From NCBI GenBank assembly GCA_001949185.1, contig BDGG01000001.1, forward strand, positions 1,236,263 to 1,300,262: a stretch of 64,000 bases of DNA, read 5' to 3'. Below, piece after piece: positions 1 to 64,000 of the stretch (its first letter is position 1; each line of letters starts with the position of its first letter). Origin of the DNA: Ramazzottius varieornatus (lineage: Eukaryota; Animalia; Tardigrada). The position numbers were made by a program, and so were the translations under genes. The notes beneath the pieces are model-generated. The model was not told where the DNA came from. It was given only the letters and a program-made list of their open reading frames with translations, and ran no database searches.

Positions 1-35
1 ACTTCTGTGACACTTCTCTCAGGGACTCCCTTCAC

Positions 36-1622
36 ATGGCTTCCAGGAAACTCAAGACCGCTGGTCAGGTTAACAAAGAGCTGATGGTGGAAGCGGCCAT
101 CAAGGCTGTCAAGGAAAGAGGACTCAGCGAGAACGCAGCTGCGGTGGAGTTTGGAGTTTGCCGAATGACGATGCGCCGTCGGATAGAAAATCCAAATCCT
201 GAACCTCACGGTGGGAAAACGAAATTTCCTCAATGGGCAGAAGACATCTTGGCAAGTTTTCTTCTCAACTGCAGTGGTATGGGAGTCCCATTGAACCGAT
301 ACCATTGCGTCCAGTTGTTTTCGGAGCTGGCTACTGAGATTGGTGAGTGAATGAAATTATTGCTGGATAGTTACCAAATGGGATTCCCAATACGAGTATT
401 ATTCCCAGGATTACAAGCGGTGTTGTTCTGATTTCCAGGCATCACGAAAACGTCGTTCGAGGATCACAAGTTTTTCTCGCGGTTCTTGTCAAGACATAAG
501 GAGCTGTCAATGCGGATTACCCATGCGACAAACCGCAAAAAAGACCGTGAGTGGACAACTGAGCGCTGCGAAGAATATATCCAGAAGCTACAGAAACTTA
601 AAGACGGAGGATTCCTCGAAAGGCCCGAACAAGTTTGGAACTTGGATGAGACTGCTTTCAACACGGCACGGATGTATAATCGAGTCGTTGCACGGAGAGG
701 AGTGAAGCAGATCCCGTCTCAGTTTGATGGCAACGAAAAGGAGTGCGTTACCATACTTCCATGCGGTAATGCTGCTGGAGTCCAGCTGAAACTTCTGGCG
801 CTTTACGCAGGAAAAGTCCATGTTCAGTCTAGGTTGGATGGTACTTTCGACATGATCTACCACGCAGTGAACTCTTCTGGCTACATGGATCAAATTCTCT
901 TCGCAAATTACATCAAGAAGGAAGTTCTCCCAGCCATCACAGAATTATTGGTAAGGCAGTGTAGTTGCGTGTGACGTCATTACTTTCGGTTTTGCCGCTG
1001 TTACGGTGACCATTATAGCGGAACACTATTGTAACGTGATGCGCCTCATCATAATGATATTCAAGGGAATCCCTTTAAATGGTGACTTGGTTTTACTTAT
1101 AGACAGTCATCTTTGTGGACGGCCATTTTTCCCACGTCAACAACCTACTGTTGGTTCGATACTGTCAAGACTTCTTCAAGGATACTGGAAAGCGTGTCGA
1201 AATATTTTGTCTTCCCGTTGGCCAAACCAATCATCTTCAACCTTTCGATGTGTCTGCTTTCGGCGGAATTAAGAAGAAATGGCACAGTTACTCGCGAAAT
1301 GCTTTGGCTGGCGGAATGGTTCGTGAATCTGTTTCACTTATTCCGTTGTTATGTGTCGTAAACCGGTGCCTTTTCGTAGATCACGAAAGACAACTTCCTT
1401 TCCCATATTGTGAAGCTCTGGTTTCACGAAGACGGTTGTCCCGAGAAGTTCGCTTTTAGAGCTGGAGAATGCCTTAAATCTGGATTCCAGAAATGCGGAT
1501 TATTTCCTTTCTCACCCGAGGTTATCAGAAACACAGTCAAAGCTCAACACGATCCAAATAAATTTAACTGTGGAGTCCACATTAATGCGGTGAAAGATTT
1601 TCGAAAACTTCGAAGAATCTGA
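36..1622 (+). mobile_element. pogo/Tigger-family DDD transposase (or domesticated derivative), 4 exons
   Basis: Exons ~36-342, 439-950, 1103-~1318 and ~1380-1622 with GT-AG sites that join in frame. N-terminal Psq-like and CENP-B-like HTH. Catalytic motifs WNLDET, VDGHFSH and LQPFDV, then SGFQKCGLFPF. No TIR seen, but the 5' flank lies outside the window. Confidence 0.85.
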
Positions 1623-1938
1623 AGGCAACAAGACTTACGAGAGTAACTGTTGGCTTCCAAACCCTTTGACGGTTGGGCCTATTTGCAAGAGTAACGGTAG
1701 CGCTTGATTGATTGAGACCTCTTGACACTGAGTGAGGCCACAAGTCTGCACCACAACAGACCATGTCAACAATCGATTAATTTTAATTTTAATTTTTTAT
1801 CACAAATTCTGGAAGATCCAAGGTGCCTTCTCTCCGAACTCCGGATCGACAGGAAGTCTACAGGGTCTGAGACCAACGTCGCCATATCGGAAGACCACGT
1901 GCTAGTTGAACACCGGAGAGCAGAAAGGCACTCCGAGG

Positions 1939-2250
1939 ATGGACATCAGTCGTAAGACGGACGCTTTCAAGGCTAATCTTTGTCGTAAATATTTCATAGG
2001 TGGTTTCGCCTTCCTGCCTTTCCTTTGGCTAGTCAACGTCATCTGGTTCTTCAAAGACGCTTTCCTGAAGGACACCCCGACTAACATGGAGGTTCAGCGG
2101 ATACGTGGATATGTCATCAAAAGTCTCGTTGGTTGCTGCATCTGGACAGCTGCGCTGGCTGCTTGGATCGTTGTCTTCCAAACACATCGCGTGGAATGGG
2201 ACGAGCTGGGTGATCGCCTGTCCTTTATCATTCCTCTTGGCATGTCGTGA
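1939..2250 (+). CDS. PSENEN: Gamma-secretase subunit PEN-2, single coding exon
   Basis: 103 aa with LCRKYFIGGFAFLPFLWLVNVIWFF and C-terminal GDRLSFIIPLG, the characteristic PEN-2 motifs. Confidence 0.95.
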   Translation: MDISRKTDAFKANLCRKYFIGGFAFLPFLWLVNVIWFFKDAFLKDTPTNMEVQRIRGYVIKSLVGCCIWTAALAAWIVVFQTHRVEWDELGDRLSFIIPLGMS

Positions 2251-2930
2251 AAGGACTCAAAACCTGTATAGAAATGTCTTTTTTTCGTCAGCATTTGCGC
2301 GTTCGTTCATTTGTACTTTGACGTAGAGTGTACAACGTCACGAAATTTTCGACTTGTTTGTGAATTCGAGCAGCAGTTAGCGCGTATCTCTGACGTCGGC
2401 GCGTCTAACTGGTCTTCAAATTGCGTGTACTGTACTGACATGACACACATGCTAAGCACGGCCTTGTTCGCGCACTGGACAGTGGTCTTCGTGCAGGCAA
2501 CAGTCGTCAAAAACATCTGACTCCAATAATATTATTTAATAATAAGAAAATGCAGTAAGGTACATACAGCGCACAATAGAAGAAGCTAACAAAGGAGCAA
2601 AAACGGGATCGCCGCCATAAAAGCAGCCTTCCGTTCGTAAGACAGGCACCAGCGAGACTCTTGCAGGAAAAATACGTCGTACATCGTACCGAAGGCAGAA
2701 GATAAAAAGCGAAAACGAAGCACAGGTAAAATTAGTCAGCAAATATGACGGACATATTAACGAGCTACCATTCCAGGATGAAAGCTCATAATAGTAAAAG
2801 ATAGAACATATTATACTATACTAGCACACTTTCCCCGTCGTTTCTAACGGTACGTGCAATAAAAATGAAAAGAAAAGATAAAATGGGTCTATCAAACTCT
2901 TCATTAGTCTTTTTCTGGAACGATTCTCTC

Positions 2931-4641
2931 CTAAGCATTTCGCCAGTTAAATGCGGGTCCAAACTTGTAGACCAGCTTCTTCGGGTAGCCATGCTTCTCG
3001 AACGTCACCAGAATATTCGTCGCGTAATAATACCTGAAAACAAATTGAAAACTCGTAAGAAAAACCAAGAAAATAACGACGAAGTAGTTTATCTTACCGC
3101 ATCGCCCGGCTGAACTTCTCGTAGGTCATCTTCGGGTTGGCCTTCTTCATTCCCCACAGTCTGGCCACTTCAACAGACTGAAGAATGCGGAAGATCCCTT
3201 CCTCCTGATTTTCCCATTTAACCAGTAGCTTGCCTTCGTAGATGGGGTTCCTCAGCAAATCGCAGACGAAGTTTATCAGCTTCTTTCCTCCATTTTCCTC
3301 TTCTACAAAAAAAGAAAATATCGAAGACCAGCAGTAGGTAAGAGAAATGTTTGCTGAAACTTTCATACCAGGTCGATATTCCCCAAGAACCTTCTTCTTC
3401 TTTATGGCATTCTTGTACTTCTTGGGTCGGTGCTTGTCATCGTCTTTATTAGCCAAGCAGGCTGAGGCAGGAACGTAAATGGTTAGAGGGAGATGTGCTC
3501 GGGGATTTGGCTTCTTCAGGCCTTTTCGCGAAGAGACTTGGACTTCCTCGTTATCGTCATCTGAATCGGAATCAGAATCCGAGCTGGGCGAGTCGTCCGT
3601 GCTCGAATCTGAATCGGTGCTATCTTCATCCGAGTCGTCGAAATCTAGGAAAAAAATAGGAAGAATGAACAGGAATTCTGAAGAGACTTTCAGTCACCGA
3701 TAATTTTCATCCTGATTTTTCTGAACAAAATTCGAAATTCTTACCGCTGGTTTTCAGACTGTGTTGAACGTTGTTTTCCACCACGGAGGTGGCTCTTCGT
3801 AGAGGAACTAGATTACTCAGAGACATTTTGGCAGGAAGGGCAGCGTGAGCGTTGGTGGAGGAGTCATCGACGAAGAATTCCACCACGTCCACATCAGCGT
3901 CGAAAGACACATCCTTGTTCTGTTCCTTAAATCTCTTCACTCCTCCTTCCCCTCCGTTGGAACCTACGGACAAAGCCAGAATTTCGGATGTTCCATATGC
4001 GCTTCACGATGGTCAGGAAGTATTATACCGTCAGGATCATCTGAGGAGAAGTTCGGAACTTGTGAAGGAGAAGATCGGTCAGATTTCGGGGAAGAAACAG
4101 ACGAAACGATGCAGTCGTCATCGTACGATCTTTTCCCTGTTGAATACGCCTTAGACCCGTCTGCAAACATAAAAAAGACCTTCGTTCAAGTACTTGGATT
4201 TGCAAAGGCACGTGACAGACTTACCTCGATACGACGGAGGAGCTGGAGGAATTTCTGACGGATTATTCTACGAGAACGAGACATCAACCCAATCAACGGT
4301 CAAAGGATGAGCACGCTTAAAGTACCGTGCAGTCAATCGACAATCAACGCAACGTTTAATGGTAAATCGCTGCTGAAAATTTGGAATAAGCAAGAAACTA
4401 AGAAATAGTTTACCTGAGAAATGTTGGAGATTCCACTGAACTTTAGGGAGAATTCCGACTCTTGCCTGACGCCAGAATAATCGGGGAAGCTCGGCAAAGG
4501 AGATTTGCCACCAGAAAACTTGTCTGGTGTGGAGAAGAAAGAATCCGTGAGAGGGCTTTTCAGCAGGCTGGCGTTCGACGAGTAACGCGTGTTTCCGCTG
4601 TTGGATCTGTAGCACCGCAAAAAGCGCGATGTCTCCGGCAT
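2931..4641 (-). CDS. ETS-domain transcription factor (ESE/ELF-like), multi-exon
   Basis: ETS domain LINFVCDLLRNP...KWENQEEGIFRI...VARLWGMKK...MTYEKFSRAMR spliced to YYY...KKLVYKFG (last exon 3033-2931). Ser-rich and acidic upstream exons. The start at 4641 is tentative. Confidence 0.88.
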
Positions 4642-5472
4642 CTTGAGTACTTCAGGAGTTTAAAAGATCAAAAGTACAACGAAGAAACGGCCATGAGGAT
4701 GGCGCCAACCTGTGCAGAAACTGGGACAGCTGAAACAAGGAAGAAGACTGAACATTCTCTTCAGGCATTTTGACCATGGGCTAGATCTTTCTGTCAAGCT
4801 ACCAATCAAGCCTCACTTTCCTTCACAAAGTTGTTGCAGGTTAGCGCTGAATTTCGCAGTACGTTGAAAGTCAAGCTCATTGTCAGTCTACAGCAGTATC
4901 TCCTATATCCGGTTCGTTCTTTAAACCCGGAAGTGGTCTGTCCAGCAGGCAGACCGATGGATCAGTGCGAAAATGAAGCCCGGTGGTACCAATTTCCGTT
5001 CCACTTTGTACAATCTTGGCTGTAACCGGATTCTTTACGTCACGAATTGTGATCATTGAATACGACAGCAACCACGATACTCACAAACTGACATGAATCA
5101 GCTGATTCGTATGGTGCTGCGTGACCATCCGAAAGGACGACGGGTGCGCAGTACGCAGTCGGAGACGCACAGATACATTCCACTTTCTCACCAAAAAGAA
5201 AGCTGTTCCAGTACGCAGGACCGTACCGTGCGCGACAGAAGTTTTGCACTGTTTGCTCAACAGAATTTTCTGTGTGACTGATTTAGTGATTTTCTGTCTG
5301 TTGTATTTACATCTCTCGTGTCTTCTTTCTCCATCGAGTTCAAGGTCTGATGTCGTACGGTTCCTGAAGCACATCCGAAGGAGAGAACCTGGAGTATTCC
5401 TGAAAGCGTTCATAGAGAGACGAGACCATTCTTTTGTTTTTGGACGAAGTGGAGCGATGACGAAGGTGATCG

Positions 5473-8400
5473 ATGTCTTGGAAGGAAGATGATGTGCCTT
5501 TGATCGACCTCTCTTTTGTTTCCCTCGAACGAAGCCAGCTTCTTCTACCCGAATCCACCCCGCGATCATTAAGTCCCTTCACTGAGCTACCCATGGAGCA
5601 CATCGAGGAACATCCAGAGGTGCCTGACCACGAACTGAAGGACGTCTTCGAAGTCGATGTACGTCAACGAGATTCTTCTGGCAGCTTGAATCAATTTACT
5701 CCTCGTTCACGACCGCGAGCTCAGTCATCCACTTCACGACACCTTCACCTCACTCGTGGATCATCCTCGGATCCGGCCATACCACAGAACGATGAGGGAA
5801 TTATGTTCTCGTCTGGTTCTGGCTCGGGAAGACCTTTTCTACAGCCCTGCTGCTCGGCGGAAGTCAATCGCGTGCGATGGCGCATTCGCTTCTTTTTCAT
5901 GGATCCTATCCAGAAATGGCGGCACAAGCACCAGTTCCCGTGGAAGCTCTTTCTTCAAGTCATCAAAATCATCTTTGTTACCATTCAGGTACGAAAAATT
6001 CGTCGAGAGTCTGGAAGAAATCGCAAAACTTTTCAGCTGCAAACAACGAGCTTCAATAATCTAGTGTTTTGTGTGAGTGGAATATTCCGATTGGTCGACA
6101 GAACGAAAGGATGCACTGCTTATGCTGACTTAATCCAATGGTTTTCCTGGCCGTTGCGCGCGTGTCGCAGTGCATAATGGTGGGCAGTATTTGCTCCGCC
6201 TCTTTTGCTAAGTAAATTTGGTTTGTTCTTCCAGCTTGTGATATTGGGAAACGAACGATACACTTTCGCCACTTTCCTGAAGCAGAACACCGTCTCCTTC
6301 CGCCACCTTCTTCTGCAAAACTGGAACGACCCCGACATTCCCGTAGCAGTCTACCCAAACACCGGCCTGTACGCAGTTTACACCAAGCAAGAGTTTTACG
6401 AGAAGGTGGACTTTGCGGTAAACCAGTTCGTCAACATGCGGGAGGTCGCCATTGGCAGCTACCATTATGCTCACTCACCCAACGATACGTCCCTCTTCCG
6501 GTTCTGCAAACGCGAGTTCATGGACGCGCACATCTTCCCACAGAACCACTCGTTTGTCTACGACTCGGAGATCAACGAGACTTGTGTATCAGTGAACTTC
6601 TTCGACGTCCCTAATGGCACTTTCTCCATCCAGACTTACTTGAGCGATCGAAACGCCAGCTTGATTTTCGATCAGCTCATCGACGCCAAGCTGCTTTTTA
6701 CTGTCCGGTCAGTAGCCCTGCAAGCGGACGATCCCGAAGACGAACCTGGCTGCTACGTTTTTGATGTCATTGTAAGATTATTAACTCAACCCGGAAGTAG
6801 CGTATAAGGTTGCCTCGACTCATCATGCTTCTTGTTGCAGGTTTACTTCGATAACACTGGACACAATGGACAAATTCCCGTGAACCTGGACATGGACGCT
6901 CATGTCGTTCCGTGCAATGGGAAGCTCCTGTTCGACGATACCGACTCAGTGTGGGATATCCTCGTGGACGTCTTGGACGCTTCCATCCTTGTCGTCTGCA
7001 TCGCTTCGCTCCTGTTATGCCTTCGGGCTTTGTACAATGCTGAAGTTCTGAAAGGTAGGTGTTTTTTCCATTGGTTATCCTGTCTCACTTGAGTAACATT
7101 TTAGAATATCTGGCAGCTGGGCAAGCGAACTCAACCAGATCGTTGTTCCCAAGAGGTGCACGCTTCCACCCAATATCACTAGAAACTTGCGCCACTTGAT
7201 GATATCAACGAATCTGACAAGATTTTTTTACACGTGGCGCACCCTTACAGCCAAAAATACCGATAATGTGCGTCTCTTGGAAAAAAGTGATTGTCGGTTG
7301 TTTCCCGAGCTTCTGGGCCCCTTATTCTCGAAAGTGTTTTATACTTTGGCAATTTCATTTCTGATATTTATTTTGGCCCATCTTGTAGGTAGTGTGATAG
7401 TGTTCTTCCGGCAGCAGCTCGGTGTAGAGCTGACCAAAGACGAGCGGATGGAATTCATCAACCTTTGGTATGTCATGATTGTTGTCAACGACATTCTGAC
7501 CATCTGCGGTACGGTGGTTAAGCTGCGTATTTCCTCGGCCACCATTACTGAACTCTCCCTGTACAATGCATGTGGTATGCTGTTGGGTATTGGGAATCTG
7601 TTGGTCTGGTTCGGTGTCCTGCGGTACCTGGGCTTCTTCAAGACGTACAACATCCTGATTTTGACGGTCAAACGAGCTTTACCGAATGTCATGCGGTACT
7701 TGACTTGTACCTTGTTCATCTTTTGTGGCTTCTCTTTTTGTGGATGGATCATTTTGGGTCCATATCATGTGAAATTCCAGGTTCGTTTTTAGCACACTGA
7801 TCGTCGGCAAATACTTTACACATGATTGTTTTCCCAGGTGGCGTACACCTTCAGCCAATAACAAATGAGAGCGTGCGCCACTTGAGATGACGCTATTTTT
7901 AGTTCATTTACCGAAGTGCCCTATTCTCTTTTGTCTATCGAAACAGTTTCTCACCTCGCATTAATTTTGTAGACGTTCCATTCGACCACGGAAACGATTT
8001 TCTCCTTGATCAATGGTGACGATATGTTCGCGACGTTCGCCATTCTTCCCTTCTCCAACACGATGATTTGGTACTTTTCACGGTTGTACCTGTATGTGTT
8101 CATATGCATGTTTACGTACGTGGTACTGTCGTTGATGATTTCCCTCATCATGGACGCTTATGGAACTGTGAAGGTAATTTTCCAGACCAATTGGGAACTT
8201 TGCAAACAAGTTGGACAAGATTGTTTGCCTAAGTGGCGCCTATTCTCAGTATCACTAGCTGGTGGAATGCACCACTTGACAGAACGATCTTGTCGACTTT
8301 GTTATCCCAAGTGGCGCCCACTTCCAGTGTTTTTGGCTGGAAGCGTGCGCCGCACGAAAAACAATCTTGTCAAGTTGGTTTTACCGAGCTCCCAAATTAC

Positions 8401-8763
8401 GAATTTGATTTCGAATGGTTTTGTTTTCTGTCCGTACTTCGTTTCGCGTATTTTTTGAAATATTCTGTGGTGTCATATTCTCAGGATTACTACGAGCAAG
8501 GTGGACCTTCGTCGCGTCTGGCCGACTTCCTCACCGAGCCGATGACGGTTCCAAGCGAGACTTGTCCGCGTCATGCAAACCTCCAACGAACGACCAGCCT
8601 CACCAGCTTTGGAGCTCCGTTCGTCAAGCAGGAATCTAGAGGCATTTTCAAGTGGCTGAGAAAGTTTGTCTTCCGTGACGAAGACGAACCTCCAAGGAAT
8701 GTCGGCGGCGATCTACACAACAGCAGCTGGATTCCTCATCAGCCACTACACAACGAAAGCTGA
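5473..8763 (+). CDS. MCOLN: Mucolipin / TRPML cation channel, 6 exons
   Basis: Exons 5473-5988, 6235-6771, 6841-7054, 7389-7780, 7973-8173 and 8485-8763. Motifs RFFFMDPIQKW..FPWKLFLQ, FINLWYVMIVVND, GNLLVWFGVLRYLGFF, GWIILGPYHVKF and pore FSLINGDDMFATF. Confidence 0.95.
7141..7285. repeat. Intronic inverted-repeat unit family (2 units), TRPML intron 3
   Basis: caagaggtgca..tgcgccacttg and cacgtggcgca..tgcgtctcttg. Confidence 0.75.
7824..7892. repeat. Intronic inverted-repeat unit, TRPML intron 4
   Basis: caggtggcgta-N28-tgcgccacttg. Confidence 0.8.
8218..8375. repeat. Intronic inverted-repeat units (2), TRPML intron 5
   Basis: taagtggcgcc..tgcaccacttg and caagtggcgcc..tgcgccgcacg, flanked by agattg/acgatct-like arms. 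Confidence 0.75.
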
Positions 8764-11700
8764 CAAGTGAAATTTAGCCCTCGGATTTTCGCGCGATTGT
8801 TTCTTTTAACGTCCTCTGATGCTCTTTCAGTTTCCTTGCCTCACACTAATCAGTGCCTCGTAAAGCATTTTTGACGACTGATGGCAAGACTAGGTTTGCC
8901 AGTGATTCAAACGTTGCATATTTTTAACCTTGGTTTGAAGATAAAAATAAACTGGCGAGAAATCTACTGTGTTTCTCAGTGAGATTTCTTCGGCGTGGAA
9001 GATCGATTGTGTTTTGGTCAGGAATCTTCGACAGAGTGGTAAGAGGGTCGTTAGTTACGAAACACCGAGCGAACTTTGCTGGCCATTTAGTTCGTTCGCT
9101 AAGCTTTATCGTGAAGCAAGTGGCGGAAGCGGCGTTTTTACAGCTGAATAATGGCCGTCTTGACTTGGTCTTTAGATCTCTTTGCCGAACAAATTGCCGT
9201 GCTTCCAAGACTCAACTTAGCACGCAGCTAAAATGGTTTGACTCGTGAGTTATGCAGCCCGGCGGCAGTGTGATTCATATTTCGGTCACTTATACTCTAT
9301 GAAAAGTGACTTTGTATCAACGTGTTATTCAAATATTACGATATCAAACTCGACAGCTGCCGTACAGCTGCTGTTGACCATGCCGTAATATTTATCTCTT
9401 CCGGTCCATAGGCTCAACATTCTTGAGATAACCCGACCTTGAAATGGAACTTACGAACCAAAAATATTTGCTAACCAGGAAACCAAAGCTGCAATGATCA
9501 CAACAAGGAAGTAAACTTTGCTCTTTCGGCAAATCAACCCAAAACCTTTGCGTTTCCGGTCATTTTATAACATCATACAGTGATGTAATGCGGTATCACA
9601 CTACATAATTACAGGACAACTGAACGAGGAAGTCCATTGTGAAAAGTCCAGAAAGGACTCCGCTTGACGTCGTTCAGAGCTCGCTGCTATTACTCAAATT
9701 GGCAGCCATCACTGCTGTCCTTTGTCAAAGGGAATAAGGCGAGTGTGACTGTGTGAGTGGCAAATTCGGACACACTCCAATTTCACGAGTCGAAAAGTGG
9801 CCTGGCCAGATCGATTTTCACAGATATTACGATCTGTGGTCGTTCCCTTTCATCGAACAAAAGACCTGCGAACGCATTTAGCTCGATTGCCTGACCGCTG
9901 GTAGCCACCGTAATTTGGTGAGAAGAAAAAGGGTTGACGCTTATCGATTGGGAAGCTAGCAGTGAATACAGGATGAGGAAGGAGGATACAAAGAAAGAAT
10001 TTTAGATCCGTCCCTGGTGACTTACTGCATCTTAGTTATCCATTACGCATCCTTCTTCCTCTTCAATCGAGCTTGGTCTCACAGGACTTTAGAAACACGT
10101 ACCGGTTATGTAATGCTAGACTGTGTCTCTTCCCTTCGGGAAGCTCCCCTTGGTGTCATCCGGCTTGCTGATAAAGATGAGACTTACGAGACTCTCCCAT
10201 CCCGCGCCGTAGCGCGTGACCTGATCGATCGCTCAGCAAAATTCGCTCGCACGAAATGCGATCCTCATCAGGAGCGCCAGCTCTCATCTCTCAGCTGCCT
10301 GCCTCAACCAGCTACCGGATCAAGAGGGATGGGAACAGGGATAATCCCCTACTCTTGTTCCTGTGGGCTAGTGTGCTTGAGGCAGCTTCCCTTTTCGTTC
10401 ATGAACTTGCGAGAGAGACAGCGAGAAGGAACAAGGAAGCATTTCCTCGTGCAATCAGTACAGTCCTGTCCCGGTTCTCTACATCCGCTTGAGCACCCGG
10501 TCGGTTTTTCCTGCTGTTTTGAAATGAGCGTTCAGCTTTCAGGTTCGGCCCCGGGTAAACCGTGACTGAAGTCTGGAGTTTTACTGTCATCTGGTGAAGT
10601 ACTTTCTTTCGGAGAAACAAATCTGGCAGTCCTGATCGTAACTCTTCGGACGACTTCCTGTGTACCGTTCTAAAATAGACGCACTCTTCACCGGAGAATC
10701 GATTTGATATTGTGGGAAGTTTGCCTGGTTGAGGTAGACGTTTGACGTTTGCAGGAAGGGCGAAGAGAAAGATCTGCATATGCGTGTTGATGTTTGAGTG
10801 AGAGATCAGGCATCTGTTCTGTCGATACTTGCCCCATCCTGGCCGTATCCTTCCTCTTCTGCTTCCCCTTTTTACTTTAACCAGAGTCATCCGTCTGTTC
10901 CCATCTGGCAAGCCTCATTGAGCAACCTTCAACCTTCTCGTTTCATTTGATTTTCATCAGCCATAAATACACCACGGGACAGACAGGGTCCGTCGATCAG
11001 TTGCCCATATCTCAGAAAGCTACTGTCTCTGTTATATGTCCATATCTTGTTTGTCTTATGAATTAAATGGTCAGTAATTCATTACTCTTCCCATTTTGAC
11101 TTTCTGGCGCAGACGACTCTTCTCTCTTCACACGTCCGTGAACTTCATTGAAAGATGGCTGGTCAGCAGTCAGACATTCAACTTTGAAGTGGATACTAAA
11201 GCTCCAAAGGCGCAGTCCACCGTGTCAGCAGCAGCTGTCGAGAACCGAGTTTACCCCCGACGACGGACGCGTAAGTCAATACTTAGGCATGACACACCTC
11301 ACCTGGGTAGAACAAAGCCGTACACTGTCTTGTCAGCCCCGTGACGTGTCATGTGTCATGTTACCAACACCCGTCTTACATTTCCACCTTTCCGCTTTCG
11401 TCCATCAGGAGCTACCAATATCTCTGCTGTTTTGCGTAAAACAAGTCAAAGCATTCGTTGGAATAACTAAACGACCATTAGATCTTGAGAGCGAGAAGCG
11501 GACAAAGATAGAAGAACAAGAAACAAAAATCCTACAATCAAGAGTTCAAAACAACTTTTGCAGTGACGTCAGTAGTTATTGCGTCGTGTAGTACACTAGT
11601 TGAATCTTGCTTTCGATACAGCAGCGCAAAGAAACTCAGAGCGGTGCGGCAGATTCTACTGATTGGTTTGGTCGCCCTCTTTTCTTCTGAATCTGCCGAT

Positions 11701-12807
11701 CTTCTTTCGACACGACTGTCGCTTCTTGACTCACTGGACCAAACCCATCACTTACTAATCAGGGTGTATCATTTCCAGGTGTTTCGGAAGCTGGAAAAAA
11801 ACCACTTGAATAACCCTGAAGGAGCAAGTTCACGTGCTACGAGATAAGTGATGAGTCAAGACCGCCACTGCCAAGCTTGACAGCCCACCTCTCGCATTTT
11901 GCTCGTACTGTTGGAAGCCCGGCCAACACGAATACAAGTCTGAAGGACAGGAAAGCTTCGTGCATTCTCTCCATCATGCAAGAATGACGCTGAGGCAGCA
12001 ACGTGTTGTTGAAAAGCAGAACCGGTTATGACGCTTTGATCGAAGTAAGCCTGTATATCTGCCTTCAAAGTCGACCACGGAACAGAGTTTTACTTTCTAC
12101 CTCGTATGGTTGCAGGCTGGCTCCGTGGTCTGGTCTATAACGAGGAGCATAGAGGATCATCAAGAGCGTGACGCGAGACACGAGGAATAATCATCGGCTG
12201 TCTGCTGCTCTCCGAGCTCTCCTGCATCTCTCTTCCCTCCACAGTGGTTCAACTATTTTTGCTGCCTTTTTTGTGGTGAAAAGGAGCAAAATATTTTTGC
12301 CATCTCTTTTCATCGTGCTCCACTTGTCTTTCTCACCGCATCGAGCTCGTGAGTCGTGGTTATTTCTCTTGCTGGCCTTTTGGAAATAATCGTGCCGGAA
12401 TGACCTAAAATTGATCGGTATGCGCAGTAATCTCTTCATACTTTCTCATCGCTTACACATCCTTATCGTATGTTTTTCTTTTTCCTGTTTGTCGCTGATA
12501 ACAGAGGAATTTTTTGGGGTTCCCTCGAAGGTCTTTTGACTGTTCATGCAGGAAAAACCTGAGTTTTTAATTTCGGTGTTTACGATTCGATCGATCAAGG
12601 TTTCCAGTCTACACAGTCTAGTTGGTTTTGATTGTTTGTTTACCGATTACTACAAGGCTACCGCTAGTGGTGCAGCATTGGTTTAATGCTTGATTGTTGG
12701 TTCGAGCTTTCTGTTTTACAGATTGCTTCTGCTTTCCTTCGTCGACTTCATCGATTTCCTTCGGAGAAACTTCCTTCTCTCCCCGTATTCCTGCGTTCTC
12801 CGCAGCT

Positions 12808-14327
12808 ATGGCTGTCCATTCAGCTGAGCCGATAGTGACAACCTTCAGTCTAGCCACCAACTCGTCATGCAACATGCACATTGCCCATGGGGGCGACGTT
12901 CTGGTGCGGGATAAATTCATCACTGATCTCAACAATGGCAAGTGGGACAATGAGTCGCTGGATCCGTACTGCTCCGAGTTTGTGAGTCTCGTCAAGGGTG
13001 CTTCACGGCCTGTCGCTGACTTGGGTGTGGGCAACGGATTTACGACCAAAAAGCTTCTGGAAGCAGGTGAGAAAAACATTTTTTATCGTTGCACGACATT
13101 GCAGTGTCGTTTGATTGCTGATTAGGTGTGCGAGTTATCGCGAACGATTTGAAGCCTGAGCGGTTGGACGAGATCAGTCGTTCCCTAAGTGCCGAAGAGC
13201 GCGGTCGACTGACGCTGGCACCTGGAGATGCCCTGCAGCTTGTCATACCCAGTGCCTCCTTGGGAGGAATCCTAGCCACACGGTGGATTAACGTCTTGCG
13301 GCCCTACGAGTGTCGGTTATTGATGAACGACTTTTATCGATGGCTGGCACCCGGTGGCATCCTTTGTATCACTGCTCATACCCCTTACTCCAACACTACA
13401 AAAGGTAATCGTTATAGGAGCTATCAACGCCTCCATAAAATGTTGAACCGCCGAGCAAACAGTTTTTCAAGAAAGAATTTCCTTGCGTTTTGGGTTTCTC
13501 GCACGAAAAAGCCTGCATATGTGAGGGTCGAACGGTGGTCAATAGGGCAGTGAGCTGTCCGTTGCGTCAGCATGGCACTCAGATGACTATGCAGTTTCCG
13601 GTTCACCCCAGCCAAGCAGCGCAGTGGTTAGTGGGCCCATAAATGACTACCCTGGACATATGGGTACTGTATGGTGGGAGCCCGGTGATAGTTTCCGTGC
13701 TGTGGAAAGACTGCGCCAGTCGTACGGAGCGGGTTGTTTCGAGGCCTGCAGAGTGAGAATGGGTGTTTCTAATGGGAAAAAATGTTCCTATAGACCCTCG
13801 ACATATCGAGGGTCTATAGGATATTTTTTTGGTATGGTTGAGTCTCGATGAGCTTGAGTGCAACGTACGAGAGAGTTGGGTCCATCTCTCGATGTATGGA
13901 TGATTGACTTGAGGTTTCGTTTGCGTTGCAGAAGCGGTGGACTTATACCTCCGCCGGAAGTACATTGGTGATGAATGGCCGGGTGTCGTGACGGAGGACA
14001 TGCTGCAAGAGTCTCGCAGAGGCAAATTGTGGTCTAATGACTGGATCTATGGCTATGATCCCGATATCCTGGCCAGGGAAGCCATCCTGGCTGGATTCCG
14101 TGTCAAGAAATGCTCCTTTTACGGTATGCTTGCAATATCTTTCGCGCTTCCATGTTTGAACTACTTGAAAGTGACCGCTATAAAGACGGCACCATGCTGA
14201 GCCGTAAGAAGTGAAGCAAACGATGAGAGCTAATTTTTTGTTCTTTTTCGCAGGCACACGTTACGTAAGTACGGATGAATTTGCCGATGATGCCTGCAAC
14301 CTGGTGGGTATCATTGCGAGGAAGTGA
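12808..14327 (+). CDS. Class I SAM-dependent methyltransferase, 4 exons
   Basis: Exons 12808-13066, 13126-13404, 13932-14123 and 14254-14327. Motif I VADLGVGNG, then VIANDL, GDAL and YRWLAPGGILCI. Confidence 0.85.
13786..13821. repeat. Perfect 16-bp inverted repeat with 4-nt loop in methyltransferase intron 2
   Basis: tcctatagaccctcga-cata-tcgagggtctatagga, extended by flanking A and T tracts. Confidence 0.9.
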
Positions 14328-14745
14328 AGAACCGCCGCGGCAAAGTGGTCGTTAATGATCCAAGTAAAGAAACCTTCGAACGAACAGATTGCGTTGAAAG
14401 AAAAAGAATGTCTCTGCATAAATATAGACATTATGAAAGCTTTCCGCTGCTGTTGTATTTACAATATCAGTGTCGATGGAAAGGCGGTCAGTTTATGTAT
14501 TCTGTGCGGCGGACCTACTTTTCTTGCAGCTTCGACTTTGGCGAATCTCCCCATCTGAAACTGATGAGTTTTCCTCTTCTGTTATTTTATTGTTTTATTA
14601 TTTACTACTTTTACACATTTGAAAACACACAAGTTTGGCTTTTGGTCCTTTTCAGTCCTGTGAAACATGTTAAGAGTGATTATTTTTCCAGTCTAAAAGC
14701 ATCAGTAAAGGAAGCCAAAACAGGTACTTGGCAACCAAATTTGAC

Positions 14746-14963
14746 AGATAGTTTTCCTAAGTGGCGTACGATCCCAGCCAGTCACACCGAGACAAAGCGC
14801 CACTTGGAAATCGATCTTGCTCAGTTTGCTCAAGCGGCGCAAGGTTGGGATGTCATCAGCTGGAACTGTGCGCCACTTAAGGAAACTCGGTAGCACACTA
14901 TTTCCAAGTGGCAAACGTTATAATTAATATTGACTGAAGCGAGCGCCACTTGAGAGAACGATC
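14746..14963. repeat. Three tandem inverted-repeat units (intergenic)
   Basis: Three aagtggcg/aagcggcg...gcgccactt pairs in tandem. Confidence 0.8.
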
Positions 14964-15171
14964 AGGTCCAGTTTGCTTACCGAGCTTTCAAATAATCGAC
15001 CACGGTTTCGTTGTGCTTGATGGTCACTCTTGCGAATCGTAAAGCTCGCGAACTCTTTTTCACCGAGCTGGTAGAATAATGGAATGCACAATTGTTGACA
15101 GTTATGTAAGGTGATATCATGGCCAAAGGAATGTTACGCGCCAAGTCGTCAACGTCGTCACTGGTACCCAA

Positions 15172-15375
15172 AACTGCATTTCACGGTCTACCTCCATTGT
15201 AAAAGCTTGTAGACACAGACTCAAGAACGCGCCATCGTTTGGCTTTTACGACTGTGGGCAGAAAACTCAAGTATCAACCCATAAAAACATATCACACACA
15301 AACCCGAGTGCCCAACGGCAAAAACCTTAGCGAGCTTTCTGCTGAAGCAGCATCAAGCGCCATCTATCACAGCGT
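15172..15375. repeat. Non-coding 3' flank duplicated at ~18891-19100
   Basis: Near-identical ~200 bp blocks (tgcatttcacg...cccgagtgcccaacggcaaaaaccttagcgagctttctgctg...) downstream of copies 1 and 2. Confidence 0.9.
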
Positions 15376-15412
15376 CAGGCCCAAAACCCAATATGCTGTG
15401 AAGTCTGTCATG

Positions 15413-18400
15413 TCATTCTGACAAAACATCGCTCGCTGACACTTTGGCCGAATCCAGAAGACGACCTGAAGAATTCGCCCAATGATCTTCGGAATTTTTC
15501 TTACTTTTGCCAGGTCCTTCGAGAGGCGTTTTTCTTCGGGATATCACTTCTTTTGGCTCTAAAACAGAATACAATATTACTATACCACGGAAGCTCAGTA
15601 CGTACGAAACTATTCTGCTCGTACGTAAACCCTGGGCGATTTTCGTCTTCCTGTAATACCGCCGGTCTCGTTCTCGCTTTCGAGCCAGCTCTTTCTGGTA
15701 GGCAGCCAGCTCTTCGGACGTTAATGGTACTAGAAAAGAAAGGAAATCACCAAGTTGACCACCCAATAACACCAATAAGAAAACTGAGGCGTTTTGGCGG
15801 CTTACGTTCTTGTCGTAGTTTAAGGCGGTAAGAAGGTATGGATGTGCCGTTCTTATTTCTTTCCTCGACAGCGATACAACGAGCTGCTTCTACATCAGCC
15901 TCTGCAAGACAATTTGAATTAGCAGCTCGGAAAACAAACAGGGCAAGATCGTTATTCCCAGTGGCGCTGCTCCCAGCCAGCATTACTGTAAAACTGCGCC
16001 AGTTGCGAAAACTCGGTAAGACCTTTTTCCCACGTGGCGTATAGCTTCTCTAATATCTTCTCGAAGGATGCGCGACTTGGAAAAACAATCTGGTCGAGTT
16101 CGTTTGTCGAACTCACAGTTTTGAAGTTTTCAAACAACTTGTCCCATTCTTTGCTGTTTTCAGGCAATAATATTATTAAGAATTTTAATGCGCTGCTTGG
16201 AAATAGAACATCTGGTCAGAACCGCTTACCGTCAACGACATTGGTGGTTTCTCGGCGGGCTAGCTGCCAAGCGAACATCGGACCTTTTCCTGGTCCCCTC
16301 TTGCTCACTTTCTCGGGATCTGCAAAGGGTTTCCTGAACAGACAACTCCCAGCATCCAAACTCGACCATATTGAATTTCATTCACAGATCGCGTACCTCT
16401 TCCTGCTGCGATCAGTGTTTTCCTCCTCATGAGGGCATTCTTCTCACGGTTTCGTTTCAAGTATGCTTCGTACTGGGCCAGCTCTTCGGCCGTCAAAGGC
16501 ACTACGACAATTGGTCAGTTTACGAAATTAGACGCTTTATGGGATGAGACTTAAATGCATTGGACATACGGCCTTGTATGTACTTTTCGCGGACCAACTT
16601 CAGCAGCTTGTTGTTATTGGGAGCATTTCTCGCATAATAAGTCGCATTAGCCTCCCGCTTTCGTGCATCATAGGCCTCCCTCTCCTCCTCTACAAAATGA
16701 TCTCGTCTTGCTATCCGTGTGTCTAGCCGTCACTGGAGTACTCTACAAGATATTTTGTGCATGCGGCAAGAAAAGATGGGGTACGTACCTGTCATTTGTG
16801 CTAGTTTGTTCTTACGCCTCACTCGTTTTTCAAAGCTATGCTTCAGTCTATTCGCTTCTTCCACCTTCCTCTGCTCCAAGGTCCTTTCTAGGAAGCAGAA
16901 AAACCCAACATAACAGCAAAAAAGGGTACGAGAGGCCGGCAAACGGATAATTCGAGATCGTTTTTCCAACTGGCGCAAGCTGTCCTTAGTTCGGGCCTCA
17001 AGCTGCGCCACTTGGAAAACGATAACGTCGAGTTTCCCGAACGGCGCGCGTTCTCGTTGTCATCGGTTGAAAGCTGCGCCACTTGATTATAATGATCTTG
17101 CAATTCCGTTTGCCGGCCTTCCACATGAGAGGCGACCAGTTAATCCACATTCTTTTGCCTACCGTCACTTTCGAAGTGTTTCTTCTCCTCGTCCGTCATA
17201 TCTGAGAAAATCAAAGACCCACAGTCATCTACGATATTTCAGATACGTTGATCCAAACCAAAGCAAGAATTAGCTTACTCCCAGCCTTATATCGTGCATC
17301 TAGCCAATACCAGTCCTTCGTCTGTTTCCTTCTACGTCCCAACGGTTTCGCACATTCGTCAGTTTGCGGCTGGCGTTCTTCATTAACACTTTCTTCCACG
17401 ACCGTGATTTCAGAGGAACCGTCATCACGACAGCATTCTATGCCGCCATTTCCAATGGAACCAAATAACGAAGATTCTACATTGACCGGCAGCGCTTCCA
17501 TCTTCGTTCTTCGAGTGCGGAACACTCGCTTCCGTTTTGACGCGACTTTCTGAGCCATCTCAAGGACAATATTGTCAATATTGTTAACCTGCGGCAGCTC
17601 GGATCCTGGCCTTTTACAGCTTGCTAGCAGAGACAGCACCAATGCAGAAAGCTGATGGCTCTGAATGGCGCCACTGTTGGGAAGTTTGTTGTAGACCCGC
17701 AGTTCTTCTGAGGGAAAAATGTCTCGGACAGCGACCAGGTAGACGGAACCACGCTGCTGGTATGCGATCACATTGGCTTCCTTCCTACTGGAACACGGGC
17801 GAATGAACTTGATCCAGTTACAAAGGAAGTTGTCCCTCATATCGTACGCCTGCAAATAATGAAAAAAAATTCACAACGCGTCGGTAGTAGGCAAACTGAG
17901 CACTAAAAATGCGCATGTTCATTAGCGCAGCACTGATGGCGGGCCACCCAGCGTATGCTCACCGCCCGACAAATGGATCGTCTAACCAACAAAACTGCCC
18001 CCTTGGCTATCATCGAGTTCGCCTTTACCTGTAGTTCCTGCGCCTCTTCCGACCAGATGGTGTATCGCGGAGGGCCTTCTTTCAGTTCATACAGAGGAAC
18101 CAAAGGCGCGATGAGCGGCCCGAACAGCGTCAACGCTTCAATCTTCCGCTTTGCAATAACCATCTCTTCTGTCAAGCATTAATTTTCAACCCACTTATTC
18201 CATACATCAGACTGCAAAAGCTACCTTTTCTTGGTAGCTGTCCATCGAGTAGGCAAATAGCGTCTGGTAGTGAGGAGTAGGCCAGCGGATTGGGTGGCTT
18301 GTCAAAGATGATCCGCTTCACATCGGCATGCTCGTAACACGGTCCATCTAAATCCTCCAAGCACTTCTCACAACCTGCAGAAGACCGCTAATTTCGTTTC

Positions 18401-18554
18401 GTTTCGAAAATTTACCATGACGGTCACACTTACGTGTAGAGATGTCCAGAGAATCAGCCTCGGCCCCGATGGCGCTGACGGAGGCAACATTAGAGCTGGA
18501 CGGATCTGCCAACAACAAATCCCGCTCGCTCTGTAAAGGATTCTCCATGGCCAA
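15413..18554 (-). CDS. PRDM-like PR/SET protein copy 1 (apparently intact); zinc knuckle + PR domain + basic helical repeats, no C2H2 fingers
   Basis: CEKC-x7-CYEH knuckle, IIFDKPPNPLAYSSLP, TLFGPLIAPLV and CNWIKFIRP..ANVIAYQQRGSVY..RDIFPSEELRVY. About 11 exons join in frame, and the C-terminal junctions are all phase 1. Confidence 0.8.
15946..16092. repeat. Intronic inverted-repeat units (2), PRDM-like copy 1
   Basis: ccagtggcgct..tgcgccagttg and cacgtggcgta..tgcgcgacttg. Confidence 0.75.
16955..17099. repeat. Intronic inverted-repeat units (2), PRDM-like copy 1
   Basis: agatcgtttttccaactggcgca-N26-tgcgccacttggaaaacgat plus a second unit. Confidence 0.8.
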
Positions 18555-19128
18555 ACGGTGTTATCCAATGCGTCGAGGAGAGCCAGCGCTCTTCCACGGA
18601 TCTGTGGCAGAATCAACGGTAGTATTGTCGAAATATCGAACGAAAAACCCAGAGTTCAGCTTAGACTTCTACGGGAAGTGGAATGATTCGTACACTGCTG
18701 AAATAAGTAAAACCAGTAAAAAGAAGCACGCATGACATACCATGGTAAACACAAACATTACGTAAGGGAACATACAGTAACATAATTCTCAAGACGCGTC
18801 CGCGATGACGTTACTGTAATTATCATCGGATCAGTCATCTCCATTCATCGACCGATCCGTCTTCCGGTTTTCCCTATTTCAGCTTCCGTTTGCATTTCAC
18901 GATCAACCTCCCTTGTAAAAGCTTGTAGAGTGTAGACACGGACCTCAAGAATGCGCCATCGGTTGGGCCTTTACGACTGTGGGCAGAAAACTTAAGTATC
19001 AACCCACAAAACATATCAAACACAAACCCGAGTGCCCAACGGCAAAAACCTTAGCGAGCTTTCTGCTGGAGCAGCATCAAGCGCCATTTATCACAATGTC
19101 AGACACAAGAGCCAAAACCGAAGTCAAT

Positions 19129-21616
19129 CATATCATTTTGACAGATAACTCGCCTTGTTCAGAACTGGACTCTTCGGCCGAGTTCCTCGAACCATCTTCG
19201 GATGTCCTCTTGCGTCTGCCAGGCCCTTCGAGCGGTGTTTTCCTTCGCCATATCATCTCTTTTGAGTCTAGAAAGCGCAAAACAAGGTTGTCACACAAAC
19301 GAAGCTATGTACTTGCGCTCAAATGTGGCTCTGCTCGTACTTGAACCCTGAGCGATCTTCTACTTCCTGTAATATCGCTGATTTTCTTCTCGATTTCGAG
19401 CGAGCATTCTTTGGTAAGCAGCCTCCTCTGCAGACGACAACGGAACTGCAAAAGAAAGAGCATCATCGGAGGTTAAACCCAATGTGAAAACCCAATGTGA
19501 CAATGTCAGCCTTAAAATGAAGCGAAGTGCTTTGGCGGCTTACGTCCTTGTCGTAGTTTAAGGCGGTAAGAAGGTAGCCATCTTCCGTCCTTATTTCTTC
19601 TGTCGACAGGCACACAACGAGCTGCTTCCGCATCAGCCTCTGTAAGAAAGACCTTCTACCATCAGCAATATACAGCACGAAAGAACGGGTCGCCTACTTG
19701 TCATCTGTTCGACTTTGTTCCTCATCGTTATGTTGACTTTCAGTCTTCGAGCCTCTGCCTTCCTTCTCTGTTCAATCGTCCTTTCTAGAAAATGCAACAC
19801 CCCCACGATGATAACGGAGATGATGGTTACGGTCAAAATAGGTATTTACCAAACTGGAAATGGCTGAATTAGAACGAGAGGCCGACAGACGACAGCGGAA
19901 TGGAGGGTGTATCAGGTGGCGCACGATTCCTGCCAACAACAAGGGAAACTGCGCCACTTGGGATAGCGATCATCCCGAGACTGTCTGCTGGTCTGAACAA
20001 TATCGCTCATGGGAGTAACTTCACCAACCGTCGTTCTTAAAGCGATGCTTTTCCTCTTCATCATAACCAAGAATGAGCTCACCACCAGACTTGTATCGTG
20101 CGTTCAGTAGCCTCCATTCCACCATCTGGCCCTTCTTTCTCCTGCGAGCTTTGGGCTTGCCAGCTTCCGAATGACGTTCTCCAGCCACACATCCCTCTGA
20201 ACAAGTGGCTACGGACACTGAGCCACCAGAGACTGAGGCCTGCTCTTCCGGGGCCTCGACCTTCTTTGTTCTCCGAGAACGGATAATCCTTAGCCGTTTT
20301 CGGGGGACTTTCTCGACAACTTCAGAATCAACACTCGCAGCCTGATGTTTCTGACTTCTGCGAATTGAAAGAGCCATCAGCGCTGCTGTTCTCAGCTTTA
20401 CTGGAAATCATGGTTTCCGCTTCAAAGTGCGCCTGGATGTCCTTCGTTGTTTCCCCTTTCTTTGCTTCTCAGAACTGTTTTTGATAAGGCGCATTCCTCC
20501 GTTTTCGAGGCGGAAGTTCAGTGTCCATCTTGTCAACATGTACTTGTTGGCGGCTCTGAGTTTTTTGCTTGTTGTAGCTGGACAATAGAGACTGCACTAA
20601 AGCTGACAGCTGGTCGCTGGGGATGGAACAACTCCTGGGCAGTCTGACATATACCAGCAGTTCTTCTGAGGGAACAATGTCTCGGACAGCGACCAGGTTG
20701 ATGAAACCACGCTGCTGATACGCACCCACATTGCTTCTTTGATATTCGAAGAGGGTCGAACGAGCTTGATCCAATTACACAGAAAGTCATCACTCAGATC
20801 ATATGCCTGAAAGCAATCCACCAAACCTCAAACTAGTCGTGAGTCGGCAGGCCGCAGTCGATGAGGCGAAGGGGTAAACCAACATAAAACCGAAAAAGTT
20901 TAATCGAAAAACTTAGCAGGCCATGCGGTTGTTACCTTACGCACAGACTAAGTCTTAACATGGAGAGTCTTACGAGCAACAAACCCATTGGGCCGCCACG
21001 GTACTTTCGCAAATTCGCCCCATGGAACTCGCTACAGTTAAATTCCTTTCGAGACTGACCACTCATTGCTATGCCTAACATACTGTATATTACCTGTAGT
21101 TCCTGCGCTTCTTCCGACCACATTGTGTACCGCGGAGGTCCTTCTTCTAGTTCATCCAGAGGGACCAAAGGCGCGATTAGCGGCCCGAACAGCGTCGACG
21201 CTTCAATCTTCCGCTTCGCAAGAACCATCGCTGGTGTAGAGAACCATCTTTCAACACAGCTGCTCATTCACTAGACCAAACTCGAAACAGTACCTTTTCC
21301 TAGCGGTTGCACGTTGAGTAAGCAGAGATCGTCTGGCAGAGATGAATAAGCGAGAGGAATGGGTGCCTTATCAAAGATGATACGTCTAGCATCGGCATGC
21401 TCGTAACACGGTCCATCCAAGTCTTCCTGGCACTTCTCGCAGTCTTTGAACATTAGCACTTTCATACCGCTGTTGAACCACAATACGGCTGTCGTACTCA
21501 CATGTAGCGATGACCAAAGCATCAGCCTCAATCCTAACGACGCTGAAAGTGGCATCATTCGCACCGGACGGATCTGCCAACAACAAACCCCGCTCGCTCT
21601 GCGCCCCATCCTCCAT
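19129..21616 (-). pseudogene. PRDM-like copy 2, disrupted
   Basis: Same exon series as copy 1. One-base deletion in the PR domain (~20733, gaagcaatgtg), in-frame TGA at 20469-20471 and a further frame change near 20380. Confidence 0.75.
19910..19982. repeat. Intronic inverted-repeat unit, PRDM-like copy 2
   Basis: caggtggcgca-N26-tgcgccacttgggatagcgatc. Confidence 0.8.
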
Positions 21617-22374
21617 TGCTCAGCGATGCCTTCCAACGCAACGAGGGAAGACTGTACCACAGGGATCTGTGGTAGAGAGGCTCGCGGGGTGTCGAAGGGC
21701 TAGCCATCGGCTAGCAATCGGACATCTTCCTTCCGGAGCTGGAAGTGCATTGCTCATCAGTGCAAGAGTAAAAGCATTACCTACTAACCTGACATACACC
21801 ATGAAATTGCGTGACATACTGTTATACAAACCAGAGCCGGAAGTAAGGAAGTTAACAGTGCGTAGGTGTGATCGTACTAACTTGTCGAGATCCTGCGTTT
21901 CCTCAGTGCAGACACAGTACCGAAGACCTTACTTAAGTTCTTTAACCCCAGAAGAATATGCCAACAGCGAGAAAGCCCACCTGGAGGAGAACAGGCATGT
22001 CCCTCAATTGTGGACACTTCAAAACCAACTTTGAGCTGAACACGGCTTCTGGACCGATACTGTATGTCCCTTCCGGGTTCCGACGACATCGCGGTTGAGA
22101 TTGTCAACAACTTTGGGCTCTCATCGAAGTAAGTCTTCACAGTAGTGACAACATAATTATCCTGTTAGTTTTGCACACGGAGCTGTCTAACAGGGAAGAC
22201 CTTCCAAAGGTTTGTGCGTAAGTAGCAATATTAAAACGACAGGGGCGAGCGTGGAACACAGTATGTCATCACTACAAAAGCCGTCTACTTCACATTTTTC
22301 TACCTTTTCTTCTTCTTCGAACCGCTCTAGCGCAGAATCGGTGTCTCCGGAGGAGATCCTCCCATGGTATCTCC

Positions 22375-25272
22375 TCATTCTGTCATCTGCCAAGCGAAGT
22401 CCGGTTTGCGGTACGGCACACCACCGGGCTTGTGACATTTCATCGGCTCCGGATCTACAAAGAGTAACGCAAATCACCAATCGTGAACATGATTTCCCAA
22501 AGACTTTTCAAGTCTCGAAGAATACCTAAACCCTTGGCAATGCGCTTCAGCCTGCTCCTCCTGCGACTGCTCTCTCGCCCAAAGACCAAATGTTTCTCGT
22601 ACCGAAGCTGCTCCTCTGGCGTCAGCGGCACTGCATAACCGAGAGACGGATAGAATACTGAAAGTCTTCAAGTGTTGGTTGTTGACTGTTGATACTTACA
22701 TCCCAGCCGCAATTTACGGCGGAACGGCGGCGCGTAGCCAAGCGGTCCGGTTGATTTTTGTGGCGATGGCTCTTCTGGCTGTGGCTCTGCAACGACCCCA
22801 AAATTATTATCATGACCAGAGAAAGATACCTGGAAGGTCGGTAAACATACAAGATCGTCATTTCAAGTGGCGAACGTTTTCATCGTTTTTGGCTGGAAGC
22901 GTGTGCCTCTTGATACACTCGACAAGACAGTTTTCCCTAGTAGTGCACGTTTCGGTGTTATTAGCTGAAGGGGCGCGCCACGTGAGATAAAAAGCTTGTA
23001 CTGTAAGGTTTTTTTTGCCGGCCTCCCCAGTTAATCTTCTATTCTTCGCCGTAATCCTTCTTGAAAATATTGAAACGAAAAATAACTCAAGGCAGTCACC
23101 AGTGTGTTAATTACTGTGTGTAAACGACTTCAGTCAATTCAATTAAGCGTACTGCTTTATATTTGATTTGACAAATTTTTATGAAAACGATAATAACGTT
23201 TGCTTAATAAGAGTTAATAAACCTCCAGACGGACCTTCGACTATTCCGGCGGCTCGCCGAGCAGCAATCTGCCAGTCGAACAACGGGAATTTCTTCCTGC
23301 CGTAATTCTTATTCGGTTCAGCAGCTATATCAAACAAAAGACATATCAGAATGGATAAGTACACAAAGCAAAACGAAACATGCGGGGAAGCGGACTTACG
23401 TTTCCCTTTCGCAATTCTATCTTTGGTTCTGCGTTCGGCTGCCTTCTCACGAGAGAAAGCTAGTTTCTTTTCCCGTTTGAGCTGTTCTTCCGGCGTCAAA
23501 GAAACTACAAAAGCAAGTCATAAATCACTGTGCAATAACTCAGTGTGCTCTCGCAAAACTCTGACTGACTCACGTCCTTCTAACAGTTTTTCGCGGATCA
23601 CATTTGGACGCTTGCTGTTCCTCTGGTTTTCGATCCGCTTTTTGGCCCGCCATACCTCCCTCTCTTCCTCTGAAAGAGAAAGCTCCATCAATTATTTAAG
23701 CCGCATTCCCGTTTAACTGGAAATTTATCCGCACGTACCAGTCATCTGTGCCAACTTTTCTTTTCTTCGCAACCAGTACTTTGACCTGTCAGCCTTCCCT
23801 TCGACTTGTCGCAGCACCTTCTTCTCGTTCCGTCTACGCTTTATCGGTTTCGAAGTCTCTCCCTCCGGAAAGCTTCCATCTATTACATTCACATTTTCTT
23901 CCAAAGCTGTCCCTTCTCCGGGACGGTCACTCGAAGAGGACAGAGTGCTGCTACTTTCCCCTACCCAGGAAACCGACTCGAGCAACCCCTGATCCTTCGA
24001 GGATTCGACCTCCTTCGATCGTTGGGAATGGAAAAGTCGTTTTCGTTTTGGGGGAACTTTTTCAACCATTTCCGCGGGACACTCTTCTGACTCCTGACCG
24101 TAACCCATGCCCTTCTCAGCTTTCGAAACTTTCGCCTCAAAGATTTCCTGAATGTCATTCTCGCCCTCTACTTTGTCAGCTTCGTTTAGGTGCTTTCGTT
24201 TCCGAGCTGTCCGCCGCTGTCGAGGCGGAAGTTCCATCTCCACCTCATCGACCTCTGCTTGTTCGTCGTTCTGGACTTCTCGTCTATTGTAACTGGACAG
24301 CAGAGACTGTACTAGAGCCGACAGCTGGTCGCTAGGAATAGCTCCACTCTTGGGAAGCTTGATGTAGACGCGCAGTTCTGTGGACGGAAGAATGTCCCGA
24401 ACAGCGACCAAGTAGACGGAGCCGCGTTGCTGATACGCGATCACGTTGGCTTTCGTCTTGCTGATGGCAGGTCGGACAAACTTGATCCAGTTGCACAGGA
24501 AGTCGTCGCTCAGATCGTAGGCCTGCAAATAATTATGGAAATAGGAACGAGTCGGGAAGTCGGTGTACAATGAGCCAGGACACACGACAGCGACATGATG
24601 GTAGGCCATGGGTGCACGTTTATCTCATACCCACACAGACAGTCTAACGAGCAAACGTTCCCATTGGCCTGCCACAGCATCCCTGCGATAGATTAGCCAT
24701 GAAGATGTGGGACATCGTAGGAGAAGTCAACTCGAAGGCTGGCCACCGGATTCTTTACCTGCAATACACGTGTCTCTTCTGACCACATGGTGTATCGTGG
24801 AGGGCCTTCTTTCAACCCGTCCAGAGGGACCAACGGTGCAATCAGCGGACCAAACAGCGTCCACACTTGAATCTCCTGCTTCGCAAAAACCATCTCCTCT
24901 GCAAAACGGACACTCTATACGCAAACATTACGGAGTTAAAAAGAAACTTCGTCACCGTTCTTCGAAGGATGTACACCGATGATTCGCAGCGCTTCGGGCA
25001 GGGAGGAATACGCCAGCGGAACGGGTGGCTTGTCAAAGATGATCCGCTTGACATCGGCATGCTCGTAACACGGGCCATCCAAATCCTCCAAGCACTCCTC
25101 ACAGCCTACAACACCCAGACTTCTGTCGCAAGCAATTTCTCAAGGTACTGCGGAAGCACTTACACGTGGAGATAACCGAGATATCCGGTGGAGCGACAGC
25201 ATTCAAGGGAGTGATGGACGAGATAGCAAAACTCGTCCCTGGTTCATCCGGACCTTCTGTCGTCCTCCCCAT
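22375..25272 (-). CDS. PRDM-like PR/SET protein copy 3 (apparently intact)
   Basis: CEEC-x7-CYEH, TLFGPLIAPLV and CNWIKFVRP. Mini-exons SLTPEEQLKREKKLAFSREK.. and PLTPEEQLRYEKHL.., ending PYRKPDFAWQMTE*. Start codon tentative. Confidence 0.78.
22852..22990. repeat. Intronic inverted-repeat units (2), PRDM-like copy 3
   Basis: agatcgtcatttcaagtggcgaa..tgtgcctcttg and tagtagtgca..cgcgccacgtg. Confidence 0.7.
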
Positions 25273-25724
25273 GTTGAACAAACAACGCGGAGACACTCAG
25301 GCTGGTATCGGGAGTCTCTTCTGTAGCAGTTCGAAGGCCAAAACGTTTCAGGAGAAAATGAAGGAACGATCCGAAGCAGTAGAGTAAAAGACGAGCAGCT
25401 CCTTGTCGAAAATCGAAATAATGGGAAGCACAGCATAATGCATGACATAACATGATAATGTAATGACACACATAAATTCATAGTTCTTCAATCGACCGGA
25501 AATACGTCATCGCGGTTCAGTTGTTGGCGGTTATAAGTCTGCGTCGAGAAATCGATTCATTCGGGATTGAATCATCTTCTGCTTCTTCGGATTTTACTTT
25601 ATTACAGAGTATTCAACGGTTTGCGGGTATACAACCTAGTACAATCGACAGAGCGCTTGAAATATGCCATCTCACAAAAGTCACACATTTGACACTAGAG
25701 CACTGGGCCGCAGGTCCAAAAGTA

Positions 25725-26107
25725 CGTTGTAACTGTGCTGCGCACATTAGCAGGGTGCTGTACGCTGTGATCTGCTGCACAACTTTCATGCCCAGTGGCT
25801 AAGCAGCTGTGCTGCAGATGCACGTTGACCTGGTGCAACTGCGCGGAACGCCGATGTATTGACGAGGTTTGTAAATCAGTCAGCGAAATCGATAGTCAAC
25901 CTGGAGAACGTTGGCCTAAAGTACGGCAAAGCTGAGACGGCTGACGTTCGAATGCCCAAAAACTGTAAATTTTGTTAGGTTTCAGTAGGTGCATCTGCGC
26001 GGTAGTCTATGGCTTTCTGCTGTATGCTGTGCTGTGCCGCACAAATTTCGTCAATTCACGCGCTGCAACTGTGCTGCAGCACAGCACAGCTACAGTACAG
26101 CGCAACG
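25725..26107. repeat. Degenerate inverted-repeat element rich in GCTGTGCTG
   Basis: gcagatgcac (~25813) pairs with gtgcatctgc (~25990), and the termini cgttgtaactgtgctg / cagtacagcgcaacg are imperfectly complementary. Confidence 0.4.
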
Positions 26108-27743
26108 CATGCGACCAGATTCCGTGCTCTATTTGACACCTCCTCTGAGTTTTACCAGTGTGGGTTGACCATAGTGTAAAATATGCAAAGAGCAATAATA
26201 ACGAAAACGTCGAACAACGGTCTGAACACTGATTGGAGTAGAGGCAGCAGAAGCTCGACACGCCCATGGGATCGGACGACGTCACGCTTTACTAAAGAAT
26301 AAATTGAAAAACAAGTAACAAAATGTAGGAAACAAACCTGGTTCATGGTACGAGATCGCAGGTGAATTCTATCCTCAGGTTTCCTGACAACTTTTTTGTG
26401 GGTTTTCGAGAGCTTTTCAACCTGAGTGCAACGCTTGGAGTAGAAATACAACCGACATTTGAGGAAAAACTGAGCAAGTCCGAAGATCACGTTTGAACTA
26501 CCGCAACAGTCTACAGAGCCAAAATTCTCTTCTTTCCAAATCTTGAGGATAGTTTCCGAAGCGATCGGGGTAAAAGTCATGACAGGGTGTCCCAAAATGG
26601 CGTCATCGAACTTTGACCGGAAGACGTCCTCGAGATCGCGAATGAATGAAAAGGAGGACGGCGTTCTATTACGCAGCTAACCACGGTCTAGACTTTCAAC
26701 CCACTTTGCGATTATGTACGAATGAGTGCCGGATTTGGTCACGCGTGCGTTACTAGGAAAATGGATTCATTGATGTTGCGAAAGGGATCCAGTTCTAAGT
26801 CGGACGGTTGGGGAACCGCCGAAACTCGATACGAGATTGTAACGAGTATTGTCACCTCGGGGCACCGTGTTTCTCGGATTACCAACCCTCGAGATGATCT
26901 GGAGAAAATGATTAATGAAGTTGTAAAAACAAATGAAACATCACGTACTTTCTTCGCCGCGGACTCCATCAAATCTGGAAAATGATCTTATTGGTCAAAA
27001 GATATTTATTTCCACCAATCAAACCACTGTCTAAACCATTAAGCTCCGGCCCAGCGAAATGTTTTGTGGTGCGTGAGAGCTTATGCTTTATAGCGTCAGT
27101 GCGACAAGCACATGCCTACACCGCACATGCACAAACATAAGCAGAAAGTACGTACGTGCTTGTTACTCTCTGGCCGAAATCTCCTAGCTGTCATGCACCA
27201 CGATACATGTGCCATTCGGCGACGCGCACATGCATACAACCAGGTTAGCGGGATATGACTCGGTTTTGATGTCCACTAACCTGCAACGGAAACACCCACA
27301 GAGCGGAGCAGAACAAAGGGAAGACTCCAGGGAAGAGTGAGCAGCAGAACAAACGGCGACAGAAGAGGCCAGACAGACGACAAGAGCGATAAAGGTGACG
27401 ATGGGACAAGTCGAGGCTTCTTCGAGAAGCCTGCAAGAAACAGACGGTTAACCAGCAGATGGTCCACTCTCCACCGTCAAAGGCTCGAACCAAGCACTTA
27501 CTCGGTAAACAGAGGCAGAGGGATATAGTGGCATACAGGGGACGAAGATAGCAAGGGATGCCGGAGAGCAGGAAGATCTCGTAGCCTGCCGGTAATCTGA
27601 TGCAATACGCCATCAGCGCTAATCAATAATAAAAAACTTGACCAAACCTATCTGCGACATAGCTTTGTTGCCGTGTTCGATGAAAGCTGGATTTAGCTGT
27701 TGATTGATGGAACATTCAACACTATGGTCAACCCACACTGGTT

Positions 27744-30700
27744 TTACTCTTCTTCCGTTTCGTTTTCTGCAGCATTTCCATCGAGCTCTTCGGATGAACT
27801 CCTCGACTGATGGTCGGCCGCGTTCTTTTCTTCTCCTGTCAACTGCCAAGCAAAGGGGGGTTTCCGGTAAGGCGCACCACCGGGCTTGTGATATTTCATC
27901 GGCTCTGGACCTGATTCATACAGCAAAAAAAACACTTTGTCACTGACTGCGCTGTATAATCGATTTTATTTTTCCTCATGCCTGTGAGAGTCGACCTTTG
28001 GCGATTCTTTCCAGTATATTTCTTCTCCTGCCAGCTGCTCGACTTCTTGCAACTGATTCTCCAGCGTAAGCTGCTCCTTCGGCGTCAGCGGAACTGTACC
28101 ATGAAAGAGAAGGAAGTAAACACAATCCCACCGATCACACAGGAAACGTGCCGCTTTTAGCAACTTACTTCCCTCTTTGGCTTTCCTTCGAATCTTGCTG
28201 ATGTTTGTCACCCTCTTGATATTCGCGGCTTTGCACTGTTCGGTTCGCCGTGTCCATCTAGCACGATTCCGGGCGAGAAGCTCTTCTCTTGATACTTGCT
28301 CTTCCGGCGTCAAGGGTGGTATAAGAATTTCATGATCTAGCTTATCCAAGCCCAGAAACATTTTTCGCATCCATTTTCACCATTTGCCCTTACTTCCCGC
28401 CATCGCTTTAGCCCGTAACTTCGCCCTTTAACCCAGACCTCTTTTTCTTTCTTTCAGGTGCTGACTTTTTGTCTTCGTCCGTCGCTTTCTTGTTCTGTTT
28501 CCCTTCTAGACGAATAGAAATGTTAAACTATTAAAATTTAAATGGGATTTCGGCAGACAGACTCGATAAGAACGTTTGCTCAAGTGACGTATGTTTCCGG
28601 TGCTATCATTCGGACGCGTGCGCCACTTGAGCAACCTATCTTGGCGAGGCTGAGGGACCTAACGTCGCGTACTCTGTAATCATAGGATTGTTTGCGGAAG
28701 GTTCCTCTTCTGTCTCGACCTCTAATTCTGCGAGAAAAGACGTACGACACCGGTCCAAACAGTAAGAAACCAGGAAGCGCGCGCTCAGCTAGTGAGAACA
28801 CACTCTTCGCAACTTTGACCATTTTCCTGAGCCTTTTCGTGTCTTTATTGGCTTTTCGGCGTAGTAAAAGATGTTTTTCTCGTCGGGCTTCTTCTTCTGA
28901 GGTTAGAGGTACTGCAGAAAAAAAAAGTTCCAGAACAGACAAAACTGTTACCACACGAAAGCTACGCTGGCTGGAATAGGCACTTACGTCCTTGTACGAT
29001 TTTGGCCCTGATCGCCAATGGATGCTCCTTCAGTTTTACATATCTAAGCTGCGTTCCACTAAGATCTCCCGGCTTTCATCGGCTACGAGGAAACATGTTG
29101 ACAGTAGCGTTAAGCAGTCCACAAACAGCGCTCGTCCTGTACCGAGTTACAAGATCGCTTTTCCAAGCGGCACATTCTTACGGCAAATAACACTGCAAAC
29201 GTGCGGCACTTGGGGAAATAACCTTGTCGAGTTCACTAGTTGACCCTCCCACCCATATACCTGCGCCAGGTGCACATCGTCTTTCTATTGTTAGTCTCCG
29301 AGCCGCATTGATCTCTTTCTGCTCCAACGTAATGGCTGAATAAAATAACATGAAATAGTACCAAGCAGCGAACTGCAGTCTACTGTTCTCCCTACCACAT
29401 AAAGTGTACCTACCGCGAGTCTCGAAGTCCTGCTTTTCCTCATCCGTCATTCCTAAAATTAACAAACTACCGTACATTATGTAACATAAAATGGTCACGA
29501 TACGATAACTCAGAAAAAGTAACCTCACCTCCTCAATAATACCGTTCCCTCAAGTTGCGCCATTCGGTCAGTTCCTTCTTTGTCCGCCGAACCCTTTTCG
29601 ACGACACCACGCTTCCGCACTCCTTCCTCAACGATATTCTGCTTGTGAACTCCGGCACGTCTGGCAAGGAAGCTGCACCCTCACTTTCTGTAGGCTCATA
29701 TTGGAGAATGTCTGTGGGCTCTTCGGAAGCGGGCACCTCTGTCCGCGATATCTCGTCCGACGTTTCGGGTTCCTTCTCAGTTTTCTGGTTCAGTTTCCTG
29801 AGTTTGCTTTCTTTCCGATGAGAACGCGCGCAGTGTTCCGGATCGATATATCGGACGTATTGCACGGGCGGGCCGAATAGCTCGTCGTACACCTCAGCAC
29901 AGCCTTGTGGCCTGTTGACGAAAACCCGCAGTTCTGTCGACGGGGCAATATCTCGGACACTGAACAGGTAGATGGAACCATGTTGCTGGTACGCTATTAC
30001 ATTGACTTCTCTAAAGTTGGATGACGGCCGGACGAACCTGATCCAGTTGCAAAGGAAGTCGTCGCTCAAATCGTAGGCCTGAAACCAAGGAAGAAAAAAG
30101 GAGACCTGGACGATCAAGATCGTTTACTCCAAGTAGCGCATTCTGTCAGCCAATGAGACTGAAAACATGCGCCACCTGGAGAAACGGTCTTCTCGAGTCT
30201 ACTGAAGCAGCTGTTAATCTTTACATACATATAGCTTTTCCGTTTCCTCTGACCAAACATAGCGAAGAGTTTCCGCAAGTATTTCGCCCATACGAAGTAA
30301 GGGTGCGATTAAGGGTCCAAATAATGTCCATGCTTTGATGTGTTCCTTCGCGATTTATCGTGTCTCCTGCAATGAAAAATCTGAGTGGCATTCCGCTCTG
30401 CCAGTAACGGCCGAAAACGCACCTTTGTCCTCCTCCAGCACTTTAGTAAACTCGTATCTTTGAGAAGAATCGGGTACAGAAGAATACGCGAGTGGAATAG
30501 GTGGCTTATCGTAAATGATGCGTTCAACATCGGTGTGCTCGAAGCATGCTCCTTCTAGCATCTCCTCGCATTGTTCACAGTCTGCAAGAAATGCCACGAT
30601 ATTTCTGTTCATGCTGCCTGGCAGACCAGTAATTTGATAGTACTCACATAAGGAGATATTTACGGGAATCTGGTTAGCCATCACAGGCTTCAGGACAGCT

Positions 30701-30801
30701 TCCTTGTTTCCGGAGGTTGGCACCGTTGGATCAGCCTTCCGATTACTCACGATGAACGTTCCAACTGGGTGCACCATCTGGACACTCGCGGAGGCGCTCA
30801 T
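27744..30801 (-). pseudogene. PRDM-like copy 4, disrupted
   Basis: CEQC-x7-CFEH, WTLFGPLIAP and CNWIRFVRP. One-base insertion near 30355, TGA at 29533-29535 and a frameshift in the ~29040 exon. Three PLTxEE modules and a PYRKPPFAWQL last exon. Confidence 0.72.
28569..30190. repeat. Three separate intronic inverted-repeat units in copy 4 (28569-28641, 29152-29225, 30117-30190)
   Basis: caagtgacgta..tgcgccacttg; caagcggcaca..tgcggcacttg; caagtagcgca-N27-tgcgccacctg. Confidence 0.75.
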
Positions 30802-30989
30802 TCTGGATAGACGGGGCTTCTGCCATGCTGCTGGTAACCCACCATGTTACTCATGCGATAAAGTCGATTATCGTCCCGTCGAGTGCGGTGTCTCTTCTGT
30901 GGAACATGTTCAAAAAGGAGGAAGGAAAGACGCGATATCCGGATCGACGGAGGACATCAGTCTGGGCATTAGGTGTTCTTCCGTGTAAT

Positions 30990-31877
30990 CAGTACTCTCC
31001 GATGGTGAGGAATGCAAGAAAGGTGCGGGTACAAGGGTAGAGTACAAAGTTCCATCCAGAACCCTACCAGAGTGGGCGAAGCGTTCAACGCGGGTACTCA
31101 GACAAGAAAAGCCCAAGCGTGCCGATGGCAAGGTGGAGTGCAAGAAGGTTCCCCGGAAGCGCGTTCGCCGCGACGACAGTAACAAAGGAACTACAGACAC
31201 CATCAGTGCTAAAGCTCCTCTTCCGCGCCCTTTGAAAGACATGGAGGAGGAAATAGGACGGAAGCTGATCACAGGAAGTATGCATCAAATCCTTTTACAA
31301 GCTTGGTTAGTGACTTTAGTATTCAAACGGGAACAATGGTTGCAGTACCACGGACGCCCGAAGAGCAGCTGCGTCGCGAACAGGATCTGGTGCATCGACG
31401 TGCAAACAATGAGAAGTACAGGAGAAAAGACAGAATAGCTAAGGGTCGTGGTAAGTCACTGCCTCACCTTCTGTAATATATTCAGGAATGGGCTCGATCT
31501 CAACAACGGGGCATCGTAGTCGTAGCATACACCTCCACCGCTGTTGAGACCGAAGTGGGAACTGGCCGAAGGAATCAAACCAGATCGCTGTTCAAAGTGA
31601 CGCAGACTCTCATTGTTGTTGGCTGAGAGTATGCGTTACTTGGGAAAACGATCTTCTTGAGTTTGCTCGCCCATGTCTCAGCTGAGAATCTCCGTGTCCC
31701 TCACGGGATTTCGTTTCCCATTGATCATTTTAGGACGACCTTTTTCCGATTTACGTATTTCTTTTGATTGTAGATACTGAACCAGCGAAGATCGATAACC
31801 CAGGCTCGTTCAAGAAAGCACCGTTGTTTTCATGGCAGCTAGCGGAACAAGACAGTTCATCAGCCTCGTCCAAGTAG
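30990..31877 (+). pseudogene. Inverted fifth member of the PRDM-like family: linker and repeat exons only, no PR domain
   Basis: KVPRKRVRR linker, exon 31346-31450 PRTPEEQLRREQDLVHRRANNEKYRRKDRIAKG, last exon 31774-31877 KKAPLFSWQLAE. An inverted-repeat unit lies in its intron (31582-31654). Confidence 0.7.
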
Positions 31878-32110
31878 GCTGTCGTTGGAGATCTCGAAAT
31901 GATCGATGGATCGGACATATCCAAATCCCTCGCGATAGAAGCAGATCATGTCTTTCTCGATGGCGCAAGAGTCTTTTAGTGCGAAGTCCAAATCTGCTTC
32001 AGAATGGTCCATACCGACCGGGTATAGTTTCTGAGACGTGCTTCAAATTTATTCGTCGTCGATCCGTGTTTCCTATCGCTTGTGTGTACCATGTTTGTGC
32101 TGTTTTGCTA

Positions 32111-32549
32111 CAAGGGAACGAAGGTCGGTCTGAGAGTCCAAAACTCTTCCAAGTTTTTCCATCGAAAATACTCGGTCCTGACTACTGTTTCAAGGTAGTT
32201 TCAACTGCCGGTAACAATCTTCTGGCCTAAGAGAAAACTACGAATGCGTGGAGCTCTCTTGAAACCACNNNNNNNNNNNNNNNNNNNNNNNNNNNNNNNN
32301 NNNNNNNNNNNNNNNNNNTTTTTGTTGCTAGAGACGTCATGTTTCGGACGATACGAGACCGAGCAAACGTTGAAAAGTCAGACGTCCCACAGTGGTTTCA
32401 AGAGGGCTCCACGCATTCGTAATTTTCTCTTAGGCCAGAAGATTGTTTCCGGCAGTTGAAACTACCTTGAAACAGTAGTCAGGACCGAGTGTTCTTGATG
32501 GAAAAAGTTGGAAGAGTTTTGGACTCTCAGACCGACCATCGTTCCCTTG
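32111..32549. mobile_element. MITE/foldback element with ~160-bp TIRs and TA target duplication, spanning an assembly gap
   Basis: TA|caagggaacg...gaaaccac (to 32268) is the near-perfect reverse complement of gtggtttc...cgttcccttg|TA (32393-32549). N-run in between. Confidence 0.75.
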
Positions 32550-33315
32550 TAAGCAGCATTCGCGTGATTTGTACAGAGATCTTTTACGTATGGTGGGAGG
32601 TGGGACCGTTCTCATGTGATTTTTTAGGTTTTTTATGTGTACAATTCCACACACATACAGAACCCCGAATTCTTGTTGTTTTCAAACGAAGGTTAAATAA
32701 GCCTGAAAATTTCTCTTCGGTACCAAGGTTGGAATCTTCCACGACCAGATTTTCCGCACCGAAAACTTTTAGAATTATAATGAGATCTCCGAACCGGTCT
32801 TGTTCGAGGTTTCGCTTCGTGAAGGGCTAATAAGAAAACTATGTACGTCTCGTCCAACCTCCGAAATGCCGAACTCTCGCGGCGTGGTAGAAGAAAGCAT
32901 CCTTATATGCGTGGCAGCTGGCCCAGTCAACGATGAAACCGACAAGCGAAGCTGGTCGCGATGACCTAACCAGCTGCACAATTGACCGAATGACTTACCT
33001 TTCTCTTCTTCTAGCTCACTGCATTTCCGATGTTTGATACCGTATGGTACCGTATCACTGGTATGATTAATAACCAGAAAGAAAACGGTTCGCCGAATAC
33101 ACTCAAGCCAGACATGATCGATGGTCCAAAAGTGCAGTACGTACGCAGGAAATACATGGTATTATATTCAGGAATTCAAAGCTAATGAGATGAGTCGTAG
33201 GATGAACAGATGAAACTACTGTAACGTGAAACTATGAAGTGCAACCACGATCTCACCATTGTTTCAGCTCGGCTCTTTGCTTGGTTAATGTTCTGGCGGT
33301 TTGTGAATGGCGGCT

Positions 33316-33765
33316 TTACCAGCCCCTGTATCCAACCCCAACAATGTCACCATTCTGGACTCTTGACGCATCTGGCGTGACAATGCATCCAAGGCTGTCC
33401 ATGTTCGTCACCCGACGGAGCCAGTTTGTCGACGGTTCGTGCACTTGTAAAGCCGTACGCCCCATAGCGTTGTGACCGATGGGATTTAGGTTGCATCTGT
33501 AGATGTCCGATTCCGTCTTTCTGCCGCAGTTGCTGGTTTGATAAAGGCCGGGTGGAGCTGGTCCTCCAGGGGTGGGTATCCCCAGGAGACGAATGGTATG
33601 ACTTTTTAGCCCTGGATGAATACTAACCCCGAATGGCGATAGGTAAGTGGGAGTACCGGAATGAGCCGCCGAGTTACAGTCCGGCTTTGTCGATGGGCAA
33701 AATGTGCCATTGTTCGAGGACATAAAATCCTTCGAGAAGATGAAGTCCGGAGTGACTTTAGACAT
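33316..33765 (-). CDS. DUF2778/Tlde1-like L,D-transpeptidase-fold protein (149 aa, no coding introns)
   Basis: Motif order AHSG, GPAPPGLY, RCNLNP, GRTALQVH-x14-SLGCIV matches the AFSG / GPxPxGxY / GR..F.IH / SxGCI pattern I recall for DUF2778. ATG in accATG context. Confidence 0.7.
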   Translation of the reverse strand: MSKVTPDFIFSKDFMSSNNGTFCPSTKPDCNSAAHSGTPTYLSPFGVSIHPGLKSHTIRLLGIPTPGGPAPPGLYQTSNCGRKTESDIYRCNLNPIGHNAMGRTALQVHEPSTNWLRRVTNMDSLGCIVTPDASRVQNGDIVGVGYRGW

Positions 33766-35042
33766 GGTCAGGCGCCTAAGGAAGTGCCTCAGGAATCAGT
33801 CTAGCGCATAAACGTACCAAATGACAGTGCAGCAATCTTGGTCGCCGAAGACTTTACGAAATTGAGGAAAGGTACGCAGAAGTTTGCTCGTCAAATATAT
33901 GATTTTCACTGAAGTAAAAGCAGTCTATGATCTGGGCTTTGATATTTTATGGTGTCTGATGGAAAGTACCCAATCATATCGGTTGAACTTCGGAATAATA
34001 CGCCCTGACTCAACCAACGGAATTTCGATATCGTAGGTGAATTTCATTACGGACGTATGCCTTCACGGAGGTGCAACCACAGTATACGGCCTTTACTTTC
34101 TCTTTGTTTGATATTGAAAGTTGGAGCCTGTGAGGTAAACAGGTGCAGTTGTTCCCCGTAAATGAATCGTTCCTAATTTTCAACGTTATCAAGAAGGCTT
34201 CAGCTGATATATTGGGAAACGTCCTACGAAAGATAAGACGGACATTCCCCAAAGGCCCGTGAAAAACGTAGTGAACGCGCTAACGTCAGAAAAGGTCATA
34301 ACCGTTAATGTTGTTAATGTTGTTACCGTTAATGTTGGTTCGTGAGTTAGAATGGTCCTTAGTCTTTTTTACGTCCATTATGGCTGGGAAGTCCACCCCT
34401 GTCCTTTTCATGCTGTCCATGGACAATATGCAACCACGTTATGGTGCAATTTTTGTGCGTTGAATCGAGTAACTTTGAAGCTGTTCCTTCTGAGACACCA
34501 GACAGGGAACCGGAAATTATGAAATCAAGAGGTCGGAGATTGAAACTTCGGTGTATGTACTGTACGTACGTACGTGTGGTACATTCATAACAGGACAAGC
34601 GAGAGGACCTTGTTCAGCAATCTGCCACCTGAACGAGGGAGCATACTTGTACCACAGGGCACTATACTTAACTTTGTTATGTACCTCTTGATTTCATAAG
34701 TCCCGGCTCTCTGTCTAGTGTTTCAAAAGGAACACCAATTTGGGGTGATTTTCATTGGATCTGCCTGATATTTCAAGTATTCACCGTGGTTAATGACAAG
34801 TTTCAAACCTTTTGTTTCCATACGAATGAAGGGTATCACAGTGCATAAAACGAAAGCTGCACAGAAAAGTGAGAAACCAAGCAAACTGTGGCGAAGGAAA
34901 CGTTTGTATCACATGAAACTACCTATGTATCCAACTGGTAGAAATCAAGCTGAAAGAAAAGCCTGGTTCAATGGACAACGAGTACTCGTACGAATGGACA
35001 GTAGCAATCATGATCACGGGGAAGGAACCCGACGAGACACGT

Positions 35043-36926
35043 CTACTCGACGAGGTTGGTCAGTTCAGTCTGAAAGACTTGAACGCTTTGTTGATCGTAC
35101 AGAACGAAAATGATCTTCTCGTCTCGCGGTTCGTCAGCAGGTCTAGTCTGGAAATACTGCGAGATTGATCGTAGGATCGTCTGCGCGGCAGTCTGCTTCG
35201 GGAAATGATTTCTGAAAACGTCGAAAAGTCAGTTCAGATTTCCAGTGGAAACTTGAAAGTTCGCACCAGGAAGAACATGAACCGGTTCACCCGGAGCGTT
35301 CTTTCAAGTGGCGCACACCTTCGCTGTTACTGGTCGAGAGCGTGCGCCACTTGCAGAACGATCTGGGTGAAATCGTTTGCATATGTCCCAGATCACACTA
35401 TTGTCACCAAAGTTTGCCGTCCCTACGTACCCGCCACTCCCGATGTTGGGTATAGCCAGCGTCTTCAAGTTGTTCTCACGCATTCGATGCAGACAGCTTT
35501 TCACAGTGTCTTCCAGTCGCTGGACACAGTCCGGGTCGTTCCACGAAGGACTGTTGCAGTGGATGAGGTACGCGGCTTTAAGACCCGTGGTGGCGGGACC
35601 AGTCAGAACAGCTGTGAAGACCAAACGGATACCGGTTAGAAATGCTTCACGATAAGAGCTTGATATTTGACCAGACCGTTTCTCGAAGTGGCGCACTCGT
35701 TCAGCCAGTTACGCTGGAAACATGCGCCACTTGTAAAAACGAACTGGACAAAATCGTATTGTAAGTGGCGCAAGTTCCCAGTGCTTTCGGCTAAAAACTT
35801 GCAAGAGTCGTGGAAAAGCGGTCTTGTCAAATTTATTTGCCTAGGACAAATTTACTGTTCTGAACAAGCATTAACCTCCGTTGACGGGAATGGCCACGTT
35901 GGCGTGCTGAGCCAAGTTCTGTCGCAAGGCTTCTCCACCGACTTCGCTCAAACGACGCCCAACTTCCCCACCGAAACTGACCGAGTTGGCGGTGGGATGG
36001 ACGTAGCAATCAGCTTCGACGGCAGTGATGTCGGCTTTCAACACGGACAACTAAATAAAAGAAAATCAAGGCCCCTGAGACTTCAGGGAAAGAGGAAGTA
36101 AGATGGAGTGTTGTCAGTCTCACCTGGACACCGGTTCGAAGAGTTCGCTGGCTGAGAGTTTCCACGCCACCTTGTGTGGTTAGTGGCGCTGAAGTCTTCT
36201 TGGCGTACTTGCGTTTGGACTTTGTGACGACAAGAACTTTCTTCGGGGCTTTGACGCTGGATCCAGGGATAGTTGCCGAGGGCTGTCCAGACTTGCTGAA
36301 CGCGACAGCCGAGATTGTGGCGTTGATCTGGCCCAAGTTGTTTCCCCACAGGTTGCCACTTCCGGGTAGGATCATACCCCACCCTTTCAACAACTGGAGG
36401 AAAAGTAACGATGTTGGCCCTTTTCGTAACAAATCAAAGACTCAAACAAAGACTCACGGATCGAAGTTCATCGTCCCATTTGATGGCCGACATGATACAT
36501 TTCTGTCAAGGAAAATAGAAATGATAGAAGGCATACGATGGCAGATGTGGGAATATGCCAACCGGCGAGATACGTTTCTTCTTGAAATCTCTTGCAGCGT
36601 TGCCGGCTAGTTCCAAAATCTAACGAAAGGGAGGAGAGTGCAGTACGAGATGATAATTAGAGACTGTTATCAGGTATGAATGACTTACTTCCGCCACGAC
36701 ATATTCGATGGTTGAAGCCAAGTAGATCGCGCCGGAAGTGGCTATTCGCATCTTCCCGTTGACCAGGTGATGCCTCCTCATGTACCGCTGGATACGACGA
36801 ACCGGAAAAGTGACACCAGTCTTCTGTAGCATGTTTCGACCCTACAGCACCAGAAAAAGGGCGAAGATAAGAAAAATTTCCGTGTCAGTGATGACAGCCA
36901 GATTTGTACCCAGTTATTACCATCAT
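35043..36926 (-). CDS. MACROH2A: Histone variant macroH2A (H2A fold + basic linker + macro domain), multi-exon
   Basis: GVTFPVRRIQRYM, GAIYLASTIEYVVAE|ILELAGNAARDFKKKRISP, Lys-rich linker, macro domain ADIT..VHPT..GGEVG, IHCNSPSW, LAIPNIGSG and FPKQTAAQTILRSISQYF..FVLYD. Confidence 0.92.
35295..35825. repeat. Intronic inverted-repeat units in two macroH2A introns (35295-35364; 35673-35825 double)
   Basis: caagtggcgca-N27-tgcgccacttg; gaagtggcgca-N27-tgcgccacttg followed by a degenerate unit. Confidence 0.85.
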
Positions 36927-37248
36927 TCCTTTGGTGAACTCCGAGCTTCAGCACTCAACAACAACAGCGAGGAACCCTTGGAAATTTACAGCCTCAGCCC
37001 TTGAAATCTTTCTACGGAGAAGGAAACAAACAGAAACTAACCAAACGCGCACGAAGATACTGAACGATGGTTTATATGGAGAAAATGATCATGCAGCGCT
37101 TGATACAGTTGTTTGAAACTTTAAACTTGTTGCGATATGTTCGGCTTCGTTTGTTTACGCTCTGAGCCGTCCATGCCGCCATTCAAGACGATTGACGTAA
37201 TCGATTACTCATGCTCACAAGACGCGACACAATAACAATGAGCAATAC

Positions 37249-37269
37249 AGTACGTACGTACGTACGTAC
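37249..37269. repeat. (TACG)n microsatellite
   Basis: agtacgtacgtacgtacgtaca. Confidence 0.8.
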
Positions 37270-37511
37270 AGGAAACCATACGTTGCTTCACAAGAGCCAA
37301 GTCAGCGAACCCATCCCAGGAGCTGAAGAACGCACACACGCTCATCCGACCTTCAAACTCGCAGCAGGCAAGGTTCCCAGACCACAAACCAGCGCGGCAA
37401 CAAAACGCCAAGAGCATCAGGATGGCTTTACATAGAGAAGAGATTGAGTGAAAGAGGAAACAGATAAAATCAAGAGTGAAAATTTATGTTCTCGATTAAC
37501 TGCGACATTGT

Positions 37512-38447
37512 TCAAGATGCAGGAGCAGGCCTCTTCCCTCCAATCCCCAACACCACACAGCAATCCAGGGCGTAATTTTGTTGTTGCGCAGTTCTGGCCC
37601 ACACATCCTTCATCTCGTACATCATGATGTGCAGGTCCGCAACCTTGGAGAAATCGGAAGACCCAACGATGGCCTTGATGGCTTCCCGACTGCTGCACAT
37701 CAACGTTCTCAAGGTGTATACTGTACAGACATTCAGCTGTAGAATCTCCTTATGTAGTCCATCGTTGACTTTGTCCACCGGGATATCCCTCAGGTAGTCC
37801 AGCAGAGCCTTAATACCGCCTGCAAACGATAAACTCAAACCGAAAGTCGTGGAAAATTCTCGGTTAACCCGACTGATAAACGACTGGACGGCACATGCTT
37901 TTGCACGCGGTATGTGTATGGCAGAAGCATGATGCTATGTTTCCGGGTTAGTGCTACTGTACCTTTCGAACACCACGTTCGACAGTTGACTTGATTGCCG
38001 TGACAAAGTATGGAAACAGCGGAGACGATCTGCAAGCGAAGAGCATAAGGAGTGTTGACATTTTGAAGGATACCAATCAGTATCGGGAAGATATCCTGAG
38101 CCTTGTGGATGAGCTCAAAGTCGTTGGCGGAGTAACAAAGCAGACAGATCTTGTGTAAGGTCTCGATGACGAGCGGCGAGGACGTCTCGTAGCTGTTGTC
38201 TTTGCAGATGTCCAGAAAGTCTTCGATGGTCTCTAGGATCTTTCGCTTGTGTGGATCCATCCATTGTGCCTCCAGCTCCGTGAGAACATGGCTATCTTTC
38301 GCGCGACGCTGGACCGTAGCAGGTTGGCCGTGAAAACCGTTACGGATGAAGTTGGCGGTCTTGACCAAAGGCGAAACGATCGCGTCCACGATCGACATTT
38401 TGGCACGAACGAGACGAAGAGCTTCAGCGTTTGTCAATAGCTGTAAC
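37512..38447 (-). CDS. Uncharacterised alpha-helical (ARM/HEAT-like) protein, multi-exon; ends uncertain
   Basis: Long ORFs with amphipathic helices (IFPILIGIL, LRLQIVSAVSILCHGNQVN, GGIKALLDYL) separated by a GT-AG intron. Confidence 0.5.
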
Positions 38448-38985
38448 TAGTGAACGGAATACAAATTTCGAGTCTTAGCAATAACCCTGCTGACCAGGAA
38501 GTTTTCTGGTATCGGACTGCGTCACCCAGTTTCAACCGGAAGTACCCTACTTCTGAACCGCGCGACGTTCATCGGATGATATTTAATGCACTGAGGCTCA
38601 CTGGGCTGTACGGATCTTTATGGCAGCAAGGTACAGGAGATTTCATCGTGCAGGATAAGCGAGGTAGTTAGTCGTGCACCGGGAATGACAGCTTAGAATC
38701 GAGGAAAGGCAGAAGGTTTAACACAGAATCTTAATGACATGGAAACTGCAGGACAAAGTAAAAGAAGCCATATGTGCTCAAGTTGCTTCATTGCAGATCA
38801 ATACAGCATCAAGATAAAACTACTAGCAAGGCTACTTGGGTCAGATAAACGTCAGTACAATAAGTTAAGGTCGGTTGAGATGTTTCACAGGGAGATTTTT
38901 TTACCAAAGCGCTGGATGCTCCTCTATTTCGGGATTCCAGAAGACTATCAATCAAAGAACGCTACATTATGGATTTTCGCAGACT

Positions 38986-40177
38986 TCAACTGAGTAACCG
39001 CGTCAGAGTGATATATTTCGACTGTGAACTTACATTACGTTCGTTCTTCAAAGCGCGAGCATACCACTCGAACTGCTTGCACATGGCTTCCGACGCTTTA
39101 GTCAAGGGACCTTCCGCTGTCACCTCTCCGTCCTCCGTGATGGCTTCGTGAACTTTAGGAATTACTGCAAGACAAGAAACCAAAGTCGAAAGCTGCCGAC
39201 ATCTTGCAGAGCACTGAAGGGAGCTCGGCAGAAATTTGACAGATCAGATTCCAGTGGCGTACGCTTCCAGCCAATATCACTGAAAGCATGCGCCACTTGA
39301 CAATGCGATCTGTTCGAATTTGTTGTCTGAATATTTGCCCAGTGCGAATTACGTGAAAGAATTCCAAAGACTATACTAAGTCTTCACGACGTACCAGTCA
39401 TACTAGGCATATGAACAGTGGTTAGTTCGGACAAAAACTGCCGAAGCTGCATGGCAGCTCGGATTCCACCAAACTGTCCCATGGAGTAAGTGACGATAGC
39501 GCTGGGACGATAAGCATACCTGCAAAGCAAACAATTGACATATCACCGGTAAGAGGATGTCTACACTCGAGCCTGTCCATTAAGGTATTAACAGATTAAA
39601 AATCGATTGGGAGCGTTGCTGCCACTTACGATAAAGGCGGAAAGTTGTCCATGATGGAGCACAAAGCCGGGCTGATTGCTGAGTTGTATTCGGCAGCCAC
39701 CACCACGAAGCCATCAGCCTTCTTTATCTTGTCATTCAGCTCATGCAGAATGGCCGGAGCTTCGGCGGGATCCTTGTAGAAGTGCAGAGGTTGGATAACC
39801 TCACCCAGATCCAAGGCTTTCGGATCGACAATCTCCACCGTGTGCGAACGCTTTTCCAGCAACTGCAAAAAAAAACCAAAGTCCGGAATGTCCCAATAAG
39901 TAACCATCGAGCTGCCAGACAGTCATGTAGCACGCCATCAGTTACATATCGTACTGCAGCACTCATGGGAAAATAATGTGTTATATTACCAGGCGGCTTA
40001 ACAAAAAACGGAAAAATTTCCATGGCGCACCGTTGTGTTGAGGAATTACCTTGTAGAAAACTTCTAAAATTTCGCTCAACTTACTTTTTGGATGAATTTT
40101 CCAACACGGGTGGCCATTCGGTTTTCTCGCACGCTCCCGAGGAATACCATGATGTTCAGTCCAGATTTAGCTGCCAT
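38986..40177 (-). CDS. NADPH-dependent FMN reductase (flavodoxin-like), copy A, 4 exons
   Basis: FLGSVRENR, ADGFVVVAAEYN..ISPAL, RPSAIVTYSMGQFGGIRAAMQLR. Confidence 0.9.
39241..39311. repeat. Intronic inverted-repeat unit, FMN reductase copy A last intron
   Basis: agatcagattccagtggcgta-N27-tgcgccacttgacaatgcgatct. Confidence 0.85.
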
Positions 40178-40813
40178 GTTCACTACGCGTGGACGAGCAA
40201 GCAGGTAGGAGTAGTACAGAAGCCGGCAGGAAGGACAGCTGAAACGACAACGGTGAGCCTGATTCCGATAGCAATAATTGCCGTCCCTTGTGCATGCAGC
40301 GTTGCAAGGTGTTGTGGAGCTGGTAACTTACCCGAGATATCGACCCTCTAGCAAAACCAGGAAGCCGCAAGGAAAGGGGCTGGCGCGAAGAGAAAGGATT
40401 GACAGGATGACGGAAGTTAACAGAAGCGGAATGGAGGTGATCTGCTCGCCTATATACAGTACACACCTCGATGGCTGATGATGTCAAAAGCTGCTTTGAG
40501 CAAAGTCTGCTTGACATTGCAGTGACGTCAGCGCGGTGATACAGCACAATACGAACATATCGGTGTTCCACACGCGGAGAGCTTATCCGAGAAAGGAGAA
40601 AGAGAGCTAGCTGGAAACGAGAAACCGGAAATCTACTCTATTCAAGGTCTCTTGGCACGTGGTAAATGCGTGCATGACAAGGCGAAAAACATCCAACAAG
40701 TACGACAGCAGAGAACACTGGTAGGTGAGTCAAACAAAAGCTACGTACACCAGAAACACCGAAAAAAAAACAGACAATATCCTGATATTCTGAAACGAGC
40801 ATCCATCTAATCA

Positions 40814-42525
40814 TTATCCTGGTTGTAAGCTCTTCGGAGGTCCGACTGCTGCTCGCTGCTTCTTCATACCGTCGGCGTACCATTCAAGTTGCATGATAGT
40901 AGTATCCGTGGCAGTTTTGAGCGGGCCTTCAGCTTGTGCCGGTACTCCTTGTTCGTTGAGCGTTTCGTGGACTTTCGGAATTACTGAAAGAAGAAACCTC
41001 TAGATTGGGATATACAAAACCGCACAGGCAAATTTTGGCACGAAGAACGCCAGCATTACCAATCATGCTGGGTACGTGGACAGTCATCAGGTCTGATAGA
41101 TATTGCCGAAGTTGCATGGCTGCGCGAATTCCGCCAAACTGACCCATCGAATACGTCACAATTGCAGATGGGCGGTGGGACCACGATAGCGGTGGGAAAT
41201 GGTCCATTAAACTACAAAGTGCGGGGGAGATCCCGGAGTTATACTCTGCAAAACACATCCCATGCGATTATTTGCATAGCAGACTGACATAAGATTTTGT
41301 AGGTCCAAAGCTCGTCTGACTGGATGGTATCTGATTGTATACCTGCAGCAACAACCACAAACGAGTCTGCTTCCGTAATCTGCTTGTTAATGACAAGCAA
41401 GTCCTTCGGAACATCGGCGGGGTTTTTATAAAAATGGACAGGCTGGATTAGCTGGCCAAGGTTATGTTCTTTCGGATCTGTAATTCGTAACCAGAAGGAT
41501 CACTATTAATTTTTCGTTTTGAATTGTCAACGCTGACAACGCTGATTAAGCAAAGGACGACAGCATATTTACCGAGAAGGGTAACATGATGGTTTCTTGA
41601 CTGAAGTGCCGTCTGGACATACTTGGCTACACGCGTACACATCCGCCCTTCGCGGACACTACCCAGCACCAGTATGATATTCAGTGGACCTCCGATAGGC
41701 TTGCCGGACATTCTTGAAGCTGTGGGCGTACTATACCTAGTAAAGGTTGGAGATGCGACGCTTCGAGATGCGACGCTTGGAGATGTGGCAGTTGGGTATA
41801 CGGGAGAGGTGAAGGTTGGAGATATGGGACCGAAGTCGGGATCGTGAACGTTGTAATGGGAAGTACGAGACCAAGAGCGGACGGGATAGGGACGACTGGC
41901 GCCAGTGAGTCGACCGCTGGCTGAGGAAGACGGGCGACTAACAGTAGGAGTAAGATCAACGTAGTTGGCTGCGCCGACCACTTTCCGAATACTGAGGTCG
42001 TTGTCCGGCGAATCTCCTGCGAAACAAGAAAGAAAATAATTCTGGCTGGGATACTGGGAAATTCGAAAAAAAAACAATCAGCCGGGTGGAATCTTTCGCG
42101 CTGTCGTCTGCCACAAAGTTATGATTGTCTGGATAGATGAGATAATTTTAAAAAGTAGCGCAAGTGCCGAGGGCGGGTTGCTCACAGAAAATCGATGTAC
42201 GAAAGTTTGCATGACAACGTATACAGTAGACCGCGTCCTTTCGTTACATAACGTTGGCTGTGAGCTGCGCTAAGTGACTTTTCATGTAGGAAAGTTCCCA
42301 CTGGCGGTTTTGGTCGAGGTGATCTACAGCCTTGAAGATTGTTGCTGATGCAAAAGAGAGACAGGAACTTTGTAGTTATGTTTTCGAGGTTGACTTACGT
42401 ATGGGAATATTGGTGACAAAATGTAGGTCGTCATCGTCATCATCATCATCCAGTTCGCGAAAGGCAGGCTCGCTGCTGCCCTCTCGTGATTGCCGAGAAC
42501 CGTAGTCCGATCCGTAGCTACTCAT
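40814..42525 (-). CDS. NADPH-dependent FMN reductase copy B with acidic and Ser/Pro/Thr-rich N-terminal extension
   Basis: VLGSVREGR, EYNSGISPAL, GQFGGIRAAMQLR, stop at 40814. The upstream exon with poly-Asp (42525-~42399) is tentative. Confidence 0.85.
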
Positions 42526-43144
42526 GACCAATTACTGGTTTGAAACGGAAGTTGTAGGTAGAAGAAACTCAGGTGTCTGCTCCCAAACCGCGAAAAGCTT
42601 CCGGGCATCGGGAAGCAATCTGTACGGACATCGGAAGACTACGTGGGATGCAACCAGCCAACAGGCTGTAAAGCTTTCGGCAAATGCTGATTACCGGATT
42701 AAGCCTTCCATCTTTACAAACATGAGACACGGTGATAGGTACCGGTACTGCCAAGAACGATGTTACTGGCGCTCAGTCTGCGCTGTGTCAATATTGCGAG
42801 CATCATCTTAGCGATTCAAAAGCGCAACCTCAGCATCTTTTGTCTGATCTTACGGCACCGTTTTATTCCTGACTCGCCACTTTTTCATATCGCTAAGAAT
42901 CTGTCAGCCTGGGTGTGGAGCTCAGACTTGATACCCAACGCCCGCGCGTCTGATCTTTATTTGCAAAGTTACTGTAGCTCCCAAACTCTAGATAATTAAC
43001 CCGAAACAGTTTATATACTGTGCAACATTAATAGTAGCAATCTCGAGCAATTGACATGACACGTGACATTTTCACTACTGTAGATCAAACTTCCGTTAAT
43101 ACTGATATTCTGTCGATGTGAAGTATACTACATAGTCTAGATGT

Positions 43145-45247
43145 TTATCCCAGAAAATCGAACAGTTTCGACCAAAAGCCGGAAGGTCTTTCGGTAGTTG
43201 TGATTAAACCCTTATTAAGATAAGAATTGGCGTCACGAACTGCCGGTGGTGAAGCGCCACCTGAGCTCACAGTATTTGTGCTGGGAACGATCACATTGGG
43301 TGACGGGTTGGGTGTTGCTTGCTGGAGACTGTTGACTGTTTGGCCGTCCAGCGCATCGGTGCACAGGTAAAAGTTTCGGGCGAATAGGCTCAGCGTAGCC
43401 AGATGCTCAATCTTGCACATGGTGCCTGCAGTCTTGGGGACACATTTGGACAGATCAGGAGAGAACTTGGCGCGGCAGATATCCGAGCTGCCGAACATGG
43501 AGTGTGGTGGGTCCAGTTTGAGTATTTGGTCGGGCTGAACGGAAAAGTCGATGCATGGCAGTACTTCCGGGTTGGCAACGTTGGGACCTTGCGGCAGACA
43601 GGCTTTGGCGGCCTGTACCACATCTGCAAAACACAAACTGGATCATCATCGCCCGCCACGAATCAGCCAGCCCGCAAAATTCAAACTGATTAGCAATAAT
43701 TATTTCTGAAGATATATATAATTTACTGTACCTCGCAGATCGTCGGTGTCGGAACTTTTGTTGGAATACAAGGAGAGCACGTGTCGCAGTGATGTCATGA
43801 TGGGTTCTTCTTGTACAACTGTATTGACCGCCAGTTGCGCCTGTAATGGGAAGAAAGCCACCATGAATCTAATTCGACAGCACCGGAAAAAAGAGCGGGG
43901 CTTACCTTAGAAACTTTGATGTTGCAAGTGTTCACATCGAATCCGGTTGGTATCGTGAAAATATCCGCGGAGCTATTATAGTTTGCATACGCGTCCACCG
44001 AAGCTGTCAGGAGCTCCGTCATGAAATTGGCCTTCTCCTGAATCGTTGTCTTTGAGATATTGTCATTGGCTAAGAACTCCAGCGCCATGTTAGGCAGTTC
44101 TGCAAACGGCAGTTCTCGGTTCCACCTGGCGATCATACAGGCATCCACGTTCTTCTGCGGCAAGGCCGCTACCGCCGCTGTAGCCGGAGCAACTTGTCCC
44201 GGCGCAACAGGTGCAGTTCCGCTGCTGGTGTTGGTCGCAGTGCCGCCGACAATGTTGTTGTTGACAATGACGGTGGTGTTTGTTCCTCCTGGGTAATATT
44301 GACTGTATCGGTCACGGTAAGGTACATAACCTCCACCATAGCCTGGGTATCCATACCCATAGCCATACCCGAATGGACTGTACAGAGAACCGAGCGCATG
44401 TCCGAGATAGTAACCACCGACACCTGCTGCCAGACCGGTGGCAATGAGGGAGCCGGTACCGAAACCGCCACCACCGAAACCACCTCTTCCGTAATAGCCC
44501 CCTCGTCCATAGGAATTGTAGGTGTTGTACGTTGGAGAGTAGACGACTTTGGAGGGAACCGAAGAAGAAGCCGATGGGGTGTTGATTGCAGGCCGACTAC
44601 CGAAACCTGAACAAAGTAGAATAATTGGATTGTTGTTTGGGAAAACCAAGCTGGTTTGTAGTTTATACCTGATCTGGAGGCGCCACCTACTCCAGTGTAT
44701 CGGTTCCGAAGTGAGTCCAAGCCGCCGCCAGATGGCGCAGACGATCCGTAACGAGTTGCACCCGAACTACTACCGAAGATGCCCCCAGTACTCGACCCGG
44801 AACCATATCGAGTGCCAAGTCCCGAGGAACCGTAAGTGTTACTGCCGTAACGTGTGAGAGCGGCACCACCGAGTGCACCGGCACCAACTGCTCCTGCGCC
44901 CACTGCGGCGCCTGATCCGAGAGATGAGCCATAGCGAGTACCGCCACCGAAACCGCTGCTACTGCTGGGGCTGAATCGTGAGCCGGAACTGTAACCGAGA
45001 CCAGATGGCGCAGAGGAACCGAAACGGCTGGAGGAACTGAGACCGCTACTTCCACTGCCTACCCATCGACTACCGCCAATACGTCTTGAAGAGACGGATG
45101 AGATCAGTATACATATCACTGTAAGTCCAAAACACAGCACACAGGTTAGATTGACATAACGGACATTCTTTGATGTTTGGGCTTACCAGTAAAGCTGAAT
45201 ACCCGTTTTCTAGTGGAGAGAATTGGTCGATTCCGCTCAGGACCCAT
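43145..45247 (-). CDS. Secreted Gly/Ser/Tyr-rich low-complexity protein with Cys-rich C-terminal domain
   Basis: Signal-like VFSFTVICILISSVSS, TRYGS repeats, GYG repeats, hydrophobic GLAAGVGGYYLGHALG, several Cys-containing downstream exons. Confidence 0.75.
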
Positions 45248-46040
45248 GTTCACTGAAAAGGTGTAGTTTAGAGGTGAATTTTGGATATCGATATTTTTCG
45301 AAAGGGGAAGAATCAGTCCACGTTCGTTCCAAGTTTGAAAAAGCAGGAATTAAAAAAATGCAGAAAGAAAAACAAGTGACGCAGTAAACGTTAACGTCGT
45401 TTAGTGTCTTGTCATAGCAAAGGCTTGGTTTATATACACGTCAAGAAAAAAACAACTGAAGGCGGAAAACCGGTTTCTAAAGGATTGTGTATCGAGACAA
45501 TCAAATACGGAGCGTAGACCCTATTGACACGATTGACGATATGTAGACGATGATCAGTGACTCAGAAATGTCTTACGCAAACAGTTGATGACTGCAACAG
45601 CAGTTCTGCGTACTGTATCCCTCGAAAGTTCTACGAATCACGTGACTGTCGTGGTAAATATCATCCGGCGGGGAACAGAAAGTATCTATACCTTCAATCA
45701 AAGACTGCCCCCCAGTCAATGGGCGACAATCAAACAATCAGGGATACCAATGTGGGTGTAATTTACTGGCATGATGACGTAATTTGCAGAACTATCGAGG
45801 GAACACAGTACTACGACGTCACGGTTGAGAAAAACACAGGTAATACATTTACAATAGACCGGCAGTTTCCCACGGAGCTCTTCACTTTCTGCCCGTGACT
45901 TGAGACGTACATGCAGTAATCTGAGCTCTGAAAAACAAAAAAAACCTACTCTGTTCGAAACCCAGACTCTCAACAAGCAGATGGATCTCGAGGCACTACG
46001 TACAGTGTGAAATGGGAATATCGTGAACGATGATCGAGTA

Positions 46041-47046
46041 CTAGCAGAGGATACCCTTGAAAAGCCGCCAAAATTGGATGGCGCCAGAAAAGACATTTGT
46101 GTAAGTGGTGACATTAGGAAATGTACGCTTGATTTCAAGCAGGCGCGAAGTCGGGTTCGCCCCAGCACGAGCCCAACTGATCCAACTATCAACCGCTGAA
46201 CCCGAGCAGACATCACAGTTGAATGTGTTCTGGACGGTTACGTCCCTTGCCTGTACATGGCCGATCAGTTGGGCAGCAGGGTCAGACAGAGTGACCATCT
46301 TGGTGTTGTTGAGCGCAGTGATCCTCTTCAGCTCGTAGAACCACCGATCCGATGGTAAAGTGTCGCCATCTGGATGGACGTTGATTTCCCTCAAGTTTAG
46401 AACTGGACAATCTACAAAGCAGAGCCAATGTTTGAAGGGATAAAGGAAGTGGAAATTAGTCGCCGTCAGACTTACGTCCATCGTACAGTAAAATGCCAGC
46501 AAGGCGTTCCATGGGAGGACCGACAAGTGTGTGTCTCGGGATAGCAAGAACAGCGACGGGAAGATCGGTCCAAAGAGCGGACAACGGCGAGCTCGTCCAC
46601 CGAATGCTTTTGGGTGGATACTCCGAAGGCTGCAGTTAGTGAAGTGAAGAGTACGCAGGTCGGTGAAGTTTGCAATATCGTTCTCATCGAGGCTGACCAA
46701 ATTCGAATGGGTAAACAGCAGAGTGGTGACGCCAAATCGCGTAGCGTTCTCCAGCAAACGCGGGAGTGGCACCTTCTGGCCAGCAACACCTCTTGACGTG
46801 GTAAGACTTAGCTGGGTGAAGTTAACCAGTGGCGGTATGGAAGCACTGTTTTGGAAAGGTTACGTTGACTATGGAGAGGTACCTGGTGGAGGCATTGATA
46901 AACGGGGGAACATCTTGTGGCCATTCGCCGTGCTCGCACACCGCGCTGTAGTAATTGTAGCGGCAAGTTCGGGTGACGTCGCAGTTGACACAGAGAGTCA
47001 GAAGTACCAGGACGGTGGCCAAAGCAACCTCAAGAAAAACAGGCAT
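46041..47046 (-). pseudogene. Secreted LRR protein, frameshifted near 46850
   Basis: Signal peptide, Cys cap (C..VCEH..PQDVP), LRR units LxxLxFxNCSLRSIHPKAF and FNCDVC cap. N-terminal ORF and main ORF are in different frames. Confidence 0.55.
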
Positions 47047-49437
47047 TATAGCCAGACGGACATTCGATAGGGTTAATTAATAACGAAAACACGTCTTATA
47101 GCCCATAGTTCGGGCAAACGTTCAACTAAGAGCAGGCCTTGTTTCGGGTGATGGTCCAGCACGGTTGAGGTAACGATTAAAGGAGCCGACGTCGAACTAA
47201 TCGTTTGCGTATGCGTGATCCGATAGGCCGAAGTCAAGATTAAATTATAGTTTCTTCTGAGATGATCTGTTCAAAAATCTGTCGCGACAAAGTACGTATC
47301 AAAACCACATTATGACTCCATACAAGTAACAACCCGCTAGCAAAGTGAACCACAACCAGCGCGCACGTTGCACTCCTCGGTCTGTCTTTAGATGGGTAGT
47401 CGTCTACTCGTCACCAACAGCGGTGGCGCTGTTTAGTAGACTCTGCGGAAAAAAATTACCTTCGACGTAGAGTATTTTCGTGACGGTCGGTTCCTAAACG
47501 GGTCGGTCGGATTGGGGCAAATCCGAAGTTTTACATGTGAAATTTAGTGAGTGCAGTGCTCGTACAACGATCTAGCTTCGTTTCGACTGCTAACGTCAGA
47601 GCCAGGACTGCCATTCCACAACTGTTTTCCCCAAAGTCTATTACGCAGCGGCACTTCTCGATCTGGTCACCGAATCAACAATGAGCCTGCGTCGCCAGCT
47701 CGGACATTCCTTGCATACGCCAGCAGGCTAGAGATGTGTCAAGCGTTACCACACCTACGTAGAACGGACAATATTTGCAGAAAGAGGAATGCAGGTGTTT
47801 CAGAAGGAAGAAAATAGGCCAATAATCTATCTGACTCGGAATAGCACCAGCAAAATTTACTCAGCAGTAAGTTGGGCGTTTCCACCGGCGCTCGTCACGG
47901 AAACGGTGGTGCCACCAGCATGGAGAATGGCGGTCTGGCCTGGGTCAATTTGGGCCGCCGCTCTTGTTTGCCCATTGGTTCCCTGGAGGGTAAATACAGG
48001 TGGTCATCGCTCGTCATCGGAGGCGTTTCGATGCGGTCCCTAAAACGTACAATGCATACGACTGATATATTAGTGTATCAATACAGTAGCATGACATCCT
48101 TACTGCCCGGGCCGATTACCGGATTCGTTTCTGGATTTGAAGCCGCGGCCGAGTAACTGAGGGGTCACGGTTTCCGATGGACGATACATCTCAATTTCCT
48201 CCTGCTGTGTGCGGGTCTCTTCTGTGGCAGTAGTGGTCCTTTTCATTGTGGTCGGTCGTTCATCTCTCGGCAATCCCAGTGGCGCGCATTTGTGCTTGTA
48301 ATCAGACCAGTTCCAGGGCTTGCTGCACGTTGTTCACTGGCTGTATCTCACGCTTGTCGTACGAACCCCCACCCGGACAGTTGATTCGATCGAGGGTTTC
48401 GCACATCAGCCTTGTGGGCATGTATCCTGTCAGTTTCTCAGAATTGCTGTCGTTAGATCCATCGGAAGAAGCTATGGAGATATTGGTTAGTTATTAATAT
48501 GCATGTAAACACCGGGGTATATATTTCAGTCCTTACCAGCTGTTACTAGAGATTCCATAAACTTGCACAAGTCGGCAGCATCTAGCATGTGTACAGTATC
48601 GCCGTCGGCAGAACCTTCTTTGGCACGAGTGAGCTTTACTCTCCTAGATAGTGTGTATGGGAAGGATTAAGCAATCGAACAAAGCGATGCAGGTTGTGAA
48701 AGATGTATCCTTCTTATGCACTTGATGTGGGTGAAGATGGAGTGCCGGCCACCGCCTCGGGTTCATTGTCCATCCTCGTACGAAGCATCGGCCTCTCCTG
48801 ACGAGCCGGAAGCGGTTACAACGCGAATGCAGGAGTACTCGTCGTCGTTGCATCCCAAGTACTGCATAACCAACGACTTCTTTGTGACTACAACTTTGGC
48901 TCCCGCACCGACTGCGATTGCCCCGCTGTTGTCTGATGAGACCTACTCTATTTTGCCGATAACAGCACAAGTAACATGGCGGACTACCTGGGAGTACCTT
49001 CAACCGAAGCATAGGGTTAACGATATCACTAATCTTGTGGCTGGCAGACACTGTATGCAACGGTTGGGCTAGAAGGTGCTTATCTCTGGCTTTTCTCGGT
49101 CCGTCTCCTATACAGAGCTGGTAATTCACGAGGGAGAATGAAGGAACGCTAGAAGAAACTGTTAAAAGTGCAAAAACGAGATGAAATGAATGAGAATCGA
49201 AAAACTACATCGGCATTCCATAATTTCAGCGGCTCGGCACTGTATGAAACCAGAGGGCAAAGCCAGCTAAATGCCGCGCCATCTGCTGGCAGCGTTGGTT
49301 GATTCCTTTGTTCGATGTTCCAAGCGTGCTCAGATGTGGCACTGTCCACATGTGGGCATGATCGATTACCTGCTCGCATAGCCAAGAAAACGGGGAAGTC
49401 ACACGGTAAAATTCAGTGAATGTCCGCTCATGTAATT

Positions 49438-50019
49438 CTACCTGTCGATCTTACGGAGAGGAACGTGAGGAAAGCAACCAAAGCTGCAATCGACTGGTGG
49501 TCCGAGAGATATAAATGTGCCTCGTGAATGATTTGGGTGAGAAATTCCGTAGGTGTTCTGTGGCGTTACAGTGGCTCCACCCCATCCTTCTTCGGAATAC
49601 ACCCGCGCCACCACAGTGGGCATGTAGACAAGCACGCAGCCATAGCTCCAGATGTCTATTTTCTTGAGAGAAGACCTGTGTGTTGATACCATTCCAAATT
49701 CCAGATCGCCGATACCACTGACACAGTTAGAGTATGCAGGCCCACATGTGTTCGCCGTGCGCACGCTTTTGTTCTGATTAACGTCGATCATGTCGTCCAA
49801 ATCTCCGATTCCGTATACAGTACGGGTTTCCCGGTCTCTCGTAGAAAGAAAAAGGTTGTCGCGTTTAAGGTCGTGGGAACCCTCGACGCAATGAACTGCA
49901 TTTGGTCGTACCCCCGACCTACAGCTGTGAAAATTGGTGGCAGCACTGGAGCGGTTGGATGAGAGCATGGTGTAGGAGATACAACGTGGTGACCAAGAGC
50001 AGCTTTGTTGTAAGTACAC
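49438..50019 (-). pseudogene. Degenerate protein kinase remnant
   Basis: HDLKRDNLFL, IGDLDD and KIDIWSYGCVL resemble kinase subdomains VIb, VII and IX. N-lobe and APE motif not seen. Confidence 0.55.
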
Positions 50020-50569
50020 TTCTCTTTCCGCGGTGCAGTTTAGCCATAAAGCCTCGCCTAATTAAATTTGATGTTTGATTTACTAAACCACATTATATTA
50101 CTCCAACTGCAGCATGAGGAACAGATATTGTGCTCGACTTGCAGTCTTGCGGAAAGTTGGAATCAAGAGAGCAGCGGTTACAAAGGACAAAGAACTGGAC
50201 ACTCTGGACTGCTAGGTCTTTGCTCTAATGTTCATGGTTTGGAAGGACCTCGGCGAGCTACTGACCAATTTTCACACACGACTCCGGTTACGGTTGTTGG
50301 CTACAGTCAGAAAGCGAACGGGAGGTAGGAACTGAATCTGTGTAATTTTTTCTTTCATGTCCGGATATTATCCACCGTGCAACCTTGTGTCTTGGAATTC
50401 AAAATATTCGCTGAACTGATAGTATCACTAGAACTGATATCACTGAGGACCACATCGGGTTCGGATAGGAAAAAAAGCCTGCCCAACAAAGTACGAACTG
50501 CATGTTTTTCTGTTTATGGAACTTGGTCCATCAAACTACGGTAAACGTCGAAACAACTGGTGTACAAGG

Positions 50570-51115
50570 TTATCCGCCAAAAACCCCTTGTACGGCCTCT
50601 CCTAGTCTTCCGGCAGGGTCGAAGATATCCCCAACCCCACCTATTACTTTGCCATGAATGCCATCATCATCATTTGGGTTCAAATTTTGCTCAACTGCGT
50701 CACCGACCAAAGCTCCTGTACCTGAGCCAACTAATCCGCCGAAGGCTCCTCCCGCCGCCGTCGCAGCACCAAGCACGGTTGCTAGTCCAGACGCCGTAGC
50801 CGCCGAGCCCACCGCCGCTCCCAGCGCCGTCCCTACCACCGGTCCAGCCAGAACCGTTCCGACGGCCGCTCCGAGTGCTACTCCTGCGCCGGCTCAGAGT
50901 ACCCCACCTATAACTGATCCGGCACCTCGTTTCGACATGTTGCGCGATATCTGGTACATCTCCTGGCTACTGTTGACCGCTGAATCTTGATGGCTAATTG
51001 TCAGCTCTTTTTCTCCAAATACAGCAAGCTGGTTTTCCGGTAAGGATTTTGCTCCGACACAAAGACCCATGGCGACAATGCAATAAGCAGGGAAAATACA
51101 GGTTAAACGCGCCAT
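50570..51115 (-). CDS. Secreted prepro glycine-zipper protein with one in-frame TGA (50894-50896)
   Basis: Signal peptide MARLTCIFPAYCIVAMGLCVGA, dibasic KR, then a long GxxxG/GxxxA run that continues in the same frame past the TGA. Confidence 0.65.
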
Positions 51116-51679
51116 TCTGTACACTCTTATGAGCTCGAGTTGCGGGGATGAAAAAAACTGCGGTATTATTAGACACAGTATCACGGTAGCAGTTACAAGC
51201 TGAAGAATTCAGATGGATGTATCGCACTGTATGTTTCCTGCTCCTTATGTACCCGAACCGGGATTGAATGGCTGCATTCATTCTCTCGTCACAACCTAGT
51301 TGATTTTTGAAATGACGCAACTTCGCTTGCTAACGCTTGTGAACGCAGATGCGATCGATAAAAAAGAAGCGATGGTGCCGCTTGCACCAACGATATTTCT
51401 AGCCTGTTGTTCGTCACCTTTGCTCGGACGTGCCGAACTTCGACAAACAGCTTGACTACAGGGCGGTGATGAATCTTAGTTTTTGATTTTGCAACTTCAA
51501 CAGCTTCCCGAAAAACTGCCACCTGAAAAACCGGACCTTGAAGAAGTACCTGTAGTGCTGCGGGATTGCTTTATTCAAACAAATAACTTTTTCTTCAAAA
51601 GAAGACCACAATGGAACAGGAGACTAAATCAAAATCAACAAGTTACGTGGACACGGTTCTTCCCTTCCTAAGATTCAAA

Positions 51680-52012
51680 ACGTAAAATATTTCTTCGAGT
51701 CCTTTAGTCTCCTTCGCAGTACCCATAACACAAAAAGCGTTACCTCGCTGCATGTCAAGAGACATGCGCTGTTTAAAATATTGAAGAGGTATAGTCTCAA
51801 AAGAAAACTCAACAAGCTTTTTTCCCAATCGCGTTGATCAATTCCGTCGCTGCAGGTCCCCAAGATCCGAAGGTCTCGAACCCCAAAGGAACGAAGAGGT
51901 ACTGTGAAGCAATGCCTTGGTATTTCTGGATCTTTCTCTCTTCCGCGTCTTTGGCGGCAGCTCCCACCTTCTCGCTTGTCTTTCCGACGTAGGACTTCGC
52001 CAATGTGTGCTG
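51680..52012 (-). mobile_element. 3' fragment of a CRE-type non-LTR retrotransposon (RLE endonuclease end), frameshifted
   Basis: TLAKSY..GAAAKDAEERKIQKY..FVPLGFETFGSWG..QRMSLDMQRGNA..VMGT. Confidence 0.8.
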
Positions 52013-52885
52013 CAGTGCTTGTCTTAAACGTAAACAGTTTGTTTTGCAAAGAAAACAAGCAGTCTGTATGATTATTGAACCCAAGCGCGTACTCACTAGT
52101 ACATTGCCACATCGCAGGAATGTTTGGCAATAAACCCCCAAACACCTACCCTATATGTACAAGCGCTATTGCTCGAAATGTGTATAAAGTTTTTCGGTTC
52201 CCATTTAAGGCCTGCTAAACTTTCATCGCACAGCATGCCAAGCTGAAAGCCGAAATTACAAAACACATGCATCACGCCGTGTTTCCGCTGGTGTAATTAA
52301 GTACTCAAGTCACAAGGTTCCGGCTATGCGGACATGGCAGGCAGTACAGTGAACTATGGATGATTTTTGCGTTTTGAGATCGGAAAACCTTGCAATTGTG
52401 TACATTTCGAGCAACCAAACTGTACTCGTATTTTTTGCGTATACTCCCGTGACAAAAGGAACATCGAAAACGTGACTCTCCGCGACGAGCCTTGCATCCC
52501 CAGGAGACAAGTGAGTTCAGATTGAGATCTTATCTATGAGATCTTTGAGATAGATCTTCTTCTACCGTTCTCCAGTTCTTTTGTATTCCGATGTACGAGG
52601 TAGAAGTCATGAGTTTTGCTTATTTTAATTTGGCCTATGAGTTTTGCGTAGTTGCGGTTTACGGTGGCAGCACACGTACGTCTTGCAGTCAGCTGCTATA
52701 AGCCGTATGACTTTAGGGTTCGTACAGCAATATCCTTATTGCGGTACGCCATCGGTACCGCGATTTCACACATTCAGCTAAAATTCAACAAAACTGTTTG
52801 ATGGTTAATTTTATCTCGTTGCACGACCGTTGCTGATCGGACATTCGAAGTTAGGACAGGTATTAGGAGGGATTACGGTGGCGTC

Positions 52886-54090
52886 TCAACGGTTCCGTTC
52901 AGCAGCTTTCTTCGACGGTGACGGCCCTTTTCGTGGACTAATGTTTGCTGCAGTCTTGCTCACCGCTGCCTTCCGTGGTTTCTTTGTTGGATCTACTGAG
53001 ATATCTCCCGGCTCCGGAGCCTTTCGTTTCGCAGTCATCTTTGCGGTAACTTTTGCTTTATCTGCCTTAGCTTAAGTTAAGAGAAGTTTTCAGGCTTATG
53101 AACGGATGACGTCATCTTCAAAATGCATAGCTGCTCTGGCCATCCACGACCAAATCTGCGTGACGTCATGGGCAAACTTGTAATATTACCTTGTCTTCCG
53201 TTAGTGCGGGGAAGACGACCTGCTTCATGTAATTGGCAAAATGAATCTCGTCCATGTAGCCGGAAGAGTTGACGGCATGATAACACACACCTTCAGTATC
53301 ATCCAGCCGCGAACGGACGTGAACCTTTCCAGCGTAAAGCGCCATAAACTTTAACTGGATTCCAGCAGCGTTCCCACAAGGCAGAATGGTCACACATTCC
53401 TTCTCAGTTCCATCATACAGTGACGGAATCTGTCGTGCTCCTTTCCTGGCTATTACTCTGTCGTACATCTCCGCTGTGTCGAAAGCCTTCTCGTCGAGAT
53501 TCCAGAATTGTTCTGTACGTTCGAAATACCCTTCGTCGTGCAGCTTCTGCAACTTGGCGATGTACTCCTCGCACCGTTCCATCGTCCATTCACGAGCTTT
53601 CTTCCGGTTAGATGCGTGTGTGACACGTATCGACAGTTCAGCATGTATTTTCAGGAAACGACGAAAATATTTGTCGTCAAACTTGGTGTTGGTTAAACCT
53701 GTGGAGCAAGTCCAGACCAACATCAGAATAAATTATGCATGCGATCCCGAAATCTTAACGTGAATGCCACTATGAAAACTCACCGAGCTCCATTGCTACG
53801 TGCGAGAACAAGCCAATGCAGTGATTTCGATTAAGAGGAATTGCTTCGTCGCTGCATGAGATCAGAAAGTTTGCAAGACTTCGTTCTTGCCACGGAGGAA
53901 ACTTCAGCTGCCCACCAGATGACTTTGAGTGTCGACCGAGTATTCTGTACCGCAAGGTTTCGCGACAGATTCCGTGCTGCTTTGCTGCGGCGTACATTGT
54001 TATCCCTCCTTCCTTCACTGCACGAACAGCATCGTCCATGCTCAACTGCTTGCTAACCTGAGAGGCTGTGAGGAGTTTGAAGAAAGCCAT
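52886..54090 (-). mobile_element. Second pogo-family transposase copy, internally deleted
   Basis: Exons 1-2 are clearly paralogous to 36-950 (WNLDE, ECVTILPCGNAAG, HAVNSSGYMD) with the same intron positions. The DGHxSH/LQPxD exon is not found, and a Lys-rich tail follows at 53075-52886. Confidence 0.8.
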
Positions 54091-57000
54091 GTCTAAGGGC
54101 CTGGAGTAAGAATTCAGAAGATGATCCTTTATGAAATTTGGCCTCGCGGTATTAGCTGGCAGCTGTCTACTGACTATGCGCCGGAAGTACGTCATGTAAG
54201 CCGCATACCAGCGCTATAAAACTTATGGCTTCGTTCACACTCAAAAACCAGCTTCGTGACGTGTATCCGCGGCTGACGTAGACGTCATTGCTTCATCGAA
54301 AACTGCTACTTGAGCGCCTCTGGTGGCCTTGATACTTTTGAATTCGTAGGCTCTTTAACATGGGAGCAACCCTCCTTCCGGTCGAGCATCGTATATCTGA
54401 ACTACCTGCTCCCAAACGCTTGATACCGCAATAGCGAGGGAGACCATGAATGATTGTACCATTCTATCCAGAAACAACGTTTGATCTGCCACTGGTTATT
54501 TTTGTATGAATTACAGAACTCATGACCCAAAAATAAATACGCAAAACTCATGCCCTCTACCTCGTAGCTTTCCAGAATTTTTTCATTATCTACATGCATG
54601 CAAGTACTCAAACACTTATTTGATCTAGGCGATGTGTTGTTTCGAGACAGGCGTAGTTGCAGCTTAATTACGAGCAAACCTTTTGGATCTCGTATCAGTC
54701 ATTGAATTCTCAAATAACTCACAGGAACTGATCTCAGAAACTGGGTGGCATTAGCATCCTGGGTTCACCCAAAACAAATAAGTTTTGGTGGGCAACGATA
54801 GTTTTGGTGGGTTTCAATAAATAATTACTGTGGCTGAAAATAACGTTTCTGGGTTTTGGTAGGTAACAATGGTCTTTTCTTTCTTCGAAATTGGTCTTGC
54901 AACTGTAAGTATGGTATAGGTTAAACTGAATTTAATTTCTCTGCTCATTTCGCTCCGGGGAAGGATAAGCGGAGAAGTGGAGAAGTAGAGTTCTGGCCGG
55001 AAAGATACACTATCGAACCAACGAGAAGGTCTGTACTGTAGGTGGGTACACAATTAGGCACCAACTCTTCAAAATAGATTCTGCCAAAATTTTGACCAAA
55101 GATTATTCCGCAATCTTTACTTCAAGTATGATTTCAGTCTAGTAGATCAATTCCCGAGGTTTAATCTGGCTCGGTCATAACTCATCATCATAAAATTGGT
55201 CTTTTTTAGCACTACGAATCATTATGGAACACGTAACAATTTTCCCTGATCAGCAAGACCAAGCCCTGGGCGAACCAGAAAGCCTAGCTTAAAAGGCGAT
55301 ATGCGAGAAGCCCCGGTAATGAGTATATAAGTACAGAGTAGATAAGTACAGCCCCGGTCCGGTTTCACTGCTTGCACAACCCCAACGGGGGTGCATCGTC
55401 AGGTACGAGTACGTACTGCGCCATAACATCGAATATTTACAGTATCATCGTGAGCAGCCAGGAACTTCCCAATACTACCAGGAAGATTGTGCGACTAAGA
55501 AAATAAGTAGCGATAAACGTCTAAAAGATCTGAGAAATCTTATTAGCCGAGCAAACAATGTATTTTCACCGCAAACTCGATGGCAGATGTGTTAGCTGTT
55601 TTGGATGATCAGCACACTGTACGCTAACAGGACTTGCAGCGGTATGTTTACGAAGTGTCGCGCACTGGAGCAGGACGAGAACTTGAAAAAGTTGTATAGT
55701 GGAGTATGCGGCGGATGAAGTAATGAGTGGGGAGCTGCTGCAGTGTCTGAGCTAATGGTTGACCACTTGTCGTGTGTGTACACACTGAAGACTTGTGTGA
55801 AGGAAGCCATAAGCTACTGTATGATTGAGACGTCCATCCTTGTGTAATTAGGGGATGTGGAGTGAGTTCCATAGTGAATGGACACTGGAGCGTGCTGATT
55901 GTCTCTTGCACCTTCATCCATGATTTATGTTCCCTCAAATGGAGCATGCATCGAGTACTCTGTCCTCTACACAAGGAAGCTGAATCCAGAGCAAGGGATC
56001 GATTTGATCTTTCGGAGACGTCAGACCGGAATCATCGAACATGCATGTCCAGATAGACTTACTGGCCGTTTGCCAGAGTACTTTACAGTCCACTGCAGGA
56101 CGGGAGTAATTTCGTTAGACTTTGGCCGCGAAAAGTACAGTCAAGTTCTGCTCCATGGACAACAAATTTTTGCAAAAGTTTTGTTGGTTCATCTACGAAT
56201 CCTGCTTTCTATCGATACATACGTTTCTGGACATGAGGTATAGTACTTAATTATGGTGATGGAATGAATAATAATAGCTGGAAGGTAAAGATTACAATAA
56301 GGATAAAGGGCAAAGATGAGCAAAAGATTTATCTTGCAATGTGGCACGAGACTTGTCCGAAGTGGATTAACATCGCATGGTTCAACTCGAGGCTATGTTG
56401 TTCAAGTGGGCGTATTTCGATACAGATTTAGATCTGCTTTTAGGATAGACATCGTGATGGACGGAACGATTTGTTCGCGGTTTAAAGTTTGAATTTCTGG
56501 ACGGTCGAATGGGTGATGGATGAGTGGCCAAAGGGACTACAACCCACAATCGTTATAATTTGTGTTGTTAGGACAAAAGCCACGTGTCACACGCGCAGTA
56601 ATCAGTGCATTGCTGTCTCAGCTGCCCACCGATCACGCTACAGTCCGTAGACGCCCAGCTTTGCCAGAGTAGCCTCGTCTTGCCCTGAACTTCCTGAGTA
56701 TGTTTCCCGGATCGATCAAAACATAGGGCTCATATCCGCCCAGTGTAATTTTATGCTTAAATTTCTAATATTGTCAGTGTTGTATCCTAAGCTGAATGTG
56801 AAGTCCCATATCAACGACGGTCAGGCTATCTTTCGACAGCTGCGCAGTATGAGTGTGCAGCGTTGCGCGCTGAAGTAAATCTTTTACGATCATAGGTATC
56901 GATGGCAATGATGACAGGTCATTTGGAGGAGGCGACAGGCAAATTACAGGATGTGTAAAAACAATTGCCGGTGTAAAGTCAGGAGGTGTTGTTTATAGGA

Positions 57001-57938
57001 AAAGTGATCTGAATTGTGGTGCATGTTGATGCAACGACATGTGCATCACGGAAGATGGAAAAGTAGATCGACCGGTTGTCACGTACAGTCCACATACGGC
57101 ATCATACTGACCAGTTGCTGCAGACAATAGCGAGTTGTATAGACTCCATGCTCCGGTGGATATGGAAGGGGCGTTGGATGAAAAAGGGGGCGGCTTGGCC
57201 GTACAATGAGGCTACTGCTGTGTTGTTCGGCGGGAGACGCCGTACCATGTGAATGAATGCATTGGGCTGTACTTCAACCTCAAAGGCAACGTATTCAACT
57301 GATAATAACTTCTATACGGACAAAATGGATGGAGGGTCCTTCATTTCGCAGCAGCTGTGTATATTGTGTATGCTGTCGTCCTTCCAGCCGCCATCTGCAT
57401 TTTCCGTGTTGAAGGAGCAAAGTTGTAAAGTGAGTTGGTGTCGAGGAGGCTAGTTTTTATTATTACGTCCAACACTTGGCGTAATTGCCAAGGATGATAA
57501 TGATTCCCTGGTGTGTTCTACAGTGTTGATTCTGCGTGACACGTGTCAGCTCTGATGCCTCTAGGTCAAGTTTGTATCCAAGAACCAACGGTGAACCGGA
57601 AGGATTTCCACTGCTGATCCGCCTTCTGTCCTTACTGCGCATCGACCTCGACATCTCTTCAAAGTGGATCATCTCTTTGTGTCGATTTGAAAAAACACCC
57701 TACGTAAAGATTTGCATGCGTCTGTGTACATATGCAAATTCGGGGGAACCGGAAATGGTTTGCGGGAATGGTTGCAGGATATTGACTGCATAATAACATC
57801 GGAATTCAATTCAATTCGTTGTAGCAATCGTTCTTTAATCAAGTCGCAAACGAGTCTGAAATCTCCCGGAAAACTCGTCAAAAATTGTGTTGGAACCGGG
57901 GGGCACGAAGGAACTGGTCAGGAATTGATCTTGGCAGA

Positions 57939-60900
57939 ATGTGGACCGGTGCTGAATTTTATCCGCTCATATCTGCCATTTTCCTGGCTGACAAAGTGGC
58001 GTGTTCCATGGCACAGCCATCGGGAAGCCAATTGAACGTACTGGACATTCTATCCGAACGCGGCCTGACGGAAGTAAGTGCTCCATAACATTGGCCATCA
58101 TACAAATGGACCTAATTTCGTGTCTGTATTGCTGCACTTGAGGAACAAATTAGTATGTAGTAGCGGCCATGTTGTTTGAAATTTACGAAGAGATTATATT
58201 GATTATTATGCTAATACCACTAATTAAGCAGCATGGTATTCATTGTCAAACACAAGTTCAGCTTAGACACGAGGAATAACCGGCAGAAGTGTGAGATTGA
58301 GGGGATAGTGTAAATTAGCTGCCGCTCGACTACACATCGTGTAAAGCAGCCAGAGCCAAATTAGCCATGCTAGAACTGTTCCAGCATGGACTCTGTTGGT
58401 AATGTGGGAGGAAAGGAGAGATTTGTTGGGCTGAAGCCTAAGTGGATTCATTCATTCCCGCACCTGCCTCCACGTTTATCTTTGATATGTTGGTTTAGCG
58501 TCAGCCGTGGTAATCGATATGTCCTACCAGACTACTTGCGGCGCTTCTGTAAACTCAGACCCTGGAAAGAGCTGTTTGTTTCATTCCACTGTTTTCCATA
58601 CTAAAATCCACAAGAATGTCTCCAAACTAGTCTTGGCTACCCTGGTGGTACTTTGCTTGGCCTTCCGTTCTTGAGCCTCGGATGAAAACTGATTACATCA
58701 CTCTATACGGTGGATTATCCGGCTTAAAGATCCCACGAAGAGTGCGGAAGTGTTAATGAGGGTCTTCTTACAGTTTTGCTTGATTTTGATTTTCAGTGCG
58801 AACACAGCACTTCTTTGATATCCCACAACCTTTGTACATTGTCATACGATTTCCTACTAGTACTAGACTGTGCCATCGAGCGTGCAAAAGCTTTGACTTT
58901 TACGAACGAAGGGACAGAAGGTTTAGGCAGTAAGAGTTTGGGGCGTTAATCGGGCCCTTAAATCGATTAACCTAGTACCAACTTGAAATGTGGGCCGGAG
59001 AAGCGCGTTCATTGTAATTGGCCATAGGGCTGCAAATATTTGCGTGTGTCATCGCCGTGATTTTCTCGCCGATAATTTTCCAATAACACCCGCTTGTACT
59101 CCACCGGGACCTAAACCCAACGATCAACAGCTATAGAATCTGTATAGCCTACTTTTGTTATTTTGATAAGAAGGAGACTGGTCACTCAAGCCGGAGAAAA
59201 AGGAGATCAAAAATATTGTGATCATGTTAGCTTGTGCAAATAGTCGACGGAAGAAATGACACAATCGATGCTGCACTTTTCCCACTGATATCGAATGATG
59301 CAGCATTTTGTTCCCAGCAAAGTGCGCAAGACAAATGGGAGCTTTTGTCCTGAATGACGAGTGCAGAGTTTATCCGAGATGTATTATTGTGTACAGCGAA
59401 GATCAAACATGTTTTGTGAAGGCGAGCTAGAAAGCACTGAGCTCAGGAGACAACTTACGCTGAAAAAGATCAATTTCATTTGCGGTTTGTGAGGCGCTGT
59501 TTGAAGTACACTGCGAGTTATGTGGCATTGAGGAGCTGACAAGAGAAAATCGGCACCTCAATAGCGCGGCTAATGGCCAACCAAAGAGACAGCTCGTGGA
59601 CGATGTAACACGATCGTCGTTTGCTCAGTGAGGAAGTGTACTTTGGCGGGAGACTGGGTGGATGCTCGGAGATATTTGACACCCGACAGGCGATTTACGG
59701 GCCACAATGACGACACAACAAGATATCTTTCTTAACCGTTCGCGAACACCAAGCCAAGGCTTGAGCACCTCTCTTATCTAATAACATTCCGCTTTTAGTT
59801 TCATCGCCTACTCAACGGAAGTTTCGCCCTGCGTGGATTGCTGAGTAACCCAGCGCCTGCGTTGACACTGTTTGTGCCGACAAATGAAGCCATCGACAGG
59901 TGGCGCCGCACCAACTCGAACACTGCGTCCATCACATCCGATGTCCTACAGAACCACATTGGTCAGCCATTTTACTTCCCTAAGAAGATTCAGATTCACA
60001 AGTTTTGGTCAATTTAACCACGGTGCCGTCTCGTTAAACAGTACCCGGAAGCTGGAGTGAGGACCAGCTGCGTCAATTAGCGCTGCGACCCAACAAAGCT
60101 CAACGCAAGCTATCCAGCGGTTTCTTCAACAGCCCACTGTGGATTAGCAGCGAAGACAGCAGTAAAAAGGACCTCCGAACAAATTTACCTGTAAGACAAC
60201 TAATCCAACTCAAAGGTTTCTCCTGTTTGTCTCAGAACCCTGATGGTATGACAATCCGATACCGATGTGGCAACGGCCTTTTTGTTTTCTAGGTTTTGTG
60301 TATTAACGGAGCGCAATTATTGTCGTCGAGAAACACTCAGTTTGATCCGCGGGTTTCGGCTCCTCGCTCTTTTCCTTTCATCCATCTGTTAGACGACATT
60401 CTTGCTCCAACCGGCTCTGAAGTTTCCGCTGCGGCCTTTCTTCAGGACTCTTCGCTTCACATCTATCCCCAACTTCAACTCCAGTACGATAGATTTCCGA
60501 TTAATCTTGCTGTAATATTACGGTTGCGAATTCTGGCTAATGGTACCAGTTCTGCAGGGAAGTCGGTCGACGAATTCAAGAACTGTCCAACCAAGTTCCG
60601 GAATTTCAAGACAGCTCAACGGTCTACACTTTCTTCCTGCCCATCAACCAGGCCTTCAGTCTGTTGCGAAACCCAGCCAGTTTCAACATTAACGTCCTGC
60701 AGAGCCATGTGATACCAAACCAACTCATCTTTTTCCAGTCTTATTCCAACAGCAGCCGAGACCACAACACCGACCGCTCGTTTCCGGTCAACAGCAATGC
60801 CCAACTTGGCTTCTTCGACAACGGTACTACGAAACAGGTCTTCAGTAATGTAGTGCAGAAAGACAGTACACGTTTCCGACCGGGAAAAGTCTACAGAAAT

Positions 60901-62208
60901 ATTATAAAGAGTAATATTCCGGGTAAGCAAAATGGAAATGCTACCACGTCACTTCCGATTCGAAAAGACCAGCGAATTTTTTGCAGTTTCAAATGGAGTG
61001 ATTCACGTCATCGACGGACTATTGCTCATCGAAGAGAGCACCGTCAAAAGTAAAGTGGAAACTCAGCCTGAGTTTTCTGGTTTTCGGGAGCTGATTGGTA
61101 GGATGGACAACTCAGACGGCAGCGATAACGTTTTTATGGAAGCTCTCAACCCGGAAAAGGATGGCGGCAAAAGCGTAACTCTGTTTCTACCGAGCAACGA
61201 AGCGGTGTCACGTTTACCACAAGAGCAAAAATGGCGCCTTCGCAATGATCGTGCCTTCCTCACCCGCATCTTGGATCTTCACTTGATTTCCAACAGTCAG
61301 CATCCGCTGCTGACTGTTGATATGGTCAACGGTTCGTCAACAGCCACAGCTCAAGGCCGGCGCTTATCCTTCCACAAAACTAACAAAGGTAAGGCAAAAT
61401 TTTCCAACAGACTGGGAGACCACCCATACTTCGATCATTACTTTATTTTGTAATACAGACGGAAACGTTGGTCTGCCTTCCGTGCGAGTCGATGGGGTGG
61501 AAAGCCGTATCGTACAAGGAGATATTGCATGTTCAAACGGAGTCATCCATGTGGTCGACAGCGTCTTGGGGCTTCCCTTTCTGACGGTTCTACAGATCCT
61601 CCAGGCCGAGCCCAACCTTTCTCGCACATTCCGAGCCATCGAACACTCCAAAGACCTGAAGGCCGCCCTGTCCACTTCAGGCAACAATGTGACCATTTTT
61701 GCGCCTTCTGACCAAGCGTGGCTCAACCTAAACCAGGGTGACTTGGCTCGGATGACATCCCATTCCCATTTGATGACAAAAGTAGGAAAGACGACTGTAC
61801 CATAAGTTGCTGTCGATTGACCGGTTGATTCTGTCTTTCCACACTGGTTATTTGCAGGTAATACGACGTCATGTCGTTCATGGACGCCGCTTGGACGGAC
61901 AAGCTCTTCGACGTGAGGAGCGTTTCACAACCATCCCCGGAGACATTCAGATCAAGCAGGCCTACGCCGAGAACGACAGAAGTAAGGCTGACCCACCAAG
62001 GATCGTACTCAGTTGGAAAGGCCACTCGGCCAGCATTATAACCTATGATATTCCAGCCGTTAACGGCCTCATCCACGTTCTGGATCAAGTACTCTTTGAC
62101 CAAGACTTCGATATTACTCAAGCCTCCCTGTCCCGTAGTAATACTTTGACTTCTTCTGTTTTCATAGCTGGCCAGTTGTTTTCATTGGGTCTGTTTCTGA
62201 TATCTTGA
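57939..62208 (+). CDS. Fasciclin-1-like cell adhesion protein, four FAS1 domains, likely GPI-anchored
   Basis: H1 motifs TLFVPTNEA, TFFLPINQA, TLFLPSNEA and TIFAPSDQA. H2 motifs FIHLLDDIL, NGVIHVIDGLL, NGVIHVVDSVL and NGLIHVLDQVL. Hydrophobic C-terminus. First exon 57939-58073 tentative. Confidence 0.88.
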
Positions 62209-63599
62209 GTTAAATCTTTTTGTTTGATGTTGCTTCCCCGGCAGATACAACATATTTGACATCGTTCCAGTTTCCGAAAACGGCTCTCGTGGTGGGTTAA
62301 ACAGCCGCTCGTGGCTATGCGCGCTGCACTTAATTCTATTGTAGGAGAGGCCCAGTTATTAGCTGAGCCCCTGTTTGAGCAAGATAGGTTTTGGACTTGG
62401 CGATTTTATCGAATACTTTGTAGTTATGATTAATGGAAAAGGATCGACGGGAAGCAACAACATAAGTTCTAAAAGTCTGGTGCCGTCGATAGAAGTTCTG
62501 CTCTGTCGGAGTGTATAAGTGGAACAAGCGGAATAACCTGAATGATAGTCTATGAACGTTCTATCTTATTAGAAAACTTTGGCTGTTCGTAAATTGGACA
62601 TGTGGAACCTGCGTAATAAGCAAACCTTCAAGTCTCGGTCAGGTTCTTGAAGTGGTTATTCTTTCAACATCTGATAAGCGGGACATGCGGAATAAGTGTA
62701 TGCTTGCATCGACCCGACCGGGTCGAATGGGTTAGGAACATTTTCATTTGTATCATCGACCCGTTCGACCAGGGTCGACCCGTTATAAGTTAGTTAGGAG
62801 AATCGGCGGTAAAGGTACCGTAGACCAAATTATCGCGTGAACAGTAAATGATGCCCGGAGAAAGTTACAGAGACGACACTGAGTCATCTGATCGTACAGG
62901 GCAACGATGACTCATCACGTGGTTGAGTGCGCGATAATTTGGTAGCACTACAGTATTGTTTCCAGAGACAGCTGTACGTAGCTAACCATCTTCTGGTCAT
63001 ACAGTACATTCCCCCAACTCGACGCCAGAAATGGACCATGTTTGTGCGATTGATTTGCCAGATTTTCGAGCGTAGCTCGAAACTAGCCAGATTGAAGTTC
63101 TGACCACAGGTCGAATAGTCAAAAGGAAAAAGCTTGAAGTAGCGAAAGTCTGGGTGGTGTCCGAATCGGAGTGCACAGCGGTCAGATACGCTGGGCACAG
63201 CCGTATAACCAATCAAATACTAAACTGTCCAGAAAATATGCACCGGAAGAGTTTGCCAGTGCACGTCTCCAGCTGCAGCGGTTTGCTATAGACAGGACTG
63301 GCCCTTAACACCCCTGTGTCGTCTGTTTTGTGTTGTTTATCTTGCTGCCACTTGTATTACCTTCATTACCGCAGCAAAGTGCAGCAAATCTAATCTGCCG
63401 TACAGTTCGACTTGACGAACTACATGCGCAGCTTCATAAGAATAAAAACTAACCTAGTGTCTTCTGAGCAATGGTGTGGAGTAAGAACGGGTAGTCGATG
63501 CCGGTTGGTGACTGGCTGTTGAAGGTAAGATCATGTACACGGAAGTCTGAACCTTTCCCAAATAACTGCTTGAGCGCGCCACAGTTATTCCGGTAAAAG

Positions 63600-63914
63600 T
63601 TATTCGGGGTCCTTCAGCTGCTGTCGCACAGAAGGAAAACTGTTCTCCATCCGAAGTTGACTAGAAGCCTCCTCACAAAAGCCTGCAGGGCGCTGTCGTC
63701 GATCGCGCTCAGCGATAATGTAGTGGAGTATGTCTCCCGGGCGTGCATGTCCGAAGGATTTCCCGCCCTTGGAATAGAAAAAAAGATAATTTGGTCTTTT
63801 TAACGCGGTCTGAAGCAAAGAGATGTCAAAGTTGTTTTCGTCTTTTTGTCTTCTCTTCAGTTCCGCAAACGGTAGCTTATAATGACCCACACGGTGAGAA
63901 ACGGAGCGTTCCAA
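63600..63914 (-). other. Possible AP-2-like transcription factor fragment
   Basis: HYKLPFAELKRR..ENNFDISLLQTALKRP..SKGGKS loosely resembles the AP-2 KYKVTVAEVQRR..E.LNASLL...LRRAKSKNGG motif. Confidence 0.3.
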
Positions 63915-64000
63915 CCTACAAATAAAACATACAGAAGAGCGGCATCGAAGTCACTTTGGCGGCACGCACGATCTGCAGTACAGTATGCTAGAAACTGATG

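What the first reader, a model, noticed from the sequence alone, without database searches (positions are those of the whole stretch)
15413..31877. Tandem PRDM-like family in which zinc fingers are replaced by exon-encoded 'PLTxEE-basic helix' modules
Seen: four paralogs with a zinc knuckle and PR/SET domain but no C2H2 motif. Their C-termini are strings of ~35-aa exons such as PLTSEELAAYQKELARKRERDRRYYRKTKIAQG, PLTAEELAQYEAYLKRNREKNALMRRKTLIAAG, SLTPEEQLKREKKLAFSREKAAERRTKDRIAKG and PLTPEEQLRYEKHLVFGRESSRRRSRLKRIAKG, interleaved with 'FAWQ' exons. Known: PRDM proteins almost always target DNA through C2H2 arrays. Inference: a lineage-specific chromatin-regulator family with a new, variable nucleic-acid-binding repeat resembling bZIP basic regions. 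The fast divergence could reflect conflict, as seen for PRDM9 or KRAB-ZNF genes.
Basis: partly seen in the sequence, partly recalled or inferred. Interest (0 to 1): 0.85.

Follow-up and report, generated by a model that had tools for sequence, protein, structure and literature searches.

The report
Tardigrade PRDM-like genes with helix-cassette tails
A small gene cluster, so far seen only in the tardigrade Ramazzottius varieornatus, joins a PRDM-type chromatin domain not to zinc fingers but to a string of short exons that each encode one positively charged helix; two copies are intact, the rest are decaying, and what the helices bind is unknown.

Summary
The window is Ramazzottius varieornatus scaffold 1.

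**What is there**
- It holds four minus-strand copies of a zinc-knuckle + PR/SET gene, and no C2H2 finger anywhere in the 64 kb.
- Only two copies are intact: G1 = RvY_00429 (591 aa) and G3 = RvY_00432 (581 aa).
- G2 is a transcribed pseudogene.
- G4 has a frameshift, a premature stop and a broken module.
- A fifth gene on the plus strand has no PR domain.

**Evidence for the exons**
- Spliced transcript contigs from four studies confirm the whole 12-exon G1 chain.
- Every intron after exon 1 is phase 1.
- The tail is built of 39-120-nt cassette exons.

**What the module is**
- AlphaFold2 gives one 28-residue helix per PLTxEE exon. PLTxEE reads as a helix N-cap and A-x-G as a C-cap.
- The tail is basic (pI about 10).
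- The module matches no Pfam family, bZIP included.
- A profile search of 1.84 billion proteins found it only in this window.

- The PR domain is closest to PRDM10 and PRDM4, not PRDM9.
- The tail evolves faster than the PR domain (dN/dS about 0.34-0.46 against 0.13-0.16) but shows no sign of positive selection.
- The nearest paralogs, on contig 5, carry a THAP domain.

Nucleic-acid binding is plausible but untested. The scan had already noted the phase-1 cassettes on this same window.

The parts
15250..18617 (-). G1 = RvY_00429 (P0004, 591 aa), intact and expressed. CDS 15416-18548. Exons: 18432-18617+, 18225-18372 (knuckle), 18028-18168 (PR a), 17279-17848 (PR b plus linker with KRKR), then the tail cassettes.
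   Evidence: Spliced contigs from 4 studies, with one 2031-nt contig spanning all exons. Frame open, introns phase 1. Identical to the public model.
15413..17201 (-). G1 tail exons: 17163-17201 (MTDEEK, 39 nt), 16789-16887 (99), 16570-16689 (120), 16397-16501 (PLTAEE module, 105), 16230-16319 (FAWQ, 90), 15806-15901 (96), 15625-15729 (PLTSEE module, 105), and the last exon, which runs to the stop at 15413-15415.
   Evidence: Predicted helices with pLDDT about 70-83, one per module exon.
19039..21616 (-). G2 = RvY_00431 (P0003, a truncated 203-aa model): a transcribed pseudogene. Big exon 19850-20805 is frameshifted. Module exon 19341-19445 carries an in-frame TAG. Only four tail exons remain.
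22375..25272 (-). G3 = RvY_00432 (P0002, 581 aa), intact. Model blocks, trimmed to whole codons: 25162-25272, 24957-25103 (knuckle), 24759-24899 (PR a), 23740-24522 (PR b plus linker), 23575-23670, 23401-23502 (SLTPEE module), 23236-23322 (FDWQ), 22701-22787, 22527-22628 (PLTPEE module), 22378-22455 (FAWQ, then the stop).
   Evidence: Public model mapped to the window. Canonical GT-AG and phase 1 at the tail-cassette junctions (23740 to 22455).
27744..30801 (-). G4 = RvY_00436 (P0001, 345 aa) plus a separate tail model (P0006, 154 aa): a decaying copy. It has a +1 insertion in PR exon a (about 30340), a TGA at about 29533-29535 two codons before the conserved donor, and a frameshift inside the module at 27991-28091. 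Module exons lie at 28804-28911 and about 28215-28316.
30825..31877 (+). G5 (P0005, 213 aa): an inverted gene model without a PR domain. It has a KVPRKRVRR stretch, one PRTPEE module (31348-31449) and an FSWQ exon (31773-31874, then the stop). The model's 20-nt first intron looks like an artefact.
25696..26131 (.). 436-bp interspersed repeat between G3 and G4. It is 90.6% identical, in inverted orientation, to a copy just downstream of the contig-5 paralog.

Best explanation
This is a cluster in which copies arise by duplication and then decay. So far it is seen only in Ramazzottius. The genes form a zinc-finger-less branch of the PRDM family whose PR domain is closest to PRDM10 and PRDM4.

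**Shown**
- Two copies are intact, and G1 is directly shown to be transcribed.
- Each intact protein has, in order: a short acidic N-terminus; a C-x2-C-x7-C-x2-H knuckle; a PR/SET domain; a 115-170-aa low-confidence linker with a KRKR stretch; and a basic C-terminal tail (pI 9.8-10.4).
- The tail is built from 6-8 phase-1 cassette exons.
- Exon duplication, deletion and decay change the cassette number between copies.

**Predicted**
- Each PLTxEE exon folds as one helix of about 28 residues. T-x-x-E acts as the N-cap and A-x-G as the C-cap.
- Pro/Gly-rich exons carrying a conserved K-x-P-x-F-x-W-Q motif separate the helices.

**Inferred**
- The protein is nuclear.
- The basic helices hold it on DNA, RNA or nucleosomes by low-specificity electrostatic contacts.
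- The FxWQ motifs may dock a partner.
- The PR domain, which has Phe where PRDM9 has a catalytic Tyr (as recalled from the PRDM9 literature, not aligned here), as in PRDM10 and PRDM4, acts mainly as an interaction module rather than an active methyltransferase.
For: - Organism and public models.
- PR domain: Pfam hits over the cut-off. Best solved relatives are PRDM10 (4.7e-12) and PRDM4 (1.2e-7), and the NW..F.RP...N..AYQ block aligns.
- No C2H2 finger.
- Splicing: GT..AG joints in contigs from 4 studies for G1 and G2. Open frame and phase-1 introns. Canonical sites at the G3 tail cassettes and the last two G5 exons.
- Decay of G2 and G4.
- Helices: two AlphaFold2 runs place H416-443 and H513-540 in G1 and H431-458 and H525-552 in G3, exactly inside the module exons, at pLDDT about 70-89.
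- Charge.
- Constraint: T3, E5, E6, L14 and R18 are invariant across 7 modules although dS is above 1. dN/dS is 0.13 for the PR domain and 0.34-0.46 for the tail.
- Restricted distribution.
Against: - Nothing was measured for binding, localisation or catalysis.
- The AlphaFold2 runs used an alignment of only two paralogs. The PR domain itself came out at low confidence.
- Reads were laid only on G1 and G2. G3 rests on the public model and on splice signals.
- dS is saturated, and only one intact pair could be compared.
- 'Ramazzottius only' rests on protein databases and a 34-position profile. No other tardigrade genome could be searched at the DNA level.
- The contig-5 sister genes have a THAP domain, so the tail need not be the device that targets the protein.
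Confidence: 0.6

Rival explanations
1. One reading: the cassettes are a new sequence-reading DNA-binding array. It functionally replaces the C2H2 fingers and diversifies under genetic conflict, as in PRDM9 or the KRAB zinc-finger genes.
For: The helices are basic and repeated, the cassette number varies, and there are no fingers. Tail dN is 4-5 times that of the PR domain. The tandem cluster turns over.
Against: No match to any DNA-binding profile. Tail dN/dS is about 0.34-0.46 (up to 0.61 for the two PLTxEE exons), below 1. The PR domain is PRDM10/4-like, not PRDM9-like. The sister paralogs carry a THAP domain as a ready DNA binder. Half the copies are decaying rather than diversifying.
Confidence: 0.15
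2. The tail is a weakly constrained, charged spacer or a nuclear/nucleolar localisation tail with no specific ligand. The cassette structure only reflects easy exon duplication and loss.
For: G1 and G3 are only 44% identical in the tail. Cassettes are lost in G2 and G3 without breaking the frame. Neither the ESM Atlas nor Foldseek finds any similar fold or family.
Against: Five positions are invariant and the A-x-G end is kept across modules although dS is saturated. The FxWQ motif is conserved in G1, G3, G4 and G5.
Confidence: 0.15
3. The helices and the FxWQ motifs form a protein-protein platform. They either drive oligomerisation through amphipathic helices or recruit a cofactor. Targeting comes from the partner.
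For: A hydrophobic stripe runs through the first half of each module (positions 7/8, 10, 14). The short F-x-W-Q motif is conserved in the linkers.
Against: There is no heptad repeat over the basic half. No partner is known. No complex prediction was run, because no partner could be named.
Confidence: 0.08
4. The whole cluster is non-functional remains that are merely transcribed.
For: G2 is transcribed although broken. G4 is broken in three places.
Against: G1 keeps an open frame over 12 exons and G3 over 10. PR-domain dN/dS is 0.13.
Confidence: 0.02

Closest known systems
PRDM10 / PRDM4 (with PRDM15; the zinc-knuckle PRDM subfamilies)
   Same: A zinc knuckle sits directly before the PR domain. 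These are the best solved-structure matches (3ihx at 4.7e-12, 3db5 at 1.2e-7). The NW..F.RP...N..AYQ core is shared.
   Different: There is no C2H2 array at all. The C-terminus is a cassette-exon array of basic helices. Orthology was not tested by a tree.
PRDM9 / PRDM7
   Same: A knuckle plus PR/SET domain, and a tandemly duplicated, fast-changing C-terminal repeat.
   Different: PDB match is only E = 0.15-0.55. No KRAB or SSXRD, no fingers, and no signal of positive selection.
PRDM11 (from my own knowledge: a PR-domain protein without a classical finger array)
   Same: A PR domain with a non-finger C-terminus. PDB match 3ray at 3.3e-4.
   Different: No similarity outside the PR domain was seen. 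The tail repeat here has no counterpart.
THAP + knuckle + PR paralogs on contig 5 of the same genome (G000:C5:2857773-2877754)
   Same: 43-50% identity over the knuckle and PR. Downstream, on the same strand, are 'DMTxEEKAAF + basic' segments that resemble the MTDEEK exon and the modules here.
   Different: They have an N-terminal THAP domain, and their PR domain lies in a single exon. A profile built only from the window's modules does not detect their tail segments (6 bits or less), so homology of the tails is not shown.
bZIP basic regions and arginine-rich helical motifs
   Same: A short Arg/Lys-rich helix. Some modules read L-x-R-N-R-E-x-N-x3-R-R-K.
   Different: No profile match. The Asn is not conserved. 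No leucine zipper follows. The acidic, capped N-terminal half is not a bZIP feature.
Repeat proteins with one exon per repeat, such as titin PEVK or Treacle (from my own knowledge)
   Same: One repeat unit per symmetric exon, so units can be gained, lost or skipped in frame.
   Different: The sequence and the protein context are unrelated.

Membership tests
PRDM family | PR-type SET domain | tested here: met
   PF21549 scores 62.8 bits on P0002 and 45-51 bits on single exons, against a cut-off of 27. There are PDB matches to PRDM10, 4, 1, 11, 5 and MECOM.
PRDM family | C2H2 zinc-finger array C-terminal of the PR domain | tested here: not met
   A regex scan of all six frames of the 64 kb finds no canonical finger. 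Pfam finds none in P0002. The G1 transcript chain ends in a stop without any finger exon.
PRDM4/10/15-type subgroup | Zinc knuckle directly N-terminal of the PR domain | tested here: met
   C-E-x-C-x7-C-x-E-H is conserved in G1-G4. This is a pattern only; no profile exists for it.
PRDM4/10/15-type subgroup | Orthology of the PR domain, shown by a tree | tested here: inconclusive
   Only the ranking of PDB E-values is available: PRDM10 4.7e-12, PRDM4 1.2e-7, others 9e-5 or weaker. No phylogeny was possible, because no animal PRDM set could be fetched.
PRDM9/7 | KRAB and SSXRD domains, a PRDM9-like PR/SET domain, and a finger array under positive selection | tested here: not met
   No other Pfam domain is present. 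PRDM9 chains score E = 0.15-0.55. Tail dN/dS is about 0.34-0.46 (up to 0.61 for the two PLTxEE exons), below 1.
bZIP | A basic region that matches the bZIP profile, followed by a leucine zipper | tested here: not met
   No bZIP_1 or bZIP_2 hit at E <= 10 on the exons or on P0002. The predicted helix stops at A-x-G after about 28 residues and a Pro/Gly linker follows.
THAP-PRDM-like paralogs of this genome | N-terminal THAP domain | tested here: not met
   PF05485 has 19 hits in the genome and none in this window. Two hits lie directly 5' of the contig-5 copies.
ER/K single alpha helix | A long, stable, isolated helix with regular i/i+4 Glu-Lys/Arg pairs | not tested
   Only the charge counts and the helix prediction are available. 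The split into an acidic half and a basic half does not look like a regular ER/K pattern.

The most novel reading that the evidence does not exclude
The one-helix-per-exon cassettes are a new modular reader of nucleic acid or chromatin. Its specificity would be tuned by gain, loss or in-frame skipping of phase-1 exons.
Probability: 0.12. Interest if true: 0.75.

Novelty: new variant of a known kind. Interest (0 to 1): 0.4.

Why it matters
PRDM proteins are almost always described as a PR domain plus C2H2 fingers. Here is an expressed branch that has dropped the fingers and carries an undescribed exon-modular helical tail. Its nearest paralogs carry a THAP domain. Together they suggest that in this tardigrade the knuckle + PR unit is being recombined with different partner modules.

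If the helices bind DNA or nucleosomes, they would be a simple new tethering module. If they do not, the locus is still a clean example of exon-cassette evolution and of gene duplication and decay. The public records call these proteins only 'hypothetical' or 'SET domain-containing'.

Tried and rejected
- **bZIP membership.** No Pfam hit at E <= 10.
- **ESM Atlas, C-terminal half of P0002.** Best score 0.83 and TM 0.30 or less, so nothing usable.
- **Foldseek of the G1 model against the PDB.** No match at E <= 0.001. The model as a whole has low confidence.
- **Homologs in other species.** Three word-based protein searches returned only Ramazzottius proteins. The length window and the 5-residue-word requirement limit these searches.
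- **Module profile against 1.84 billion representative proteins.** Only the four proteins encoded by this window were found.
- **Module profile against the window's own genome.** Only this cluster was found, plus the contig-5 segments after they had been added to the profile, which is circular. The window-only profile gives them 6 bits or less.
- **Positive selection.** Not seen, and dS is saturated.
- **Literature.** No paper mentions the RvY locus tags, or Ramazzottius together with 'SET domain'. The Prdm survey PMC4760075 turned up no mention of tardigrades in the passages searched.
- **Joined spliced sequence.** Whole-protein steps used the database's own records P0002 and P0004. dN/dS was computed exon by exon. 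One script joined the G1 exons in memory only to track the reading phase, and it printed per-exon translations.
- **Complex prediction.** Not used, because no partner is claimed.
Full report
**Where we are.** The window is G000:C1:1236263-1300262 of a 55.8-Mb, 200-contig assembly. Proteins encoded here are identical to records named Ramazzottius varieornatus RvY_00429, RvY_00431-2, RvY_00432 and RvY_00436. So this is the tardigrade R. varieornatus. An earlier scan note had already called the genome a tardigrade.

**The observation.**
- Comparing all stop-to-stop pieces of 14-33 kb with each other shows four collinear minus-strand copies: G1 about 15.4-18.6k, G2 19.0-21.6k, G3 22.4-25.3k and G4 27.7-30.8k. 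A plus-strand fragment lies at 31.3-31.9k.
- Their large exons hit Pfam PRDM2_PR at 45-51 bits, and the full G3 protein at 62.8 bits, against a cut-off of 27.
- All four copies keep a C-x2-C-x7-C-x2-H knuckle just upstream.
- A six-frame scan of the whole window finds no canonical C2H2 finger.
- The quoted PLTxEE peptides are at the stated places. They are flanked by AG acceptors and GT donors that leave one base of a split codon on the upstream exon and two on the downstream one.

**Transcript evidence.**
- I laid assembled contigs of four runs from four studies on 15250-21249. The tool could only guess that these runs are RNA. However, the contigs skip 15 listed stretches that all read CT..AC on the plus strand, which is GT..AG on the minus strand. 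They are therefore transcript-derived.
- One 2031-nt contig carries the whole G1 chain: 18432-18617, 18225-18372, 18028-18168, 17279-17848, 17163-17201, 16789-16887, 16570-16689, 16397-16501, 16230-16319, 15806-15901, 15625-15729 and 15250-15558.
- Read in the PR frame, this chain is open from an ATG in exon 1 to a stop at 15413-15415. Every intron after exon 1 is phase 1.
- The chain equals the public 591-aa protein P0004.

**State of the other copies.**
- G3 is the public 581-aa P0002, whose model already contains the cassettes. Its tail-cassette junctions are canonical and phase 1.
- G2 is spliced and present in three of the four runs. Its 956-nt big exon changes frame twice and meets stops, and its module exon reads ...YYRK*KIAQG. 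It is a transcribed pseudogene with only four tail exons.
- G4 has three defects. There is a 1-nt insertion near the start of PR exon a. A TGA sits two codons before the donor that G1 uses. Its third module is split between two frames.
- The public models for G4 reflect this decay. RvY_00436 reads PR exon a in the wrong frame and stops at the TGA, and the tail is a separate 154-aa model.
- The plus-strand module and FSWQ exon belong to a fifth model, P0005 (213 aa). It has no PR domain, and its 20-nt first intron looks like an artefact.
- So the cluster holds two intact genes, two decaying ones and one fragment.

**Anatomy of the intact proteins.**
- G1 and G3 align exon for exon. Identity is 71-79% in the knuckle and PR exons, 37% in the linker and 44% in the tail.
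- G3 lacks the stretch from ...YWL to ...RRK of G1. That is an in-frame loss of the end of the big exon, the 39-nt exon and most of the next one. Cassette number therefore differs between copies.
- The tail has pI 9.8-10.4 and a net charge of +18 to +25. The PLTxEE exons carry 24-35% Lys + Arg.
- Across seven modules T3, E5, E6, L14 and R18 are invariant, and most modules end in I-A-x-G.
- Between modules lie Pro/Gly-rich exons with a conserved K-x-P-x-F-(A/D/S)-W-Q motif. It occurs in G1, G3 (twice), G4 and G5.

**Structure.**
- Two AlphaFold2 runs were made, each on an alignment of only the two paralogs. They give low confidence for the PR domain but pLDDT of about 70-89 for the tail.
- Each module exon holds one helix: H416-443 and H513-540 in G1 (exons at aa 413-446 and 510-543), and H431-458 and H525-552 in G3 (exons at aa 428-461 and 522-555).
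- The helix starts right after P-L-T and ends just before the Gly.
- From general knowledge of helix capping, T-x-x-E is a capping box and a terminal Gly is a C-cap. I therefore read PLTxEE as a structural N-cap rather than a recognition motif. This is an inference.

**What the module is not.**
- Pfam gives nothing for the exons or for the whole protein at E <= 10, bZIP included.
- The ESM Atlas and Foldseek give nothing usable.

**Distribution.**
- A 34-position profile of the seven modules, run by HMMER over 1.84 billion representative proteins, finds four proteins at E <= 0.001. All four are encoded in this window.
- In the window's own genome the same profile finds only this cluster.
- Three word-based protein searches find only Ramazzottius proteins.
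- These searches have limited reach. No other tardigrade genome could be searched as DNA, so 'Ramazzottius only' is provisional.

**Relatives.**
- Against solved structures the PR domain matches PRDM10 (4.7e-12) and PRDM4 (1.2e-7) best. PRDM9 chains reach only 0.15-0.55.
- The aligned core has Phe in the ...NW-x-x-F-x-R-P... position, as in PRDM10 and PRDM4.
- From my own knowledge PRDM9 has a catalytic Tyr there, and PRDM10 and PRDM4 are not established methyltransferases. I infer that catalysis is doubtful, with low confidence.
- The genome has at least 17 PR loci. The closest are three copies on contig 5, at 43-50% identity over the knuckle and PR.
- Two of these copies have a THAP domain directly 5' on the same strand. 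The typical C-x2-C...C-x2-H and ALPTIFP features are visible in the open frame.
- One copy has four 'DMTxEEKAAF + basic' segments 3' of the PR domain. These look like the MTDEEK exon and the modules here. The window-only profile scores them at 6 bits or less, so tail homology is suggested but not shown.
- No THAP domain is present in this window.
- This matches an earlier scan note on THAP-PRDM-like genes, and it weakens the idea that the helices simply took over the fingers' job.

**Rates.**
- Exon-by-exon Nei-Gojobori counts between G1 and G3 give dN 0.131, dS 0.98 and a ratio of 0.13 for the knuckle and PR.
- For the tail they give dN 0.591, dS 1.73 and a ratio of 0.34. LWL85 gives 0.16 and 0.46.
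- The tail changes 4-5 times faster at the protein level but stays below 1.
- dS is saturated and there is only one intact pair, so this test is weak. It gives no support for conflict-driven evolution.

**Reading.**
- Shown: an expressed, finger-less PRDM-type gene pair with an exon-modular basic tail, sitting in a cluster whose other copies are decaying.
- Predicted: one capped helix per module exon.
- Inferred: nuclear location from the KRKR stretches; low-specificity binding of nucleic acid or nucleosomes by the basic helices; a possible partner for the FxWQ motifs; and a mainly non-catalytic PR domain.
- Rivals are a sequence-reading array under conflict, a loosely constrained charged tail, a protein-protein platform, and a wholly dead cluster. 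Only binding and localisation experiments can separate them.

**Novelty.**
- The gene models are public but unnamed. I found no paper on them.
- The kind of thing is known: PRDM genes, exon-cassette repeats, and gene clusters that duplicate and decay.
- The combination and the module itself are not described.
- I rate it a new variant of a known kind, of moderate interest.

**Limits.**

Noticed in passing
window 25696-26131 and L005:4401-4836 (G000:C5:2879401-2879836): A 436-bp repeat, 90.6% identical and inverted, lies between G3 and G4 here and just downstream of the contig-5 THAP-PR paralog. It could be a mobile element linked to the spread of these clusters.
   Followed up: partly
G000:C5:2857773-2877754 (L001-L005): Three paralogs of the knuckle + PR unit. 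Two have a THAP domain directly 5'. One has four 'DMTxEEKAAF + basic' segments 3' of the PR domain.
   Followed up: partly
window 31799-32227 (+) and 32433-32681 (-), around the N run at 32269-32318: The two flanks of the 50-N assembly gap are inverted copies of each other (69% identity at the protein level over 59 aa). This is either a palindromic repeat or an assembly artefact at the gap.
   Followed up: no
window 18533 (loose ends in runs X1 and X5): Contigs leave G1 at 18533 and continue with letters that match the 5' region of G2. This looks like the assembler crossing between paralogs, not a real junction.
   Followed up: partly
window 486-1459 (+) and 53166-54195 (-): Two sets of open frames share long similar stretches (…HA.NRKK.REWT.ERCEEYI.KLQKL…). 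By eye they look like two copies of a DDE-type transposase. Not tested.
   Followed up: no
window 43795-45140 (-): Overlapping long open frames rich in Gly, Ser and Tyr (GYGYGYPGYGGGY, SSGxGSRYGSS). This may be a low-complexity structural protein. Not tested.
   Followed up: no
window 33316-33765 (-): An open frame that another first-stage note flags as a possible bacterial-type effector homolog. Not examined here.
   Followed up: no
window 16859-17192: A low-depth contig in run X1 runs unspliced across the intron between the 39-nt and 99-nt exons of G1. This is probably pre-mRNA or intron retention.
   Followed up: no
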